Shown in pieces: positions 1 through 64,000 of a stretch of DNA of 64,000 bases. The position numbers and the translations under genes were made by a program. Each line of letters opens with the position of its first letter. Within the stretch, counting starts at the first letter, position 1. The notes beneath the pieces are model-generated. The model searched no databases, was not told where the DNA came from, and was given only the letters and a program-made list of their open reading frames with translations. The stretch covers positions 12,400 through 76,399 of the forward strand of contig CAZQFL010000001.1 of NCBI GenBank assembly GCA_964592745.1, read 5' to 3'. This stretch comes from an uncultured Desulfurococcaceae archaeon (GTDB lineage Archaea; Thermoproteota; Thermoprotei_A; Sulfolobales; NBVN01).

Positions 1-86
1 TCCCAGTCCTTGGTCGTTAAGTCGTTTAAGGCCTTCCTTAAATCACTCTCGGCTTGCTTAAACCACATTAGAGCCTCTCTGCGCAT
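1..86 (-). CDS. HEPN-domain protein, 5' fragment (continues beyond left edge)
   Basis: Reverse complement starts ATG at 86..84 and reads MRREALMWFKQAESDLRKALNDLTTKDW, the usual first helix of HEPN proteins. Too short for the ORF track. Confidence 0.4.
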   Translation of the reverse strand, partial: MRREALMWFKQAESDLRKALNDLTTKDW

Positions 87-296
87 CTCGTTAGCCCAAG
101 CACAATTATTACTGAAAGTTAATTAACTAATGATTAAGTATTCATGATATGTCACAAGGAATTTCCAGAAGGGCTATTCTTAATAAGACCTAAAGAATTA
201 CTGTATATCCCTCAATCCTCGAAATTACTTGAGAAGTAGGTCTGTATTTTAGGTAAGATTAAATTTAAATTCTCACTTCACTCTATCTTTTGAGGT

Positions 297-677
297 TTGG
301 GTTTCGTGATTGAGGACTTAAAGAAAGTGTTAAGTTTTAATGAGGGCTTAGGTAAGGTCATGGGTGATGTGCTAAGAGTTCTATACCTCTGTATGGGGTC
401 CTTATGGTTTCCTGAGTTAATTATGGAACTTAGAGGTTTTAGGGAGACCTTAGGTGAGGAAGCACCAAGCAGTGATGAGGTAAAGAGAGCAGTTGATGAA
501 TTAGCTAAGTTGGGATTAATCGAGATGAGGAGAGGTATTAGAGCTACATTCTATAGAGAGGGTGAGGAGACCTACCTAATATCAGTGAGGAGGACGCCTG
601 AAATATTAAGTGAACTGCTAAGGGACGAGAGGGTAAGGAGGTATAGAGATATATGGAAACAAGTCTTCGAGAGATAA
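297..677 (+). CDS. hypothetical protein, possibly winged-helix DNA-binding
   Basis: 126-aa ORF preceded by GAGGT. The C-terminal half (VKRAVDELAKLGLIEMRRGIRATFYREGEETYLISV) looks like a recognition helix plus beta wing. The true start may be GTG at 306. Confidence 0.5.
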   Translation: MGFVIEDLKKVLSFNEGLGKVMGDVLRVLYLCMGSLWFPELIMELRGFRETLGEEAPSSDEVKRAVDELAKLGLIEMRRGIRATFYREGEETYLISVRRTPEILSELLRDERVRRYRDIWKQVFER

Positions 678-715
678 ACAAATAAGGTTTTACTCCTTAA
701 GACTTAACTAGATCG

Positions 716-771
716 GGGATGATGTAGATTGGTCTTTGATGATTGATGAATGAGGGAGCGATTGCTGACCT
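716..771 (+). ncRNA. weak C/D box sRNA candidate (degenerate boxes)
   Basis: ATGATGT (719-725), 10 nt, TTGA (736-739), loop tga, TTGATGA (743-749), 15 nt, CTGA (765-768). It is intergenic, but box and spacer deviations are large. Confidence 0.25.
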
Positions 772-843
772 AACTTTATGATAGGGCCTTGCGATCCCTT
801 TTTAACTTCACCAATTTACTTAGTAATTAGGTAGAGGGTATTA

Positions 844-1857
844 ATGAGTAGTGAGGCAATTGTTGTTAAAGAGTTAAGAAAGAGGTATGTTACGAAGAAG
901 AGGTTAGGGTTATTTAGGTCTAAGACCGAGGTTGTTGAAGCCTTAAGGGGTATCTCCTTTCGTGTTAGATATGGTGAGGTAGTCGGGTTATTAGGACCTA
1001 ATGGTGCTGGTAAGACAACAACTATTAAGATACTCTCAACACTTCTCCTACCAGATGATGGTGAAGTATTTGTTGGGGGCTACGATGTTGTAAGGGAGGC
1101 CAACAATATCCGAAAAATTATTGGGGTTATGTTTGGTGTTGAGAAGGGTTTCTATGGCAAGTTAACTGGTAGAGAGAATCTAAAGTACTTCGCTGCTCTA
1201 TACGGATTAAGTAGCTCAATTATTGAGAAAAGAGTTAATGAGCTACTTAAATTACTTGAACTCGATAAGCTTGGGGCTTCAGATAAGTTATTTGAAGAGT
1301 ATAGCTTAGGTATGAAGGCTAGATTATCACTTGCTAGGGCATTACTGAAGGATCCACCAATACTATTACTCGATGAGCCAACACTAGGTCTAGACCCGAT
1401 AAGTGCTAGGAAAATTAGGGATTTAGTTAGGGGGTTAGCTCATAGGGAAGGTAAGGCAGTACTATACACTACACACAACATGTTTGAAGCTGAGATAGTA
1501 TGTGATAGGATCTTACTCATAAATAACGGCTTAATAGTCGCTGAAGGAACACCTAGTGAGCTAAAGTCTAGGATACCAAGGATAAGAGTTCTATCAGTAA
1601 CTATTAGGGCTACTAAAGAATCGATAACAACACTCAATAAAGTGCTCACTGAAGTACTTAATGATGTATCCGTGAGTGTTAAGGAGGTAAGTAGTGGAGT
1701 ATATGAGTTAAGACTTAAAGTTAGAAATGTTGAGGAAGTGATGAATGAGGTGATAAGGAGTATAGCTTCAAGAGGCAACGAAATAATTAATCTTAAGGTT
1801 GAGGAGCCAACACTTGAGGATGTGTTCATATATTTCACGGGTAATGTGAGAGAATGA
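844..1857 (+). CDS. ABC transporter ATP-binding protein (ABC-2 exporter type)
   Basis: Walker A GPNGAGKTT, signature-like YSLGMKARL, Walker B LLLDEPTLGLD. ATGA overlap with the next gene. Confidence 0.9.
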   Translation: MSSEAIVVKELRKRYVTKKRLGLFRSKTEVVEALRGISFRVRYGEVVGLLGPNGAGKTTTIKILSTLLLPDDGEVFVGGYDVVREANNIRKIIGVMFGVEKGFYGKLTGRENLKYFAALYGLSSSIIEKRVNELLKLLELDKLGASDKLFEEYSLGMKARLSLARALLKDPPILLLDEPTLGLDPISARKIRDLVRGLAHREGKAVLYTTHNMFEAEIVCDRILLINNGLIVAEGTPSELKSRIPRIRVLSVTIRATKESITTLNKVLTEVLNDVSVSVKEVSSGVYELRLKVRNVEEVMNEVIRSIASRGNEIINLKVEEPTLEDVFIYFTGNVRE

Positions 1858-2663
1858 CATTTCGTGAGTTACTTAAAGCTGAGGCTATCTTTGTTTACGC
1901 TGACATCTTTAGGAGGAAGGCTGTCCTATTCACATATATCGCCTTCCCTTACATACTAACAATGTTTATAGTATTGATAGGCTCATCTGTGGGGTCTTAC
2001 CAGGCATTTAAGGAGAGGTTAGGTACGGACCCAATACCATTCTTCCTAACGGCTTCCTACTTAATGATGTCTGTACTTGCAGTATCTGATGATGTACTCT
2101 GGAAACCCATTCATGATAAAATGATGGGGACGTTACCATATATACTCGTAACACATGTGAGTAAGTTACTTTACTTTATAACCATACCGATCCCTAGACT
2201 AGCATTAGTTATACTCTTAGGATTTGCATCACTCCCACCAGTATTTATCTTCTTTTACGGTATTGAGGGTGTTTACACAGTTTTTAGGATAGTACTCATG
2301 TCATTACTCTCTTCAGTACTCTACATAACGTTCTCGATACTACTTGTAGGTACGTTATACAGTATAGGTGGTGAGAGCTGGAGGATACTTAACATAGTTA
2401 GACCACTTCTGCTAATATTCTTAGGTATATATTACCCTAAATTTCTCATGCCCACAATGTTGTTTATAGTGTCATCGCTACTACCACCATCATATATCAT
2501 AGAATTAATGTATAGGTCGTTACTTAATATTATGACATCTCAAACCTACGTTCTTGAGCTTATGGGTTTAGCTATAGCTATATCTTTAATCTACGCACCA
2601 TTAGGTAGTAAAGCATTAGGTTCCTGGGAGCGTAGGAAGGTATCTAAGGGTGTTGAGGTATGA
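1854..2663 (+). CDS. ABC-2 type transporter permease
   Basis: 269 aa with multiple hydrophobic spans. 4-nt overlaps with both neighbours. Confidence 0.8.
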   Translation: MTFRELLKAEAIFVYADIFRRKAVLFTYIAFPYILTMFIVLIGSSVGSYQAFKERLGTDPIPFFLTASYLMMSVLAVSDDVLWKPIHDKMMGTLPYILVTHVSKLLYFITIPIPRLALVILLGFASLPPVFIFFYGIEGVYTVFRIVLMSLLSSVLYITFSILLVGTLYSIGGESWRILNIVRPLLLIFLGIYYPKFLMPTMLFIVSSLLPPSYIIELMYRSLLNIMTSQTYVLELMGLAIAISLIYAPLGSKALGSWERRKVSKGVEV

Positions 2664-3466
2664 GTAGGTTAGCCGTCATCAAGGCTGTATTTGAGGCTTA
2701 CTTTAAGGCTGAATTAGTTAGGGAGCATGGAGCTGTACTTGGTATTCTCTCATTATCTCTATGGCTAGCATTGTTTTTAACTCCTCTATGGTTATTTGCT
2801 CCTAAGTCTGTCAATGTCTCACTATTTGGGAGTTTTGCTTTCATAGGTATATTGATATTTGTATCATATACTATGGCCTCATGGGATTGGGGCTGGCAGT
2901 TAAGGTGGCTACTTTATCAAGGCATTCTTGAGTATGTGATAGTTAGCGGTAGAGATATTTTAATACTTTACGTGGGCATAATACCTGTTTCACTGATATG
3001 GTTAAGTTTTGTTGGGTTAGTAGCTTACGCAATAATCACTATGCTTATAGGGCCTCCATTATTAATGGTTAATGATGCTCTCCTGTTGTGTATAGGTATT
3101 ATAACCTTAATTCTTGTACTTCTATCATATGCGTTGATACTTGGTGGTACAACAATAGCTGTAGGTACTAGTGGCCCGATAGTTGAGTTCATAAGTTGGA
3201 TATTACCTATAGCAACAGGAGGTTTAACACCTCTTCAGAACTTACCTGAACCATTAAGGATTTTTGCATTATGTACACCATTCAGTTACCCAGCAGAGCT
3301 TATTAGATATGCTCTAGGATTGAGTGGTACCGTTATGGACGTTCAACTAGAGTGTCTTGTAGGGGTTCTTTACGCAATACTATTCTTCATAGCTGGTTTT
3401 ACCTACTTTAAGCTTCAGTTAAAGAGGATATTAAGGGAAGGAATTAAGTCAGTAGCAATGTATTAG
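2660..3466 (+). CDS. ABC-2 type transporter permease (second, distinct subunit)
   Basis: 268 aa polytopic membrane protein, translationally coupled to the upstream permease. Confidence 0.8.
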   Translation: MSRLAVIKAVFEAYFKAELVREHGAVLGILSLSLWLALFLTPLWLFAPKSVNVSLFGSFAFIGILIFVSYTMASWDWGWQLRWLLYQGILEYVIVSGRDILILYVGIIPVSLIWLSFVGLVAYAIITMLIGPPLLMVNDALLLCIGIITLILVLLSYALILGGTTIAVGTSGPIVEFISWILPIATGGLTPLQNLPEPLRIFALCTPFSYPAELIRYALGLSGTVMDVQLECLVGVLYAILFFIAGFTYFKLQLKRILREGIKSVAMY

Positions 3467-3476
3467 GTGTTACGAA

Positions 3477-3689
3477 ATGAAGGTTAAGGTAATCATATAC
3501 CCTGATGAAAGAGTAAGGGAGATTACCATAGAGGGTAAAGAGAACATTAAAGTACGTGAGATACTACGTAAGATAGGACTTGACGAATTTAGTGTTATAG
3601 TTAAACTCCGTAATAAAATCGTTATGGAGGATGAAACCATAAAGGATGGTGACGTTCTCGAAGTCTACGAGGTGATGTCGAGTGGGTAA
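3477..3689 (+). CDS. ThiS/MoaD/TtuB-like beta-grasp protein with atypical C-terminus (-SSG)
   Basis: 70 aa. ThiS-like pattern ...TIKDGDVLEVYEVMSSG, but it ends Ser-Ser-Gly instead of Gly-Gly. Overlaps the ttuA-like start by 8 nt. Confidence 0.65.
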   Translation: MKVKVIIYPDERVREITIEGKENIKVREILRKIGLDEFSVIVKLRNKIVMEDETIKDGDVLEVYEVMSSG

Positions 3690-4689
3690 ATGTAGCGTAT
3701 GTGGTGCTAAAGCAGTCATAAGAATACCCTATGCAAGGATTAACCTATGTGAGAAGCATTTCGTCGAATATTATGAGAGAAGGATTGAGCGTACCATAGT
3801 AAGGTATGGCCTAATTAGTAAAGGCATGAGGATTGTTGTAGCGATTTCTGGAGGGAAGGATAGTGCTTCATTAGCTTATGTACTTAGTAAGATTGCTGAT
3901 AAGTATGATCTTAAGTTATTGATCTTACACATAGATCTAGGTATTAATAATTATTCAACCAAGGCCAGAGAAGTAGTTGAGGAATTCTCTAAGCTCATTA
4001 AGGTTCCTGCAGCAATAATTTCAGTTAAGGATGTGTTAAGTTTAGGTATACCTGAACTAGCTAAGTTAAGTAGGAGGCCAACATGTTCCGTATGTGGCCT
4101 CGTTAAAAGGTATATCATGAATGCTTTCGCGATTGAAGTCAGAGCCGATGCTGTATGTACTGGCCATAACATGGATGATATCATGGTAAACATATTAAAG
4201 GAGTTTCTAAATCAAAACTTTGAAGGTATGGTGAAGTTAGTTCCAAAGACACTATCCCAGAATGGTATTGCTGTAGGCAGGATTAGACCTCTCTACGAAA
4301 CTACTGAAAGGGAGGATCTAGCTTATGCATTAATAAATAATTTACCATTCCTTAAAGTCACTTGCCCATACATGAATATTGGAGGAATCGACACGGATCT
4401 AAAGAGATACCTACATCACCTAGACTCTAAATATTCAGGTATAAGAATATCTTTCATAAGGAGATTTGTAAGTAATGTTGAGAAGTACTGGAAGCATATC
4501 GCTAACGAAGGAGAGGTAAATAAGTGTAAGTATTGTGGATTAATTTCTCAAGGTGATACATGCTCATTCTGCAACTTAACTAAACGTGTACTAGGAGAAC
4601 CTGCAGGTCCTAAGGTTAGGGAGTACATAAGAAGTTATTTAAGGGATCATATGTTAAGTTACCTGAATGATGATTTGGGTTCCGACTGA
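3682..4689 (+). CDS. ttuA: tRNA 2-thiolation protein, TtuA/NcsA family (PP-loop ATPase)
   Basis: PP-loop SGGKDS. N-terminal zinc finger CSVCG...CEKH and C-terminal CKYCG...CSFC. Central CSVCG plus TCPY cysteines, as for the Fe-S cluster of TtuA. Confidence 0.85.
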   Translation: MGKCSVCGAKAVIRIPYARINLCEKHFVEYYERRIERTIVRYGLISKGMRIVVAISGGKDSASLAYVLSKIADKYDLKLLILHIDLGINNYSTKAREVVEEFSKLIKVPAAIISVKDVLSLGIPELAKLSRRPTCSVCGLVKRYIMNAFAIEVRADAVCTGHNMDDIMVNILKEFLNQNFEGMVKLVPKTLSQNGIAVGRIRPLYETTEREDLAYALINNLPFLKVTCPYMNIGGIDTDLKRYLHHLDSKYSGIRISFIRRFVSNVEKYWKHIANEGEVNKCKYCGLISQGDTCSFCNLTKRVLGEPAGPKVREYIRSYLRDHMLSYLNDDLGSD

Positions 4690-4719
4690 TTAATGATGTG
4701 GAGGTCCGGGTTCTGACCC
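4664..4719 (+). ncRNA. C/D box sRNA candidate
   Basis: C ATGATGA (4667-4673), 12-nt guide TTTGGGTTCCGA, D' CTGA (4686-4689), loop tta, C' ATGATGT (4693-4699), 13-nt guide GGAGGTCCGGGTT, D CTGA (4713-4716). Confidence 0.6.
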
Positions 4720-5298
4720 TATCCTCCCTATATACTTTAGTGATCTCTCAAGACCTAATTCATTAACTAATTTCATCAATTCATCATTGATAATGCTAGT
4801 TCCACATACTCTAAGTATGCAGTAGGTTACTATGTCTGTAGATTTATGTAAGAGAATTTGAAGTTCCTCCCTATTAGCGTACTTCCCTTCATGAATTAAC
4901 AACAAACTTCTTGTTGGATGAGTAAACTCACTTATATTCAAGTAGGTCCTAACTATTTCCTTCTTAATGCTTAAATGTAAGTCTCTTATTTTATTAATCA
5001 TTTTAATATTAAACGTAGTAGCTGATTTCTCCCTTCTCCTAACCTCCCTTAAGACTCCCTCCTCACTTACACCATACTTGTTAAAGTAATAAAGAAGCTG
5101 AATTGACGCTTCAATTACTACCTTTAAGCTTCTCAATAAATCTATGTAGTGTTTAATCCTTAAGTTCTCACGCATTAATGTTACTTCATTCTCCATTAGT
5201 TTAAGTAAGCTTATATAGTAGGTAAGCCTCAGGTCGCATTTATCTAAAGTACTTACTATTAGCCTACTCATGAATTTTAAGTAATGATTAATGCTCAT
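4690..5298 (-). CDS. hypothetical protein
   Basis: ORF 4690..5319. I prefer the ATG at 5298 (MSINHYLKF...) because the first 7 codons lie in the sRNA candidate. No recognisable motif. Confidence 0.55.
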   Translation of the reverse strand: MSINHYLKFMSRLIVSTLDKCDLRLTYYISLLKLMENEVTLMRENLRIKHYIDLLRSLKVVIEASIQLLYYFNKYGVSEEGVLREVRRREKSATTFNIKMINKIRDLHLSIKKEIVRTYLNISEFTHPTRSLLLIHEGKYANREELQILLHKSTDIVTYCILRVCGTSIINDELMKLVNELGLERSLKYIGRIGSEPGPPHH

Positions 5299-5349
5299 CA
5301 GACACCGCCACGTCATCACTCATCAGTAGCGGTCGAGTTACATCACCAC
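5295..5349 (-). ncRNA. C/D box sRNA candidate
   Basis: On the minus strand: C GTGATGT (5346..5340), 13-nt guide AACTCGACCGCTA, D' CTGA (5326..5323), loop tga, C' GTGATGA (5319..5313), 11-nt guide CGTGGCGGTGT, D CTGA (5301..5298). Sits in the gap between two minus-strand genes. Confidence 0.55.
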
Positions 5350-5354
5350 CTAAC

Positions 5355-5567
5355 TCATCCACCTTCCGCTAAGACTGTCACAATAACTCTTTTATACTTA
5401 CATATGTCTTCATCCTCACTTAAGACTTTACCATCACCTATGACCATATATTCTACATCTTTACTTAACTTAAGGATTTCAATAAGCTTTTTAATGTTCA
5501 TAGGCGACTCATCACATACTAAGTTTACTTCCCTAGCCACTCTCTCGATGATTCTTATAGTTACCAT
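5355..5567 (-). CDS. ThiS/MoaD/SAMP-like beta-grasp protein ending in Gly-Gly
   Basis: 70 aa, MVTIRII...VIVTVLAEGG. Size and the C-terminal diglycine are typical of sulfur-carrier or ubiquitin-like proteins. Confidence 0.6.
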   Translation of the reverse strand: MVTIRIIERVAREVNLVCDESPMNIKKLIEILKLSKDVEYMVIGDGKVLSEDEDICKYKRVIVTVLAEGG

Positions 5568-5647
5568 ATGTACACCTCGGACACGTATGTCTAAGCGGTA
5601 AGGATGTATTTGAGATAATAAATTATTTATCTTGGTTTAAATGGTGG

Positions 5648-6247
5648 TTAAGGCCATATAGTTTCTATAGACTTAACTTTTAATGGATCAACATACTCGA
5701 CTTTATTATTTCTAAGAAGTACCAATGATCCATCAAGTTTTAATCCAAGTACTTCGCCGGAAATTTTTGATCCATCCCTTAAAATTATCAATACCTCCTC
5801 ACCAAGTAATGTTAGATTTCTCATATACTCCTGAATATATTTGAACCTTAAACCTTCCCTTAAATCATTAAGTATGTTTGAGAGTATTAATTCAAATCTT
5901 GCAATGAACTCCTGAACATCCCTTAAATTTGAGATACTTGCTAAGGTATCTTCATATATAATTAAGGTTAATGTAATCTCCCCGTAGTCATTACTAAACC
6001 TAACATCATCCAATGTATATTTAAACATTAAGGACTCTCCACATAGTACCTCATTAGGCCATCTTAAACTTAAATAACCATCTCTACACTCATTAACGCT
6101 TCTAATTAGTGCTAACCCTATACATAAGTAGGCTATACTTAAGCAACTCTTAGGAATGACCATTAAGATTTTAAGTAAGTTCTTACTTAAACGATTAATA
6201 CTGACTACATAACTCCCTAATGGCTTACTCAAGGAAGTAATCCCCAT
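5648..6247 (-). CDS. biotin/lipoate protein ligase family homologue, N-terminally short and degenerate
   Basis: LRWPNEVL matches the KWPNDV motif. The C-terminal SH3-like tail (GSKISGEVLGLKLDGSLVLL) resembles archaeal BirA. No GRGRxGRxW biotin loop is present. Confidence 0.5.
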   Translation of the reverse strand: MGITSLSKPLGSYVVSINRLSKNLLKILMVIPKSCLSIAYLCIGLALIRSVNECRDGYLSLRWPNEVLCGESLMFKYTLDDVRFSNDYGEITLTLIIYEDTLASISNLRDVQEFIARFELILSNILNDLREGLRFKYIQEYMRNLTLLGEEVLIILRDGSKISGEVLGLKLDGSLVLLRNNKVEYVDPLKVKSIETIWP

Positions 6248-6328
6248 AGTACATCAATAATGTGAAGCTATTAAGTCTAAGATCGATATATAAACCTCCA
6301 CTCCATCATAGTTGACGGGAATGATCTT

Positions 6329-7741
6329 ATGGGGACGTGTTTTACGAGAATACACTATGTATTAATACTATCAATTACGGTATTATTAATTCTTCAGGCA
6401 ATGAGTAACGCTGTTAATGCGGTAAGCACCTATGGTCAGGTAATTGAGTATACTCTTTACCTTATTGATTACGGCTACATAGTTGTTGCTACAGATGAAA
6501 TAGCTTATTTTGAGATGCCTTTAAACTATAGCGATGGTACTCTAAATCAGACTGTCATAGTAGTTAACATAGGCGGCAATAGTTACATAAATAGATCAGG
6601 TGATAATGTTATCATTGGTTTAAAGATGTATAATCTAACTGACGCTTTCATGGTTGCTAAAATTCATGTTAAAATGATTAACTTTACCAAGGTACTTACG
6701 GAGATCATGAACAATCCTGACTTGTTTAAAAATGACTACGTAATTCCCTCAGACATTTTGAGGAAGTTCGTTAAGACCCCAGCTAAGATAGTTGATGATA
6801 CTGTTGTTAAAGATTTTGAAAAGTGGTTTAAAGAGAGGACAGGTAGGAATGTAAATGCGGTAAGTAAGGCATACTTAGCTTTATCGGCAGCTTATTTCAT
6901 TTACAAGAGTGGCTATATAAAGTACTCACCAAGTGCTCTACCTAGAACTATAGAGGATATTATAAATAGTAAGTCTGGAGACTGTGATGACATGTCTAGG
7001 GTTCTCATGAACCTCCTATGGCATTATGGAATACCAGCTAAAATAGAGTATGGTTATGTGTATTTACCCTTATATTTACCAGTACCTGTTGAAAATTCCA
7101 TAATGTACTTCAAGAATGCGGGTCCTCATGGTTATGTTGTAGCATATATACCCCCCTTAGGCTGGGTTTCATTAGATTTACTAGCAGGTGCTAGACTCAT
7201 ATATCCTGTAGTTGTTACAGGGTACGATATATCTTCTGACGTCAGTGCTGAGAGTGTTGAAGAGGCTAAGAGATTTAATAGAGTAAATATCTACTCAGAG
7301 TTAATTGAGTTAATCGATGTCGATGAATTAGATAAACTAGGCATAAATATAACTGATGATTCATCTGTACGTGAACACGCATTAAAGATACTAGAGGAGA
7401 GCATTAAGAGTCAAATAAGCAAGTATATAGTTAGTCCACGAACAATAACCTATACTCATACACAAATCAAGACAGTCGTAGTGAATAGAACAGTAACGGA
7501 AAGAATAGAAGAAAGAATTACTGAGACATTGACTACAACTTCAATAAAGACAAAGGTAGTGACAAGTGAAATAACGTATACAGTAACGAACACATTAACT
7601 ACGACAGTTACCTATACTTCAACTAGGACATTAACGTTAACTAAGGAGATAGTACCAAGCCATGTATGGTATAGTATGATAGCCCTAATTGCTATAATAA
7701 TAGCTTTAGCCCTGATAACAATTAAGTATTGTAGGAGATAG
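6329..7741 (+). CDS. surface-anchored transglutaminase-like cysteine protease domain protein
   Basis: N-terminal signal or TM segment. Cys-His-Asp motifs SGDCDDMSRVLMNLLWHYGIPAKIEYGY, GPHGYVVAY and WVSLDL. Thr-rich stalk, C-terminal TM and a basic tail (KYCRR). Confidence 0.75.
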   Translation: MGTCFTRIHYVLILSITVLLILQAMSNAVNAVSTYGQVIEYTLYLIDYGYIVVATDEIAYFEMPLNYSDGTLNQTVIVVNIGGNSYINRSGDNVIIGLKMYNLTDAFMVAKIHVKMINFTKVLTEIMNNPDLFKNDYVIPSDILRKFVKTPAKIVDDTVVKDFEKWFKERTGRNVNAVSKAYLALSAAYFIYKSGYIKYSPSALPRTIEDIINSKSGDCDDMSRVLMNLLWHYGIPAKIEYGYVYLPLYLPVPVENSIMYFKNAGPHGYVVAYIPPLGWVSLDLLAGARLIYPVVVTGYDISSDVSAESVEEAKRFNRVNIYSELIELIDVDELDKLGINITDDSSVREHALKILEESIKSQISKYIVSPRTITYTHTQIKTVVVNRTVTERIEERITETLTTTSIKTKVVTSEITYTVTNTLTTTVTYTSTRTLTLTKEIVPSHVWYSMIALIAIIIALALITIKYCRR

Positions 7742-7744
7742 TAT

Positions 7745-7799
7745 AGTGTGATGAGTTTGGCTAAATCTGAGTAATGATGATACCTGGCCTTACTGAAAC
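7745..7799 (+). ncRNA. C/D box sRNA (canonical)
   Basis: C GTGATGA (7748-7754), 12-nt guide GTTTGGCTAAAT, D' CTGA (7767-7770), loop gta, C' ATGATGA (7774-7780), 12-nt guide TACCTGGCCTTA, D CTGA (7793-7796). Fills the 63-nt gap between convergent genes. Confidence 0.85.
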
Positions 7800-7804
7800 T
7801 ACTT

Positions 7805-8473
7805 TTACCTTAAACCATTCCTTACTATCGTAAGTACTATGTCACTTAAAGTCATCAGCTTAACGAGATACTCATTAATTATTGGTAATTTCGTTAATGT
7901 TAAACATGTAACTACAGCTATATTCATACCTGACCTTCTAAGTAAATATATAATGTCTATTAAAATAGGATTAAGCCTATTATCTATGTACTTATATTTG
8001 TAAGTAAATAGTTTACTAATATCTAATCCTAAATAAACATTCTTTTCACTCAAGGAAACTCTTAGAAATCCTCTATGCTTTAACTCTCTATCTATACCTT
8101 CAAGATCGATCTTCTTTACATTCTCAAGGATTAGTTCACGCTTAGCAATGTACTCTACATTGCTTATAGTTATCAACTTCAATTCCTTAACTATGAGATT
8201 AGAAAGAGATACTAGGTTATTGAGTTCAGCAATACATTCCTTATTCCTTAGGCAATCTATCTGTATATTTAATACTGCTTTGCCTGTACGTGATGTGAAG
8301 AATGCTATACTTACCTCATTTTCCAATGCTATAACACTCTGTAAGCTTCTATCTACATATGCATGAATACCTATCTTAGTTAATACATTATGAAGTTTTA
8401 ATGTGACGTCTTGAATATCTTGACCTGTAACCTCCATTGATAAACTTATACCTACCCTGAACACTCTATACAT
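7805..8473 (-). CDS. hypothetical protein
   Basis: 222-aa ORF starting 1 nt after the stop of the upstream HD-domain gene (same strand). No motif recognised. Confidence 0.55.
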   Translation of the reverse strand: MYRVFRVGISLSMEVTGQDIQDVTLKLHNVLTKIGIHAYVDRSLQSVIALENEVSIAFFTSRTGKAVLNIQIDCLRNKECIAELNNLVSLSNLIVKELKLITISNVEYIAKRELILENVKKIDLEGIDRELKHRGFLRVSLSEKNVYLGLDISKLFTYKYKYIDNRLNPILIDIIYLLRRSGMNIAVVTCLTLTKLPIINEYLVKLMTLSDIVLTIVRNGLR

Positions 8474-8474
8474 C

Positions 8475-9032
8475 TTAAAGACCTAACTCCTTAGCAATGT
8501 TCTTTAGTGCTTCCAGTCCTATACTAAAGAACTCATCTAAACTTAATCCCACGGTCTCTATCTCCTTAATTTTATCCCTTCTGACCCTCCTAGCGAAGTC
8601 CTTAGACTTAAACTTCCTCTTTAGCGACTCGACTTTAACTTCACTTAATTTCTTATTAGGCATGACCAATGCAGTAGCTATTATTAATCCTGAGAGATGA
8701 TCAGCAGCTCTTAATGCATGTATTAACCTATTATTAAGCTTCTTAGGCTCATAACCATTGAGTTCATTATGAGCTGCTATGGCATCTAATGCCTCGTCAG
8801 GCAGTAATCCCTTCAGAATCTCTAATGCCTTAAGTCCATGAACTTTGATATCTCTATTAACTACATCATAGTCAATATCGTGTAATAAGCCTGTAAGACC
8901 CCATAATTCCTCATCTTCACCTAACCTCCTGGCTAGCGCTCTCATTATTGCTTCAACAGCTAAGCAATGCTTAATCATTTTCTCATCATCTAGGTACCTC
9001 CTTAGTAGGTTAAGTGCTTCATCTCTATGCAT
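8475..9032 (-). CDS. HD-domain metal-dependent phosphohydrolase
   Basis: HCLAVE ... LLHDIDY (HD motif) ... AAHN. 185 aa. Confidence 0.85.
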   Translation of the reverse strand: MHRDEALNLLRRYLDDEKMIKHCLAVEAIMRALARRLGEDEELWGLTGLLHDIDYDVVNRDIKVHGLKALEILKGLLPDEALDAIAAHNELNGYEPKKLNNRLIHALRAADHLSGLIIATALVMPNKKLSEVKVESLKRKFKSKDFARRVRRDKIKEIETVGLSLDEFFSIGLEALKNIAKELGL

Positions 9033-9116
9033 GAGAGACCCACCACATATACTTCCTTAATCTAAGTATTTAACAATATTAGGGTGTTGGTTAAGTATCT
9101 TTTGGAGTAGAATTCC

Positions 9117-9779
9117 ATGAAAAGAATAAGAGAGACTGCACTCTATGAGTTTGCACTCACAATTCTTAAAAGTGTTGATATTCAAGTTAAGTCATGTTTA
9201 AAGTATAACGCAAAGTGTAGAGATCCGCCAGCAACAACATCGTCATTACTTAAGTCCAAACTAGGTCTTAGTGAATTTAAAATTAAGAGGTTTTGGAGAA
9301 TTGCTAGAGTATATCACGGATATTCCTTAAACATTTATAGATTAAGAGACGCATGGTTTCATTTAGTAATACTTGTTAGGAGAGGTACTGCATACTCCTA
9401 CAATGATGACTTCTTCCCTGACGAGTTTGACTGTATGAGAGCTAAGTGTTTAGAATATACTAATGAGAATATGCTGTACATATATCTTGAAGGCGGTCTT
9501 GGAGGCGAAGCTTTAAGAATAAACACTATATACATACTTAAAAAATTACTTGAGGTAGAGTCTGAATGCTACAAAAAAATTATGGAAGGTGTTGAAGGAA
9601 TCATTAGGAGAGACCATACAAGAATTGTTAGAAGTGTAACATGTTTATTTAGAATACTTAAGAGTTATAGTGCAATACTATCAGAGATACTACCTTTCAT
9701 ACCTAGATCATTGAATGACTTACTGCTTATCTCGCCAGCCTTAGGATCTATACTTTTAAGATTAGGAATTAGGAAGTGA
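9117..9779 (+). CDS. hypothetical protein
   Basis: 220-aa ORF with no recognisable motif. Confidence 0.5.
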   Translation: MKRIRETALYEFALTILKSVDIQVKSCLKYNAKCRDPPATTSSLLKSKLGLSEFKIKRFWRIARVYHGYSLNIYRLRDAWFHLVILVRRGTAYSYNDDFFPDEFDCMRAKCLEYTNENMLYIYLEGGLGGEALRINTIYILKKLLEVESECYKKIMEGVEGIIRRDHTRIVRSVTCLFRILKSYSAILSEILPFIPRSLNDLLLISPALGSILLRLGIRK

Positions 9780-9865
9780 TAATTAAAGCCCTGCTTAATG
9801 GCTTACACACATGAAATTATGTCCCAGGCTCCTTATTCCTAGCTTATTAAGTTAATATCCTAGGT

Positions 9866-11296
9866 ATGGGTATGAGAGTATTACTTGCCTTACCGCCTGA
9901 TATTCACGATCTGGAAATCTATAGAATTACAGGAATGAACGCCCCACCTTTAGGCCTTGCATGGATAGCGGCAGTCCTGGAAGAGAACGGTCATAAAGTT
10001 AGGATACTTGATACACCAACACTTAAAATATGTATGAAGAAATTCATAACAAAGGTTAAGGAGTGGAAACCTGATGTAGTAGGTATATCACTACAAACGC
10101 CAACAGCTCCTAGAGGTTATAAAGCAATAGCCACACTTAAGGAACTACTCCCTGATGTACCAATAATTGTTGGAGGTGTTCACCCAACATTTATGTATGA
10201 GGAGGCATTAAATCAAGGTGCTGATGTGGTTGTAAGGTATGAAGGTGAGTATACAACACTTGAGTTACTAAATACCATTGAACGTTACGGATTAGATGAG
10301 GAACGTCTAAAGAGAATTGAAGGTATAGCCTTTAGAGCAAAGGATGGTAGGGTCATAGTAACTAGACCTAGACCTTTAATTAGAGACTTAGACGAGTTAC
10401 CCTTACCTGCAAGGCATCTATTACCTATGGATAAGTATACATTATTCAATAAACCAATAAAGATCGCGCATATAATGGCTAGTAGAGGATGCCCCTATGG
10501 ATGCTCATTCTGTATAACATCATATTTCTGGGGTAGGAGGATAAGGTTTAGATCAGCTAAGAGAGTAGTTGATGAGATTGAGGAGGTCGTTCAAAAGTAT
10601 GGAGTTAAGACTATAGTATTTACTGATGATGAGTTAACAATAAATAGAAAGTTTATCTATGACTTGATAAGAGAACTAAAGGAGAGAGGACTTGACATAA
10701 CTTTTGCTTGCGGCTCTAGAGTAGATCATGTCAATAGAGAATTACTTAAGTTTCTATATGATAATGGTTGTACAGCAATATACTTTGGTGTTGAATCAGC
10801 ATCTCAGAATACTCTTGATAGGATAGGTAAGAAGATAAGGATCGAACAAGCAATTAAGGTATTTAGGTGGGTTAAAGAGCTTAAAGGCTTTGCTAGTGGT
10901 AGCTTCATTCTAGGCTTTCCATGGGAGACATTAAATGATATGAAGGAAACAGTGAATTTTGCGTTAAAGCTTGATCCTGACTATGCACAATTCACGGTCT
11001 TAACACCTTACCCCGGAACACCTATGTATGACTTCGCATTAAGGCATAACTTAATAGTAGATAGAAACTGGGAGCATTACACCACTGTAAGACCTGTCAT
11101 GAGAGGTTTTCACTTCACTGTTGAACAACTAGGTAAAATGTTAATTTACGCTTACAGGAAATTCTACCTAAGATTCTCATTCATTATTAGAGAGTTGAAA
11201 GCAGGTAGGTTAAGAGACTTAGCATCTATACTAGCACGTGAAGCAGCAAGATTTCTTGCTGAAGCAATTAAGGGTCTTACTGGTGGTAATAAATGA
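9866..11296 (+). CDS. B12-binding-domain radical SAM protein (class B)
   Basis: N-terminal Rossmann-like B12-binding region (MRVLLALPP...GLAWIAAVLEENGHKVRILD). Radical SAM CPYGCSFC (Cx3Cx2C). Confidence 0.85.
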   Translation: MGMRVLLALPPDIHDLEIYRITGMNAPPLGLAWIAAVLEENGHKVRILDTPTLKICMKKFITKVKEWKPDVVGISLQTPTAPRGYKAIATLKELLPDVPIIVGGVHPTFMYEEALNQGADVVVRYEGEYTTLELLNTIERYGLDEERLKRIEGIAFRAKDGRVIVTRPRPLIRDLDELPLPARHLLPMDKYTLFNKPIKIAHIMASRGCPYGCSFCITSYFWGRRIRFRSAKRVVDEIEEVVQKYGVKTIVFTDDELTINRKFIYDLIRELKERGLDITFACGSRVDHVNRELLKFLYDNGCTAIYFGVESASQNTLDRIGKKIRIEQAIKVFRWVKELKGFASGSFILGFPWETLNDMKETVNFALKLDPDYAQFTVLTPYPGTPMYDFALRHNLIVDRNWEHYTTVRPVMRGFHFTVEQLGKMLIYAYRKFYLRFSFIIRELKAGRLRDLASILAREAARFLAEAIKGLTGGNK

Positions 11297-12750
11297 AAAG
11301 AGAGAGAGGAGGTATTGGTGCGCTACTAGCGGCCTTTAGAGTAGTTCTAGGTAATCCGGGTATTAGGTCTGTACTTAGGATTGCTACCAAAAGAGTTGAC
11401 TGCCTATATAGAGATGGTCGTACATGGAATCAAACAATACTCTATCATGCTTTAGCTATGTTATCAAATGATATAGCTTCATGTCCATTAAGTGTTAGAT
11501 TTCTCGGAGGCATTATAGAGCTACTCATCAAAATAGGAATAGCTATAATGAGGGGTAGGGAGGAGGAGGTTAAAGAGGCATTTAAAGACCCAGCATTACG
11601 TAGAGGTGTCTCCACGGTTCTTGAGGGTATAGCTAAGTATGGAGTCACAGTACCTCAAAAACTTCCTGCACCATTCCTTATTGTTTGGAATTTCACTAAC
11701 ATGTGTAACCTAAGGTGTAAGCATTGTTATCAAAGAGCTGATAGACCTTTATCTGACGAATTAACGCTTAAGGAGAAACTAATACTAATTGATCAACTAG
11801 ATAGGGCTGGAGTAGCTGGGGTAGCTCTAAGTGGTGGCGAACCAACAATTCACCCACACTTTCTCATAACTATTAAGGCTATAGCTGATAGGGGGATGTA
11901 TGCTGCTGTAGCCACTAATGGCTGGAGACTTGCTGATATAGAATTCTTTAAGAAGGCTAAGAAGGCTGGTTTAAGATATGTTGAAGTCTCGGTTGATAGC
12001 GCATCACCGAGAAAGCATGACTGGTTTAGAGGTGTTGAAGGTTCATGGAATAGAGCTGTTAAAGCGTTAGAAAATGCTGTTAAGTTAGGTATCAACCATG
12101 CTATGGCGATAACTATAACTAAATATAATATCAATGAAGTTGATGAGCTCCTTGACCTAGCTGAGAGCTTAGGTGTGAAGAGAGTTGTATTCTTCAACTT
12201 CATACCCGTTGGTAGAGGTATTGATATAATTGAAGCAGATTTAGATCCTATAGAACGTGAGAAGTTCATGAGACACATCTATAAAGAGATGAAACGTAGA
12301 AAAATAGAAATAGTTACGACAGCACCTCAGTACGGTAGGGTAGTATTACAAATGAGTGGTGAGAAAGAGGTAGCACCAACACACTTCTATGTAGGTGGGG
12401 ACATAGCAGTAAAGTCTGTAGCTGAGTTCATTGGTGGTTGTGGTGCTGGTAGGATATATGCAGGTATTCAACCAAATGGTGATGTGATACCATGTGTATT
12501 CTTACCTATACCTGTTGGTAACATTAGGGATAAAGAATTTAAAGAAATTTGGGAGGAATCAGCAATACTGAAGAAATTAAGAGATAAAGACTTAATTAAG
12601 GGCTTCTGTGGAACATGCCCTTATAGATACGTATGTGGTGGGTGCAGAGCTCGTGCCTATGCATACTTTAATGATATCTTAGCACCTGATCCTGGATGTA
12701 TATACAATATTAAGTACTGGAAAAAGTTAGGGGAATTAAGAATTAGTTAA
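11293..12750 (+). CDS. radical SAM protein with SPASM-type auxiliary cluster domain and about 130-aa N-terminal extension
   Basis: CNLRCKHC (Cx3Cx2C). C-terminal Cys-rich region CGAGR...IPCVF...CGTCPYRYVCGGCRARA. ATGA overlap with the upstream gene. Confidence 0.85.
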   Translation: MKRERGGIGALLAAFRVVLGNPGIRSVLRIATKRVDCLYRDGRTWNQTILYHALAMLSNDIASCPLSVRFLGGIIELLIKIGIAIMRGREEEVKEAFKDPALRRGVSTVLEGIAKYGVTVPQKLPAPFLIVWNFTNMCNLRCKHCYQRADRPLSDELTLKEKLILIDQLDRAGVAGVALSGGEPTIHPHFLITIKAIADRGMYAAVATNGWRLADIEFFKKAKKAGLRYVEVSVDSASPRKHDWFRGVEGSWNRAVKALENAVKLGINHAMAITITKYNINEVDELLDLAESLGVKRVVFFNFIPVGRGIDIIEADLDPIEREKFMRHIYKEMKRRKIEIVTTAPQYGRVVLQMSGEKEVAPTHFYVGGDIAVKSVAEFIGGCGAGRIYAGIQPNGDVIPCVFLPIPVGNIRDKEFKEIWEESAILKKLRDKDLIKGFCGTCPYRYVCGGCRARAYAYFNDILAPDPGCIYNIKYWKKLGELRIS

Positions 12751-12793
12751 TAGATTAATACGACATCGTATAAGTGATTATGAGGGTAGTTAG

Positions 12794-14389
12794 TTGTATA
12801 TACAGTACGGATCACGTAATGATTTAAACGTGTTTGGGTTAATCAATGGTAATATATACGTTAGCTTTAAACCAATAAAAAAGGTTGAAGCCTTAGCTAT
12901 AGCTTACGGCAGGGTTATAGCTATAGGTAATAATAATTATGTAAGAAGGATCGTTCATGAATTGGGCGGTGAAGTGATAGATATTGGTAAGAGAACAGTA
13001 ATACCCGGATTTATCGATGCTCACTTACACCTAGATGGTGTAGCTTTAACACTTAAATCGTTAGATCTTAGAGGTACTCGATCGATAAATGAGTTAAAAT
13101 CTAAACTGAAGGATTTTGTGGATAGGAATCCTGATCTTGAGGTAATATATGGTAGGGGTTGGGATCAAGAACTATTTATTGAGGGTAGGTGGCCGACACG
13201 TTACGATATAGATGATGTAGTTGATGATAAGCCTGTAATCCTAATTAGGGTTTGCGGTCATGCTGCATTACTTAATACTAAAGCTATGGAGGATCTAGAC
13301 ATATTACGTAGCAAGTCTAAGGACGTGGTGAGAGATGAGAAGGGTATACCTACAGGGATAGTTAAGGAGTCAATAATCGATATAATCTCTTCATACGTTA
13401 AGGGTAAGTTAGTAAAGGAATACGATAAGTACATTCACGACGCGATTAATTACTTGTTATCTCAGGGAATAACTACAATAGGTTATGTTAGTGCAGATAT
13501 CAAGACAGTCAACTCATTATTAAGACTTACCAGAGAGGGTAAGACCTTACTAAGGATTTATGCGTATTTGGACTTAAGTGACTTCGAGAAATTCCTATCA
13601 TTTATGAATTCACCAATCTATAGCGATTATGTTAGTGTCGTAGGTGTTAAGGTATTCTTAGATGGCTCATTAGGTGCTAGGACCGCACTTCTTACTAAGC
13701 CTTATAATGATGATCCTCAAAACAGTGGTCAGGAGTTAATTAGTGTTAACGACCTGACTAAACTAATGGATAAGGCATTTAGCAAAGGATTCCAAGTTGC
13801 GGCACACGCTATTGGTGATAAAGCTATAGATAACGCTATAGTAGCATATGAGAGAGTACGTTCAAGTATTAAACGAAGTGATATACACTTTAGAATAGAA
13901 CATGCTTCAGTAATAAGACCTGACCAAATTAGGAAGTTACGAGAATTAGATGTAGCTGTTACGATACAGCCTAGATTCATAATTAGTGACTGGTGGGTTG
14001 TGAAAAGAGTTGGTACCGAGAGAGTGAAGTGGGTGTACCCGTTTAAGACCATGAAGAATGAAGGCATAACTATAGGCTTATCAACTGACGCGCCTGTTGA
14101 GCCTTCTAATCCTTGGGAGACAGTCTATGCAGCAGTAACTAGAGGTTCTCTTGAGAATATTGAATTAAGTAAATATACAGCTTATGAGGCACTAAGCATT
14201 AATGAGGCTCTACATCTCTATACGTATGGTTCAGCAAGAGTCCTTAACGTTAAAGACATAGGTAAGCTATTACCAGGTTATAAAGCCGATTTTGTAGTGT
14301 TAAGTAATGATCCATTAGTAACTAAGCCTAAGGAGTTAAGGAGGATAAAGATCTTAGAGGTATGGATTGGAGGGTTAAGGGTTAAGTAA
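12794..14389 (+). CDS. amidohydrolase family protein (YtcJ-like metal-dependent hydrolase)
   Basis: PGFIDAHLHLDG metal-binding motif, AAHAIGD, STDAPV. 531 aa. Confidence 0.85.
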   Translation: MYIQYGSRNDLNVFGLINGNIYVSFKPIKKVEALAIAYGRVIAIGNNNYVRRIVHELGGEVIDIGKRTVIPGFIDAHLHLDGVALTLKSLDLRGTRSINELKSKLKDFVDRNPDLEVIYGRGWDQELFIEGRWPTRYDIDDVVDDKPVILIRVCGHAALLNTKAMEDLDILRSKSKDVVRDEKGIPTGIVKESIIDIISSYVKGKLVKEYDKYIHDAINYLLSQGITTIGYVSADIKTVNSLLRLTREGKTLLRIYAYLDLSDFEKFLSFMNSPIYSDYVSVVGVKVFLDGSLGARTALLTKPYNDDPQNSGQELISVNDLTKLMDKAFSKGFQVAAHAIGDKAIDNAIVAYERVRSSIKRSDIHFRIEHASVIRPDQIRKLRELDVAVTIQPRFIISDWWVVKRVGTERVKWVYPFKTMKNEGITIGLSTDAPVEPSNPWETVYAAVTRGSLENIELSKYTAYEALSINEALHLYTYGSARVLNVKDIGKLLPGYKADFVVLSNDPLVTKPKELRRIKILEVWIGGLRVK

Positions 14390-14408
14390 AAAATTAGTTA
14401 TGTTTTAC

Positions 14409-14822
14409 TTACCTAAGTATTAAGACACTTGTATTAGCTGCAAGTGCTACAGCTATTGAAGTACTCTCATAAACTAACGCTGCAACGCCGTAATATCCTC
14501 TAGTACTCATGATTACTAAATCATAATGTGTCCCACTTAGCTCCCTAACGATCTCACTAGCAGCTGTTTCACCAGGTTTTGCTATACGTATCTTCAACTC
14601 GTACTCGATGCCCTTAAGTTTATCATTTAGTATTTTCTTGATTTTTTCAATACCTGGGTCCTTATCTGATTGTGCCACATAGAGAAATGTTAATTTAGAG
14701 CCATAACTCGTTGCAAACTCCATAGCTATGTTTATTGCATGTTCAGCGTGTGGCTGAGGTACTATAGGTACTAGTATTCGTCTAAACCTATATGCTAGGA
14801 ATGAGCTTGGTTCTTCAACCAT
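14409..14822 (-). CDS. universal stress protein (UspA family)
   Basis: RILVPI...DLVIMSTRGY...SVLILR pattern. I use the ATG at 14822 rather than 14897, which would run deep into gap. Confidence 0.75.
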   Translation of the reverse strand: MVEEPSSFLAYRFRRILVPIVPQPHAEHAINIAMEFATSYGSKLTFLYVAQSDKDPGIEKIKKILNDKLKGIEYELKIRIAKPGETAASEIVRELSGTHYDLVIMSTRGYYGVAALVYESTSIAVALAANTSVLILR

Positions 14823-15864
14823 ATACCTTCCCCTCCATGAAGAGTCCAAGCGCTTCGTCAGTCTTTCTAATTGATGACCACATATTGGTGTAGCCACTAA
14901 CGGCCCTTATCGCATCGATATTCTCAGGAATCACTATAGATTCTTGATGTACAGCCATTAGGAACATTAACTCATTTTGATCAATTACTGACACAGTATC
15001 CTTAAATATTATGTTCTCAGGTACGTCTGCTCTATGTCTACCAATATCTCTAGCCCACTCAATGACTTGTGCAGAACTTCTGAATCCGTAGGACGACTCG
15101 AATAACATTATCCTAGGTGTCCTGTATAAGGTTTCTAGAGCTTCATCACGTGAGATTCCATCCTTAAATGATATGTTGACAAAGTGTAGATGGGTTATCG
15201 TTACTGGGATAGCTATAGCTGATGTAACTATATTTATGTCTGGTAAGACACTTTTTACGTCCTCTGCGTGGTGACTTGGTATTTTTGGTGGATCTAGAAT
15301 TACATCATTTATGGGTCCTCTTCGGTATTCGTGAGGATCTGCACCTCTTCTAGCAATGTTAACTCTGACCTTCTCTATCTTATAGCCATTATTGAGGTAT
15401 GCAGCTATTACTCTAAGTATTGCTGTTGTGTTACAGCTAACTACTCTAACGAATCTCTTACCTACGGCCTTGCTGTAATTAGCTAGTGCACTGAAACTTA
15501 CATCAGCTACATTGGCTTTCTCACCACCCTGAAATATCACCTTAACCTTACGATCCATGTATAGAGTATTCTTATTCTTAGCTCCAATACCTGCAGGTGT
15601 CGCATCAACAACTACATCAACTCTATCGAGTAGTTCCTCAATAGTTCCTTGAGGTTCTATGCCAGCACTCTTGAAACTCTCAAACTTCTCCTTAGGTACG
15701 TAAACCTTTATTCCCTTACTATATGCTACCTTAACTTTGTAATCCGGTACTACATCAGCAATACCTACTAACTCCATGTCATCCTGCTTAAGTACGGCAT
15801 CTGCTACTCTCTTACCTATAGTTCCATAACCTACGACACATACCTTTATCATGTATCCCACCAC
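14815..15864 (-). CDS. gap: glyceraldehyde-3-phosphate dehydrogenase, archaeal type II
   Basis: VGYGTIGKR NAD-binding motif and SCNTT active-site Cys. The true start is probably MIKVCVVGYG. Confidence 0.9.
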   Translation of the reverse strand: MVGYMIKVCVVGYGTIGKRVADAVLKQDDMELVGIADVVPDYKVKVAYSKGIKVYVPKEKFESFKSAGIEPQGTIEELLDRVDVVVDATPAGIGAKNKNTLYMDRKVKVIFQGGEKANVADVSFSALANYSKAVGKRFVRVVSCNTTAILRVIAAYLNNGYKIEKVRVNIARRGADPHEYRRGPINDVILDPPKIPSHHAEDVKSVLPDINIVTSAIAIPVTITHLHFVNISFKDGISRDEALETLYRTPRIMLFESSYGFRSSAQVIEWARDIGRHRADVPENIIFKDTVSVIDQNELMFLMAVHQESIVIPENIDAIRAVSGYTNMWSSIRKTDEALGLFMEGKVYG

Positions 15865-15873
15865 GGAAAAACC

Positions 15874-17118
15874 TTAACCGAATTTCTTAATGTTTTTACT
15901 ACATGACATTTTTAACGCACGTAGAGCGGGTAAGTCACGACCAACTATTGATTCGAGGAAAGCTCTGCCACCAGTAGATACGTGAGTAACCTTATTAATC
16001 AACCTTATCTTCCTAGCTAGTGCTATGGTATGACCTCCTGCAATAATTACTTTCTTATTCATGGATATGGACTCCTGAAGAAGTGTAGCTGTTCCCTTAA
16101 TGAAGTTATCATCCTCAATATAGCCTAAGGGCCCACTAAATACCACAATCTCTGCCTCCCTAATCTTATCTATATAATTACGTATGGTTATCGAGCCTAT
16201 ATCCATGATATCATTACTTATTGAATAAACATCTACATCGATTCTACACCCCTCAACATTTATGGCTACATCTGCTGGTACCTCAATTGACTCTCCATAA
16301 TTATTAAGTAATGTCTTAGCATAATCAACATAGGATAATAGACCGTAGTTTTCAATCATACGTTTTAACTCACTAGTTAGGAATCCATACTTAGCTGCTA
16401 TGAATACGACACCTAAGAGTCCACCAACTAATATCTTACTGAATAGGCTCTTCCTTAAAGCTTCCTCTAAAGCTCTCAACGTCTCAGGTACCTTAGCACC
16501 CCCAGCAACTAGTACTGCCTTACCCTTACTCTGCTCTATCTCAGCTAGACTCTTTAGTTCATCTTCAAGAACTAACCCCATACAGCTGGGTAGGACTAAC
16601 GGGAAACCAACAACACTTGGCTGAGCTCTATGAGCTACTGCGAACCCGTCAAATACGAAGTAATCAAATAGTGGTGCTAACTTCCTGACTAAGTATGTAT
16701 TAGCTTGGGCTTCAATCTTACGCTCAATTACCTCTTCACTAATGAATCTTACGTTATCGAGTAACAGCACCTCACCAGGTTTTAATGACTTAATACGCTC
16801 TCTAGCTGATGGCCCCATTATATCATCAATAAAGTCTATTGAATAGCCTAAGTACTTCTCCAACACTTTTTTGTGCTTCTCTAATGAGGTAAAGTCCTCT
16901 CTACCAGGTCTTCCTTGATGAGCTAGTATAACTACCCTACATCTAGATTTAACTAGGTAGTCTATGGTTTTAGCGTGTGCTTGGAATCTATAATCATCAA
17001 GTATCTCCTTCGTCTTAGGGTCTAATGGTGAATTTATATCTATCCTAACTAATACTCTAGCACCTTCCTTAGCACAGTATTTAATATTTTTAATTTCCTT
17101 AAGATATTCAGTAAACAA
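15874..17118 (-). CDS. pgk: phosphoglycerate kinase
   Basis: 414 aa. RIDINSP, AHQGRPG and GGAKV motifs. Lies upstream of gap in the same orientation. Confidence 0.9.
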   Translation of the reverse strand: MFTEYLKEIKNIKYCAKEGARVLVRIDINSPLDPKTKEILDDYRFQAHAKTIDYLVKSRCRVVILAHQGRPGREDFTSLEKHKKVLEKYLGYSIDFIDDIMGPSARERIKSLKPGEVLLLDNVRFISEEVIERKIEAQANTYLVRKLAPLFDYFVFDGFAVAHRAQPSVVGFPLVLPSCMGLVLEDELKSLAEIEQSKGKAVLVAGGAKVPETLRALEEALRKSLFSKILVGGLLGVVFIAAKYGFLTSELKRMIENYGLLSYVDYAKTLLNNYGESIEVPADVAINVEGCRIDVDVYSISNDIMDIGSITIRNYIDKIREAEIVVFSGPLGYIEDDNFIKGTATLLQESISMNKKVIIAGGHTIALARKIRLINKVTHVSTGGRAFLESIVGRDLPALRALKMSCSKNIKKFG

Positions 17119-17186
17119 GAACTACTCCCCTATAGTCTCGAGACTAGTAATTTAAGCACTAGTGTTAAAACATTAGGGGTACTAAC

Positions 17187-18338
17187 TTGAGGAGGGACTT
17201 AATTAATGACTTCCCATTTATAGAGAAAGTCATATATTTAAACACAGCTAGTATTGGTTTAGTACCTATACCCGTTTTAAGAGCTGTTAAGGAATTCATT
17301 GAAAATCTATTCATTAAGGGTACTACGTATCTTAATGAAGAGATTGAGGAGAATATCTATGAGGAACTTAGAGTTAAAGCAGCTAAACTACTTGGATGTG
17401 AAACTGATGAGGTAGCGGTATTTAGTAGTGTATCTGAAGCTCTAAACTCCATTGCTTGGGCGTTAAGGGGTAAGGGTAAAATAGTCACTACAGACGTGGA
17501 ATTCCCCACAGTTGTTTATCCCTGGATTAGAATTGCTAAGGATAAGGGTTGGAAGGTTGTCTTAGTTCGATCTAAGAATTACTTAGTTGATGAAGCTGAT
17601 CTACTTAAGGTAATAGATGAGGATACTCTAGCTATATCGATAAGCCATGTAGAGTACTTATCAGGGCAGAGGTTCAACATCAAGGAATTAGCTAGGAAGG
17701 CGCATGATGTCGGTGCCTTACTAATAGTTGATGGTATACAGGCAACCGGATATATACCCGTAGATGTTAGAAAGGACGATGTAGATATATACATTACTGG
17801 CGCATATAAGTGGTTAATAGGACCTCAAGGTGCTGCTGTAGCGTACATCAAGCGTGAAATCTATGAAGAGCTAGAACCAGGCTTAGTTAGTTGGAGATCA
17901 GTAAAGAATATGTGGTCTCTTGAAGTTCATGAACGTATAGAGTATGCTGACACAGCTAAGAAGTTTGAGTATAGTACGAGTGCTTACGAAGCTAAGTTAG
18001 GTATGGCTAAATCCATAGAGTACTTACTTAAGCTAGGCATCGATAACGTGTTTAACTATAACATGAAGCTTACTAAATACCTTATGAATGAATTACTGAA
18101 TTTAGATAAGGTTAGACTCATAACACCAATAGACGACTCAAAGAGAGGGTCAATAGTAACTATCAGAGTTGATGGTCTAGACCCTATAAGTATTAAGAAG
18201 GAATTAATGAAGGGTGATAGAATTGTTGAATTAAGTATTAGGAGAGGCCTAGTTAGGTTCTCACCTCATTTCTATAATGATAAGGAAGATATGGACGAAG
18301 TTGTAGATAGGTTAAGAAGGATAATTAAAGGTGCTTAG
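17187..18338 (+). CDS. class V aminotransferase / cysteine desulfurase-like PLP enzyme
   Basis: YLNTASIG N-terminus. ITGAYKWLIGPQG contains the PLP lysine. Confidence 0.8.
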   Translation: MRRDLINDFPFIEKVIYLNTASIGLVPIPVLRAVKEFIENLFIKGTTYLNEEIEENIYEELRVKAAKLLGCETDEVAVFSSVSEALNSIAWALRGKGKIVTTDVEFPTVVYPWIRIAKDKGWKVVLVRSKNYLVDEADLLKVIDEDTLAISISHVEYLSGQRFNIKELARKAHDVGALLIVDGIQATGYIPVDVRKDDVDIYITGAYKWLIGPQGAAVAYIKREIYEELEPGLVSWRSVKNMWSLEVHERIEYADTAKKFEYSTSAYEAKLGMAKSIEYLLKLGIDNVFNYNMKLTKYLMNELLNLDKVRLITPIDDSKRGSIVTIRVDGLDPISIKKELMKGDRIVELSIRRGLVRFSPHFYNDKEDMDEVVDRLRRIIKGA

Positions 18339-18340
18339 TA

Positions 18341-19105
18341 TTGAGTAATGATCCAGCTACATGGGTTCATGAAGTTAGTAAGCCTGAATGGTGTTTTAGG
18401 TCCTTCATTTTCAATGTTCATGATAATATCATTAAGTTAAGCATGCCCGTAGGTGAGAAGTTATCCACTTTATGCATTGAAATTAGAGATGATAGTCTAA
18501 GAACCTATGGTTCTAAGGATGTTGAGAAGCTAATTAAGGAGTCTATGGAAACAGCATTAAGTATTAAGGGTGCTGGTGTAGACGTTTACTTAAAGACTCT
18601 ATTTTCAACCTTAATGAGTTATTATCATAAGGAATTAGCACTCATAGATCAGTATGTTGAGAAGGTTATAGACTCCATAATTGAGGGTAAGGGTGAGTTA
18701 GTGAGGCTTTACAGAGTATATAATAGAGCTGCTAGACTTCATAGAGCTGTTCATGGTTTGATATATGGTCTGCATAGGCTTGGTAGGCTTTATGAAGGTT
18801 TAGAGAGTCTAGTATCCGATGCTTTAACGTTGGAGGGTATGTATGGAACAACAATAGATAGGATAACTAATGCGTTTAACCTGCACTATACGGTAATAGG
18901 TGAGAGGACCAATAGTGTAGTAACGAAGCTCACAGTCATTTCAGCAATATTCCTACCCTTAACATTAATAGCTGGTATTTACGGAATGAACTTCAGGTAC
19001 ATGCCTGAACTAAACCATCCACTAGCTTATCCTCTAGTACTAATACTAATGGCGAGTATAGCATTAGGGGAGCTAGTATACTTTAAGAGGAAGAAATGGA
19101 TATAA
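18341..19105 (+). CDS. corA: CorA-family divalent cation transporter (short form)
   Basis: YGMNF (GMN motif) followed by two C-terminal TM helices. TTG start. Confidence 0.8.
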   Translation: MSNDPATWVHEVSKPEWCFRSFIFNVHDNIIKLSMPVGEKLSTLCIEIRDDSLRTYGSKDVEKLIKESMETALSIKGAGVDVYLKTLFSTLMSYYHKELALIDQYVEKVIDSIIEGKGELVRLYRVYNRAARLHRAVHGLIYGLHRLGRLYEGLESLVSDALTLEGMYGTTIDRITNAFNLHYTVIGERTNSVVTKLTVISAIFLPLTLIAGIYGMNFRYMPELNHPLAYPLVLILMASIALGELVYFKRKKWI

Positions 19106-19252
19106 AGTAAGTTAAATGAATAGCCTCCAATCCTTAATAATTAAAAACCATAATGTTGGCTTTAATATTAACTTCATTAAGTTCAATAGAACCTATATTA
19201 TGGTAGGTGGTGAGTAATAGAGGCAGATGATTTAAAATGCATCGCTGATGTT

Positions 19253-19732
19253 TTGAGAAGGGCTTTTCTTAAGGTTTTCGGTAATTACTTAGTATCTCTT
19301 GTTCTTTACGGATCATATGCTAGAGGTGATGCACGTCCTGATAGCGATATTGACTTAATAGTTGTTGTTGAGGATGATTTGAGTGATAGATTAAGAGTTC
19401 ATAAGCTAATTGATGATGTTGAAGACTTACTAATGAGGGAATTAAGAGATTACTTTAAGAGCAAGGGGTTAACCCCGATACTTTCACCTTACATCCTAAC
19501 TAGGTCTCAAGCAAGAATGTTTAGACCTCTTTATATTGATGTGATTTTTGATGCTATAATACTGTATGATAAGGATGGATTCATGAGTAAGGTCTTTAAA
19601 GCGGTTAAAGAGAAATTGAAGAGCTTGGGTGCTGTTAGGAGGAAGATAGGTAAGAAGTGGGTAGTCGTTCTGAAACCTCACTACCGTTTTGGTGAGGTAA
19701 TAGATTTTGGAGGTGAATTAGTGCATGAATAA
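19253..19732 (+). CDS. minimal nucleotidyltransferase (MNT antitoxin-type)
   Basis: LYGSYARGDARPDSDIDL (GS-x9-DxD NTase motif). TTG start. Confidence 0.8.
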   Translation: MRRAFLKVFGNYLVSLVLYGSYARGDARPDSDIDLIVVVEDDLSDRLRVHKLIDDVEDLLMRELRDYFKSKGLTPILSPYILTRSQARMFRPLYIDVIFDAIILYDKDGFMSKVFKAVKEKLKSLGAVRRKIGKKWVVVLKPHYRFGEVIDFGGELVHE

Positions 19733-20128
19733 TGTAGAATTAGCCTAATCATATATCGAGGAAGCTAAGAGGAGGTTAAAGACAGCTGAGATGGCATTAT
19801 CCGAAGATGCATATGCCTACTGCATAAGGCAATCACAAGAAGCTGTAGAGCTTCTCCTTAGCCTAAGTGGTATGATGTCGGACCAGTACTTATTGAGTAT
19901 AGTGATAGATTCCCTAGATGGTTCCGTAATGAGATACCACAATTAGCTGCGATATCTAGGTGGTTAAGAAGAGAGAGGGAGCCTTCAATATATGGTGATG
20001 AAGAATTAGGACTTCCACCTAATAGGCTGTATACTAAACCATACGCCGAGAAAGCATTAGAATCAGCCAATTACGTATATCGCGTAGTTACCAAACTTCT
20101 TAATGAATTAATCTATAAAGATATGTGA
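19725..20128 (+). pseudogene. HEPN-domain gene disrupted by an in-frame TAA and a 1-nt deletion
   Basis: ATG at 19725 overlaps the MNT stop. Reads MNNVELA-TAA(19746-19748)-SYIEEAKRRLKTAEMAL...AVELLL. The frame is lost near 19860 and resumes as PKWYDVGPVLIEY...LNELIYKDM-stop at 20126-20128. Confidence 0.65.
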
Positions 20129-20233
20129 TGAATAAATCACATCGAGAGATGGTGATTTACATAACCTCATTCGTAGTTTGGATATGGGGTTCTTGCTCGT
20201 TAACGTTAATAGGGTGTTTGAGCTATAGTTTTA

Positions 20234-20689
20234 TTGAGCATGAGGCTTAAGGTTAGAGTAAGACGTGGAGTGTCCGAGATTATTTCTATCGCTTTACTCG
20301 TACTTATGGCTGTAGCCTTAGGTACGACACTATACCTCATAGCTGCTAGTAATATAGGTAACCTTTACTGGAGGCTTAAGGTTCAGAGTGATTTAGCCAT
20401 GGCTAAACTAGCCTACATACCTGTATTAGACGCATTCTACGATAATGGATTAATAACTATAGTAATCTACGTACCTGACGATCTAGACTTTAACCCATAC
20501 TTCAAGACAGCATATGTTGACGGTGTTAAAGTACCAAGTAATAACCTTGTTGAGGGCTTTAACGAGGTAGTACCCTTAGATAGTGTGCATAAGTTAGTTA
20601 TTGAGTACCCATTAAGTAGTGGTACACATTTAGTTAAGATACTTGACTCCAACGGAGCTGAAGTTGAGGTGGTGATTAGTATTGGGTAA
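20234..20689 (+). CDS. small type IV pilin-like (class III signal peptide) protein
   Basis: Basic N-terminus, then RRG/VSEIISIALLVLMAVALG, which is a prepilin-peptidase-type site plus a hydrophobic helix. 151 aa. Confidence 0.7.
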   Translation: MSMRLKVRVRRGVSEIISIALLVLMAVALGTTLYLIAASNIGNLYWRLKVQSDLAMAKLAYIPVLDAFYDNGLITIVIYVPDDLDFNPYFKTAYVDGVKVPSNNLVEGFNEVVPLDSVHKLVIEYPLSSGTHLVKILDSNGAEVEVVISIG

Positions 20690-23387
20690 GGGTGTATCAA
20701 CAATTATTGCAGCGATATTTGTCATAATGATATTTATGCTCATATTCATATATCTAGCGTACACAATGAGAAATTTCGGAGACATAGCGAATAGATTCGT
20801 AGAGATAGTCAATGAGGCAGCAACAAGGGAGAAGGAATCATTAAGAGTGACCTACGTAGTAGTCAACAGTACAGGTATGTACCTAGGAATAAGGAATGAA
20901 GGGACAGTAACATCAATCATTAAGGGGTACAGCATTAGAGACCTAAACAATAACCAGGTATGGTATGGAACATTCACAAATCCGTACGTGATACCACCAG
21001 GGAGTAGCGTAGACATACACATACCGGGAAACTACAGACAAGACGCAACATACCTAATAACGCTAGTAACTGAGGTAGGGAATGTAGTAAGGACTAAGTA
21101 CCCACAACCAGTAACTAACATAACTAAAGCGTACCTACTAAAGCAGCAACTCCAGACAATAGCGGGAGAAGGAACAGTAACATGGGCAGGTCAAGCAATA
21201 ATACCAATACTGCACAACACAACATCAAATATAACGTACATAGAAATAAACAATGAAACATTAAGTAATTCCTATATATTAAAGGATGTAGATAATGATG
21301 CAGTAACAACAATATCACAAGAACTAAATACAGTAAAAATAATACAAAATAATGCCATATACTATGATGACTTCACGACAGACCCCTTCGAAGCAGGAAG
21401 GCTTAAAACGCAAACAGGCATATCCGGCTTTGCATCCGTAAGTGTAGATTACGATGACACATTACAAGTGATATATGTAAACTTATTTGCGGCAGCGACA
21501 GAGATATTACCGCGAACTAGTGCAGCTTATGCGTTACTCTACTATGAAAATATTAGTGTAGGTTATAAGAACTCATCTAAGATTTGGATAATGTATCATA
21601 CATGGTACCAAAGAACGTTCACTTCAGGAGGATCCGCTTATGCTTATACAAATGGCTCCTCAATTTACGGTATAGATAAACTTAATTATAATCTCAATTA
21701 TCATACTTTACTCTCAGAACATACTACTTCTCCATACTATTACTTCGGCATTAAAAGTAATTATACTGGAAGTTTAAACATAACTACATTACCATCCTTA
21801 CAGCAATATCCTAGTGAGAACTACACCATAATGGTCGAGTGGCTACCTCTTAATGGAATTCATAAGGTTTACCTTTATAACTTTACTAAATCTTCGTCTC
21901 TTTACGCATTTGTGAGCTTAAGTGATATATCATCTACTAAAGGATTAATAGGATTCTTTACGTATGCTAATGCAACAGTTAAAGGAAGAGGATACGCTAT
22001 CGCATATGTATATGTTACTTGGTATTTTGATAATTTAGTTGTTTCTAGGGCCAATCCTAGGTATTTAAATGTATCTGATATTCCTTCTGGTTGGTATGTT
22101 ATTATAAGGTCTGATACCTTGGGTGGTAATTATCTTGATAGTAGGTATGATGCAGTGCGCGTGAATGATACTTTAGTTTTTGATGTGATTAGGTACCCTA
22201 TATTGAGGAATGCATCTATTGAGGTTTACGACTCCTTCGGTAACTTGGTTACTTATGAAAACTTTACTGAACCCCTTATTGGTGGTAACGTCTATAGGTA
22301 TGTTCCCTACGTTGTAAATGCTACTGTTGTTACTGAGTCTAATGTTAACGTATCTAAGCTTTATGTATGTACATACCTTACAGCTAACACCTCTGTTAAT
22401 GTTACTTTAAGTCTATATAATTTTGCTTCATCTAACTATGACACTATCTATCAGGGATTTAATGCAAATTCACTAAGCATATGTGTCTTAGTACCCCGTC
22501 ATGAGAACTACATCAACGGTACTAACAATACAATCATAAACCTGCTTATTGAGTCCTTTGTGCCCTTTACTGTCAGTATTGATATGTTAAATACTAAGAT
22601 TACTTACTGTGTTCCTGAGGTTAAAGATGTTCTTATTGTTGGTGTTGGTGATACTTCCAGAGTTGATGTTTATGAATTAGGATTTAGTGGTACTGACCTC
22701 ACATTAAGTTATGTGGAAAGCTTAAATGTTCATTCATTATTTGATGGTTCTACCGATATTACTTATGATTCTGACGTCACTATGTCTTTGATTGTTGTTA
22801 ATGGTAGTGGTGTTTATAGTGTCTCCCTCTATAGTGGTAAGTTTAGTATCATTAATGACTCTCAACCCTACTTCCCACGGTCTGATTTAGTTGGTGTTAG
22901 GGCTGAGGTCTTGGACGGTAAGTTATTGGTTGTACGTGGCTTCACTAACGGTAATGACTACTTACTCATTGATTTATCTAGTGGTGATGTGGTTGTCTAC
23001 GGTAGTTTAGGTATCAGCATTAACTGCACTAAATATTGTGTCTCAGCTAGTGATGGTTCTAATGCCTATCTACTAGTACTTAATGCCTCCATAGGTAAGC
23101 CCGTAATTATGCGTTATAGTTTAGATAGTGGTTGGGAGGTATTAACGAACTTCACAGGCTATAAGTCTACAGGTATGTGTTTCGGTAACGGATACCTATA
23201 CATAATGCTGGAGATGGGCGGGCTTTACAGAGTATCAATTAGTGATAGCTCGTATGAGTCCATAAACGTCAACCTACCATTCTATCCTAGAGGCTTTGGT
23301 GATAGGTTAGAATACTACGCTGGTAACTTAATATTCGTTAGGGACGACGACACGACTGAGGTATGGGTTATATCACCTGTAGGGTGA
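20682..23387 (+). CDS. large (901 aa) secreted, N-glycosylation-sequon-rich protein with pilin-like class III signal
   Basis: MGKG/VSTIIAAIFVIMIFMLIF. More than 25 N-x-S/T sequons by eye. The C-terminal region has repeated beta-strand-like segments. Overlaps the upstream gene by 8 nt. Confidence 0.7.
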   Translation: MGKGVSTIIAAIFVIMIFMLIFIYLAYTMRNFGDIANRFVEIVNEAATREKESLRVTYVVVNSTGMYLGIRNEGTVTSIIKGYSIRDLNNNQVWYGTFTNPYVIPPGSSVDIHIPGNYRQDATYLITLVTEVGNVVRTKYPQPVTNITKAYLLKQQLQTIAGEGTVTWAGQAIIPILHNTTSNITYIEINNETLSNSYILKDVDNDAVTTISQELNTVKIIQNNAIYYDDFTTDPFEAGRLKTQTGISGFASVSVDYDDTLQVIYVNLFAAATEILPRTSAAYALLYYENISVGYKNSSKIWIMYHTWYQRTFTSGGSAYAYTNGSSIYGIDKLNYNLNYHTLLSEHTTSPYYYFGIKSNYTGSLNITTLPSLQQYPSENYTIMVEWLPLNGIHKVYLYNFTKSSSLYAFVSLSDISSTKGLIGFFTYANATVKGRGYAIAYVYVTWYFDNLVVSRANPRYLNVSDIPSGWYVIIRSDTLGGNYLDSRYDAVRVNDTLVFDVIRYPILRNASIEVYDSFGNLVTYENFTEPLIGGNVYRYVPYVVNATVVTESNVNVSKLYVCTYLTANTSVNVTLSLYNFASSNYDTIYQGFNANSLSICVLVPRHENYINGTNNTIINLLIESFVPFTVSIDMLNTKITYCVPEVKDVLIVGVGDTSRVDVYELGFSGTDLTLSYVESLNVHSLFDGSTDITYDSDVTMSLIVVNGSGVYSVSLYSGKFSIINDSQPYFPRSDLVGVRAEVLDGKLLVVRGFTNGNDYLLIDLSSGDVVVYGSLGISINCTKYCVSASDGSNAYLLVLNASIGKPVIMRYSLDSGWEVLTNFTGYKSTGMCFGNGYLYIMLEMGGLYRVSISDSSYESINVNLPFYPRGFGDRLEYYAGNLIFVRDDDTTEVWVISPVG

Positions 23388-23412
23388 ATACTACTTCACT
23401 ACTCTCTAGTCA

Positions 23413-23888
23413 TTGAATAGGTCTGATGTATTTAGTAATATTGATGAACTTATGAAAATCATGGAGAATTTCGAAATAAGTAGAACTGATTAATGAGTTA
23501 CTAAGTAAACTTAGCACCGAGATAAGCTATAGAGGTATCAAAAGACTTGTGCAACTAGTCATTTCAGGCACTACTAGATCTAGGCTTAATGGTTATCTCA
23601 GCATTAAAAGCTAGGAGACCCAGTGGGTATTCCGAAGTAGGCTACATACTTGAGGATCTAGGTCTGATTAATCCCGAAGATGCTGAGTTAATGAAGGGTA
23701 TGACTGATTTAGGAAACATACTTATTCACGCTTATGCAAGAGTTGACAGGAATAAAATTATTAAGGCATCCGAGGGACTTAAAGAGGACATACCTAGAAT
23801 AGTTAGTAAAATCATGGATAGACTTGAATTCAAGAATTTAGATCCTGGAGAGTGCATGATAAATAATGATGTAATTAACACTCTATAG
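23413..23888 (+). pseudogene. DUF86-type HEPN gene with two frameshifts
   Basis: Three pieces in three frames join into a normal DUF86 sequence: ...MKIMENFEI / VELINELLSKLSTEISYRGIKRLVQLVI / QALLDLGLMVISALKARRPSGY.... The RNase motif reads GNILIH rather than RNxxxH. Confidence 0.55.
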
Positions 23889-24170
23889 AAAATTCTTAAG
23901 GGTAGAGTCAGGGCTGCATTCCCATTCGGTGGTAGAGTTGAGGGTTACTGTATCAGATGTGATTACGATACAGCTATTCTAATGCCTAAAGAATACAATT
24001 TAATTGAAGTTGGTAAACTTCAAGTTGATATAGCTAAAGCCCTAGGTGTGGATGAGGAATTAATTAATTTAGTCGTACTGAACAATTCAAATCCCGAAAC
24101 AATTCTTGAGGCACTTGATGGACTACCAATAATTGTTGAGACTACAGTGAAGTACTCGATACCAAGGTGA
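23856..24170 (+). pseudogene. minimal nucleotidyltransferase gene with in-frame TAG
   Basis: MINNDVINTL-TAG(23886-23888)-KILKGRVRAAFPFGGRVEGYCIRCDYDTAIL.... The NTase motif (GG-x10-DYD) is retained. Only the 62-aa tail is an intact ORF. Confidence 0.55.
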
Positions 24171-24348
24171 AAGCGTTAATGGAGCTTCTCGACACGCATG
24201 AGTCTTATAGAATAATAAGTAAATAATTAATGTAATGATTATGAATATTCGAACATTACTTAAGTGTAGGTCTTACGTATGAATGTTTAACCTCATCGAT
24301 CAGATTAGTTCATATAGGGATTTCGTGATTACGTAGTGGGGTTCATAG

Positions 24349-25158
24349 GTGCGCATTGTGAGTTTATCACCATCCATAACTGATGTCTTAGTATCTATAG
24401 GTGCTAGTGACTCAATAGTTGGTGTTACACCATTCTGCAGACCTTGGCTTAATAAAGATATTAGAGAGCTAAATATTGTTGGTGACTACTTAAGAATTAG
24501 GATTGACGTACTTAAGAAGTTAAGACCTGATTATGTACTACTTCAAAGCCATGTTCATGATAAGTTATATAGTGAGTTAAGAAGTAAGGGATTTAATGTG
24601 GTTCTAATACCGCTTCCTGAATCTATGCTTGATGCACTTTCTAACATAGTGTTTATAGGGTCACTGCTGGATAGGAACTATGAATCTAGATCTTTAGTAG
24701 CTAAACTAATCGATCAGTTACATCCATTAATTAAGGATTCATATCTTAAACCATTAAGCAATAGGGTTAAGGTGTATATTGAATACCTATGGCCTAACTG
24801 GACGTACACTACTTCCGGAGCTTTAACATTCATTAATGATGAGGTATGGATAGCTGGCGGTCTGAACATATTCTATGATGTTATCAATAAATTCTTTACA
24901 CCTATAGATGAAGATGTGATAAGTAGGAGACCTAAGCTCATACTAGTAAGTGTTGAGTATACTATGAAGGTAGGTATTAATGAGTATCTTAAGAAGAGAA
25001 GCGTCATTAAGGAATTGTTTAGACAGGGCTGTAGGGTAGAGTTGATTAAGGAGTCAAGGGATGTTAACTTAGCTCATTGGGGTCCTACAGCTTTATTACC
25101 TACAGTCAAGGTTATAAGAAAGTTTATTGATGTTGTTAAAGCCAATTATTCATTGTGA
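24349..25158 (+). CDS. BtuF/FhuD-like (type 2) substrate-binding protein, orphan and without obvious signal peptide
   Basis: MRIVSLSPSITDVLVSIGASDSIVGVT is typical of cobalamin or siderophore binding proteins. No adjacent permease or ATPase. Confidence 0.65.
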   Translation: MRIVSLSPSITDVLVSIGASDSIVGVTPFCRPWLNKDIRELNIVGDYLRIRIDVLKKLRPDYVLLQSHVHDKLYSELRSKGFNVVLIPLPESMLDALSNIVFIGSLLDRNYESRSLVAKLIDQLHPLIKDSYLKPLSNRVKVYIEYLWPNWTYTTSGALTFINDEVWIAGGLNIFYDVINKFFTPIDEDVISRRPKLILVSVEYTMKVGINEYLKKRSVIKELFRQGCRVELIKESRDVNLAHWGPTALLPTVKVIRKFIDVVKANYSL

Positions 25159-25369
25159 TATCCTCACTTACTAATTACCCGCCAGCTCCCAATGTAAAGA
25201 TGCTTATTCTTGATTCACCACTTAACTCAACAACCTTATTTAAATTATCTTTTATTCACCACTATATCAGCTTCTTCAATAACTACAATTTTAATTAAAA
25301 GGATCGATAATACCTTAACCTTAATCCTAACGTTATTGCTTAAATTCCTCACAACGTCATCTCTCTGAC

Positions 25370-27283
25370 CTACCCTGATTGTAGGGCCTTTAACGCTTCA
25401 GGTATTGTGAACTCAAGTTTGAGTTCTTTAAGTTTATCAGGTAATGGTATACCATTCTTGCTCCATCTTCTTAATTCGTAATATTTATCTAACATAGTGT
25501 TTAATTCCTCAGCTGAGACTATGTACTCCTTGCCATCCCTTGTTTTAATCTTTTCATTCATTATTCTCCAGGGTAATGTATCATGTATTCTCCTTCTTCC
25601 TTCTCTCACTTGAATCATTCTCTCTAAAGTCACGATTCTCTCTCCATCAGTCAATATTGTTTTAGCGTCCTTCCCAATACCTGTTGCAGCAGTGAATAAT
25701 TCACTCATGAGGTATTCATCAACAGCGAAGCCAGCTGTAGTTATGAATGCGCAGAATCCTACACTATCAGTTATTGCGTACATCTCTTCATGCCATTTAA
25801 CGATTTCAGGTCTACCCTCAACCTTACCTACGCCAGCCCATTCCCTATGACCTGTTATTCTCTCTATCAACTTCTTAGCATCTTCAGTGAATCCAAACTC
25901 AGCAAATGTCTCAGTATGTAGGTGATCAGGACCTCTAGGGTTAAGTGCGAATGCTAAGGCATATGCCTTAGCTACCCTAGTATCAACTCTTGAGTGCTCA
26001 AGCCCATTAGCTTCAACAGCCCATTTACATGTTTCTGGATCTACCTTCCTACAGGCACGAGATAGACCCTCAGCTAGTAGATCACCAATACCTTCTCTTC
26101 TAGCTATCTTCTCAATAAGTTTCAATGCTGCTTCAACATTACCCCATATAGGTTCAGTACCTAACTCCTTCACTATCCCCTTTAAGTATCCCCTTTCATA
26201 AGTTTCCATAACCCATGCAATAACGCTGCCTAGTGAAATGGTATCTAAGCCGTAAATGTTTGCTAAATCATTCATCTTTATTAAGGCATCAGTGTCTGCA
26301 TTACCTATATTCCCGCCAAGTGCGTTAGAGGTCTCATACTCAGGACCTACTGTGTCAACACCTCCAAACTTATTGGTCTTGGTATGTCTATGACAGCTAA
26401 CTATGCATTGAGCACATCCAACCCTGCCTATGAGGTAGCCGGCCTCAACATAGTATTCACCTGAGTTCTTGTACGCGTGCTCCCAGTATGACTTTCTGAA
26501 GTTGTAAACAGGTAATGTACTAGTACTATCTAGACCCATAGTAGCACTAGCCGTACCGAACTTAGCTGTAGCTATTAAAGCCTCATCTTTCATTATATTC
26601 CTAACAACCTTCATAGCAAGTTCGTAATACTTCTTAGGATGAGCTACCTCAACATTTGTAGCACCCTTTGAGACTACAATACCCTTCAGTTTCTTAGATC
26701 CGAGTACAGCGCCTCCGCCACCTCTTGCAGCAACGTTATATATGGAGACATTAATTGAGGCATACTTAACTAATCTTTCACCGGCAGGTCCTATGAGTAG
26801 TGTATCCGCATGTACACCATGCCTCCTTATTAACTCATTATGGGCACTTCTAACATCTAATCCCCATAAATGTTTAGCAGATCTTATCTCAACATGATCT
26901 CCCTCAATATATATGTAAACAGGTTCCTCGGATGCTCCGTGGATAACTATTATGTCATACCCATTCATTTTAAGTTTTAAACCGAAATCACCACCAACAC
27001 TTGACTTAAAATACCTACCAGTTGCTGGACTCTTAAATGTAACAATAGTCCTACCAGCACTAGGCATTGGAGTACCTGTAAACGTCCCTGCACCCACCAT
27101 TAAGACATTGTCAGGAGCTAATGGGTCGGTACTAGGTTTAACTAAATCCCAATATAGTCTTGCCATAATACCTCTAGATCCTATGAACATGCTTAGCAAG
27201 TCATTACCGAACTTTTCAACCCATATCCTACCATTACTTAGATTCACATGAAGTATCTTACCATGAACTGCGTACATCTTCAA
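25370..27283 (-). CDS. aldehyde:ferredoxin oxidoreductase family (tungstopterin) enzyme
   Basis: 637 aa. N-terminal MYAVHGKILHVNLS... AOR fold start, CAQCIVSC cluster motif, DSVGFCAF motif. Confidence 0.9.
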   Translation of the reverse strand: MKMYAVHGKILHVNLSNGRIWVEKFGNDLLSMFIGSRGIMARLYWDLVKPSTDPLAPDNVLMVGAGTFTGTPMPSAGRTIVTFKSPATGRYFKSSVGGDFGLKLKMNGYDIIVIHGASEEPVYIYIEGDHVEIRSAKHLWGLDVRSAHNELIRRHGVHADTLLIGPAGERLVKYASINVSIYNVAARGGGGAVLGSKKLKGIVVSKGATNVEVAHPKKYYELAMKVVRNIMKDEALIATAKFGTASATMGLDSTSTLPVYNFRKSYWEHAYKNSGEYYVEAGYLIGRVGCAQCIVSCHRHTKTNKFGGVDTVGPEYETSNALGGNIGNADTDALIKMNDLANIYGLDTISLGSVIAWVMETYERGYLKGIVKELGTEPIWGNVEAALKLIEKIARREGIGDLLAEGLSRACRKVDPETCKWAVEANGLEHSRVDTRVAKAYALAFALNPRGPDHLHTETFAEFGFTEDAKKLIERITGHREWAGVGKVEGRPEIVKWHEEMYAITDSVGFCAFITTAGFAVDEYLMSELFTAATGIGKDAKTILTDGERIVTLERMIQVREGRRRIHDTLPWRIMNEKIKTRDGKEYIVSAEELNTMLDKYYELRRWSKNGIPLPDKLKELKLEFTIPEALKALQSG

Positions 27284-27287
27284 GCTA

Positions 27288-27806
27288 TCACCCCCTAAGC
27301 TCCTTCAAAACCTCTTTTAACTTAGTGAGTGATTGAGTAGCTAAAAGAAATCTCTCTTTACTAAAACTCTTTGTTAATTCAACTATTCGTAATGCCCCAG
27401 GCCAACAAACCTTAACACACTGAGGATCACCACCACATAAATCACATATTAATGGGTAAGCATAAACCTCAGGATTGAAGTTTATCGCATGGTAGGGACA
27501 TGCCTCAACACACTTACCACACTCAGCACCTAAACACTTACTCTCTATAATCTTAGGCATACCTGTCTTCTCATCCTTAACAATAGCTCCTGTAGGACAC
27601 ACCTTAGCGCAAGGCATTCCAGGGCATGAGATACACACCATAGGTATAAAGACGGCTTTAGCTTTATCCTTCCATATCACTATCCTAGATAATAGCGTTG
27701 ATGACTTACCAAAATGAGTGAAACTACATATTAACTCACATAAGTGGCATCCAGTGCACTTCCCTAAGTATTGAGAGGTATTTACTTCATAACCTTGACT
27801 AACCAA
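27288..27806 (-). CDS. 4x[4Fe-4S] polyferredoxin subunit
   Basis: Four Cys clusters (CTGCHLCELIC, CISCPGMPCAKVCP, CLGAECGKCVEACP, CDLCGGDPQCVKVC). Lies 4 nt upstream of the AOR gene. Confidence 0.85.
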   Translation of the reverse strand: MVSQGYEVNTSQYLGKCTGCHLCELICSFTHFGKSSTLLSRIVIWKDKAKAVFIPMVCISCPGMPCAKVCPTGAIVKDEKTGMPKIIESKCLGAECGKCVEACPYHAINFNPEVYAYPLICDLCGGDPQCVKVCWPGALRIVELTKSFSKERFLLATQSLTKLKEVLKELRG

Positions 27807-27928
27807 TTATACCTACCTCGACTACTTATAATGCTTAATAGATATAAGGGTAATGTTGAGATATTGAATAATTCTTAAATGTACTTTAACTAAGAAGTCT
27901 AAGGATTAGGTTTTAATTATTAATTATC

Positions 27929-28210
27929 TCATAAAAGAGTCTTAGACTTAAGTTTCTTCGTGGTAATAAGAACCAGGTAATCTTTCACTCCCTCAATACG
28001 GCTTAATTCGTCTAGTATCTTAATTAATTGTTCCTTGTTTCTAAATCTAAATCTTGCCATTATCTCATAGGGACCTAATACCTCGACTAACTCGTACAGT
28101 CTTCTGAACTTCATTATCCTCTTCTCTATGTCAGCCATTGCGGGTTTAGGTTCAACAGCTATTAGTATGTATGCCTCAATTACATTACTTGACTTCATGG
28201 ATGACACCAT
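27929..28210 (-). CDS. stand-alone RAM (Lrp/AsnC ligand-binding) domain protein
   Basis: 93 aa. The pattern AYILIAVEP...LVEVLGPYEIMARFRF...IEGVKDY matches the C-terminal half of Lrp proteins, and there is no HTH. Confidence 0.6.
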   Translation of the reverse strand: MVSSMKSSNVIEAYILIAVEPKPAMADIEKRIMKFRRLYELVEVLGPYEIMARFRFRNKEQLIKILDELSRIEGVKDYLVLITTKKLKSKTLL

Positions 28211-28221
28211 ACCTAAGCATT

Positions 28222-28686
28222 TTATGTGAATAGGTCATACCTTTTATGCCTCTTAAGAATTATCATAGTATTAGTCTTCTTTATACCAGGTATTTCAAAC
28301 ATGTCTGTAGTTAAAAATTCTCTTAAGTCAATAATATCCCTAGCGATAACCTCAACTAATAGGTCAAAGTCACCTGTTACCTCATACAGACTTAAAACTC
28401 TTTTATTCATTAATAATGTTTTTATTATTTCATCTCTAAACCTAGGCTCAATCCTAACACCTGTTAACGCATGTATACCGTAACCAAGTTTATTGAAGTC
28501 TAATTCAGCGTGAAAACCCGTTATTATTCCATGGCGTATTAATTTAGAAAGTCTATTCCTGACGGCCGTTATACTTATGCCTGTAATATCGGATAACTCG
28601 GCTAGGTGTTTACGCGCATCCCTATATAATAACTTTATTATCATTAAGTCTTTATCATCAATCTTTATCTTCTTCACGATTCCCAT
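28222..28686 (-). CDS. lrp: Lrp/AsnC family transcriptional regulator (full length)
   Basis: N-terminal HTH (DDKDLMIIKLLYRDARKHLAELSDITGISITAVRNRLSKL) plus a RAM domain. Confidence 0.9.
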   Translation of the reverse strand: MGIVKKIKIDDKDLMIIKLLYRDARKHLAELSDITGISITAVRNRLSKLIRHGIITGFHAELDFNKLGYGIHALTGVRIEPRFRDEIIKTLLMNKRVLSLYEVTGDFDLLVEVIARDIIDLREFLTTDMFEIPGIKKTNTMIILKRHKRYDLFT

Positions 28687-28870
28687 AATATTCTTGAGCT
28701 AATACTTAAAAGTCTTGATGACTGTTAAAAAGATGAATAGTGACTAAAATAGTCTCTTTAATAGTTTATAAAAGTATTTAAATCTAGTAAAGAGTGTGTT
28801 CTTGATATTTAATTAAATATTTTCTAGGAAAGATTAAATCTCATACCAATATTACTCAAAGGGGTAGTTT

Positions 28871-30817
28871 TTGTTAAGGGTAAAGGTACTTCATGTTAAT
28901 GTATCTACATGCAAGTATGAAGTAAAAGAGTATGGAAATGTCTTGGGTCCTTTAGATTTAGGTATTGAGTTACACCTCAATTACTACAAGAGTTATGGCT
29001 ATGAGGTTTTCAATCCTAATAACGTAGTAGTTCTTGGTAAAGGACCATTTGTAGGTGGTGGTCTCTTTGGTGCTCATAGACTTGTGTTTGTATTTCGAAG
29101 TCCCGTGACTAAAGGATTATACGCTAGCACTCTTGGTGGTGCTGCTTACGCATTTATGGGTGTTGGTGTCGATGCTTTAGTTATTGAAGGTAAATCAGAA
29201 CATCCATTAATTATATTTCTTAAAAGTTCTAATGATGGTGAAATAAGCGTTAGATTTGAAGTAGTTGATAAGATTCATGACATTTACCATAATTATGATG
29301 GCTTTAAGGGTGTGAGAGCGTTAGTTCGTTATATATTAAGTAATTATTGGAACTTTATTAAGGATGCCAAAGCCAGAATTGCAGCTGTAGGACCGGCTTC
29401 ATTTAATTCAGTCTTCGGTGCTATATATTCACCAGTAATAGATTACGTTACTCGTAAGATCTTAGTAGAAGATTGGGCAGCTAGAGGAGGCCCAGGCTCA
29501 GTACTAGCTCAAGCGCACAATGTGGCGGCCATAGTCTTTGGAGGAGATAACTACAAGCTAATACCTAAAATATTAAGGAGGTTTGATTCCGTAAGCGGTA
29601 TCGTAACTGCAATTCTTGGGGAGTCTTACGTAAAGAAGGTAATAGAGACTACGAGTAAGTATAGTTACGACCTAGACGTAAGGAGTGGAGGAACCTTTGG
29701 TAGTAATTATAAGATCTATAAAGAGAAGGTTCCATACTTTAACTGGAGGACATTAGAATTATCAAGTAATCTACGTAGGAAGATATATGATATCATAATC
29801 AATTACCTATGGAAACCATTTAACGAGAAGGTCATTAGTAGTGGCATTTGGCATACATGCGGTGAACCATGCATAGTTAAGTGTAAAAAGGTTGATGAAA
29901 GAGGTAGAAAGATAGATTATGAACCATATAATGGCTTAGGACCTCAATTAGGTATATTTAACTTTGATGATGTTAGTGATGTAGTTGATCTAGCAGATAC
30001 TTATGGCTACGACGCTATAGAACTTGGTAATATCTTAGCATTCTTATTTGAAGCGTTAAGTAAAAACTTATTAAGACCCGATGAGTTAGGTCTAGACGGT
30101 AAACCTCATTACGATCCTGAGACATATAATCCTAAATATTCATCTCGAAATGCATTAGTAGCCATAAAGATTATAGAGAATATGACTTTAGGTAAGAGTG
30201 ATACATTAAAAGTTATAGCTAGGGAAGGTCTCAGAACTGCATTAAAGAAGTTGAGTAAGTCGCTTGAAGAGAGAACTAAGAAAGTAGGTTTGAAGTTTGA
30301 GGATATAGCTGTCTACGTACCTTACGGCGATTACGGATACATAACACCTAACTATTATATATCACCAGGTGTTCTAGCTCCATTAGCTGTACTTGGGAGA
30401 TACTGGACACTTTACTCATTGGCTTTCATGGACCCTGAAGAGTATGCTGCAGCAGCATTAGATAGAGCATTAAAGGAGTATTTACTAGATAATGCAGGGT
30501 TATGTAGGTTTTATCGTAGGTGGGTTGAAAAGCACCTTCAAGATCTTTATAAAATTGTTTATGGTGTTGAGGTTGATTTAATGAAACATGCCAAGGAGTA
30601 CTATAAGAAGGTTATAGAATACCAGGCAAAATCCAACGCTCTTCCAAGATTTTGGGAGAGCACTAAAGTAATTAAGCTATTAGAGAGCATGGCTTGCGAG
30701 TATGGTTCAAAAGAGTGGTGTGAGAAATTTAAGAAGTCACCTAAGGATGCAGCTTTAGAATGGTGGTCAAGATTTGTTAGGTATTTAAGTAGTAATCTTG
30801 GTGTGAAATTTACTTAG
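28871..30817 (+). CDS. divergent aldehyde:ferredoxin oxidoreductase family protein
   Basis: 648 aa. AOR-like N-terminus (LRVKVLHVNVS...), CGEPCIVKC, DNAGLCRF motif. TTG start after AGGGGT. Confidence 0.8.
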   Translation: MLRVKVLHVNVSTCKYEVKEYGNVLGPLDLGIELHLNYYKSYGYEVFNPNNVVVLGKGPFVGGGLFGAHRLVFVFRSPVTKGLYASTLGGAAYAFMGVGVDALVIEGKSEHPLIIFLKSSNDGEISVRFEVVDKIHDIYHNYDGFKGVRALVRYILSNYWNFIKDAKARIAAVGPASFNSVFGAIYSPVIDYVTRKILVEDWAARGGPGSVLAQAHNVAAIVFGGDNYKLIPKILRRFDSVSGIVTAILGESYVKKVIETTSKYSYDLDVRSGGTFGSNYKIYKEKVPYFNWRTLELSSNLRRKIYDIIINYLWKPFNEKVISSGIWHTCGEPCIVKCKKVDERGRKIDYEPYNGLGPQLGIFNFDDVSDVVDLADTYGYDAIELGNILAFLFEALSKNLLRPDELGLDGKPHYDPETYNPKYSSRNALVAIKIIENMTLGKSDTLKVIAREGLRTALKKLSKSLEERTKKVGLKFEDIAVYVPYGDYGYITPNYYISPGVLAPLAVLGRYWTLYSLAFMDPEEYAAAALDRALKEYLLDNAGLCRFYRRWVEKHLQDLYKIVYGVEVDLMKHAKEYYKKVIEYQAKSNALPRFWESTKVIKLLESMACEYGSKEWCEKFKKSPKDAALEWWSRFVRYLSSNLGVKFT

Positions 30818-30829
30818 TTAGGTGAGATC

Positions 30830-31558
30830 ATGGTTTTACCAATTAAGGTTCTAGGTATATCGGCAAGTATAAGGCATGGAAATAGTGAGTACTTGTTAAG
30901 AATAGCTCTAGAATCAGCGAAAAATGTAGCTCCTAACTTAGTAAGTACTGAAATGTACTCTATGGCTGGCAAGATAATAAGTCCATGCATTCACTGCCTA
31001 GCGTGTATTGATCATAGGAAGTGTATTCTACAGGATGATTTTGATGAATTAATGAATAAGTGGTTAGAGGCTGACGCAATAATATATTCAGTCCCAGTAT
31101 TCCATTTAGGACTACCAGCACACTTTAAGGCATTTATTGATAGATTAGGTCAGACTTTATTTGCTATGTACCAGGAAAGACCACCTAGGTTCATGAAGGT
31201 TATCGGCGTCATATCTCAGGGTACAGATTTGGGTGGAGGTGAGGAATTAACAGCTATTCAAATAATATCCCATGCTTTAGTTATGGGCAATATCCCGATA
31301 GCTGGTGATGCACCTGAATCCTATATCGCCGCTATTGGGTGGACTAAGAGATCACCTCTACCTGATGCAGTAGATAGATTAAGGAATGAGGGCGACTATG
31401 ATGCTAACGTACTAATAAAGGCTGCAGAATCATTGGGACGTAGAGTGGCTTATTTAGCATTAATAATTAAGAATGGTGCATACGTACTTAAAGATTTATT
31501 AGCAAATGATCCTGGCTATGGTTGGTACTTAGATAAGATAAAGAGTATGAAGGGATGA
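30830..31558 (+). CDS. NADPH-dependent FMN reductase / iron-sulfur flavoprotein-like
   Basis: Flavodoxin-like start VLGISASIRHGNSE plus Cys motif CIHCLACIDHRKC. Confidence 0.75.
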   Translation: MVLPIKVLGISASIRHGNSEYLLRIALESAKNVAPNLVSTEMYSMAGKIISPCIHCLACIDHRKCILQDDFDELMNKWLEADAIIYSVPVFHLGLPAHFKAFIDRLGQTLFAMYQERPPRFMKVIGVISQGTDLGGGEELTAIQIISHALVMGNIPIAGDAPESYIAAIGWTKRSPLPDAVDRLRNEGDYDANVLIKAAESLGRRVAYLALIIKNGAYVLKDLLANDPGYGWYLDKIKSMKG

Positions 31559-31564
31559 TGAAAT

Positions 31565-32461
31565 ATGAAGTTAGACATTCATGGTGTTATAGTTGCGGTA
31601 TTAACGCCTTTTACTGAAGGAGGGAGGATTGATGAGAAAGCATTCATTAACCATGTTGATTATCTAATTAAGGAAGGTATTAATGGGATTTTCATAGCTG
31701 GAACTACGGGATTAGGCCCAGCATTAAGCATTGATGAGAAGAAGAGGTTAATTGACTTATCAAGTCAATTCTTAGGTAAAGGAGTTCACGTAATAGCACA
31801 CATTACTAGCCTAGCTATTAAGGAATCTATTGACTTAGCTAAGTATGCTTCAAGAAGGGAGTTAACGGCAGTATCCATTACTTCACCTTACTTCTACAAA
31901 GATGTCGATGAAACGAGCATCTATGAATTTATCAAGAATATAGCTAAGGAGAGCTCCATTCCTGTCTTTATATACAATCAGCCAAGATATACAGGTATAA
32001 ACATAGGTGTAGACTTGATTCGTAAATTAAGAGAAAAATTAAACAATATCATCGGTATTAAGGATAGCAGTGGTAACATAATCCATACGCTTGAATTTGT
32101 TCAGGCATTAGGTAATGAATTGACCATACTTACAGGTAGTGATGCACTATTTTACCCGTCATTAACCATCGGCGCTAAAGGTATAGTTTCAGCACTAGCT
32201 AACATAATACCGAGAAAGTTTGTTGAACTATACAAGAAGTACTTAGAAGGCAATTATAGGGAAGCTCTAGAAATTCAGAAATACATAATTAAAGTGAGAA
32301 GCATATTAAGAAAGTATTCACAATTATCAGCATATTATGAAGCTGCAAGACTATTAGGTCTTAATGTAGGGTATCCGAGATTACCTATCAGGAGGTTAAG
32401 TCACGATGAATTAGAGAGATTAAGGGTCGAGCTTAAGAAGGTGGGTATCGTAAAAACCTAA
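31565..32461 (+). CDS. kdgA: 2-keto-3-deoxy-(phospho)gluconate aldolase-like (DHDPS/NAL family)
   Basis: AGTTGLGPALS, GIKDSSGNIIHTLEF (Schiff-base Lys) and GYPRLPIRRL resemble, from memory, Sulfolobus KdgA motifs. Confidence 0.75.
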   Translation: MKLDIHGVIVAVLTPFTEGGRIDEKAFINHVDYLIKEGINGIFIAGTTGLGPALSIDEKKRLIDLSSQFLGKGVHVIAHITSLAIKESIDLAKYASRRELTAVSITSPYFYKDVDETSIYEFIKNIAKESSIPVFIYNQPRYTGINIGVDLIRKLREKLNNIIGIKDSSGNIIHTLEFVQALGNELTILTGSDALFYPSLTIGAKGIVSALANIIPRKFVELYKKYLEGNYREALEIQKYIIKVRSILRKYSQLSAYYEAARLLGLNVGYPRLPIRRLSHDELERLRVELKKVGIVKT

Positions 32462-32478
32462 TTAGCGAGTAATACCAG

Positions 32479-32952
32479 CTAAGTTAATATTTTTTCACCT
32501 ATCCTGTAGGGGGCTCCCTTAAAGCAAGTAACTGGTGTTTTATCATTATTCCTATAAGCGATTACTGGATCACAAACTACTAAGTAATGATCACCTATGA
32601 TGTGATACTTCATTAACCTACACTCAATGATTATTGGAGCATCAGGTAGTATTAAAGCTTTTATCTTACGTGCTTGAGTTGCTCTTAAACCATACTTTTC
32701 CTTAACTACTTGAAATTTATCAACTCTCCTACTACTTAACGCACCAAACACCTTCAGCGCTGGTTGAACTAAATCCTCAGAGACTAGGTGTATAGCAAAT
32801 TCCTTATACTTTAATATTAACTCTAAAGTTCTCCACTTATTATATATAGCTACTCCTAAATATGTCGGCTTCCAGGATACTTGAGTTACCCAGCATGCAG
32901 TCATCCCTGCTTTTTCATTGCCTATCCCTACAGTAATTATTACCAGTGGCAT
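32479..32952 (-). CDS. flavin reductase-like FMN-binding split-barrel protein
   Basis: AGMTACWVTQVSWKPTYLGVAI pattern. 157 aa. Confidence 0.7.
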   Translation of the reverse strand: MPLVIITVGIGNEKAGMTACWVTQVSWKPTYLGVAIYNKWRTLELILKYKEFAIHLVSEDLVQPALKVFGALSSRRVDKFQVVKEKYGLRATQARKIKALILPDAPIIIECRLMKYHIIGDHYLVVCDPVIAYRNNDKTPVTCFKGAPYRIGEKILT

Positions 32953-33004
32953 ACTGAATTCAAGTAAAGCTTCGTTTGGTGATATTTCATGCTTAGATAT
33001 TATC

Positions 33005-34171
33005 TCACCTCCTTAATCTTCTTAGGTAATTGACTATTTTATTAACACCTTTAATTAGCTTATCTAGTGATGTAGCAAAGGATATTCTTATATAACCTTC
33101 ACCACTAGGTCCAAAGGCTATACCAGGAGCTACGGCTACATGCTCTTCTCTCAGCAATTTAATGGCAAACTTCATTGAATCTCTTACATACCTTGACACG
33201 TTAAGGAAGAGATAGAACGTTGCCTGAGGCTTAACGAATGTTATTCCTTCAACATTACTTAAAATACTCAAAACTGCATCACGTCTTCTCTGATACTCCT
33301 TAACCATATACTCAACTACATCTTGAGGTCCCTTTAAAGCATCTATTGCCGCCCTCTGAAAAGCTGCTGGTGCACACGCAGCAACACCTTCTTGCAGTCT
33401 TACTAACGTCCTTATCAATTCCTCATTTTTCGATAATACGAAACCTATCCTCCAACCAGTCATGGCGTAAGTCTTAGATAAGCTATTTACTACGACGATG
33501 TTGTCATAGCTTAATTCACATAAACTATGGAACTTAATACCATCAAATACTATTCTCTCATACACCTCATCAGACACAATAACAACATTATTATCTAGTG
33601 CTACCTTAGTAAGCTCCTTTAATCTGTTAAGAGGAGTCAGAGATCCTGTAGGATTATGCGGATTATTAATTACTATAACCTTAGTCTTCTTACTCATCTT
33701 ACTTATTACTTCATCAACATTTATAATGAAGCCTTCATGCTCATATAATCTATATCTTTTGGCATCACCCCTAGCCGCTTTTACCATTGGTATGTAGGAC
33801 GGGTAACCTGGATCAGGGATTAGGACTTCATCCCCTGGATTGAGTAAAGCTAGAAGTGTTAAGAATAACGCCTCAGTACTACCTAATGTAATCATGACAT
33901 TTCTCTCTGGATCAAAGTTAACACCGTACATGCTTCTATAATAGTCCGTAATAGCTTGCCTTAACTCAAGAAGTCCTGCATTATGGGTATAGTGTGTATA
34001 TCCTTCATTTAATGCTTTATAAGCAGCATCTATTATGTGCTTAGGAGTATTAAAGTCAGGATCACCTATCTCTAAATGTATTACGTCAGTATACTTAAGT
34101 GCTTCATGGTATACTACCCTTATACCTGACTGAGGTATATTAGCTACCCAATCGGAAATTATAGTCCTCAT
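33005..34171 (-). CDS. aspartate/aromatic aminotransferase (class I/II)
   Basis: NNPHNPTG and SLSKTYAMTGWRIGF (PLP lysine). Confidence 0.85.
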   Translation of the reverse strand: MRTIISDWVANIPQSGIRVVYHEALKYTDVIHLEIGDPDFNTPKHIIDAAYKALNEGYTHYTHNAGLLELRQAITDYYRSMYGVNFDPERNVMITLGSTEALFLTLLALLNPGDEVLIPDPGYPSYIPMVKAARGDAKRYRLYEHEGFIINVDEVISKMSKKTKVIVINNPHNPTGSLTPLNRLKELTKVALDNNVVIVSDEVYERIVFDGIKFHSLCELSYDNIVVVNSLSKTYAMTGWRIGFVLSKNEELIRTLVRLQEGVAACAPAAFQRAAIDALKGPQDVVEYMVKEYQRRRDAVLSILSNVEGITFVKPQATFYLFLNVSRYVRDSMKFAIKLLREEHVAVAPGIAFGPSGEGYIRISFATSLDKLIKGVNKIVNYLRRLRR

Positions 34172-34480
34172 TGATCATAACCCGTTCAATTATCTTCAAT
34201 GATAACTCGTGATGATTAATTTAAATATTCTGTTAAACTCTTAACTAAAGTCCTACACCGTACTAAGCAAGTAATTAATTGTGATTTATCAAAAAGTAAC
34301 TTTAGCTATGACTTAAGCATTTAAGAAATGAACTTAGTGGGCTTCATAAGTTCTTTGCATAAGTTTAAAAAAGTGATGAGGAAGGTATGTATGGTTCCTT
34401 CATGGTAAAGATTAAGATGTTAACAGAATTGTTATTAGCATATCCAATGTAGATAGTTTTGAGTTGTAGGTGTCGATACC

Positions 34481-35764
34481 ATGGCCTCTTCTTCAGCCAA
34501 AGAAAAAGGATTTCTATATGACTGGGAACTAGAACGAGTACCACCACACATGACAAGACCCTGGTGGGACATAGCATTCGTTCAGATAGGTCTATTCCTC
34601 TCAGGATTCATGATAATGACTGGAGGCTTACTTGCTGGATGCGGATGGCCGTGGTATGACGTTCTGGCATGGCTAATAATAGGTAACCTAGTCATCCTAG
34701 CCCTATACATACTATCAGGGCATGTAGGCGTTAAGGAGAGAGTCCCTCTATCATTCATTGCTGAGAAGTTCTTTGGTAAGTGGGGGGCTAAGGTCTTCAA
34801 TTTCCTAGTGTTAGCAGGAGCTCTAGCTTGGGGCGCTTTGGGCATTCACATGCTCGCATTAGCTATAACGGACCTCACAGGTATAAGTATCTACATTACA
34901 GCTTGGGTAGCAGCCATATTTGTATGGCTTTCATCAGTAGCAGGCTATAAATCTATATCAATACTCTCGAAGGTAGTAATTCCGTGGTTCATGGTGTTAC
35001 TATTGATTGCTATGATATATTACGGATTCCAACTTAACTGGCAGGCTTGGGGATTCAAAGCAAAGTATGGTGGCGTCTTCAACACTTTTTGGGATGGAGT
35101 TACGTTCGTGGTAGGACTCAATATTATGGCATCATTCTTGCAACCCAACTCGGCAAGGTACGCGAAATCAACTAAGGACTTTGTAAAAGCCTCTACGCTA
35201 TCTATATTCTACGGAATGATATTAATGACATTTCTCGCAGAGACTCTTGCTGCTTATGCATTAAAACCAGAAGAGCCTTTCGCTGATCCCTTCGTTATAG
35301 GTATGCGAACTATGGGAGTGGTTGGTGCTGTCCTTGTCTGGTTATTAATATGGACAACAGCTGATAATGACTTCTGGCACATTTCCTTAAGTGCTGTTCA
35401 GATATATCCCAGAATTAAGAGATGGATTTATGATACAGCATTAGTTGTTGCTAGCGTAATCATTATATACTCAGGCATACTTTACAGATACGTTGATTTC
35501 GCTACATGGTTAGCAATTATATGGCCAGCAATTCCAGGGATACTTATTGCTCATTACTACATCGTGCCTAGGTTAGGAGTTGATGTAGACATACTAGCTA
35601 AGAAAGGTATAAAGATTAACTGGCTAGGATTCATAGCATGGGCAATAGGTATAGTGGTTGCCTACATGATGAGAAATGCAGCATTACCATTCCCTGAGCT
35701 AGGTGCCTTAGTGGCTGCCCTAATATTCTATTCATTACTAATGTTAATTTATAGAGGTAAATAA
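34481..35764 (+). CDS. NCS1-family (cytosine/purine/hydantoin-type) permease
   Basis: 427 aa, about 12 TM helices, CodB-like sequence pattern. Confidence 0.75.
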   Translation: MASSSAKEKGFLYDWELERVPPHMTRPWWDIAFVQIGLFLSGFMIMTGGLLAGCGWPWYDVLAWLIIGNLVILALYILSGHVGVKERVPLSFIAEKFFGKWGAKVFNFLVLAGALAWGALGIHMLALAITDLTGISIYITAWVAAIFVWLSSVAGYKSISILSKVVIPWFMVLLLIAMIYYGFQLNWQAWGFKAKYGGVFNTFWDGVTFVVGLNIMASFLQPNSARYAKSTKDFVKASTLSIFYGMILMTFLAETLAAYALKPEEPFADPFVIGMRTMGVVGAVLVWLLIWTTADNDFWHISLSAVQIYPRIKRWIYDTALVVASVIIIYSGILYRYVDFATWLAIIWPAIPGILIAHYYIVPRLGVDVDILAKKGIKINWLGFIAWAIGIVVAYMMRNAALPFPELGALVAALIFYSLLMLIYRGK

Positions 35765-35781
35765 ATATAAGGTGATTCCAC

Positions 35782-36036
35782 ATGGGTGGGAGGAAAGAAA
35801 AAATAAAGAAAATAAGATATACAGGTATAGCATTGATGATTATAGGTGCGATAATAGGTTCACTAATATTCACTACATCACCTATGTCTTCAGCGTTTAT
35901 GATGTATTTTGGTATAGGAACTTTAATATTTATAATAGGCTCCCTATTATTCATGGCATACGAAGTATTCGTTCCTGAATTCTGGAGGGGAGAGTGGGCT
36001 CCAGGGCCAGGTCATGAATACCCGCCTGACGACTAA
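35782..36036 (+). CDS. small two-TM membrane protein
   Basis: 84 aa with two hydrophobic helices, directly after the permease. Preferred over the overlapping 35772..35978 ORF. Confidence 0.45.
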   Translation: MGGRKEKIKKIRYTGIALMIIGAIIGSLIFTTSPMSSAFMMYFGIGTLIFIIGSLLFMAYEVFVPEFWRGEWAPGPGHEYPPDD

Positions 36037-36074
36037 TAACAATTATAATAAATTTTATTTTTACAAGTATTTTA

Positions 36075-37478
36075 TTAAGCTTTCCCCTCAAAAAGTACTT
36101 CTAAATTCATAAGCTTAGCTAAATACATTAGTTCCTTAGTCCAATCACCATAAACAAGAACCCTATGCAGAGGGGCTTCATACTCCCATAACATACTCTC
36201 TATATTATCAGCATATGTTTTTGCTTTTGTTCTACATCCGATTTTTATGATTGGTGAGTCAATTATCTTAGTTTTCCTCATAATGAGCTTTTTGAAATCC
36301 CATGATATCTGAGCTATAGTAACTTCTTGGCCAACCTTAAATTTTGTTCTTACAGTAACTGGTTTCCCGGTTTCATCGTGGATATCAAGGGCATAAGGTT
36401 CCCCTTCAACCTTAAATCCGGCCATTCTGGTCGGTGCAGTACAGTGAGCATAGATTACCGATTTATCTTTAAAGTCAAACACAGGATCCGTTATCCACGC
36501 AGGCCTATTTGCAAGATGTTTGAATATTATTTGAAGTATAAGTGAATTTAAATCAGCTTCACAGGCTGCTGGTATACCTTCATCGTTGAGCAACGTTATA
36601 GTGACACACGGAGTAACAGGTAAGGCGTCAAGATCATCCATCATAATGGTGAAGTCATTAATTGCTATTGCATTCGCGTTTCTCTCTTCAATTAACTTCT
36701 TTGAGGCTAAGTAAAGTTTAGCCGCCTTTACTAAGTCATCGTTACGTATATTATCATTAACCCAATAAGCATTTTTCCTTAACGTCTCAGCTATTAACCT
36801 AGCTTCCTTATCTTTTACTTCATTGTATTTCTTGATTAATTCTTTATAATCTACGAATTCAAGTCTCAGTAACTCCCTGATTCTCTTAAAGTAGTATTCA
36901 TTATATATTCTATCACCTACATAAATATCTGAAGTGTGGAGATTTTCGAGTGACATCTCTTTAGGTGTTGATATAACTAACACTTTAGTTCTTCTTAGTT
37001 GAATGTATGAATGCAGAACATTTAAAGCCCTTAGTAAATCGTCTTCGCTACTTGATGCCACAGCTATTATAGATTTCCTTTTCCTCATCAATGTGGATAT
37101 TTCAGGCCAAGCCAAACTATGATAAGGCTCTGTAAATATTATAGTTGGTTTGTTAATCTCCCTAATTGTGTTTAGAAATAATTTGTAGTTAAGACTGGTT
37201 GTTAATATATAAACGAGCATTCCATCAAACTTGTCTAAATTATTTCTCACTTCCTCAAGGTCCTTTTCATTCTTAATCCATTTCTTTAAAGTAAATATGA
37301 CTTTATTATTAAGTTCCTTGGACCATTTATTAGACTTCTCAATTAACTCATATATCTTTTCTTGAGGGTCAAAATCATAATGGGGCCAGGCTAAGAGGGG
37401 CTTACCTACCTCCTTCTCTCGTGCAAAGAAGAGTAAGGCAATCTTTGTTTGCGAATTTAAGTTGGAATTTGGACTCAT
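36075..37478 (-). CDS. hypothetical protein, possibly L-fucose/L-arabinose isomerase-like
   Basis: 467 aa. The C-terminal segment (AHCTAP...HRVLVYGDWTKELMYLAKLMNLEV) is reminiscent of sugar isomerase C-domains. The functional call is weak. Confidence 0.4.
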   Translation of the reverse strand: MSPNSNLNSQTKIALLFFAREKEVGKPLLAWPHYDFDPQEKIYELIEKSNKWSKELNNKVIFTLKKWIKNEKDLEEVRNNLDKFDGMLVYILTTSLNYKLFLNTIREINKPTIIFTEPYHSLAWPEISTLMRKRKSIIAVASSSEDDLLRALNVLHSYIQLRRTKVLVISTPKEMSLENLHTSDIYVGDRIYNEYYFKRIRELLRLEFVDYKELIKKYNEVKDKEARLIAETLRKNAYWVNDNIRNDDLVKAAKLYLASKKLIEERNANAIAINDFTIMMDDLDALPVTPCVTITLLNDEGIPAACEADLNSLILQIIFKHLANRPAWITDPVFDFKDKSVIYAHCTAPTRMAGFKVEGEPYALDIHDETGKPVTVRTKFKVGQEVTIAQISWDFKKLIMRKTKIIDSPIIKIGCRTKAKTYADNIESMLWEYEAPLHRVLVYGDWTKELMYLAKLMNLEVLFEGKA

Positions 37479-37756
37479 ACCTCCACCATAATCGCTAAGC
37501 CATACGTATTTTAAAGATTTATATTTAAGAATTGAAGTCTTAACTTTAATTAAGTAATGTAGAATGATTATTTCAGCTATTTAGATATAGTATTAGTTAT
37601 GGTGAGGAACATTCATTTTGAGGACCAATTATTTAATGGGTTAAAATATTTAATAGATCTAAACAACTAAGTATACTAGAGCATGAAGTATTGTTATGTA
37701 ATCCTTTAATAATACCCTTATAATGAGGTCATGATCTTGAGTAGCGGGGAAGACTT

Positions 37757-38824
37757 GTGAATCAGATTCTAACCTACGATGACATGGTTAATATAATTCA
37801 GGGTGCTGCTTTTCTCGGTGCCGGTGGCGGTGGTTCTATTGTTCAGGGTCTTGCCATTATTAATGAAATTAAGGATAAGGGTAAGAGTGTGAAGGTGGTG
37901 GATCCTAATTCTGTAGATGATGAGGCACTTGTTGTGGTTTCTGCTGGTATGGGTTCACCAGCTGCGGCTAAGTATGGTTGGAGAAATGAGCACTTACCTG
38001 CCTTTGATCTACTTGAGAAGTACTTAGGGAGGAAGATAGATTTTATAGTACCTATAGAGGTTGGTGCAGGCAATTTCGCCGTTCCAATGCATACGGCAGC
38101 TTTTAGGGATAGAGTCCTAATTGATGGTGATGGTGCAGGACGAGCCATACCTGAACTAGAACTAACTACTTTCGATATTTACGGGATCCCTATATCACCT
38201 ATGGCTATAAGCGACTGGCAAGGTAATGGAGCTATACTATTCGTTAAAACCGCAATGGATGCTGAGAGAATAGCTAGACAGATAACAGTGGCATTTCAAG
38301 GTAATGCAGGCATAGCACTATACCCCATGAAAGGTAAGGAATTGAAGAGAGTTGTTATACCGGGAACCATATCACTAGCTATGAAAATAGGCAAAATACT
38401 TAGGGAGGTTAAGGAGAGGAAACTAGATGTTGCTCAAACGTTAACTAAGGAATTAGAGGCATTTCTATTAGGTATAGGTGAAGTAGAGGAGAAGGTTATT
38501 GAAACAAAGCATGGATTCGATTATGGAAGAGTAAAGTTGAAAGTCAAAGAAGGAGATTTAATAGTATACTTCAAAAATGAAAACATAGTGGCTACACTAA
38601 ATGAGAAGGTCATAGCTATGGCGCCTGATCTTATCTGCTGGGTAGGATTAGATGGAACTCCACTAACTAATGCAGATATTGAGAAGGGAATGAAGGTTGC
38701 AGTGATAGGGCTTAAGGCCCATGAGAGATTAAGAAGTGAAAAAGCATTAAAAGCCTTCAGTCATCTTTATAAAGAACTTGGATTTGATATTAAATACAAA
38801 CCAATAGAAGAGCTAATTAAGTAA
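37757..38824 (+). CDS. DUF917 family protein
   Basis: GAAFLGAGGGGS near the N-terminus, then VVSAGMGSP and IDGDGAGRAIPE, as I recall for DUF917. Confidence 0.7.
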   Translation: MNQILTYDDMVNIIQGAAFLGAGGGGSIVQGLAIINEIKDKGKSVKVVDPNSVDDEALVVVSAGMGSPAAAKYGWRNEHLPAFDLLEKYLGRKIDFIVPIEVGAGNFAVPMHTAAFRDRVLIDGDGAGRAIPELELTTFDIYGIPISPMAISDWQGNGAILFVKTAMDAERIARQITVAFQGNAGIALYPMKGKELKRVVIPGTISLAMKIGKILREVKERKLDVAQTLTKELEAFLLGIGEVEEKVIETKHGFDYGRVKLKVKEGDLIVYFKNENIVATLNEKVIAMAPDLICWVGLDGTPLTNADIEKGMKVAVIGLKAHERLRSEKALKAFSHLYKELGFDIKYKPIEELIK

Positions 38825-38946
38825 TTCAAAAGCCTATTTTTACGAGAATAAACCTCCATATCTTCGTTAGGCTTCACATTAATTCTTATTTTTAATTACC
38901 ATGACTACTTATTAATCAGTTAGAACATGTTTAAGAAGGATTTAAC

Positions 38947-39888
38947 ATGTTTGCATTTGGTCCTGTACCGTCTCGAAGATTAGGTATGAGTTTAGGTGTT
39001 AATAACATACCTCCTAAAATATGTACCTATTCTTGCGTTTATTGTCAACTCGGTAGAACAATAAGATTAAGTATTGAGAGGAGAGCTTTTTACAATGTAG
39101 ATACAGTCATTAATGACGTTGCAAGAAGAGTTAAAGAAGTTAGAAATAGTGGTGGCATAATTAACTATATAACCATAGTACCTGATGGTGAACCGACACT
39201 AGATGTTAACCTAGGTAAGTTAATTAAAGGAATTAAAGATTTAGGTATACCTGTAGCTGTAATAACTAATGCATCACTTATGTGGAGGGATGATGTAAAG
39301 AATGACTTAATGTCTGCTGACTTAGTGTCTGTTAAAATAGATGCGGTAAGTGAGTCAATATGGAGGAAAGTGAACAGACCTCATAAAAGTTTAAATCTTG
39401 ACTCAATCCTTGAGGGTATAAGAGTATTTTCAAGGGAATTTAAGGGTAAGTTAATTTCCGAGACTATGCTCATAGATCATATAGATTATAATGAGGAATT
39501 AAATAAAATAGCGAAATACTTAAGTAGCTTAATTAACCTTAGTAAGGCTTACATAGCTGTACCTACAAGACCGCCTGCTGAGACATGGGTTAAGCCTGCT
39601 ACTGAAGACACACTAGTTAAGGCATATAGGGTATTCTCATCAATATTGGGGAGAGAGAAGGTCGAGTACTTAATTAGCTTTGAGGGAACGAATTTTGCAT
39701 TTATTAGAGGTGATGCTGAAGAATTGTTACGTATAGCTTCGGTACATCCGTTAAGAGAGGATATTATTGAGAAATTCCTTAAGAAATGGGGTAAGGATTG
39801 GAACTTTATATATGATTTAGTAAGGAAAGGACTGCTTAAGGAAGTCATTTACAGCGGTAAGAGATATTTCATTAGGAGGATAAGGTAG
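38947..39888 (+). CDS. radical SAM protein
   Basis: FGPVPSRRLGMSLGVNNIPPKICTYSCVYCQLG (Cx3Cx2C). Confidence 0.8.
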   Translation: MFAFGPVPSRRLGMSLGVNNIPPKICTYSCVYCQLGRTIRLSIERRAFYNVDTVINDVARRVKEVRNSGGIINYITIVPDGEPTLDVNLGKLIKGIKDLGIPVAVITNASLMWRDDVKNDLMSADLVSVKIDAVSESIWRKVNRPHKSLNLDSILEGIRVFSREFKGKLISETMLIDHIDYNEELNKIAKYLSSLINLSKAYIAVPTRPPAETWVKPATEDTLVKAYRVFSSILGREKVEYLISFEGTNFAFIRGDAEELLRIASVHPLREDIIEKFLKKWGKDWNFIYDLVRKGLLKEVIYSGKRYFIRRIR

Positions 39889-39934
39889 TCAATAGGCTTA
39901 GAATTTTATCCTGTCCAATACACTATATACTTTG

Positions 39935-39993
39935 GTGTTGATGAATCCGGCAGGAACTGATAAGTGATGATTAAATCACCCCGGTACTGAGCT
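39935..39993 (+). ncRNA. C/D box sRNA candidate with long D-guide spacer
   Basis: C TTGATGA (39938-39944), 12-nt guide ATCCGGCAGGAA, D' CTGA (39957-39960), loop taa, C' GTGATGA (39964-39970), 16 nt, D CTGA (39987-39990). Intergenic. Confidence 0.55.
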
Positions 39994-40042
39994 CTTATTC
40001 AATGTTTAGAGTAAAGTAAATTAGGTCAATTAGTCTAATAGC

Positions 40043-40534
40043 TTGGGTATTTTTGTGTCACATCCTGAGCGTGGCATAATTGAGGAAGCTATTGTTAAGG
40101 GCTTGGTAAAGTATGGTAGGTACTTAATAATTATTGTGGAGGCAGTTATTATAGCATCAGTTTCAGCACTTATAGCACTGACTACTTACTACTTGGTAAG
40201 GGATATAATGATTGTAGCTAAGGGTGCAGCAACAATTGTGGAATTGCAGTTGATAATGAATGATATATTCCTGCTGATAGTATATGTAGAGTTAGTTAGG
40301 AGTATAGTTGTCGCATATAGAAGACCTGAAATGTATTTAGTAAGTATTGCCGAAGTAGGTTTTGTCATAAGTGTTAGAGAGATACTAGCATCAGTTGTTG
40401 CCAAGACCACATTTGACCTACTCATGGCATCTGTATCTAGTGCTGTCTTAGCATTAGTTCTTTGGATACTATACAAGAAGGTACTACCTCATAAGAGACC
40501 TACAAAAAAGCCCGAAGCAATGAAGAATAAGTAA
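40043..40534 (+). CDS. membrane protein (about 4 TM, possibly PsiE-like)
   Basis: 163 aa, hydrophobic helices. TTG start. Confidence 0.55.
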   Translation: MGIFVSHPERGIIEEAIVKGLVKYGRYLIIIVEAVIIASVSALIALTTYYLVRDIMIVAKGAATIVELQLIMNDIFLLIVYVELVRSIVVAYRRPEMYLVSIAEVGFVISVREILASVVAKTTFDLLMASVSSAVLALVLWILYKKVLPHKRPTKKPEAMKNK

Positions 40535-40580
40535 CAAGATAAGTGTATTTTATGGTATGATTTTAAGTTAAATTAATGTC

Positions 40581-41186
40581 TTAACGTAATTTCTCACTTG
40601 ATCCCCTTAATTCATTAAGTTTATCCATGACCTTCTCCTCAACAACTCTTTGAACTAAATACTCCTTATCAAGTCTGTCTCTCCATACTATGTAGAGCCA
40701 CATAGCTTTATCACGATCTTCAGTTGATCCCCAAAATTTCAATCCTGAGAGATACGTAACCATGAGTTCTTCAGGTGGTTCTAGATATGCATAGTAATAA
40801 TCAATGATTATCTTTATGGGTTTAGCTTTTCGTGTGTAGCTATTAGAGACTATGTCTATAGATTTAACGTCAAGTGACTCATACTTTGGTAGATATCCCC
40901 TACCTATCTTCTCAGAAAACTTCGACAGCAGCCCTTCAATCACTTTTGCAGCCAAACTGCCATCAACTATTATATCAGCATCCATAGTACGATAGTTCCT
41001 ACTAGTATAGATCTTAACAGCAAAACCTCCTGTAATTATGATCCTATCTAAGTTTAATTACTCAAATTTCTTTATTAAGTCATGCAATAAATAAGTGATA
41101 CCTTTTAGTACCATTGACTTCGGCTTTGAGTCTTGAAGAATTGAAGTAATGAGTTCCCTATGTAATAATTCAATAATTGCTCCCAT
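40581..41186 (-). pseudogene. nucleotidyltransferase-like (AbiEii/MNT-superfamily-like) gene with one in-frame TAA
   Basis: The minus frame is open from ATG 41186..41184: MGAIIELLHRELITSILQDSKPKSMVLKGITYLLHDLIKKFE-TAA(41060..41058)-LNLDRIIITGGFAVKIYTSRNYRTMDADIIVDG.... The ORF track shows only the last 134 aa. Confidence 0.5.
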
Positions 41187-41498
41187 CTTATCCTCACTAC
41201 TCTTTCCCTGAAAACATTCCTTGACTAACTAATCACCTCAATATACTGATTAAGAGATCTCATAGCTAATATTGCGAGTTTTAAAGTACTAGAGATGTCA
41301 CGATGACCATAAGGTCTTCCTACTTCGTACTAAAAGCTATCTCCATAGTATTTCTTCTCCCCATGTTAATTAATCCCTTCAGATCATCATACTTTAATGT
41401 CAGCTTCATCTTCACATTATGGGGGCATTAACGTTATTAATACTTACTTACGTACAATGATAGTCTTAAATACCTCCTTAAGCATTAATAATATTGAC

Positions 41499-42185
41499 AT
41501 GAGAATAGAAACTTTTGAAATTAAGAAGTATGTCTTAGGACCCCTGAACACCAATTCATACTTAGTTATTGATCGTGCAGGTAATGCATTACTAGTTGAT
41601 GCCCCACCCGGTATCTTAACTATAATGCTCTACTTACTTGATAGAAATATAGTGAAGTTAACACACATATTAATAACGCATGTTCACTTTGATCACGCAG
41701 CAGAGGCTGAACCTCTAAGGGAGGTAAGTGGTGCTAAGTTAATCATGCATAGAGATGAGTTTTTAATTCTTGAGGAGTCCGGAAGATGGGCTCGTGCCTA
41801 CGGTATTAGGTGGTTTAAACCAGATCCTGATAAGTTATTGACTGAAGATACGGAAATAGACCTTGGGTGGGTAAAGGTTCAAGCAATACATACGCCAGGA
41901 CATAGTCCAGGCTCAACATGTTACTATATCAAGGAGTTAAATACGATATTTACGGGTGACTTAATATTTAAGGGCACTGTTGGAAGGACAGATCTTCCCG
42001 GAGGTTCTAGTAGGGAAATGATTAAGTCATTAAAAAAGATAATTTTATTAATTCCAAGTGAAACGAGGATTTTACCTGGACATGGTGATGAAACAACCTT
42101 GAGTGATGAGTTAAAACATAATCCCTATGTAAGAGCTATCGCTTCAGGACCTAAGAGGAACTGGAAAGGTACCTTGTCAATTTAA
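41499..42185 (+). CDS. MBL-fold metallo-hydrolase (glyoxalase II-like)
   Basis: HVHFDH, HTPGHSPG, PGHG motifs. Start moved to MRIETFEIKKY. Confidence 0.85.
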   Translation: MRIETFEIKKYVLGPLNTNSYLVIDRAGNALLVDAPPGILTIMLYLLDRNIVKLTHILITHVHFDHAAEAEPLREVSGAKLIMHRDEFLILEESGRWARAYGIRWFKPDPDKLLTEDTEIDLGWVKVQAIHTPGHSPGSTCYYIKELNTIFTGDLIFKGTVGRTDLPGGSSREMIKSLKKIILLIPSETRILPGHGDETTLSDELKHNPYVRAIASGPKRNWKGTLSI

Positions 42186-42275
42186 GAAAGTAAACCATTC
42201 AAGTAGGGTAATGATTAAGACATAGGGAGTATAACTCTTTAGTTCTAGTTGATAACATCATTCTAGGGTGGGGAA

Positions 42276-44327
42276 ATGAGTAGATACTATGGAAGAGTTC
42301 TTGCACTATTGATGGTATCTATAATAATTACTTCCCTATCAATCATACCTACATTAGCCACTGAAGTGCATACTTATAAGTTCATGAAGTTTGTTAGGCT
42401 TAAGGTACCTGCTGTTTACATAAGTGAAGAGGGAATTATGTATGGAGTCTCAACAGAGTTTGTAATCGGTATTGGATGGCCTGGTGAAGGAACCACTTAC
42501 TTCTCAGCTGAACCGCTAACTCAAATTGACATGCAGGCAGCAAGTAGAATTGCTGTAATGATTGCTAGTACCTATGCTGGTGTACCCTTAAACACTTACG
42601 ACTATTTCATAAAGGTTAAATCTAAGTCCGAAGTAGTTGGTGGACCTAGTGGTAGTGGAATTACTGCAACAGCCTTTCTAGCATTACTAACTAATACTGA
42701 AATACTATCCAACGTATCAATGACGGGAATGATAGAGCCTGATGGAACCATCGGACCTGTTGGAGGTATTACTGAAAAATTGAGAGCTATGGCCAGAGAA
42801 GGTATTAAAGTATTCCTAATACCGAAAGGACAGTCAATAGTTAAGGAATTTAAGAAATATGTAGAAAATAAGACTGTAGGCAACACCATAATAATCACTG
42901 AAAGGATAATACCAGTAAAGGTTAATGTGACGGAGTTAGGACGTAAACTCGGTGTTAAAGTAATTGAGGTAGGTAACATTGTTGAGGCTTACAAGTACTT
43001 AACAGGTAAAGAGTTAAAATTACCTAGGTACATATATACATACCCTCCATGGCTTATTAAATGGTTAAGTAATTTAATCAATGAGACTTTAAGTATAGTT
43101 AAACGTAACCTAACAAATATCAGGAATGTACTTTCTGATCAAGCTCCAGAGCTACTTAAAGAAATAGAGAGTCATGTAACTAATGCTAAAAAGTTAATTG
43201 GGGAAAAAGATTACTATAGTGCTGCCTCTGAAGCATTCATATCAGCTATACTAACATCGTATGCTTCATCATTTGTGAAAGCATTAAGTGGTGGTAGCTT
43301 AAATAAGGTCATAGAAATTTTAAGAAGTGAAGTTAATAGGTATGTAGAACTTGCTAAAAAAGTGCTTGATGAATATAATGAACTATTCCTTAAGCTCTAT
43401 GAGCATGATTTAACAGACACTAAACTCCAATTAGCTATTGCTGCATATATAAGGTATAGAGAAGCAAATAAAACACTGACTACTATAAGGAATTATTCAT
43501 TTTACCCCCTATCTGTAGGCAAAGATGCATTATATATGGCAATATATGCTTATTGGAGAGCTAAATCAGCTATAAACTTCCTAAAGTTAGCATTGAACGT
43601 TAATGAAGGAAAGGAATTAAATAGAGAGGTGCTAGTAAAAGGCATAAATACATTGCTTCACTTCACCATGAGTGTTAAGGCTTACCTTGAAAGTTTAGGT
43701 GGTGAAACTTACCCAATTGATTATAAAGAGATTACTACGTTGTTAGATGAGGGTAAAGTAATTGAAGCTTCATCACTCGTCATCGAAGTGCTAGCTAATA
43801 ATGTAGCTTTAATGCATGCATACTTCAATACTCAGGAGAAGTTAGCACCGTATGCTGAAGAGGGAGCTAAGATATTAGCTGGTAGAGCTCAAGAGTTAGG
43901 GTTGACGCCTATATTACCAATAATGTACATTGAGAGAGCTGAAACTGTTAATGACTCAATAGCTAGGATAATACTTTACGAATCCTCATCAGCTTACTCA
44001 CTACTTCTAATGAACTCCATATCAAGAACTTATAATCCAGGAATTACCGTTAATCCCTTAACAAAAACCATAACTAAGACTAAGACCGTAACTTTACCTC
44101 CAATAACAAGTACTGAAACAATAATTAGGACAAAAATAGAGACAACCACATATACAAAGCCTGGTCTAACAATAACAAAGACATATACCGAAACAAGAAC
44201 TATTAGTGTGGCACCATCACTAGTGAAGCAATTAGTAGGTACAGGAGTAATTGCTATACTCTTCATAATTTTCGCAGCAGGCCTAGCTATAGGTGCTTTA
44301 ATAGGTTATAGTGTGTCGAAGAAATAG
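42276..44327 (+). CDS. surface-anchored Lon-like (S16) serine protease domain protein
   Basis: Signal anchor. Ser-Lys dyad context GGPSGSGITATAFLALL ... GPVGGITEKLRAMAREGIKVFLIPKGQ. Long helical middle domain, Thr-rich stalk and C-terminal TM. Confidence 0.7.
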   Translation: MSRYYGRVLALLMVSIIITSLSIIPTLATEVHTYKFMKFVRLKVPAVYISEEGIMYGVSTEFVIGIGWPGEGTTYFSAEPLTQIDMQAASRIAVMIASTYAGVPLNTYDYFIKVKSKSEVVGGPSGSGITATAFLALLTNTEILSNVSMTGMIEPDGTIGPVGGITEKLRAMAREGIKVFLIPKGQSIVKEFKKYVENKTVGNTIIITERIIPVKVNVTELGRKLGVKVIEVGNIVEAYKYLTGKELKLPRYIYTYPPWLIKWLSNLINETLSIVKRNLTNIRNVLSDQAPELLKEIESHVTNAKKLIGEKDYYSAASEAFISAILTSYASSFVKALSGGSLNKVIEILRSEVNRYVELAKKVLDEYNELFLKLYEHDLTDTKLQLAIAAYIRYREANKTLTTIRNYSFYPLSVGKDALYMAIYAYWRAKSAINFLKLALNVNEGKELNREVLVKGINTLLHFTMSVKAYLESLGGETYPIDYKEITTLLDEGKVIEASSLVIEVLANNVALMHAYFNTQEKLAPYAEEGAKILAGRAQELGLTPILPIMYIERAETVNDSIARIILYESSSAYSLLLMNSISRTYNPGITVNPLTKTITKTKTVTLPPITSTETIIRTKIETTTYTKPGLTITKTYTETRTISVAPSLVKQLVGTGVIAILFIIFAAGLAIGALIGYSVSKK

Positions 44328-44454
44328 TTACCTCTAAGGTGAAGCGCCGTAATACCTGATTGGTTTTAATTCTACCTACCTACAAGACCCCTCTTTTATA
44401 AGGTAATGCATACCCATATACTAATGGGTAGGAGTCATAGTCAACGCACTCGAG

Positions 44455-45624
44455 TTGCTACTTGAAGTCGCAAGTAAGCATAGGAATGATATTATTAAGA
44501 AGATAGTTATTGTGAGGGAAAGGTATCTTGAGAATGCTGTGAAGGAGGTATGGGTAAGCACTAACATTGAAGGCAGAATGCCTCGGTCTATTGCTGGAAT
44601 TGACGGTAGTAGTGTTAAGGTTGATTTTCAAGGCTTCACACTCTATGGTATCGATGCTATAGCTATACTGTATAATGACGTTAAAGGTTTAAAGTACAGT
44701 AATTCCAAAGCCTACGCAATAGCAGACTTGGATGTCTTAATACCTCCAAGAGCTAAGGAACGTATAGACATGTATAGGGAAATTATCGAGGCAAAAACCG
44801 CTCTTATAACCATATTAGAGAATGACGTTGAAGTATTACTCATGGATGGTTCATTAAAATCCGTACTAATAACACCCTCCATAGAACCTATAGTCGTAGC
44901 TATGAATAAGGTGTCAGCAACATTTGGTGACCAAATATATTTAAAGCTTTACAACATGTTAAGTGAAAGTTTAAGGAATTATAATGAATTAAGAGAGCGC
45001 CCATTAGTAAGTAAGCTATTAGCCATGGATGAAGGTGGAATATTGACTGAAGAGGACTACTTAGCTACGGCTTTCCTTGAATATATAGAAAAGCTTGAGT
45101 CATACCGTAGACTACTACTTAAATGCTTCGAGAAAGGCACCTTACTAGCCTTCGTCTCAAAAACGGGAAGATCTCAAGCATATTTTGCCGACATAAGCAA
45201 GAAGTTACGTAGATACATACCAGCAGATATAATGGTATTTCAGAATCTTACATCAAGTTCCGGTTACTCAAAGCCTAAAGTAGATGATAAACCTTTGAAG
45301 GGGATGCCCAATATATTATCGTTAAGGGAGTTTTATGATAAGTTAAGAATAGCGGTTACCTACATCAGATTAGACGACGGAGGTCCTATACTCAAACTAG
45401 AGATACCATACGTGGGTAACGTGAGTACATTAACCATTGAAGAAGACATATTAAGGTTACTTAGCTACTTGAAGAATATATCACCTCAAGGCTATCCTTA
45501 CGTCTTATTAGAGGCCCATGAATTGTCACGTATTAGTAAAGATACCATTAATAGTATAATCTATTCTCTAGACTTAATACCGCAAAGAACTGGCAGGGAG
45601 GTGATTGAAGGTTGGATGATATAA
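44455..45624 (+). CDS. nurA: NurA 5'-3' nuclease
   Basis: IAGIDGSS catalytic Asp motif, size, and coupling to herA. Confidence 0.8.
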   Translation: MLLEVASKHRNDIIKKIVIVRERYLENAVKEVWVSTNIEGRMPRSIAGIDGSSVKVDFQGFTLYGIDAIAILYNDVKGLKYSNSKAYAIADLDVLIPPRAKERIDMYREIIEAKTALITILENDVEVLLMDGSLKSVLITPSIEPIVVAMNKVSATFGDQIYLKLYNMLSESLRNYNELRERPLVSKLLAMDEGGILTEEDYLATAFLEYIEKLESYRRLLLKCFEKGTLLAFVSKTGRSQAYFADISKKLRRYIPADIMVFQNLTSSSGYSKPKVDDKPLKGMPNILSLREFYDKLRIAVTYIRLDDGGPILKLEIPYVGNVSTLTIEEDILRLLSYLKNISPQGYPYVLLEAHELSRISKDTINSIIYSLDLIPQRTGREVIEGWMI

Positions 45625-47186
45625 GTAATTATGATTTAAGGTTATTAGGTAGGGTTATTGGTGAAACATCACATACCGTGGTTCTCTTTACAGCTAATAG
45701 ACCGCCAAGAGTAGGTGAATACGTACTTATCGAGTATGATAATGAGGACTTTGCGCTTGGTATAGTCGAGATGTCAAGAATAGGCAACCCCTTACTCACG
45801 AATAGGATGTTAAGACCTGAAGTTATTAGTAGAGCTGAGAGTTTTGGTGTAGAAAAACATGAATACATGATAGGTCAAGCAAGATTACTCTCTTGGCTCA
45901 ACACATTAATACGTGAAAGGAAAGTCGAGGCACCAAGATACCCGCCAAAACCTATGGCTAGAGTCTTTGAAGCATCAGGTAAGATCCTTAGAAAGATATT
46001 CTCATTAAATAATGATGGCGCCTGGATTAGGCTGGGAGTATTAGCTAATCATCCCGACGTACCTTTCTACGTTAATATAAACACAATAATTAGTAGACAT
46101 TTGGCTATATTAGCGATAACAGGTGCTGGTAAGAGCAATACCGTAGCTATACTCACGAGGAGGATAGTCGATGAACTTGGTGGTACAGTACTGATAATAG
46201 ATATGCATTCAGAATATGAAGGTGTTGCCGATAATGTAAATATAGTTAAGCCCAAGATAAATCCATCAAAATTGACTCTCTATGAATACTATCGTCTCCT
46301 AAACCTTGAGCCCAAAGCTAGTAAGCAACGATTATACTTTAGGAGAGCATACACATTCGCTAAGTATGTAACCTTGAAGAGACCCGAGGAATTTTTTGAT
46401 GTATTAATTAGTGAACTGGAATTTTACGTTGATAAGGGTAAGTATAGGGAGATAAGGAATGGTAAGATCGTAAGTATTGAATTTAGTTCTAGAGATAGAT
46501 CTCCAGTCATTGACCTACTAAATAAGCTCTATGATTTAAGGGATAGATATTGGGGTACGATATTAACACCTACAGCACCTATGGAACTTACGTCAGTAAT
46601 TAAACCTGGATATGCTAATGTAGTTCAACTAGGTAGTTTCGATGAGGAAGTAGCTGATGTCATAACCTCACATTACTTACGTAGAGTACTCGATGAGAGA
46701 AAGAGATTCAGGATTAGCGGAGGTAGTGAGGGCTACCCAGTAGCCCTTCTCACAGTTATTGAGGAAGCACACATTTTAGTACCTAAAGATAGGTCAACAT
46801 TAACTAAGGAGGTAGCCTCGAGAATAGCTAGGGAAGGTAGAAAGTTCGGTGTGGGTTTATGCTTAGTTAGTCAGAGACCTAAGAACGTTGACGATAATGC
46901 ACTCTCACAAACGAATAATAAGATAATACTAAGGTTAGTTGAGCCTAGCGATCAAAGATACGTGCAGGCCGCTAGTGAAACACTATCCGATGAGCTTTTA
47001 GGGCTCTTGCCATCTTTAAACGTAGGTGAAGCAGTAGTTCTAGGTCTCATGACCCCGCTACCAGCTGTTGTTAAAATTGATAGAGCTAAAGGGAAAATCG
47101 AAGGAGGTGATGTTAAAGCATTAGAGGAGTGGAGAAGGTGGCGTAATAGAAATGATAGAGATCTATATGACGATTTAGGTATATAA
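45612..47186 (+). CDS. herA: HerA hexameric DNA helicase/translocase
   Basis: Walker A AITGAGKSNT, Walker B VIEEAH, arginine-finger region SQRP. Overlaps nurA by 13 nt. Confidence 0.9.
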   Translation: MDDISNYDLRLLGRVIGETSHTVVLFTANRPPRVGEYVLIEYDNEDFALGIVEMSRIGNPLLTNRMLRPEVISRAESFGVEKHEYMIGQARLLSWLNTLIRERKVEAPRYPPKPMARVFEASGKILRKIFSLNNDGAWIRLGVLANHPDVPFYVNINTIISRHLAILAITGAGKSNTVAILTRRIVDELGGTVLIIDMHSEYEGVADNVNIVKPKINPSKLTLYEYYRLLNLEPKASKQRLYFRRAYTFAKYVTLKRPEEFFDVLISELEFYVDKGKYREIRNGKIVSIEFSSRDRSPVIDLLNKLYDLRDRYWGTILTPTAPMELTSVIKPGYANVVQLGSFDEEVADVITSHYLRRVLDERKRFRISGGSEGYPVALLTVIEEAHILVPKDRSTLTKEVASRIAREGRKFGVGLCLVSQRPKNVDDNALSQTNNKIILRLVEPSDQRYVQAASETLSDELLGLLPSLNVGEAVVLGLMTPLPAVVKIDRAKGKIEGGDVKALEEWRRWRNRNDRDLYDDLGI

Positions 47187-47244
47187 CTAGGTAAATACCG
47201 ACCTTTAGTTAGTACCATCGTAGTTTAAAATAATTGTATTAACC

Positions 47245-50085
47245 CTAATCACTAACTTCTCTAACCTTTGAATATATGTCTCTTGTGACCTCATATACGG
47301 TATCAGCAGCATCTCTTACTTCCTCATGATGCGTGACAACGATTAACTGAGGTATTAAGCCGCCACCTCTGAACTTCTTAAATATTTCAATCATTTGTTT
47401 TCTTCTTTCTTCATCAAGGAATATTGTTGGTTCATCAAGTATTAGGAACCCAACTCTACCTTTGAATACCACCTGATGTAGCGCTAATAATAAGGCTATT
47501 GATGTAGCTATGAGTTCACCACCACTTAATCTACCTATACTAGCTTCCATACGATCTGATACTAAAACTATGTCTAAGGTCTCCTCATTTATCCTAACAT
47601 CTGAGTAGGATAAGTTAAAGTATTCTAGGTACTCCTTCATTAAGTTCTCCAGGGATGAGATTAGTTCTCTACGTAGTATTCTTGGTACTCCATCCTTATG
47701 ATAAATATTATTCCTGATCCATAGAAGTACAGATATTTTAAGCCAAGCCCTTCTGAGTTCATCGATATCGTAGTTTAAGTACTCTAGTTCAGATTTTAAG
47801 TCTTCAGATCTTGTTTTAAGCCATTTAATTCTGTCTTCAATTCTTACCTTTTCATCTCTGATGGCTCTCCACTCATTCTCAACTTTACTTAATTCATCAC
47901 ATACTCTCTTGTAGTCTTTGACTCTTTCATCTAATAATTTAAGTTCCTCCTCGATAGATCTTAATTTTCTCATCTTATCTTCATATTCTTTCTTGAGGCT
48001 TTCTAACTCTCTCATTAATTCATCGCGTTGTTTAATCTTTAATTCAATTTCCTTAACCTTCCTCTCAGCTTCTTTAGCTATTATTAAGGCTTTTTCTAAG
48101 TCATTAGTTCCCATGACATTACTTATCCTTGTTAATAATGTACTTAATTCATTTTCAAGTGTATTGATATCATCTTTAAGCTTTTTAATTTCACCTTCAA
48201 GATTCTTAAGTGCATTCTCATTAATACCTTCACTTAGAAGTCTTTCATACTCTTCAAGATCTCTGATAACTAACTCCTTAGCACCAACTAGCCTTAATAG
48301 TTCATCCTTTCTTCTCCTTAAATCCTCTAATTCCTTACTTAAACTATCGTACTTGAGCCTTAAATTATGAATTTCATCCTTCATTCTAATAGTTATTTCT
48401 TCCTCCTTGAGTACGTCCTTAACTAGTATTTCCAATTCTATGAGATATTGAATATCTGCTTCAAGACTTTCTCTAGCTTCACTGAGTCTGGATAATTCAT
48501 TACTTAACCTATTAAGTCTCTCATTATAGTTCTTTAACTCCTTATTTAACTTCTCAATAATGTTCCTCCTACGTTCCTCACTTAATGGTTGTTCACATAG
48601 GGGGCACTTACCTCCATTTCCTGCTTGGCTAATGATCTCTAACTTATCTTTAATATCGTTAATAAAGCCTCTCAATAATTGGAGTTCACCATAGACACTA
48701 TTGTATTTTGCATTAATTTCATCTAACTCCTTTCTCAATGATGCTATACTTTTCTTAATGGCTATTAATGCTTCATTCAATGATTGTACATCTACTTTAA
48801 GAAGTTCAGATACCCTGCTTAGTACGCTTTCAGTTCTACGTCTAAATTCTGAAATCTTAGATTCCTTACTTACAATTTCGTTCTTAATTGTGTTTAATAC
48901 TGATTCTTTAGTTTTAATTTCTTCATCTATCTTTTTAATAGCCTCCTCAACATTCCTTATTGACAATACATACTTTTTCACTTCACTTAAGTCACCATAC
49001 CTACTCCTTAATTCATTGAGTTTAGCAAGATTCCTGTTCATTATCTCATACTCCTTCAATTTAGCATTTAATAATGACTTCTTACTCTCAAGTATGTTCT
49101 TAATATTTATAGCTCTCAATACATCATCATGAAGTAAAGCCTTACTTTTTAATTCATTTATGGATTTACTCTCCTTCTCTAATTTCTTAATTACCTCATC
49201 AACTTCCTTGATCTTACTTCTTAGTCTCTCTATATCAGTACGTAAACTTACTTGTGTATTCTCTAATTCATCCTTCCTACCAGTAATCCTACTTAATTCA
49301 TCCTTCTTTAACCTCAATTCTCTAACTTTAGCTTCAAGATATGACTCCTTCTTACTTACTTCGTTTAACTTCTTGCTCAATTCCCTTAACTCATTGGCAT
49401 AACTGTCTAATTCCTTCTTAATCCTCTCTGCTTCATTAATTAACGTTGAGTACATCTCTCTTATATTGTTTAAGCTTTGCTTTCTTACATTGAGTATCTG
49501 AGTACCAAATTTCTTAGTTTTAACTCTAATCTCGATTTTATCCATATTATCATAAGCCTTCTCGTAAGCTTCGAGACCTAATAATTGATCTATTAATTCC
49601 TTTCTCTTAGCTTGGGGTAATGTCAGTAGTTTACTAATCTCACCTTGAGGTACTATAGCTATTGTTTCAATAATTCTTCTCAAAGCAGTTTCAGAAACTC
49701 CGAAGAGTTCCGTTATCACCTTCTTGACCTCATTAGTACTTAAGTAGGTCTTACCACCAATCCTCACTACGGTATCGGAGAATGTCTTGCCAAACCTGCT
49801 CTGTCTTCTCTCAATGACTACCTCAGTACCACCAACGTCTAGCCATAGTTTCACGTAAGCTTCGTTACTTTTAGATATCTCATTAATTATTACGTCCTTC
49901 CTCCTACCCCTACCTTCACCTCTCAGGACCTCCCCTGTCAATGCGTAATATATAGCCTCAACAATGCTGCTCTTACCTGCACCATTAGGCCCTATTAGTG
50001 CTGTCACTCCTTTATCAAATTCTATGATGGTCTCTTTATGAGAGATGAAGTTCCTTAAATAAACTCTCCTTATGGTTATGACCAT
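47245..50085 (-). CDS. rad50: Rad50 ATPase
   Basis: GPNGAGKSS, long coiled coil with zinc hook CPLC, signature LSGGE, Walker B LILDEPT. Confidence 0.95.
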   Translation of the reverse strand: MVITIRRVYLRNFISHKETIIEFDKGVTALIGPNGAGKSSIVEAIYYALTGEVLRGEGRGRRKDVIINEISKSNEAYVKLWLDVGGTEVVIERRQSRFGKTFSDTVVRIGGKTYLSTNEVKKVITELFGVSETALRRIIETIAIVPQGEISKLLTLPQAKRKELIDQLLGLEAYEKAYDNMDKIEIRVKTKKFGTQILNVRKQSLNNIREMYSTLINEAERIKKELDSYANELRELSKKLNEVSKKESYLEAKVRELRLKKDELSRITGRKDELENTQVSLRTDIERLRSKIKEVDEVIKKLEKESKSINELKSKALLHDDVLRAINIKNILESKKSLLNAKLKEYEIMNRNLAKLNELRSRYGDLSEVKKYVLSIRNVEEAIKKIDEEIKTKESVLNTIKNEIVSKESKISEFRRRTESVLSRVSELLKVDVQSLNEALIAIKKSIASLRKELDEINAKYNSVYGELQLLRGFINDIKDKLEIISQAGNGGKCPLCEQPLSEERRRNIIEKLNKELKNYNERLNRLSNELSRLSEARESLEADIQYLIELEILVKDVLKEEEITIRMKDEIHNLRLKYDSLSKELEDLRRRKDELLRLVGAKELVIRDLEEYERLLSEGINENALKNLEGEIKKLKDDINTLENELSTLLTRISNVMGTNDLEKALIIAKEAERKVKEIELKIKQRDELMRELESLKKEYEDKMRKLRSIEEELKLLDERVKDYKRVCDELSKVENEWRAIRDEKVRIEDRIKWLKTRSEDLKSELEYLNYDIDELRRAWLKISVLLWIRNNIYHKDGVPRILRRELISSLENLMKEYLEYFNLSYSDVRINEETLDIVLVSDRMEASIGRLSGGELIATSIALLLALHQVVFKGRVGFLILDEPTIFLDEERRKQMIEIFKKFRGGGLIPQLIVVTHHEEVRDAADTVYEVTRDIYSKVREVSD

Positions 50086-51446
50086 TAAGAATCACCAAGA
50101 AATCTCAGAAGTCCCTCACCTTTACGTAAAGGCTTCTTACCCTTACTCTCACTTTTACTTAATTCTTTAGAAGGCACTTCAACAGTTCCTATACCCAATG
50201 GTATCTTCTCAACTCTTAACGGTTCTAAAACCCCTACCTTAGATCTCCAGATGCTTTCATATTTAAATAATTCATTAATGTACTCATTAATGTCGCCAGA
50301 CTCCAAATTAGCTAATATATTCTTAATTTTAATAATTGCCTCAGCTAAGTCTCTACTGATGCGTTCATCCTTAACACCTAACGTGTTACTTATGAACCCC
50401 TTAACTATATCGATTTCATCAACATTTTCGGGAGATATTTGCTTGAGACCCTCCCTTGACTCTTTAATTACCTTTAGTTTAGGTCTTACATATATATTTT
50501 GGCCTGCAATATTAATTAATTCATCGATTACATTCTTACTTAGGTTCTTCTTACTTGCTTCAATCTCTAAATCTACATGAAGTATCCCCTTATCCCAAGT
50601 CTTACCTAAGCCTAATGATCTCAATTTACTTACAGCACTCCTTACTGCTAGGACATGGTTGGGATACCTTGTTGTAATTCTTAGTTGAGGTCTTACATTC
50701 ACATTTATGGTATGGATGTAAGGCTCATCACTACTTAGATCAACTATGTAGAAACCCTTACCTTCCTTAAGCCATACATCAATCTCATCTACACGTAGTA
50801 TCTCCAAGCTACCTGGATATGCCACAACCCCACCGCTTTCTAGTCTAGTCTTTACCCTCCTATGTAGATGACCCATAGCGACATATGTTACCTCATCGGG
50901 TATGTCATTTAAATCAATCCCCTCCTCAAATACGAAGAATTGCTTGATGGACTGATGCAGCATGAGTATAGACTTTCTATACTGCTTTAATACATGTTTA
51001 AGATTAGTAAGTTTTGACTTGAGAGCGCTTAAGTACTTCATTTTTGATGGGTGATGGGAAATACCTGCTATTAGGTATTTCTCGCCTTCAATAATTACTT
51101 CATCATGTAAAGGGGTCTTTGATGTTCCAAGAAGTTTAAGACCAGGAATTAAAATTTGAGGTGCTTCATCACTCCTCCTAGGTATGTCATGCTCGCCAAG
51201 AATAGTGTAAATTTTTATGCCCTTCTCAAGTGCTTTCTTAACAACTTCAATAGCTATTTTTAGTGCTTTATTAGGTGGTCTATATCTATCAAACATATCA
51301 CCAGAAATAACTACAACGTTGACACCTTCCTTAATAGCCTTATCCATAGCTTCAAGGAAGACTCTATATATGTCGTCCTCCCTCCATGTATACCCGTACT
51401 GTGCAAACCCTAAGTGAATGTCAGCAAGATGTGCTAGAAGCATCAT
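50085..51446 (-). CDS. mre11: Mre11 nuclease
   Basis: Phosphoesterase motifs DIHLG, GDMFD, GEHD, MLHQ, GHLH. Start set at MMLLAHLADIHLG. TAATG overlap with the rad50 start. Confidence 0.9.
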   Translation of the reverse strand: MMLLAHLADIHLGFAQYGYTWREDDIYRVFLEAMDKAIKEGVNVVVISGDMFDRYRPPNKALKIAIEVVKKALEKGIKIYTILGEHDIPRRSDEAPQILIPGLKLLGTSKTPLHDEVIIEGEKYLIAGISHHPSKMKYLSALKSKLTNLKHVLKQYRKSILMLHQSIKQFFVFEEGIDLNDIPDEVTYVAMGHLHRRVKTRLESGGVVAYPGSLEILRVDEIDVWLKEGKGFYIVDLSSDEPYIHTINVNVRPQLRITTRYPNHVLAVRSAVSKLRSLGLGKTWDKGILHVDLEIEASKKNLSKNVIDELINIAGQNIYVRPKLKVIKESREGLKQISPENVDEIDIVKGFISNTLGVKDERISRDLAEAIIKIKNILANLESGDINEYINELFKYESIWRSKVGVLEPLRVEKIPLGIGTVEVPSKELSKSESKGKKPLRKGEGLLRFLGDS

Positions 51447-51573
51447 CCCCACTAATGAAGACTCTACAACTAGACTTATTAATATAAGTTTAAAAAGGTA
51501 TGGGTAGTTAAGATAGAGCATATTACTAAGAATGAGGTATTTCAACAATTAAAAAGTCTCAATACTAGATTAA

Positions 51574-52446
51574 TTGAGGATGAAGGAGTACCTATTTAAG
51601 CCTAAAGAAGTTATAGTCGTTACTAAACACTTAGTTAAGTACATAGAAGAGAACCTACGTAAGGACACATCATGTTTCAAAATAACTCCTGACTTAGGTA
51701 TTACCTATATAAACGTATGTGTAGTTAATGGTAAGTTGAGAATCGATAGTACGTTTCTAGATGTAGAATTAGCTAAGAATGTGATAGGGGATGACAATAG
51801 TGTTTATGCTCTAGTAAATGATGAACTACTACCACTTAAATTCTATGATAGGAATAAGAGGAGATTCTACAAGCTCCGTAGTTTAGGTATGGAGAAACCG
51901 CCTACACTAGAAATTAATGGTATTCACATGCATAGAATTGAAGGTATAGATCCATTAAGTGATGCATACATTAAGGTTAAAAGTGTAGGACCGTTAGTTA
52001 ATGGCTATGTATTAGATATAGGGACTGGATTAGGTTATACAGCAATAACTGCTATGAGACTTGGTGCTCGTGAAGTTATATCAGTAGAAATTGATGAGAA
52101 TGTCTTAGATATAGCTACATTTAATCCTTGGTCTAGACAGTTAGCTAATGTAAGAATAATACTAGGCGATATAACCGAAGTAATTCAAGAATTTAGTGAT
52201 AATACCTTTACTCACGTAATTCATGACCCACCAAGATTTGAACTTGCAGGTGAACTATATAGTTATGATTTTTACAGAGAAATATATAGAGTATTAAAGC
52301 CTGGAGGTAAGCTATTTCATTACGTAGGAAAGCCTAAACAAAGAAGAGCAAACATCATTAAGGGTGTTAAGGAGAGATTGAGAAGAGCAGGTTTTACACG
52401 TATTATATGGATTGAGAAGGCTTTAGGGTTTAAAGCTATTAAGTAA
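51574..52446 (+). CDS. class I SAM-dependent methyltransferase (archaeal type, DPPxF motif)
   Basis: VLDIGTGLGYTA (motif I) and HDPPRF (amino-methyltransferase-like motif IV). Confidence 0.75.
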   Translation: MRMKEYLFKPKEVIVVTKHLVKYIEENLRKDTSCFKITPDLGITYINVCVVNGKLRIDSTFLDVELAKNVIGDDNSVYALVNDELLPLKFYDRNKRRFYKLRSLGMEKPPTLEINGIHMHRIEGIDPLSDAYIKVKSVGPLVNGYVLDIGTGLGYTAITAMRLGAREVISVEIDENVLDIATFNPWSRQLANVRIILGDITEVIQEFSDNTFTHVIHDPPRFELAGELYSYDFYREIYRVLKPGGKLFHYVGKPKQRRANIIKGVKERLRRAGFTRIIWIEKALGFKAIK

Positions 52447-52469
52447 GTTAAAAACAAATATATTTAAGG

Positions 52470-54215
52470 TTATGATGGTGTCACAGGCCTTCTAAGTGAT
52501 AGGAGGAAGTCTATTAGTAACATTATGTTTAGTATGAGTCCTATACCAGTGATTATACCTACGGCGTAGCCTGTTACAGGATTCGTAGCTATAGTCGCTG
52601 GAACCACCACTGCTTCATACCAACCTAAGGCTACAGTGACCGTTATCCATAGGAAGAATGCTGGTGTAAACGTTAATCCCTTACCTAAGGCGGTTGTCCT
52701 CTGTATCTTAGCTGCCCATAAAGCAACAGTCATTAAAGCTAATGATGCTAATAATTGGTTCATTCCTGCGAAAGCGGGCCATAAAACCTTCCATGCGGCA
52801 CCCCATGCCAGCGGTAATGCTATAATAACGAGTATTATTGACGCTAACCACCTATTAGCTAATACCTTATAAAGTGATGGAACCCTATCCTTAAGCGGTG
52901 TCATCAGTTCTTGCCAAGCAAACCTACCAAGTCGGGTAGCGGTGTCTAATGATGTTAGAGCGAAACCCGTAATCCAGAGAGCTGCAAAAACAGCCATAGC
53001 CTCGAATGGTAGTCCAAATACGGCATTGGTTGCTGCCGCGTATGAGTATGGTATTATTACGAACCATTTATACTTACCTAAGATGCTGGTCCATGTAGCA
53101 GCAGCTTGTGCAGGATCTGCGAGGGTTTGTGCTTGAGCTAATGTTAATCCGGCTCTAGTTAATGCCTCGAAGGCGAAGGAACCTAATAGAGCTATGACCA
53201 TAGTTGAGAGGAAGCCCTCAGTAAGCATCCCACCATACCCGACGAGTAATCCATGAGTTTCATTAGCTAACTGTTTTGATGAAGTACCTGAACCTACTAA
53301 GCTATGGAATCCCGATAAAGCACCACAAGCCACAACTAGAGGTATAGTTGGCCAGAATGGTGATGGTTGACCACCAACAACTTTAGCTGTTAATAATGAT
53401 GTCACTGCAGGTATCTCCATACCCCTAAATGCAGCTATAGCTGCCGCACCTCCTATGACTAAGCTAGCCCATAATATGTAAGCATTAAGGTAATCCCTAG
53501 GTTGAAGTAGTATCCAAACAGGTATTGAAGCGGCGATTATACAGTAAATAGCTAATATAGATACCCAAGCATGGTATGATAATTGTAAAGGTACGTACAT
53601 ACCTGTTATAACTGCTAATACCAATAGTATAACACCAACTACAGTACCTCCCCTAAATCCTAACCTAGTTCTATACATTAGTAAACCAGTAATTACAGCT
53701 ATTACCATTAAAAGTAATGCTGCAGTTGCGCTGCCTGGTACATTAGTGAATAAAATAGATACAACAACCATAAAGACAGCTACTACTAGCAGTAGGGTAA
53801 ACCATATGTATGCGTTAAATGCGTAAAATGCCCTTCTACTCATTAACTTACCTGAAATCCAAGCTATACTCCTTCCATCATACCTTACTGAACTCATGAG
53901 TGAGAGATAATCATGTACTACACCTATGAATATATTGCCAAACCAAACCCAGAGAAGCGTTGGCAACCAACCCCATGCAAGAGCTAGTGCTGGACCTGTT
54001 ATTGGCCCAGCTCCAGCTATGCTTGCGAAGTGGTGACCGTAAAGGACATACTTATTTGCTGGGACGTAGTCAACACCATCGTATAACCTCTTAGCTGGTG
54101 TTTCACGAGACGGATCAGCCCTAGCTACGTACTTCTCAAGATATTTACCATGCGTGAAGTAAGCAACTAAATATATCAGAAGACCTATAATTATAATTAA
54201 CGCTGTAGTACCCAT
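52470..54215 (-). CDS. cstA: carbon starvation protein CstA family transporter
   Basis: 581 aa polytopic protein. HFASIAGAGPITGP motif. Confidence 0.9.
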   Translation of the reverse strand: MGTTALIIIIGLLIYLVAYFTHGKYLEKYVARADPSRETPAKRLYDGVDYVPANKYVLYGHHFASIAGAGPITGPALALAWGWLPTLLWVWFGNIFIGVVHDYLSLMSSVRYDGRSIAWISGKLMSRRAFYAFNAYIWFTLLLVVAVFMVVVSILFTNVPGSATAALLLMVIAVITGLLMYRTRLGFRGGTVVGVILLVLAVITGMYVPLQLSYHAWVSILAIYCIIAASIPVWILLQPRDYLNAYILWASLVIGGAAAIAAFRGMEIPAVTSLLTAKVVGGQPSPFWPTIPLVVACGALSGFHSLVGSGTSSKQLANETHGLLVGYGGMLTEGFLSTMVIALLGSFAFEALTRAGLTLAQAQTLADPAQAAATWTSILGKYKWFVIIPYSYAAATNAVFGLPFEAMAVFAALWITGFALTSLDTATRLGRFAWQELMTPLKDRVPSLYKVLANRWLASIILVIIALPLAWGAAWKVLWPAFAGMNQLLASLALMTVALWAAKIQRTTALGKGLTFTPAFFLWITVTVALGWYEAVVVPATIATNPVTGYAVGIITGIGLILNIMLLIDFLLSLRRPVTPS

Positions 54216-54371
54216 TCTACCAACCTCTAATAAGTACCTTCCAAATGATACATACTACGCTAAAACAATATATGTTTTTCTTACTGTATAGATGTAAATT
54301 AAGTAGCGAAAACGAGAAAGGCTGGAAGAAAAAGTAATTTGCTTAGTAGAGTTAAGATAACGGGTTAGGGA

Positions 54372-54656
54372 GTGAAAGGTAAGATTTTCAGAAGGACTTT
54401 AAGGAAGGCATTAACAATAGTTAATAACTTATTTAAAGCTAAATCCATTGAGTATATCTACGTGGAGTTAAGAGAACTTGAGAATGTATTCACCTTAATA
54501 GTTCTCGGCTCATTTATAGGGCTTCCAAGTCCCCCGACAACTATATCCCTAAGGCTTCTTCCTTATATGGCTAGAGAAATAATTATTAGTACAAGTGTGA
54601 GCAGTAGATTAAACGACATGTTAGCTGAGATGGCTGGATTATTTGAAATAACTTAA
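54372..54656 (+). CDS. hypothetical protein, first gene of the ArsA-like operon
   Basis: 94-aa ORF 11 nt upstream of the ATPase gene. GTG start, no motif recognised. Confidence 0.45.
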   Translation: MKGKIFRRTLRKALTIVNNLFKAKSIEYIYVELRELENVFTLIVLGSFIGLPSPPTTISLRLLPYMAREIIISTSVSSRLNDMLAEMAGLFEIT

Positions 54657-54667
54657 GCGGGGGTATA

Positions 54668-55681
54668 ATGTTAAGTAGTAACTTTAAGGTTGTGTTCTTC
54701 ATGGGTAAAGGTGGGGTGGGTAAAACAACATGTGCAGCGGCTTTCGCTTTAGGGACATCAATCAAGAAGAGAACATTAATTGTATCGCTAGACCCTGCCC
54801 ATAATCTTGGTGATGTATTTGGTATAAGATTAAGTGATGAGCCGAAGAGAATCACTAATAATTTATATGCTATTGAGGTAGATTTTGAGAGAATGATTAG
54901 TAAGCACCTTAAGAGTTTAACTGATAAGGTTAAGGACATATATGGGTATTTAAGAGTACTAAATTTAGATAGGTATATTGATGTATTGAGGCACTCACCA
55001 GGTATTGAAGAATACGCTACGCTAGATAAGATAATGGAGATTTTAAAAAGTAATGTAGAAAGTAGAAAATATGATATCGTAGTTTTCGATACCCCACCAA
55101 CTGGTTTAACGTTACGAATTATGGCATTACCGTCAATATCAGCTATATGGGTTGAAAAATTAATGAGATTAAGAGAAGCCATTCTCGATAGAAGAAGAAT
55201 AATTGAGGAGGTTACTGGCGAGAAGATCAAGACCGTAATTAAGGGTAAGGAATTTGAAATGCCGTCAGATAAAGAGGAGGATCCCATATACAGGGAGTTA
55301 ATTCATATAAAAAGAGAGATAGATTTTGTAAACTCAATAATCAGGAACTCTAATGTGTGTATGACAGTATTAATAGTTAATCCTGAAGTCTTGCCTATAT
55401 TTGAAGCTAAGAGAGCTCTTGAATTTTTATCTAAGCTGGGCATAAATGTTCAATATGTAATAGTAAATAAAGTATTTGAGATTAGTGAGACAGCATCATT
55501 ACCTAAGGAGTTAGTAACGAAGCTAAGTCAAGAGAAAGAAGCCTTACAATTAATAAATAACTACTTTAAGCACCAGATAGTAATTAAGGTACCATTACTT
55601 TATGAAGAACCTAAAGGCCTAGACAAACTCATTACCTTCAGTAGGTATCTATCTAAGCTGATCGATAATGCGGTGGTTTAA
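54668..55681 (+). CDS. ArsA/Get3-family ATPase
   Basis: Deviant Walker A GKGGVGKTT, DPAHNL, DTPPTGLTLR. Confidence 0.85.
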   Translation: MLSSNFKVVFFMGKGGVGKTTCAAAFALGTSIKKRTLIVSLDPAHNLGDVFGIRLSDEPKRITNNLYAIEVDFERMISKHLKSLTDKVKDIYGYLRVLNLDRYIDVLRHSPGIEEYATLDKIMEILKSNVESRKYDIVVFDTPPTGLTLRIMALPSISAIWVEKLMRLREAILDRRRIIEEVTGEKIKTVIKGKEFEMPSDKEEDPIYRELIHIKREIDFVNSIIRNSNVCMTVLIVNPEVLPIFEAKRALEFLSKLGINVQYVIVNKVFEISETASLPKELVTKLSQEKEALQLINNYFKHQIVIKVPLLYEEPKGLDKLITFSRYLSKLIDNAVV

Positions 55682-55684
55682 GGT

Positions 55685-56335
55685 ATGACCCTAGACCTCA
55701 ATACTTACGACATATTCTTAATAGTATTTGTAATTGCCGTTATCGCTGTTCTTCAATTTTTTAGGGGTAGAAAGTTAAATCTCATACTTATAGAGTATAC
55801 AGCTAGGATATTTGAGGACATTCTAAAACCTAAGGATAAGGAGTATCAATGGATAGGTTTATACGTTGGTTACAAAGCTAGATTCCTAACACCTTATAAG
55901 TCCTTGGTAAGAACTGAAGCTGTAGTAACATTAATGCCTAGACATAGTCTATTTTACCTCCCAATAGCTTTTATAACATCAAGATTTGATAGGTTATACA
56001 TGTTTTTCAGGTATAATAGGAAATTCGTTAATGAGGCCCATATCATTAGGAAGCATTACTATAGGTTAGGTCCTCATAGAGTCATTAGGGGTATTGAGCG
56101 TATGGCTTTTGAAAGTATAGAGATCAAGGGAAAAACTTACTACCTAATATATAATGATTTAAGAATTGCTAGAGAGCTCGTAAATATTGTTAAAGGGTTA
56201 AGTGACCCCCATATAATTAACCATTTAGCGATCGTATCATCGAATAGTAGTTTATATGTGGCAGCTAAGATAACCCCCCAAACGTTCGAAGAATTAGTAA
56301 GGAAAATGTATATGTTGGCCCGCGAATTTGCTTAA
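55685..56335 (+). CDS. hypothetical protein with N-terminal membrane anchor
   Basis: 216 aa. N-terminal TM IFLIVFVIAVIAVLQFF. Starts 3 nt after the ATPase stop. Confidence 0.55.
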   Translation: MTLDLNTYDIFLIVFVIAVIAVLQFFRGRKLNLILIEYTARIFEDILKPKDKEYQWIGLYVGYKARFLTPYKSLVRTEAVVTLMPRHSLFYLPIAFITSRFDRLYMFFRYNRKFVNEAHIIRKHYYRLGPHRVIRGIERMAFESIEIKGKTYYLIYNDLRIARELVNIVKGLSDPHIINHLAIVSSNSSLYVAAKITPQTFEELVRKMYMLAREFA

Positions 56336-56369
56336 ATAGTGTGGATTAAATTAATAAGAGAAAAAGGGT

Positions 56370-56702
56370 TTACTCCTTACCTAGCATCTTCTTAAGCTCC
56401 TTTATTCTTTCTTCAACACTCTTTAATTCATCTTGTAAATCTCTTAGATCCTCCTCAAGAGCTTTCTTATAGTCTTCAAGCATAGCTAATTCCTCCTCAG
56501 GAGTTTGCGGTGGTGGAGGTGGTGGCGGATAGTAATAATATGGTGGGTATGGATAGTATTGCGGTGCCTGTTGCTGACTCTGAGTAGGCTGCTGCTGTGA
56601 TTGTGGTGGCTGTGGTTGATAGTAGTAATATGGTGGAGGCAGAGGTGGCATGAAGTACATCATTCTTCTAAAGAGCCTGAACCACCAACTCACACTGTTC
56701 AC
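56370..56702 (-). CDS. Pro/Tyr/Gln-rich small protein with C-terminal coiled coil (DUF5320-like tail)
   Basis: 110 aa: WWFRLFRR, PPLPPPYYYYQPQPPQSQQQ...YYPYPPYYYYPPPPPPP, then EEELAMLEDYKKALEEDLRDLQDELKSVEERIKELKK. Confidence 0.6.
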   Translation of the reverse strand: MNSVSWWFRLFRRMMYFMPPLPPPYYYYQPQPPQSQQQPTQSQQQAPQYYPYPPYYYYPPPPPPPQTPEEELAMLEDYKKALEEDLRDLQDELKSVEERIKELKKMLGKE

Positions 56703-56740
56703 CTATGAATTAATGCTTAATCAGGAAATATACTTATGCA

Positions 56741-56944
56741 TTACTGCTTACTTACCTCTAAACTCTTTGGTAATGCCTCTAATGCTTTTCTCCACGTCTC
56801 TAAAGCTACTTTATATGTCTCAAACATTAATGCGTAATAGTATGGCCATATCATCCAATACATTAATGAGCTCATAAGTGCTAGAGGATCTGGCGGGTAT
56901 GGCATGTAGGGTGTCATGTAGTACCATGGATACATTGTTATCAC
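56741..56944 (-). CDS. Tyr/Trp/Met/Pro-rich small protein
   Basis: 67 aa, MITMYPWYYMTPYMPYPP...MYWMIWPYYY plus an amphipathic C-terminal helix. The ATG overlaps the upstream stop by 4 nt. Confidence 0.5.
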   Translation of the reverse strand: MITMYPWYYMTPYMPYPPDPLALMSSLMYWMIWPYYYALMFETYKVALETWRKALEALPKSLEVSKQ

Positions 56945-57234
56945 CTAGGCCAGAAATATGGTGTGTAATACCATGGCATCGTCCAGTACGGGTAGTACAG
57001 CATGTAGGGGTACTGCATGTACGGTATCATGTAGTAGCTATACCATGGATAATACCATCTCAGGCCCCAAGGCCACCCGAAAAGCCACCAGCACGCACCT
57101 CTACCAAACATCCATCCAGGCCTCATCCATGGTGGTAAATGACTGAATGGTCCTCTACCAGGCCATGGACCCCACCATCCACCTCTACGTCCACCTCTCC
57201 AACCCCAACCAAAACCTCCAGACCACCAAGCCAT
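56941..57234 (-). CDS. Trp/Gly/Arg/Tyr/Pro-rich small protein
   Basis: 97 aa with 18 Trp, 14 Tyr, 16 Gly, 14 Pro, 8 Arg and no Asp, Glu or Lys (hand count). Preceded by GAAGGGTGA and AT-rich TATA-like boxes. Confidence 0.55.
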   Translation of the reverse strand: MAWWSGGFGWGWRGGRRGGWWGPWPGRGPFSHLPPWMRPGWMFGRGACWWLFGWPWGLRWYYPWYSYYMIPYMQYPYMLYYPYWTMPWYYTPYFWPR

Positions 57235-57316
57235 AGATTCACCCTTCTGTGCTACTGCACAAAAATTAATAAATCTTAATTAAAATTCCTTATTATTGTG
57301 CCAAGAGTTCTAACTT

Positions 57317-57371
57317 TAGGTGATGAACCCCCATCAGCCGATACGTGATGAGACAGGCTGAGCGCTGATTT
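57317..57371 (+). ncRNA. C/D box sRNA candidate
   Basis: C GTGATGA (57320-57326), 11-nt guide ACCCCCATCAG, D' CCGA (57338-57341), loop tac, C' GTGATGA (57345-57351), 13-nt guide GACAGGCTGAGCG, D CTGA (57365-57368). Intergenic. Confidence 0.6.
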
Positions 57372-57419
57372 AACATTACTAAGTAACTCCTTTATACTTG
57401 CTTCTCAAAATTATTTAAG

Positions 57420-58658
57420 GTGTTGAGCCTCATGGAGGTAAACATGAGTGTGGATGTTATTGTCGGTATGATGCTTACAGCTATAGCCATAGCCTTAGTG
57501 TTTGGGAAACTACTTGAGGAAATCATGGCAAGACTTGGAATACCGCCAGTACTTGGCGACTTAATCGCAGGCCTCATAGTTGGTTCTTCATTTCTTTCTA
57601 TATACCCATTAACAGAGTCTGTTGAAGCTCTCTCATGGTTTGGAATATTAATGCTACTGCTATATGCAGGGTTGGAGACCAGGTATCGAGAATTTATGAG
57701 GTTAGCCCCAATAGCAGGCTTAATAACTATAGGTGAAGCGCTAGCAGCATTTGCAATGGGATATATCACGGGGATAATATTTGGTTACACACCACTTCAA
57801 TGCTTCTTCTTAGGAGCAATACTTGAAGCAACAAGTATAAGCGTCAGCGTTAGGACCCTCATCGAAATAGATAAATTAACAACTATTGAGGGTAGGAGTA
57901 TATTAGGAATAGCGGTGTTTGATGATATAACTGCATTGATCACCATAGTTGCTGGTACATCATTAATAACCATAGGTAAGCTTGAAGCAATATCAGTGTT
58001 AAAAACAGCTGGTATAGCGTTTAGCTACTGGCTTGCTCTAGTATTAATAATTCATAGATTTTCAAACTACTTTGTAAAGTTAGCATTAAGGCTTAAGACT
58101 AGTGAGGCGTTACTTGCATCTATAATAGCGGTATTCTCCGTAGCTGGAGTAGCTGCATTCTATATAGGTCTATCACCGTTAATTGCCGCATATGCTGTAG
58201 GATTAGCACTATCTGAGGCTAGAGGTATATCTAGAGCTATAGATAAGGTTCGAGCACTTGCGATGATATTCTCAACATTATTCTTCATGACTACAGCAGC
58301 ACAGCTAAATTTACGGGAAGCATTAAGACCTGAGCTAGTACTTTTCTACATAACGTTCGTAATAGCTGCATTCGCAGGTAAACTCTTAGGTGGTGGCTTA
58401 ACATCATTCATACTAGGGTATCCTCTAAGATCCTCATTAAGAATAGCGGTAGGTCTCTTCCCTAGAGCGGAATTCGCTGTAGTTGCTGCTTATATAGCAA
58501 CTAGATATCACTTACTAGGTCCTGAAGCCTATTTAGGCGCTATAATGATAGTCCTCATAACCAACATAATCACACCACCACTACTTAAAGCAGTATTTAA
58601 AGGACCTGAAACTAGAACAGTAAAGCTTAGAGTTTACCTAGGTAGGAGATATCTATAG
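57420..58658 (+). CDS. monovalent cation:proton antiporter (CPA family)
   Basis: 412 aa polytopic protein. GIPPVLGDLIAGLIVG N-terminal motif typical of Kef/NapA-type antiporters. Confidence 0.85.
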   Translation: MLSLMEVNMSVDVIVGMMLTAIAIALVFGKLLEEIMARLGIPPVLGDLIAGLIVGSSFLSIYPLTESVEALSWFGILMLLLYAGLETRYREFMRLAPIAGLITIGEALAAFAMGYITGIIFGYTPLQCFFLGAILEATSISVSVRTLIEIDKLTTIEGRSILGIAVFDDITALITIVAGTSLITIGKLEAISVLKTAGIAFSYWLALVLIIHRFSNYFVKLALRLKTSEALLASIIAVFSVAGVAAFYIGLSPLIAAYAVGLALSEARGISRAIDKVRALAMIFSTLFFMTTAAQLNLREALRPELVLFYITFVIAAFAGKLLGGGLTSFILGYPLRSSLRIAVGLFPRAEFAVVAAYIATRYHLLGPEAYLGAIMIVLITNIITPPLLKAVFKGPETRTVKLRVYLGRRYL

Positions 58659-58659
58659 G

Positions 58660-59202
58660 GTGAGTACTGTGAAGAGAAGTATTGAGGAGTTCGTTAGCTC
58701 AATTAACAATTTATTGACAATAAAGCTGAACGACTTCATGATCAAATATAAGAATCTGCTACCTAATTATGCTATAATACATTTACACTCTAAACTAGCT
58801 GATGTATTTTCCCAAATAAAAGATGGTAAGGAAGTAATGGTTGTAATTGATAATGAGGGCAATGTTAGAGGTATATTAACACCCATGGATATCCTAGTAA
58901 TGTTAAGAAGTGAGGGTAAAGGCATAATTAGGACACATTTTGGGACAACATACGCCTTAAGGAGCAAGAAGTTACCCCCTAAGTCACTCTTGAAGTTAGA
59001 CGTTGTCAGTGTAATGGATAAGCACCCATTAGTATTAGAAGATGATTTAGACCTCGTCGAGGCCATAGAAAGAATGAGTACCGAAAGAACAAATTATGCA
59101 GTAGTAGTAAACTCTCGAGGTAAGGTATTAGGGGTAATATCGTCAACATCCATAATTAGAGTAATAGCTGAAATGGGTAAGAGTGTCTTTGAAAGCTTAT
59201 AA
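58660..59202 (+). CDS. CBS-domain pair protein
   Basis: Two CBS-like repeats (VMVVIDNEGNVRGILTPMDIL and YAVVVNSRGKVLGVISSTSII). Starts 1 nt after the antiporter stop. Confidence 0.75.
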   Translation: MSTVKRSIEEFVSSINNLLTIKLNDFMIKYKNLLPNYAIIHLHSKLADVFSQIKDGKEVMVVIDNEGNVRGILTPMDILVMLRSEGKGIIRTHFGTTYALRSKKLPPKSLLKLDVVSVMDKHPLVLEDDLDLVEAIERMSTERTNYAVVVNSRGKVLGVISSTSIIRVIAEMGKSVFESL

Positions 59203-59209
59203 TCCTTAA

Positions 59210-60280
59210 CTACTTATTACTTAGGATTGCCTTCCTTAAGTTAAGGTCTAAGTCGTATTTAAGTATAGCTATTATACCCCCTAATGCGTTAATCTTTAAA
59301 TATGAAGGACATTCCTTAGGTACTATCCTAACATATCCACCTTTACTCTCAACATTACCTATCATTTCATCGATTAAGTCTCTAATATCACTACTTAGTA
59401 AGTCTTCACTAATTAGTAGCTTCTTCACAGCGTTAGCCAAAATAGCGGCTTTAACATCCTCAATACCGTAAGCAACTCTCTCAGGTTTACTAGTTAGGTA
59501 CTTCATGAATTCATTCATTACTTCTTCGATCTCTATAGTTGTGACTTCCTTCAGTAACTTTTTGACTATATCTCTTCTAATCAATTCCTCAATACCAGCT
59601 CTACCACCGCTCGATACGGAATCCTTAAACACCCTAATGTTGCCGCCTATTTCTTCCTTAATGAAGTTAGCAACGTAGTCTCTCAATATAGCTGGCGATC
59701 CTACTATAATGACTTCGGGTTCTTCACTTCTTACCACCTCAATTACATACTTAGATATCATCCTTGCAATTCTCTCAATAGAGTCAGGATCCCTACTGTT
59801 TATTCCTGGTAGTACTCTATCTAGGACGTATCTAACACCTTGATTATATAGTATAGCCATAGATAATTCGTCGAAATCTGTAGCGATGAGTAAGGCCTTA
59901 ACCCATCTCTTACTCATACTCTTTAATCTATCAAGTTCTGCTTTACTCCATGAATCCTTAACAATATCTATCTCACTTCCAACGTCGATATTTAAGGTGT
60001 GATGTGAACCCTTTAATCCATAACCGTCAGGTCCCTCAATAATTATGCCATGAACTCTTAACCTACTAGAGAATGGCTGAAAATACACGTTCTTAACTTT
60101 AATAGCTAACGTCATGGGTAACCTTCTCTTACCCTCACCCTCAATCTTAACATCCCTTAAGGTCCTACCTACAACAACATCACCAACCTTAATTATATTC
60201 TTAAGTACCCATAAGTCATCAACAGTCTCAACCCTAACCTTCACAATCCCCTTTCTTAAATCGGTAGCTACGATCTTCAC
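59210..60280 (-). CDS. pelA: Pelota (Dom34) mRNA surveillance factor
   Basis: MKIVATDLRKGIVKVRVETVDDLWVLKNIIKVGDVV N-terminus. 356 aa, eRF1-like domains. Confidence 0.9.
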   Translation of the reverse strand: MKIVATDLRKGIVKVRVETVDDLWVLKNIIKVGDVVVGRTLRDVKIEGEGKRRLPMTLAIKVKNVYFQPFSSRLRVHGIIIEGPDGYGLKGSHHTLNIDVGSEIDIVKDSWSKAELDRLKSMSKRWVKALLIATDFDELSMAILYNQGVRYVLDRVLPGINSRDPDSIERIARMISKYVIEVVRSEEPEVIIVGSPAILRDYVANFIKEEIGGNIRVFKDSVSSGGRAGIEELIRRDIVKKLLKEVTTIEIEEVMNEFMKYLTSKPERVAYGIEDVKAAILANAVKKLLISEDLLSSDIRDLIDEMIGNVESKGGYVRIVPKECPSYLKINALGGIIAILKYDLDLNLRKAILSNK

Positions 60281-60347
60281 GAGACACCCTCCACGCTTTC
60301 TTAACTACTTACTAAGTTACTTAAGCATTGATGAGGCAAGCGACGCA

Positions 60348-60635
60348 TTACTCATCATTAATTCCATATAAAGCTATGGCAGTTAAACAAGCTGTCTCGA
60401 TATTTAAATCACCTACACCATTAAATCTCTCATCATACAATGTCGTAAATGGTTTTATAGAGTTAAGTAGCCTTATATACCTTCTCACATAAGCATCATA
60501 GTTAGGGCCTAAAAGCCTGTAAAGGTATATAGCAAGTGCTAACTTATATGTTTCATACTTATGTAGTGATTCATAAGAAAGATCCTTGAATCCTATGCCA
60601 TCAAATAGCTTCTCTAACTTCCTAACCTCATTCAT
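60348..60635 (-). CDS. hypothetical helical-repeat (TPR-like) protein, possibly 5'-truncated
   Basis: The frame stays open upstream of the ATG (…RVYEDYDKYANLIIYKAILSLRYGNEEEA-M…) up to the GC-rich IS end at about 60730, without a start codon. Confidence 0.45.
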   Translation of the reverse strand: MNEVRKLEKLFDGIGFKDLSYESLHKYETYKLALAIYLYRLLGPNYDAYVRRYIRLLNSIKPFTTLYDERFNGVGDLNIETACLTAIALYGINDE

Positions 60636-60724
60636 AGCTTCCTCTTCATTACCATAGCGTAGACTAAGTATAGCTTTGTATATGATGAGGTTAGCATATT
60701 TATCGTAATCCTCATAAACTCTAC

Positions 60725-60880
60725 TAGTGGTTGCCCGCGCCCGTGAGTTAGGTTATTTTAGCTACTTCGGATATTTGTGATTAGTTCGGGCACGGGCTTT
60801 CCTTCATCGGGTTCGGGGGTTTCATCTCCTTCGAGGGCTTTCGGGGTCTCCACGGAACCATGAGACCCCACATCCCGGGT
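60725..60880 (-). ncRNA. possible TnpB-associated omega/right-end RNA scaffold
   Basis: GC-rich, strongly structured 3' end of tnpB in an AT-rich genome. Stems GGGGTCTC (60843-60850) / GAGACCCC (60862-60869) and GCCCGTG (60739-60745) / CACGGGC (60791-60797). Confidence 0.35.
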
Positions 60881-61984
60881 TAAGAGTTTCAATTCTCTAA
60901 GTGCTAGGTTCCATGAAGCAACAATGTCTCTTGTAATCATATGTCCGTTGGGTAGTCTTACCCATCTATACTTAACGAATACTAGCTTACCACCGATAGG
61001 TGAGGTTTTAGAGGTTCCTCTAGGATTAACATACACTATATGTATTCCTTCGATTAACGCCTTATAGTGTATGTATGACTGTATTCTACGGTAAGTCCAT
61101 AGCGTGAGCTTCCTATTAAGCTTCCTAGAACCATTAGCTCTACTTTTGAGTTTATTCAAGTCTTCGAGAACTATTAATGCATTGTACTCTTTTGCTATTT
61201 CCACTATTCTCTTAGATACATAGTGACATGCATCTATGATTATGTTTCTTGCTCTGCGTCCATGTCTTCTAATAGCTTCTCTTATTCCTTTAACGTACCT
61301 CCACTCCTTAGAGTACTTCTTCTGTATCTTTTCAGCAATTACCTTATGGGCTAGTGCCCTCTTTAAGCCATTAAATGGTATGACACCCGCTGTTACGAGT
61401 TTACCACTCATACTGATTATTGTATAGGTTATGTTGCCGAAGTTAATATCCACGCCCATAACGGTTACTGGTTATTTAAACGCCATTTTCTTCTCGAATG
61501 TGAAGTAGACCAATATTTCGTTATCTCTATAACTCACTAGTATTTCCTTAAGCTTCCATAACCCATTAAAGTATCTATCTAGGTAGCTGTACCATTGTAG
61601 TTTCAACTCTACCCACTCATTGTTGAGAACAGCCATATTCAAGATCCTATTATTCACGTCTAATCTGTGATCCCATTTGTCTAGCCTAGCTGTTAATTTC
61701 CGCAGTACTGGTTTACTACCATTATTCTTCTTTACCGCTTTAACTACTTCCCTAGCTCTACGCTCAATCTTATGGCAGTGATGAGCTCTAAATCCTTGTT
61801 TCCTAAGTATCTTGTAAAACCTATGGTGTAGCTCCTTAAATGAAGGTACATGGTTTAGCCTCCATATTTCATTAACCACGTATTGTGTCCAGTCTCGATA
61901 CGCTCTTAGAAACTCTAATAATCTATGATAGTGAGTAGGGTCGGGGGTAACCGCCTTGACCTTAGCGGTTACTACGACCCTTAT
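60758..61984 (-). pseudogene. tnpB: tnpB (RuvC-like RNA-guided nuclease family) with in-frame TAA and no canonical start
   Basis: The two listed ORFs are in the same frame, separated only by TAA (61474..61472). RuvC motifs GVDINFG, VLEDL, TRDIVASWN. The N-terminal homology continues upstream to an ATA codon (61984..61982). The four zinc-finger Cys are absent (TSKTSPIGG...RLPNGH). Confidence 0.8.
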
Positions 61985-62059
61985 CCCCTAGTCCTCAAAT
62001 ACTATGTATGTGAGACGAATTTATAAGTTTTAGTCTCAAATTAATGAGTTGGTGGGAGA

Positions 62060-62206
62060 ATGAGCTATGTTTACAGCTTTGAAGCTAAGATTATGAAGTA
62101 TGGTGGGGGAAGATACATAATATACCCACCTAAGGAGTACCAAGAAAAACTAAAGAAATTTCATGGAAGGGAAGTAAAAGTCATAGTGATAATAGAGCCG
62201 GAGTAA
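62060..62206 (+). CDS. small AbrB/SpoVT-like (antitoxin-like) protein
   Basis: 48-aa ORF not in the track: MSYVYSFEAKIMKYGGGRYIIYPPKEYQEKLKKFHGREVKVIVIIEPE. GGTGGG precedes the ATG. The pattern resembles swapped-hairpin DNA binders. Confidence 0.35.
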   Translation: MSYVYSFEAKIMKYGGGRYIIYPPKEYQEKLKKFHGREVKVIVIIEPE

Positions 62207-62225
62207 TGCTAAGTACCTCAAGTAG

Positions 62226-62663
62226 TCAAAGAAACCGAAATCCCTTTACCCATTGAATAGTCCTGAATAGACCCCTGATAACTATCTTAACTCCATTAAC
62301 ATAGGCAAGACCCACATTAACATGCTTCACAACAGTTATTGGCAATGAAAACGGCTTACTAAGCAGTACTTGGTAATAGTCGTAGAAATCAGTCATGAAT
62401 TTACTCAGGAATCTCCTAACATCATTAGCTAATCTGTCATAACCGCATAGATACTTTAATACATGCATACATAACCAATTCGTTGATACGTAACAAGTAT
62501 TAGGTTCAGTTATTGGGCTTTCTCTCAAGCATCTTGAATAAGCATTAAATCTTATGAACTGTCTTGACAGGAATTTACAGATACTCTGCAGACTTAATGA
62601 TGTATTCATGACTAAAGTTCTACGAGTTAGCTCATACTTAGATGTGTGAGTAATTACGAACAT
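62226..62663 (-). CDS. hypothetical protein
   Basis: 145-aa ORF with no motif recognised. Confidence 0.4.
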   Translation of the reverse strand: MFVITHTSKYELTRRTLVMNTSLSLQSICKFLSRQFIRFNAYSRCLRESPITEPNTCYVSTNWLCMHVLKYLCGYDRLANDVRRFLSKFMTDFYDYYQVLLSKPFSLPITVVKHVNVGLAYVNGVKIVIRGLFRTIQWVKGFRFL

Positions 62664-62793
62664 GTAGGTGGTGCTTATATATGCCGTACTTATCAGTAAG
62701 AAAAAATAATAGAGCCATTAACGATTTAACATTATTCATGACTCGTTACCATTAGTTGTTTACGTTTACTACGTTAAAGAGTAAATAATTTGC

Positions 62794-63813
62794 CTAGGTT
62801 AAATTTGCCTTTATAACTCTTAATGCATTTTCGTATGCTATCTTTCTTAAGTCATTGTCTGATAAGCCCTTATCCTTTAATTTCTGTAGCAATGTTTGTA
62901 TATTATCTATTGACTCGAGACCCTCAGGTGCTGGGAGGCCTAGTAGGCCCATGAAGTCCGTACCTATAGCTAGTATATCTGCCCCGTAGGTCTCGTGTAC
63001 GTATAGGTAATGCTGTATTAGATCGTCTAATGAAGGTTTAGGTTTCTTAGCTATTAGCGGCCCTATTACTGATAGACCTACAACACCACCGTTCTTCTTT
63101 ATCGCCTCAAGTATTTCATCATCAACATTTCTAGGAGTATCTACAAACTTACGTATATTTGTATGGCTTATTATCACGGGTTTTTTAGAGACTTCTATAG
63201 CTTCTAAAGCTGTTTTCTTACTGGCATGTGCTAGATCAATTATTATACTCAACTTATTGGCCATCTTAATTAGCTCCTCACCTAGAGCCGTTAATCCATA
63301 GTCCTTCTTAGCACTACAGCCACATGCATACTTATTCTCATAATTCCAGGTAAGTCCTAGACTTCTAAGTCCTAACCTCCTTAGTAGAACTAAGTCATAT
63401 GGATCATCTATGGGTTCAGCACCTTCCAAGTGTAATAGGAATCCAACCTTACCTTCACTTCTAATTATGTTCTCAACATCACTAGCTGATTCAACTATTA
63501 TTATCTCATCATAAGTCTCAGCAAGCTTGTAGTATATGCTAAAATGCTCATAGATTACTGTTTGAGGTGCTCTATAGCCTATGGCTGGTAACCACTTACC
63601 GTATACCTCCATGAGCTTCCTAGACTCCTCAGGACGAAATGTCTCAACACCAGGGAATATAGCTGCGAAGACTAGCCTAACATTACCCTTAAAGTACTTA
63701 GGTATATCTACGTCACGTCCAGGTATATCATCCTTAAAATCACCTAATGGTTCACCACCACCATGGTATAGAAAGTAAGCTGAGACATCTTCATGTAGGT
63801 CAATAACCGGCAA
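62794..63813 (-). CDS. membrane dipeptidase (M19 family)
   Basis: IDLHEDV start, LHLEGAE and ISHTN motifs. Confidence 0.85.
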   Translation of the reverse strand: MPVIDLHEDVSAYFLYHGGGEPLGDFKDDIPGRDVDIPKYFKGNVRLVFAAIFPGVETFRPEESRKLMEVYGKWLPAIGYRAPQTVIYEHFSIYYKLAETYDEIIIVESASDVENIIRSEGKVGFLLHLEGAEPIDDPYDLVLLRRLGLRSLGLTWNYENKYACGCSAKKDYGLTALGEELIKMANKLSIIIDLAHASKKTALEAIEVSKKPVIISHTNIRKFVDTPRNVDDEILEAIKKNGGVVGLSVIGPLIAKKPKPSLDDLIQHYLYVHETYGADILAIGTDFMGLLGLPAPEGLESIDNIQTLLQKLKDKGLSDNDLRKIAYENALRVIKANLT

Positions 63814-64000
63814 TTTCAGAGTAGATCACCAAGGAATAGTCTCGATTAAAAATTTATCTTTTTCTTAAAGAAGTAGCAATAATAAACTTCATAGTATAGG
63901 TCATTACGTAATAAAGATCACAAATTATGAGTAGTTAAGTTTTACCATAAGGCTTTAGAGTACTAAGGTATTCAGATGACCAATTTATTAATGCTACTCC

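Follow-up and report, generated by a model that had tools for sequence, protein, structure and literature searches.

A conserved archaeal gene pair encoding a predicted type IV pilin and a large modular pilin, a possible tip adhesin complex

Introduction

How archaeal type IV pili recognise the things they stick to is, to our knowledge, little understood, and the large archaeal 'adhesin-like' proteins that we know of are only predicted, from their gene neighbourhoods.

Bacteria offer a direct precedent. In the tip complex of Streptococcus sanguinis, PilC, a modular lectin pilin, is bound and stabilised by PilA, a small minor pilin (PMC9934059), and modular pilins have been modelled as compatible only with a position at the tip (PMC8179133). 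For archaea, the domain DUF2341 has been linked to PilY-type tip adhesins (Makarova 2016, PMC4858521).

Here we describe two adjacent genes found in a 64-kb window, by which we mean the whole stretch of DNA that was analysed. As their family shows, hyperthermophilic archaea also have the 'modular pilin' strategy that had been catalogued for bacteria.

Results

The gene pair and its expression signals

The small pilin gene lies on the plus strand at 20240..20689 and encodes 149 aa from an ATG at 20240. The ORF list also offers an alternative TTG start at 20234 (ORF 20234..20689), but ATG 20240 is likelier as it gives 149 aa, the length of the closest homologues (P0008-P0010). The large modular pilin gene (20682..23387, plus strand, ORF list) starts with TTG and encodes 901 aa. 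Reading the codons directly, we found its TTG at 20682-20684 and the TAA of the small gene at 20687-20689, an overlap of exactly 8 nt, as an earlier sequence-only reading of this locus had reported. A Shine-Dalgarno-like GAGGTGGTGAT, also read from the sequence (20666..20676, plus strand), is placed within the end of the small gene, 6-16 nt 5' of the TTG of the large gene, and suggests that the two genes are translationally coupled. About 30 nt upstream of ATG 20240 there is a candidate TATA box, TTAATAGGG (20206..20214, plus strand). If it is real, the operon mRNA would be leaderless.

Family, pairing and distribution

A profile search returned 308 relatives of the large protein at E<=1e-3. 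A word-index search for homologues found only 7-8 large and 3 small relatives, even with a 35-sequence profile, and the family is thus visible only by exhaustive profile search. In every locus found via the large protein, a pilin gene of 140-168 aa lies directly upstream, either overlapping or at a distance of <=14 nt. The reverse search of metagenomes with the small protein used a five-sequence subset, since the full alignment (A3) was too divergent; in 5 of the 5 loci whose DNA continues, the next gene carries the N-terminal domain of the large family. The pairing is obligate and the small and large genes form a strictly conserved two-gene unit, a conserved operon.

We found the pair in Desulfurococcales, in Hyperthermus butylicus (Hbut_0140/0141) and in metagenome contigs without lineage assignment; single-protein relatives are also present in Ignisphaera and Fervidicoccaceae. 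The source names of all relatives seen were 'hypothetical' or 'DUF2341 domain-containing', and no paper on Hbut_0140/0141 turned up in the literature. DUF2341 is present in the variable middle of the passenger in some relatives (P0037, P0049, P0063 and the orthologue at locus L021). In the large protein of the window neither DUF2341 nor PilY1 (PF05567) was matched. No Pfam or InterPro model covers the family, which explains why it was missed in archaea.

N-terminal signals

Both proteins begin, at the extreme N-terminus, with a short basic leader ending in Gly that is followed by about 20 hydrophobic residues. The small protein starts MRLKVRVRRG/VSEIISIALLVLMAVALG and the large protein MGKG/VSTIIAAIFVIMIFMLIF. 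Both fit the FlaFind-type motif, which we take to be [KRDE][GA][ALIFQMVED][ILMVTAS] followed by a hydrophobic stretch, and no other ORF in the window has such an N-terminus. The class III-type signals that had been proposed for both proteins are therefore confirmed by the motif match. Across the family the motif [KR][GA]/[VIL][SG] recurs. The strict FlaFind-type motif fits only 37 of 65 large relatives, the others being near-variants with G at +2 or a basic residue at -3. TIGR02537 matched the small protein marginally (20.2 bits against a cut-off of 20) and did not match the large protein, and the Pfam model Pilin_N (PF07790) matched neither of the two.

The two families differ at position +3. 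Glu was observed there in 13 of 14 orthologues of the small partner, whereas the large protein is never acidic at this position. The contrast resembles the tip pseudopilin GspK, which is without Glu5; it is a lead and not a test.

Domain architecture and predicted structure

In the small protein the signal RRG/VSE is followed by a hydrophobic helix and then by a beta domain of ~100 aa. Its family profile (A3) matched the pilin PDB 8FK7 over the full length with E 1.1e-6, and judged by this profile match the small protein is a type IV pilin.

For the large protein an AF2 model computed with a 7-sequence alignment was unusable (pLDDT 54), and we used a 35-sequence alignment instead, for which the mean pLDDT over the 901 aa was 83.2. 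In the model a pilin module is followed by a jelly-roll-like domain, two Ig-like domains and a propeller of about six blades, five parts in all. The pilin module covers residues 1-140 (20682..21101, plus strand) and is supported by Foldseek, the N-terminal profile A2 and hhalign. It comprises the leader MGKG, an alpha-1 helix at residues 5-51 and a beta-sandwich at residues 54-140. In the Foldseek comparison of the AF2 model with 8fk7_A we obtained a TM score (target) of 0.69 and an rmsd of 3.6 A over 137 columns with 23% identity. Profile A2 matched 8FK7 over the full length with E 1.1e-6, and hhalign aligned the pilin module with the small-protein profile at a probability of 97.3% and E 2e-11. 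Both proteins hence have the lollipop fold (a long alpha-1 helix plus a beta-sandwich) of a homologous solved filament subunit, for the small protein by sequence profile only. The pilin character that had been suspected for both is upheld by the class III-type signals and by this homology to a solved archaeal type IV pilin. With four further domains after the N-terminal pilin module the large protein corresponds to a modular pilin in the sense of Raynaud et al. 2021, i.e. an N-terminal pilin module with extra non-pilin modules. Given the match of the pilin module to 8FK7 and the extra domains, we conclude that the large protein is a modular pilin with a paralogous small pilin as partner. The sequence-only reading had overlooked the presence of an entire pilin module in the large protein, and its paralogy to the small one.

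The middle beta domain (residues 148-455; 21123..22046, plus strand), delimited by AF2 secondary structure and pLDDT, contains a conserved strand, AGEGTVTWAG, as well as a loop modelled with low confidence (residues 318-375), and is the most variable part of the family. It is probably a jelly-roll of the ConA/LamG type. This is a weak fold assignment, which draws on a Laminin_G_3 match in 1 of 24 relatives (E 0.0012) and on LamG-like jelly-roll proteins among the BFVD matches. Two Ig-like beta-sandwich domains follow at residues 458-535 and 536-640 (22053..22601, plus strand), modelled by AF2 with pLDDT of about 90-95, and domain HMMs recovered both of them across the family. The same HMMs indicate that the middle module is swapped among relatives and that the pilin and propeller modules are kept.

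The C-terminal beta-propeller (residues 641-901; 22602..23384, plus strand) shows about six blades in the AF2 strands. Foldseek matched it to BamB, WD40 and Kelch propellers with E 1e-7 to 1e-5, and a Kelch_1 motif was detected in the L021 orthologue. The repeated beta-strands of the C-terminal third, previously described as possibly propeller-like, thus proved to be a propeller in the model. Its end carries the family signature PFYPxGxGDRLEYYxGxLxFVRxDxTxExWxI. We rejected an identification as a PilY1/PilC tip adhesin (PF05567 / IPR008707, a propeller on a non-pilin protein), as there is no Pfam match and the large protein has a pilin module. None of the best 50 Foldseek matches in the PDB is a PilY1 structure; they are generic propellers.

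The domains found here are not confined to adhesins. Glycosidases and other secreted enzymes often contain propellers and jelly-rolls, the Foldseek matches include tetrathionate hydrolase and glutaminyl cyclase, and the module of middle plus Ig-like domains also occurs in 56 clusters of ~500-aa proteins with ordinary N-termini. The large protein might accordingly be an extracellular enzyme or an S-layer-associated structural protein, with the pilin-like N-terminus merely an anchor or export signal and the small protein an unrelated neighbouring pilin. We consider this improbable. Residues 1-140 form an entire pilin module, more than a signal, the partner is a paralogue that is coupled in every locus and in both search directions, and Pfam and NCBIfam detect no enzyme family. 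Moreover, just two residues are invariant among the 35 aligned sequences, G831 and D874, and both are located in the C-terminal part of the propeller.

Glycosylation sequons

The large protein contains 28 N-x-S/T sequons, in agreement with the more than 25 that had been estimated by eye, compared to 12.3 +/- 3.1 in shuffled sequences (maximum 23 in 2000 shuffles). The small protein has none. The density in the large protein is 3.1 per 100 aa, against 0 to 1.49 in 21 other large ORFs used for comparison; presumably cytoplasmic proteins are below 0.9 per 100 aa in this set, and the two top values (1.2-1.5) belong to proteins predicted to be secreted. For 33 full-length family members we counted 1.3 to 4.0 sequons per 100 aa. 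This enrichment in the large protein and its family indicates an extracellular glycoprotein.

Genomic surroundings

We screened the 64-kb window for Walker-A motifs and transmembrane segments and scanned the ATPases and polytopic membrane proteins with Pfam. These searches detected neither a T2SSE ATPase nor a TadC/FlaJ platform nor an A24 peptidase in the window, which bears out the earlier statement that pilus machinery is missing there. At locus L021 the pair is located 4.6 kb from a T2SSE ATPase (PF00437, E 3.9e-23), which sits among small ORFs with hydrophobic N-termini and another pilin. A polytopic membrane protein beside this ATPase was not called a platform, since it has no T2SSF match. 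Machinery was found near the pair in only one of ~13 lineages, so the tie to a type IV pilus machine comes mostly from homology. Three clade-4 type IV pilus ATPases are listed for H. butylicus, one of the carriers of the pair (supplement of Makarova et al. 2016, PMC4858521). The pair was correctly described as an orphan, yet this is ordinary: most archaea have pilin genes outside type IV pilus operons, as singletons or tandems, and pilin genes that stand alone and are served in trans are the rule there (Makarova et al. 2016, PMC4858521).

The frequent separation from machinery bears on whether the two proteins form a filament at all. In ArlF/ArlG a pilin-like N-terminus with a beta-sandwich can serve a membrane-anchored complex that is not a filament. 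By analogy, the N-terminal helices could hold both proteins in the cytoplasmic membrane, processed or not, and the paralogous beta-sandwiches could pair into a short stalk (as in ArlF/ArlG and the Sulfolobus bindosome) that displays the glycosylated jelly-roll and propeller, a receptor or adhesin, at the S-layer or outside it. No type IV pilus ATPase or platform adjoins the pair in about 12 of 13 lineages, and translational coupling suggests co-production, both of which would suit such a complex. Class III-signal binding proteins have also been proposed to functionalise TFF machineries (Sivabalasarma & Albers 2026). On the other hand, the best match in structure and in sequence is 8FK7, a bona fide filament subunit, and the bindosome itself needs a type IV pilus-type ATPase and platform. 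A stator-like ArlF/ArlG (FlaF/FlaG) identity was rejected: profile searches of the PDB returned no ArlF/ArlG chain even at E<=10, and there are no archaellum genes in the window. There is a weak resemblance of the large protein to BasB, limited to residues 4-114 (NF053670, E 0.014), but 15.4 bits against a cut-off of 230 do not make it a BasB. Overall we regard an anchored complex as rather unlikely, though the most serious competitor to a filament.

The sequence-only reading had seen the orphan pair as an accessory island between HEPN/MNT modules. Such an island would be horizontally acquired and unconnected to any pilus. An intact MNT gene (19253-19732; PF01909, E 1.2e-11) is indeed present 500 nt upstream and a HepT fragment (23589-23888) 200 nt downstream, and a split TnpB-like gene occurs elsewhere in the window. 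The bracket is nevertheless weaker than had been described, for on neither side do intact MNT and HEPN genes lie next to each other: the HepT aligns to just positions 47-113 of the 120-position profile and lacks an MNT partner, and upstream no HEPN was recognisable, the 51-aa ORF after the MNT gene having no HEPN match. The GC content of the pair (0.365-0.369) is the same as that of its surroundings, and it is flanked on both sides in the window by housekeeping genes (PGK, GAPDH-like, aminotransferase, CorA and AOR). Across loci the neighbours are mostly housekeeping genes as well. Toxin-antitoxin genes accompany the pair only in the window and in a 90%-identical relative (L004). It is conserved without such neighbours in Desulfurococcales, Hyperthermus and contigs without lineage assignment, and in differing neighbourhoods across at least four recognisable lineages and several contigs without one. 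PADLOC, PHROGs and Pfam gave no match for either protein. The island interpretation is already largely refuted by these observations and we consider it hardly credible.

Discussion

The role of a tip adhesin, which the sequence-only reading had suggested for the large protein, is still the reading that fits best. We lean, by a small measure, towards the view that the pair is a tip adhesin complex assembled in trans, in the manner of S. sanguinis PilA-PilC. The class III signals would insert both prepilins into the membrane, where the PibD-type prepilin peptidase of the genome would cut after Gly (RRG/VSE and GKG/VST). Both pilins would then be assembled by a type IV pilus ATPase and platform whose genes lie elsewhere. 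The large protein is proposed to be the first subunit and to be located at the tip, because its passenger is too bulky for the shaft: some 760 residues, presumably N-glycosylated, with the jelly-roll-like domain, two Ig-like domains and a propeller of about six blades grafted onto a complete pilin module. The paralogous small pilin may pack directly beneath it, as a dedicated adaptor or as a shaft subunit, and the passenger would bind a ligand, probably glycans or surfaces.

A more far-reaching interpretation is that the pair is not an accessory to a known pilus but forms a surface organelle of its own, self-sufficient and inherited vertically in Desulfurococcales-type archaea, with the small pilin as a short dedicated shaft and the large glycosylated modular pilin as its cap. 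We think this unlikely. If it were true, the swappable middle module would set ligand specificity, e.g. in cell-cell or cell-mineral recognition or as a virus receptor, and archaea would have, in this pair, their first defined tip-adhesin system and would have invented the PilA-PilC/PilY1 solution of bacteria independently.

Returning to the tip adhesin complex that we favour, the family is a specific candidate that lends itself to testing, in which a pilin module is joined in one protein to a variable binding cassette and a conserved propeller, and a dedicated small pilin is always the partner. Hbut_0140/0141 provide an orthologous pair in a named strain with a complete genome, H. butylicus DSM 5456. 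Both the family and the separate jelly-roll-plus-Ig module, with its ~56 other protein clusters, merit family models.

Comparison with known systems

The Pyrobaculum calidifontis pilin 8FK7 is the only solved structure that was significantly matched by both proteins. Like them it has a leader that ends in G, an alpha-1 helix and a beta-sandwich, and its 144 aa are close to the 149 aa of the small protein. It differs in being a major pilin encoded in a type IV pilus locus with a KaiC-type ATPase, with ~23% identity and no passenger domains.

The predicted archaeal PilY-like/DUF2341 tip adhesins (arCOG03508 in Methanococci, Makarova 2016; the 4A/4AB adhesin, Sivabalasarma & Albers 2026) are also large secreted proteins proposed to be at pilus tips, but they are encoded inside type IV pilus loci. 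CofB and TcpB of type IVb pili and GspK of the T2SS pseudopilus likewise combine a pilin module with extra beta/alpha domains, a tip position and small partner pilins (PMC8179133). They are bacterial, much smaller, without a propeller and encoded in the machinery operon, and the tests that we ran found no homology. In the Sulfolobus bindosome (BasABC and sugar-binding proteins with class III signals) we again see small pilin-like proteins together with large class III surface glycoproteins, and its substrates are encoded away from basEF. Its cargo, however, consists of ABC-type solute-binding proteins without a full pilin beta-domain, not of a jelly-roll plus a propeller.

The bacterial precedent is the tip complex of S. 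sanguinis PilA-PilC (and PilB), in which a small pilin accompanies a modular pilin with a grafted binding module, a ConA-like lectin in the case of PilC (Shahin 2023, PMC9934059; Raynaud 2021, PMC8179133). There the bulky passenger confines PilC to the pilus tip and the partner stabilises the modular pilin. The resemblance is one of architecture. The S. sanguinis proteins are bacterial, carry the IPR012902 N-methylation motif, are encoded inside the pil locus and have single-module passengers of a few hundred residues, whereas the archaeal genes lie away from the machinery and the large protein combines its pilin module with a putatively N-glycosylated, four-domain passenger of ~760 aa that ends in a propeller.

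Gene pair and sequence signals

Both genes of the pair are encoded on the plus strand, with the small ORF at 20234/20240..20689 and the large ORF at 20682..23387. The small gene probably starts at the ATG at 20240, because the resulting 149 aa equal the length of its closest homologues. The 8-nt overlap reported by the sequence-only reading was recovered, as the TTG start of the large gene at 20682 lies 8 nt from the end of the TAA stop of the small gene. This TTG is preceded by GAGGTGGTGAT (20666-20676, plus strand), and together with the overlap this suggests an arrangement for translational coupling. A palindrome with perfect 7-nt arms and a 6-nt spacer (ATGTGAT-GAATAA-ATCACAT, 20123-20142) precedes the start of the small pilin gene by ∼100 nt and may serve as binding site for a regulator of the operon. 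The sequence TTAATA at 20206-20211, also upstream of the small gene, is TATA-like.

The N-termini of both products consist of a short basic leader, whose last residue is Gly, and ∼20 hydrophobic residues (RRG/VSEIISIALLVLMAVALG and GKG/VSTIIAAIFVIMIFMLIF). This agrees with the class III-type signals that had been proposed for both proteins, and a six-frame scan of the window revealed no further ORF with such an N-terminus.

We counted 28 N-x-S/T sequons in the large protein, for which more than 25 had been estimated by eye, compared to 12.3 ± 3.1 and a maximum of 23 in 2000 composition-matched shuffles. The density is 3.1 per 100 aa, versus 0 to 1.49 in the other large window ORFs compared, and it is high across the family (1.3-4.0 per 100 aa). 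The small protein has no sequons. The two highest densities among the compared window ORFs belong to predicted secreted proteins. Besides the pair, predicted secreted proteins are encoded at 6329-7741 and 42276-44327, namely a transglutaminase-core protein with 7 sequons and a 683-aa protein that carries a Lon_C (S16) protease domain after a signal-like N-terminus.

Pilin homology and domain structure

The Pfam search gave no match for either protein. For the small protein the archaellin/type IV pilin N-terminal domain model of NCBIfam (TIGR02537) scored 20.2 bits at a cut-off of 20. The large protein was rejected as BasB (NCBIfam, 15 bits compared to a cut-off of 230) and as PilY1 (no PF05567 match). 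Profile searches gave clearer results. Nine aligned small-partner orthologues matched PDB 8FK7 with E 1.1e-6 over residues 4-139, and the first ∼150 positions of the alignment of 35 large-family sequences likewise matched this chain with E 1.1e-6. In hhalign, the small-partner profile aligned to the first 140-180 residues of the large-family profile with a probability of 97.3% (E 2e-11, 117 columns). On these profile matches the two proteins are pilins and paralogues of each other, and the large protein therefore opens with a complete pilin module, paralogous to its upstream neighbour. 8FK7 is a 144-aa pilus subunit of Pyrobaculum calidifontis whose structure was solved in the filament (PMC10334743). 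An alternative is that the pair forms a membrane-anchored stalk of the ArlF/ArlG or bindosome type outside any filament, which we consider unlikely.

The AF2 model of the large protein reached a mean pLDDT of 83.2 with 35 diverse relatives, compared to 54 with seven sequences. It predicts a helix (residues 5-51) and a beta-sandwich (54-140), followed by a large beta domain (148-455) whose loop at 318-375 is of low confidence, then two Ig-like sandwiches (458-535 and 536-640) and finally a propeller (641-901) of ∼24 strands, which would correspond to about six blades. The N-terminus superimposed on 8fk7_A with a target TM-score of 0.69 (rmsd 3.6 Å, 137 columns, 23% identity). Foldseek against the PDB matched the propeller to the generic propellers BamB, WD40 and Kelch (E 1e-7 to 1e-5), so that the propeller-like C-terminal third suspected from the sequence is borne out by the model. 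That the protein serves as an enzyme or in the S-layer, with the pilin end merely an anchor, appears improbable to us. No other part of the large gene is as conserved as the 65 nt at the pilin-passenger junction (21158-21222, encoding AGEGTVTWAG), which show ∼83% DNA identity to loci whose proteins are just ∼30% identical overall.

Family, architecture and pairing

A word-index search retrieved only 7-8 relatives of the large protein, whereas an exhaustive profile search returned 308 cluster representatives with E<=1e-3, of which 42 reached E<=1e-30. We built domain HMMs and ran them on the 158 retrieved proteins. The full architecture was found in 33 clusters; 18 further clusters kept the pilin module and the propeller with a different middle, in some cases (e.g. 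P0049) with DUF2341. The pilin module and the propeller are therefore the conserved part of the family, framing a middle cassette that varies. Another 56 clusters, mostly of ∼500-aa proteins, contain only the middle-plus-Ig module behind other N-termini. This separate module (P0043-P0155) comprises the jelly-roll-like middle domain and the first Ig-like domain and has no Pfam model; its N-termini are mostly ordinary signal or TM segments, with a few other pilin-like leaders, e.g. MRGQSEVIAALL.

Members occur in Desulfurococcales MAGs, Fervidicoccaceae and Hyperthermus butylicus (Hbut_0141), and the member of Ignisphaera aggregans is annotated as 'DUF2341 domain-containing protein'. All source names among the members inspected were 'hypothetical' or a DUF2341 label, and a literature search for Hbut_0140/0141 found no paper.

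In every locus reached via the large protein (L001, L003, L004, L006, L008-L012, L014, L015 and that of H. butylicus, L016, among them) the small gene lies directly upstream. It encodes 146-168 aa with the N-terminus [RK][GAS]/[VI]SE[IL] and overlaps the large gene or ends <=14 nt away. The reverse search of metagenome contigs with the small-protein alignment yielded seven loci, and in all five with DNA beyond the small gene the next ORF contains the large-family N-domain. The pairing is thus obligate. The neighbourhood is not conserved: flanking genes vary by lineage, and most of them have housekeeping functions (e.g. ECF transporters, ribosomal proteins, SRP54, OMP decarboxylase, Mrp antiporter subunits). 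In L016, a 644-aa sequon-rich secreted protein, largely coiled-coil and with no Pfam match, is encoded directly 3' of Hbut_0141 (13021-14955), followed by a 626-aa multi-CBS protein; a similar CBS protein comes after the pair in L010.

Genomic context and pilus machinery

Neither a T2SSE ATPase nor a TadC/FlaJ-like platform nor an A24 peptidase is encoded in the 64-kb window. The proteins with a Walker-A motif turned out to be an ABC ATPase, Rad50 and ArsA, and the polytopic ones comprise a purine-type permease, CstA, a Na/H exchanger and ABC permeases. Calling the pair an orphan was hence correct, yet this is ordinary: according to Makarova et al. 2016 (PMC4858521), pilin genes occur singly or in tandem outside T4P operons in most archaea, and pilins probably function in trans with ATPase/TadC pairs. 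Among the loci examined, only L021 differs in its surroundings; there a 626-aa T2SSE ATPase (1481-3361, minus strand; PF00437, E 3.9e-23) lies 4.6 kb from the pair and the large protein has 1251 aa with DUF2341 and Kelch motifs. Around this ATPase we found four small ORFs with hydrophobic N-termini, an unassigned polytopic membrane protein with no T2SSF match and a third pilin of 179 aa (KRKG/VSPIIS). Together with an Lrp-type regulator they make up a compact T4P-like cluster that adjoins the pair (L021, 1-8000). NTPase_I-T occurs near the pair in L021 and in L001/L003.

The pair had also been read as an accessory island bracketed by HEPN/MNT modules. An intact MNT-type nucleotidyltransferase (19253-19732; PF01909, PADLOC PDC-S09) does lie upstream and a HepT-like gene (23589-23888) downstream, but neither module is complete. 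The 51-aa ORF after the MNT gene (19791-19946) has no family match and is not a recognisable HEPN, and the HEPN partner of this region (19253-20070) may have decayed. The HepT-like gene covers only profile positions 47-113 of 120, from its first residue, and has no MNT partner beside it; a toxin gene that has been frameshifted or truncated is the probable explanation. A 26-aa ORF precedes it in another frame (23413-23493). Only the window and L004, a collinear relative with 90.5% identity, have these toxin-antitoxin genes next to the pair. The GC content of the pair locus (0.365-0.369) equals the average of the AT-rich window (∼0.37), and the upstream flank encodes PGK, a GAPDH-type dehydrogenase, an aminotransferase and CorA, the downstream flank a periplasmic-binding-type protein and aldehyde:ferredoxin oxidoreductases. 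All of this speaks against an island, which we regard as very improbable.

Elsewhere in the window, nurA-herA (plus strand) diverges from rad50-mre11 (minus strand) in a Pfam-confirmed DNA-repair cluster (44455-51548). A TnpB/Cas12f-like gene (60758-61879, minus strand) is split into a 233-aa part with TNB and RuvC-like domains and a 135-aa upstream part without match, probably a decayed IS200/IS605-type element. In a 110-aa ORF (56370-56702, minus strand) the N-terminal half is extremely rich in Pro, Gln and Tyr (PPLPPPYYYYQPQPPQSQQQ...), and the C-terminal coiled coil has weak likeness to DUF5320 and prefoldin.

Proposed assembly and comparison with known systems

In the best-supported model, which we place slightly above even odds, the pair would be an archaeal version of a modular-pilin tip complex. 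Both prepilins would insert into the membrane, a PibD-type peptidase would cut them after the Gly and a T4P ATPase and platform encoded elsewhere would receive them. The 901-aa subunit with its ∼760-aa glycosylated passenger would go in first and the small paralogue would pack beneath it. The small protein may be just an adaptor, or it may build the shaft as well. Stand-alone pilins tend to be major pilins; this rule of thumb, the similarity of the small protein to a major pilin and the fact that the large gene starts with the weaker TTG favour an excess of the small product over the large. By contrast, a dedicated partner is the reading favoured by the strict one-to-one pairing of the genes. 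Furthermore, 13 of 14 small-partner orthologues have Glu at +3, where the large protein is never acidic. Bacterial pilins carry Glu5, which GspK lacks, and by analogy the contrast would fit a tip and sub-tip arrangement, though we treat this as a lead only.

The family is a defined, tractable candidate for how archaeal pili recognise targets. In S. sanguinis the small minor pilin PilA binds and stabilises the modular pilin PilC, which has a lectin module, and the complex was modelled at the tip (PMC9934059). According to a survey of bacteria only (PMC8179133), modular pilins probably polymerise via the pilin module, and the tip is the only place where they would fit. Large adhesins have been predicted in archaeal T4P loci (Makarova et al. 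2016, PMC4858521; Sivabalasarma & Albers 2026). Class III-signal pilins, stand-alone pilin genes, bacterial modular pilins and such predicted adhesins are thus already established; what appears undescribed so far is this particular, widely conserved archaeal family, in which a giant glycosylated modular pilin always comes with a small pilin paralogue. The modular pilin combines a conserved propeller with a middle cassette that can be swapped, the genes lie apart from the machinery, and no family model covers the family.

Follow-up and report, generated by a model that had tools for sequence, protein, structure and literature searches.

Three consecutive minus-strand genes in the 64-kb window (the whole stretch of DNA analysed here, 64,000 nt long) constitute a genuine operon of a thermophilic Desulfurococcales archaeon and encode small, non-enzymatic proteins, designated A, B and C. 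A and C correspond at the sequence level to the two halves of DUF5320, carried here in separate genes, and the family to which the trio belongs is genomically linked to NifX/IssA-like, MinD and DUF134 genes. Relatives encode the module in one operon with NifX/IssA-like proteins, or joined to them in fusions, and in one operon with MinD-type ATPases carrying 4Fe-4S inserts and with DUF134. On this basis we tentatively favour, at a little less than an even chance, an assignment of the trio as accessory or scaffold subunits in an ORP/IssA-like system for binding, storing or passing on anionic metal-sulfur species.

The three open reading frames that an earlier note on this DNA had proposed (56941..57234, 56741..56944 and 56370..56702) are all present. 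Gene A (56941..57234, minus strand) begins with ATG and encodes 97 aa. At the N-terminus, residues 1-23 (nt 57166-57234) are cationic and rich in W/G/R; residues 24-52 (nt 57079-57165) form a near-invariant core, WPGRGPFSHLPPWMRPGWMFGRGACWWLF, which holds the sole cysteine, C48; and residues 53-97 (nt 56944-57078) make up a tail rich in W/Y/P/M. The unusual composition first reported for this protein is exact, with 18 Trp, 14 Tyr, 5 Phe, 16 Gly, 14 Pro and 8 Arg and not one Asp, Glu, Lys, Asn or Val. Judged against the window's own 41 long ORFs, in which Trp makes up 1.2% of residues, the probability of at least 18 Trp in 97 aa is ~1e-16, and that of lacking all five of the absent residues is ~5e-16. 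A also has the highest Trp content among the window's 166 stop-to-stop reading frames of at least 60 codons.

Gene B (56741..56935, minus strand) encodes 64 aa from an ATG at 56935 (MYPWYY), the start used in homologues and by gene callers. The 67-aa form described earlier begins at an alternative GTG, at 56944, rather than at an ATG, and since the supported ATG lies 5 nt beyond the TGA stop of A, the 4-nt overlap once proposed between that stop and the ATG of B is absent. In the protein an aromatic and proline-rich head leads into a single long helix, predicted over aa 17-63, with a charged C-terminal segment. For gene C (56370..56693, minus strand) the proposed frame holds and its length changes: the 110-aa product would begin at an alternative GTG at 56702, and homologues (MSYWWYR...) and gene calls make the second GTG, at 56693, the most likely start (MSWWF..., 107 aa). 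Its architecture is as first described, with a cationic-aromatic N-terminus (MSWWFRLFRR), a P/Y/Q-rich prion-like linker and a C-terminal coiled coil, which is of DUF5320 type (~aa 64-107, nt 56373-56504, minus strand). A GGTGA stands 4-5 nt before each of the three supported starts.

All three genes are under strong purifying selection (dN/dS of 0.06-0.16 for A, 0.07-0.22 for B and 0.03 for C), and few natural proteins so clearly kept by purifying selection are as extreme as A in aromatic and proline content. Broken frames in orthologous loci, or a structured RNA in place of proteins, had been raised as ways in which the coding assignment might fail. The three frames are kept in orthologous loci, where every indel is a multiple of three, and an Rfam scan of the whole window returned no family match, so the locus is not refuted as coding; nor was any tRNA found. 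The trio was gene-called in 10 metagenome contigs and is retained in the diverged relatives L007 and L009. Antisense shadow ORFs of up to 86 aa were rejected as genes; they are explained by codon composition, and conservation lies in the sense frames. A programmed frameshift or readthrough joining A and B was likewise rejected because the spacing between the two genes runs from an overlap of ~-94 nt, an artefact of choosing longest-ORF starts, to +20 nt with no fixed frame relation. A viral origin was also considered and set aside, there being no relative in IMG/VR.

Upstream of A lies a putative archaeal promoter and leader (57239..57273, minus strand), where the sequence places a TATA-like element, TTTATTAA (57266-57273), a palindrome, GTGCAGTAGCAC (57249-57260), that is a candidate operator, and a Shine-Dalgarno-like GGTGA (57239-57243) 4 nt ahead of the ATG; the TATA-like and Shine-Dalgarno-like elements had both been anticipated. 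The window, L009 and L007 share a 29-nt block, AAGATTTATTAATTTTTGTGCAGTAGCAC, without a single difference, despite dS values of at least 0.8 between them. At the other end, directly past the TAA of C, a T-rich tract, CCCTTTTTCTCTTATTAA (56351..56368, minus strand), is likely an archaeal oligo-T terminator. A scan for bacterial-type hairpin terminators gave no match; bacterial promoter and terminator models are uninformative for an archaeon.

The T-rich tract falls inside the gap between C and a convergent 216-aa gene that ends at 56335, and the gap is indeed 34 nt, as the earlier note gave it. B, the 216-aa protein and ArsA correspond to OYT48440-OYT48442 of the MAG Desulfurococcales archaeon ex4484_42. 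This proximity to a DUF7990-ArsA-216 aa operon raises the idea that the trio are clients of the ArsA/Get3-like ATPase, as tail-anchored or hydrophobic cargo or as partners, and ArsA does share its P-loop ATPase superclass with the MinD/Mrp partners found elsewhere. However, the synteny is confined to the closest relatives (the window, L007 and L009) with no wider co-occurrence, and the convergent orientation implies that the trio and the ArsA operon are separate transcripts. Nor do the proteins look like such cargo: the helix of B ends in a charged amphipathic segment, and the tail of A, predicted to be non-helical and with a family average of 20% Pro, is too proline-rich to form a transmembrane helix. 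The adjacency is probably incidental, and a client relationship seems to us barely credible.

Conservation within A is sharply partitioned. We found 86 homologues of A, one of them (P0056) encoded by the cultured Pyrofollis japonicus, and its core is encoded at at least 304 loci in archaeal species-representative genomes. The core motif, WPGRGPFS[HY]LPPWxRPGWxFGRGACWW, spans ~30 residues and shows ~90% identity among no fewer than 63 archaeal species, with 14 columns invariant across phyla. Among 54 homologues compared, the tails are 39% identical, against 32% for shuffled tails, and so preserve composition alone (46% W/Y/F, 20% P and ~0% D/E/K); 23 of the 54 end in WW. AlphaFold2, run on a 34-sequence alignment, gave A a pLDDT of 46.5, that is, predicted disorder with no fold, which made a fold search not worthwhile. 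The model of B (pLDDT 74.4) is a single helix over residues 17-63 and was uninformative for a fold search. A predicted long helix in B beside a predicted disordered A fits partner- or ligand-dependent assembly.

Tails that keep composition rather than order, in a predicted disordered protein, recall eukaryotic RGG/aromatic low-complexity domains such as those of FUS, whose Gly/Arg and aromatic "sticker" composition is like that of A and offers an analogy only. There is no homology, and the regions in A are archaeal and thermophilic, are much richer in Trp and Pro, and are joined to an invariant Cys motif. As the earlier note had suggested, the proteins might form a self-assembling aromatic and proline-rich material without metal clusters (a heat-stable condensate, a fibre, or an envelope or membrane matrix), driven by pi-stacking of W/Y-rich low-complexity regions and by oligomerisation through the coiled coil. 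The composition-conserving tails and the WW ends of many of them, the predicted disorder of A, the P/Y/Q-rich prion-like linker of C, and the fact that the trio stands alone in the window's neighbourhood, are in keeping with such a material. It leaves unexplained, however, both the near-invariant 30-residue core with its cysteine and the recurrent operon and fusion linkage to NifX-like and MinD-type genes described below; moreover, no signal peptide was found in the trio and, judged by eye, no convincing transmembrane segment. Fused relatives carry a coiled coil where A has its aromatic tail, which suggests that the family's core role does not require the tail. We regard a material of this kind as rather improbable.

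The same division between a conserved N-terminal part and a hypervariable aromatic C-terminal part resembles the leader/core layout of RiPP precursors, with the core of A as leader, the tail as a core peptide cross-linked by a radical SAM enzyme, and B and C as recognition accessories. Of the 63 non-redundant loci considered below, 9 have an adjacent radical SAM gene, and a close homologue of it lies in the window at 38935-39885, 17 kb away (phmmer 2.9e-58). Yet the radical SAM protein matches PF04055 only generically and shows neither a SPASM nor a RiPP-maturase signature, no peptidase or exporter occurs among the annotated members of the 25 most recurrent neighbour families, other forms of the family have a coiled coil in place of an aromatic tail, and a "leader" that is 90% identical across phyla would be atypical. 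A RiPP precursor is thus very unlikely.

The relationship of the trio to DUF5320 had been suggested by the earlier note, and C does match the family's profile, PF17253, through its coiled coil (23.9 bits, E 9.9e-5), a score that lies below the Pfam gathering threshold of 27 bits; A and B gave no PF17253 match at E <= 1. The missing connection is supplied by related loci in which the core of A and a C-like coiled coil occur in one chain, and these chains pass the threshold: P0014 (30.5 bits), P0028 (27.9 bits), P0036 (34.6 bits), P0054 (28.5 bits) and P0086 (29.6 bits). The core is fused to the coiled coil in 7 of 63 loci and also in the homologues P0014, P0028, P0036, P0049, P0054, P0062 and P0073, and 48 of the 63 loci carry a coiled coil as a gene of its own. 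A by itself gets no score, since the model is carried by the coiled coil. Residues 1-89 of P0028 align to profile positions 10-98 and residues 4-106 of P0159 to positions 18-99, but P0127, which has the core motifs and no coiled coil, does not match PF17253, whose profile is driven by the coiled coil.

A single chain with a G/R-rich, Cys-bearing N-terminal region and a C-terminal coiled coil is not what the window encodes: these halves lie apart in A and C and are joined in related loci, so the window's version reads as a split derivative of DUF5320 and not as a canonical member. The coiled coil is common to DUF5320 and C, and A carries the G/R-rich single-Cys N-module that homologues join to that coiled coil; in A, a W/Y/P/M tail of ~45 residues replaces the coiled coil. 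The core of A (WPGRGPFSxLPPWxRPGW...GRGACWW) is far more conserved than the DUF5320 profile, which does not capture it. The idea of an architecture split between genes thus stands for A and C, whereas the further suggestion that the three genes are tandem paralogues does not, as A, B and C are three distinct families.

A further difference from DUF5320, a family of uncharacterised small proteins of anaerobic archaea and bacteria, is the conserved partner B. B was considered as a paralogue of A or C and rejected, being a distinct family with no Pfam, NCBIfam or PDB relative. Pfam and NCBIfam searches of A and B returned no match, and PDB sequence-profile searches gave the core of A and B only chance-level matches (SerRS, E 0.014; designed TPR proteins). 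B has 27 invariant columns among 5 sequences; at 33 of the 63 loci, every one from a Thermoproteota-type lineage, it lies directly downstream of A on the same strand. It belongs to a new, lineage-specific family of predicted single-helix proteins, obligate-looking in Thermoproteota and without an existing family model. Our search of the literature on DUF5320 and PF17253 found no experiment or functional work on any DUF5320 protein.

Across the 63 non-redundant loci, with partners counted within 5 kb of the A core, three kinds of neighbour recur: DUF134 regulators (36 loci), NifX/IssA-like carriers (PF02579; 29 loci) and MinD-type ATPases (26 loci, a count that takes in a few generic P-loop matches such as the window's ArsA), the last being paired and bearing 4Fe-4S inserts. 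At least one of the three is present in 50 of 63. These partners are often co-operonic with the trio, in tight operons such as those of L037, L034, L028, L025 and L035. In L037, where Pfam identities were confirmed, the order (gaps in nt) is A<1>B<32>C<20>NifX<5>MinD-with-4Fe-4S-insert<8>MinD-with-4Fe-4S-insert. Fusions reinforce the association. A C-type coiled coil is fused to a NifX-like domain in 13 ORFs, one of which (L018, 1859-2575) matches both PF17253 (28.7 bits) and PF02579 and is 58% identical to C over 53 aa (E 8e-16). In L025 a cation-diffusion transporter is fused to a NifX-like domain, and DtxR/FeoA regulators lie close by in 7 loci. None of the NifX-like, MinD-with-4Fe-4S-insert or DUF134 genes occurs within the 64-kb window, and the trio is without these partners both there and in ~13 of the 63 loci. 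A literature search for co-mention of DUF134, NifX and MinD found nothing relevant. In L026 a paralogue of A adjoins an Mrp/NUBPL-type ATPase. The earlier note was silent on linkage or fusion of the trio to genes of these three kinds.

DUF134 is the commonest neighbour outside the trio and typically lies divergent and immediately upstream of it, and its sigma-70 region-4 HTH matches invite a regulatory interpretation, in which A and C, with or without B, would act as a sensor or co-regulator of DUF134, in the manner of an anti-sigma factor or co-repressor, the core binding DUF134 or a ligand and adjusting how strongly the cluster is transcribed. In L027 one 200-aa ORF combines the A core with DUF134 and with a helical region at the C-terminus, and the palindrome between the TATA box and the start of A is fully conserved. 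Against this, the window has no DUF134 gene, NifX-like fusions outnumber the DUF134 fusion by 13 ORFs to 1, and aromatic tails conserved in composition, a helix protein and a coiled coil are atypical of a simple co-regulator. We consider a regulatory module unlikely, if deserving of some weight; regulatory and metal-sulfur roles are not mutually exclusive.

Two characterised systems resemble what relatives of the trio encode. IssA of Pyrococcus furiosus is an iron-sulfur (thioferrate) storage protein in which a NifX-like domain is followed by a Pro-rich stretch and then a cationic W/G/R tail, and this disordered tail has been proposed to wrap anionic thioferrate, an FeS2- polymer (PMC5524996). 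Such tails were defined by a pI of at least 9, fewer than 5 Cys and at least 20% Gly in the terminal 40 residues (supplement of PMC5524996). A has this chemistry, with 12 Gly in its first 40 residues (30%) and, over the whole protein, 8 Arg, no acidic residue and 1 Cys, as well as predicted disorder. W/G/R chemistry occurs at the N-termini both of A and of the NifX-like proteins that adjoin A in relatives, and the 13 fusions noted above join NifX/IssA-type domains to a C-type coiled coil. The likeness between IssA and A is in composition only, judged from the published description of IssA, and the W/G/R segment is C-terminal in IssA but N-terminal in A; unlike IssA, A, B and C have no IPR003731/PF02579 match. 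A review of methanogen iron-sulfur metabolism does not discuss the neighbours of IssA.

The second system is the ORP complex. Its members include a NifX-like protein and the pair Orp3/4, both bearing conserved [4Fe-4S] ferredoxin motifs, and the complex has been tied to cell division, not to storage (PMC6345978). Beside A-B-C, relatives likewise encode NifX-like proteins and tandem ATPases of MinD type that carry 4Fe-4S inserts, and the best NCBIfam match of these ATPases and NifX-like proteins is MrpORP, below threshold. ORP is bacterial and sigma-54-regulated, unlike the archaeal trio, and the window has no ORP-type genes. The literature consulted gave no link between ORP and a DUF5320-type protein.

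In the accessory or scaffold role that we tentatively favour, A provides the N-terminal part of the module, comprising the cationic W/G/R segment, the ~30-residue Cys motif and an aromatic/proline tail predicted to be disordered, and C brings the coiled coil that other archaea fuse to the motif of A. The helices of B and C would probably build an oligomer, gathering multiple A cores together with cationic-aromatic segments. The W/G/R segments, like the tail of IssA, might wrap an anionic species, iron-sulfur or another metal-sulfur, through electrostatic and aromatic contacts, and the clustered cysteines of the A cores might serve as ligands. A single cysteine in each chain makes a poor set of ligands and counts against a metal-sulfur role, guilt by association cannot separate structural, chaperone and regulatory roles, and the aromatic tail, the most striking feature of A, is given only a vague stabilising part.

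A bolder version would give that tail a definite function, by supposing that A, B and C form the protein matrix of an unrecognised archaeal storage or biomineral particle of iron-sulfur (thioferrate-like) or metal sulfide. C, through its coiled coil, and B, through its helix, would nucleate an oligomer, the W/G/R segments and invariant Cys motif of A would bind an anionic inorganic polymer, and the Trp/Tyr/Pro tails would make a heat-stable, pi-stacked and possibly redox-conductive shell. We think such a particle quite unlikely; if it did exist, the DUF5320 family would be the missing partner of the IssA/NifX-like carriers of anaerobes.

DUF5320, widespread in anaerobes, is now defined with a separable, near-invariant Cys-containing core; its halves can occur as separate genes, with a third, helical partner in Thermoproteota. 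Through operons and domain fusions the family is linked with NifX/IssA-like carriers and with MinD-type ATPases that carry 4Fe-4S inserts, and this connection bears on how anaerobic archaea store or traffic iron-sulfur species without canonical machinery. That so extreme a composition is under selection is relevant to protein disorder and assembly at high temperature.

The three minus-strand reading frames described in the earlier note lie where it placed them. The first, A (56941-57234), encodes 97 residues of the quoted composition (18 Trp, 16 Gly, 14 Pro, 14 Tyr, 8 Arg, 7 Met and 5 Phe; no Asp, Glu, Lys, Asn or Val). Measured against the 41 long ORFs of the window, where 1.2% of residues are Trp and 30% are Asp, Glu, Lys, Asn or Val, the 18 Trp have a probability of ~1e-16 and the absence of those five residues one of ~5e-16. 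A is the Trp-richest of the window's 166 stop-to-stop frames of at least 60 codons, and its GC content, 52% against ~37% for the window, reflects its TGG, GGN and CCN codons. Two starts required revision. The second gene, B (56741-56935), had been credited with an ATG overlapping the stop of A by 4 nt; the overlapping start is a GTG at 56944 (67-aa form), and homologues and gene callers use the ATG at 56935 (MYPWYY, 64 aa), 5 nt past that stop. The third, C (56370-56693), previously given as 110 aa, most likely begins at GTG 56693 (MSWWF..., 107 aa; compare the family start MSYWWYR). GGTGA occurs 4-5 nt upstream of all three supported starts.

A, B and C, here called the trio, are genuine genes. 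They are also called on 10 metagenome contigs and persist in diverged relatives, with lengths of 98, 64 and 105 aa at locus L009 and 91, 61 and 92 aa at locus L007. The check named in advance, frame conservation with synonymous bias, came out in favor of coding: pairwise dN/dS ranges from 0.06 to 0.16 for A and from 0.07 to 0.22 for B and stands at 0.03 for C, with synonymous sites saturated in comparisons against L007, and every indel in the three alignments is of whole codons. The ORFs antisense to the trio, the longest of them 86 aa, are an expected by-product of its codon composition, and a search for structured RNA gave no Rfam family match in the entire window. Records of Desulfurococcales archaeon ex4484_42, the probable source, contain exact matches to B and to two products of the neighboring convergent operon, a 216-aa protein and ArsA; there, ArsA bears the annotation ‘anion transporter’ and the other two are labeled ‘hypothetical’.

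Sequence upstream of A is conserved as well. A 29-nt block 5' of the gene does not differ between the window, L009 and L007, although dS is at least 0.8; within it, at 57249-57273, a TATA-like TTTATTAA and a palindrome, GTGCAGTAGCAC, stand immediately 5' of the Shine-Dalgarno-like site and the ATG. A second conserved element, at 57316-57338, contains an inverted repeat (GGTGA..TCACC in L007 and L009) and is likewise identical in all three, with synonymous sites near saturation. Both elements lie in the intergenic region that separates A from the Na+/H+ exchanger gene, which is divergent. Judged from sequence, both blocks are candidate promoter or operator elements and putative regulator sites.

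A database search recovered 86 homologues of A, from Thermoproteota, Methanomethylicota, Bathyarchaeia, Korarchaeota and others, and a scan of species-representative genomes located at least 304 loci with its core, adding Hadesarchaea, Thermoplasmata, Methanocellales, Thermococci, Brockarchaeota and Asgard archaea. This core of about 30 residues, WPGRGPFS[HY]LPPWxRPGW[LIV][FY]GRGACWWLF, is common to all A homologues; 14 of its columns are invariant and 10 nearly so, a single Cys among them. Across 54 homologues with an aromatic C-terminal tail the core is ~90% identical and the tail 39%, against 32% for shuffled tails; tail composition is held (46% W/Y/F, 20% P, ~0% D/E/K), frequently with a WW end. 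In the N-terminal segment, Gly accounts for 33%, aromatic residues for 26% and Arg for 12%. AlphaFold2, run on A with a 34-sequence alignment, gave a pLDDT of 46.5, and A is predicted to have no autonomous fold. The earlier note had taken such composition to suggest self-assembly; we think it unlikely that the trio forms a self-assembling aromatic material in which metals are not involved, and a RiPP precursor seems very improbable.

Some homologues (P0014, P0017, P0028, P0031, P0036, P0049, P0054, P0062 and P0073) carry in place of the aromatic tail a coiled coil that reads ...PEDE[IL]xxLEExxKxLEEELKxxExRIxELK, and C terminates in the same coiled coil (TPEEELAMLEDYKKALEEDLRDLQDELKSVEERIKELKK). 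Five scanned homologues (P0014, P0028, P0036, P0054 and P0086) pass the 27-bit cut-off of PF17253, the DUF5320 model, and C scores just below it at 23.9 bits; the model matches neither A alone nor P0127, a homologue with the core motifs and without the coiled coil. It is the coiled coil that carries the PF17253 model. Core and coiled coil are fused in 7 of 63 non-redundant loci, and in 48 the coiled coil is a separate neighboring gene. Because relatives fuse the core to a C-type coiled coil, A and C are DUF5320 in two pieces.

DUF5320 had been proposed to be split over tandem paralogues; the split is borne out for A and C, but B is paralogous to neither, belonging instead to a distinct family with its own motif, DP[FL]xLM...WM[IV]WPYYYALMFETY[KR]...W[RK]KA[LI]E. 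In 33 of the 63 loci, all of Thermoproteota-type lineages, B directly follows A on the same strand; it is predicted to form a single long helix (residues 17-63, pLDDT 74). Pfam, NCBIfam and PDB yielded no relatives of it.

An exhaustive profile search with the A core gave 86 representative clusters. The more distant ones carry a second DUF5320-type motif, C[AQ]RFPWLPRWWW (L086 4038-4286; L090 7887-8186; P0127, P0146, P0148, P0159 and P0181), usually with a C-terminal coiled coil, and some distant loci hold three differing DUF5320-type genes in tandem, including double-coiled-coil forms of 176-177 aa. Genes of the DUF5320-type family have therefore been duplicated, and their domains shuffled, more than once.

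To name recurrent neighbors, ORFs within 4 kb of the core were clustered across the 63 loci and representatives scanned with Pfam. Within 5 kb of the core, NifX-like Nitro_FeMo-Co proteins (PF02579), mostly with W/G/R-rich N-termini of their own, occur at 29 loci, MinD-type ATPases at 26 (a few generic P-loop matches included) and DUF134 (PF02001, a sigma-70 region-4-like HTH) at 36; 50 loci have at least one of the three. The MinD/ParA-type neighbors are tandem, ~290 aa long and carry two inserted 4Fe-4S motifs (MinD below). Small zinc ribbons with G/R tails also recur, and rarer neighbors are an MBL-fold protein, a generic radical SAM enzyme, aldehyde:ferredoxin oxidoreductase (AOR) and DtxR-FeoA regulators. 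CxxC...CxxC zinc-ribbon/rubredoxin-like proteins with G/R-rich tails lie at L070 7803-8042, L084 7798-8037, L042 7354-7548 and L064 4416-4655. W/G/R-rich low-complexity segments are common to at least four neighborhood families (A, NifX-like, DUF134 and zinc ribbons), which is why single-linkage clustering merged them.

The operons are tight; with intergenic gaps (nt) in angle brackets, they read A<1>B<32>C<20>NifX<5>MinD<8>MinD in L037, A<12>B<6>NifX<13>MinD<9>MinD in L034 and A<9>C<8>NifX-NifX<13>MinD<-4>MinD in L035. Domain fusions reinforce this link of the trio to its partner families. Thirteen ORFs combine a C-type coiled coil and a NifX-like domain in one chain; that of L018 (1859-2575) matches both PF17253 (28.7 bits) and PF02579 and shares 58% identity with C across 53 aa (E 8e-16). 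L025 fuses a cation-diffusion-facilitator transporter to a NifX-like domain, and an A paralogue in L026 adjoins an Mrp/NUBPL-type ATPase. A single ORF of L027 encodes DUF134 together with the A core and a helical region at the C-terminus; that the trio is a regulatory partner of DUF134 nevertheless strikes us as rather unlikely.

The 64-kb window itself contains no NifX-like, 4Fe-4S-insert MinD or DUF134 partner. On one side of the trio lies a divergent pair of genes, for a Na+/H+ exchanger and a CBS-domain protein; on the other, the convergent plus-strand operon (54372-56335) specifies DUF7990 (94 aa), a 337-aa ATPase of the ArsA/Get3 type (PF02374, 228 bits) and the 216-aa protein, which has no match in Pfam or NCBIfam. 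This arrangement, ArsA synteny included, is limited to the closest relatives; we regard the adjacency of the ArsA operon as incidental, and a trio that serves as a client of Get3/ArsA as the remotest of the readings. A 317-aa radical SAM protein (38935-39885, plus strand; generic PF04055, best NCBIfam matches all far under threshold) is closely related (phmmer 2.9e-58) to radical SAM genes adjoining the trio in 9 other archaeal loci. An AOR of the tungstoenzyme family (25373-27304, minus strand) is paired with a poly-ferredoxin-like 4Fe-4S protein (27291-27806, minus strand), a second AOR-like gene is divergent (28868-30814, plus strand), and 7 related loci also have AOR genes close to the trio. 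Both families are common in such organisms. Elsewhere, a 233-aa ORF (60758-61459, minus strand) corresponds to a gene annotated Cas12f1-like TNB (TnpB-type) on contig L001; since sister contigs L002, L003 and L009 have a different 286-aa gene in its place, a strain-variable insertion adjoining the Pelota gene is suggested.

Two characterized systems use the trio's partner families and so serve for comparison. IssA of Pyrococcus furiosus, which forms Fe-S storage nanoparticles, consists of a NifX-like domain, a Pro-rich stretch and a disordered cationic Trp/Gly/Arg tail proposed to wrap anionic thioferrate chains (PMC5524996). The N-terminus of A shares this tail chemistry: Gly accounts for 30% of the first 40 residues, and the protein has 8 Arg and one Cys and lacks acidic residues. 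The N-termini of neighboring NifX-like proteins in relatives share it too. In the ORP complex of Desulfovibrio, two proteins with [4Fe-4S] ferredoxin motifs, Orp3/4, occur together with a NifX-like protein and a Fe-S carrier of the Mrp type (PMC6345978). We propose that the helices of B and C may hold A, B and C together in a hetero-oligomer, which would cluster the cationic-aromatic segments and Cys-containing cores of A, and that this oligomer would serve as an accessory or a scaffold in a metal-sulfur handling system of the ORP/IssA kind. We advance this reading tentatively, giving it slightly less than an even chance. That the three are genes, that A and C are split halves and that related loci link them to the partner families is established; within the proposed reading, we infer complex formation, ligand binding and whatever role the aromatic tails may have.

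DUF5320 is an already known, wholly uncharacterized family. What is new here is the split A/C architecture with its aromatic tail, a separable near-invariant core outside the Pfam model, the B family, and an explicit fusion and operon link of DUF5320-type genes to IssA/NifX-like carriers. The trio is a set of small proteins, conserved and extreme in composition, that lends itself to experiment and comes with a concrete hypothesis.
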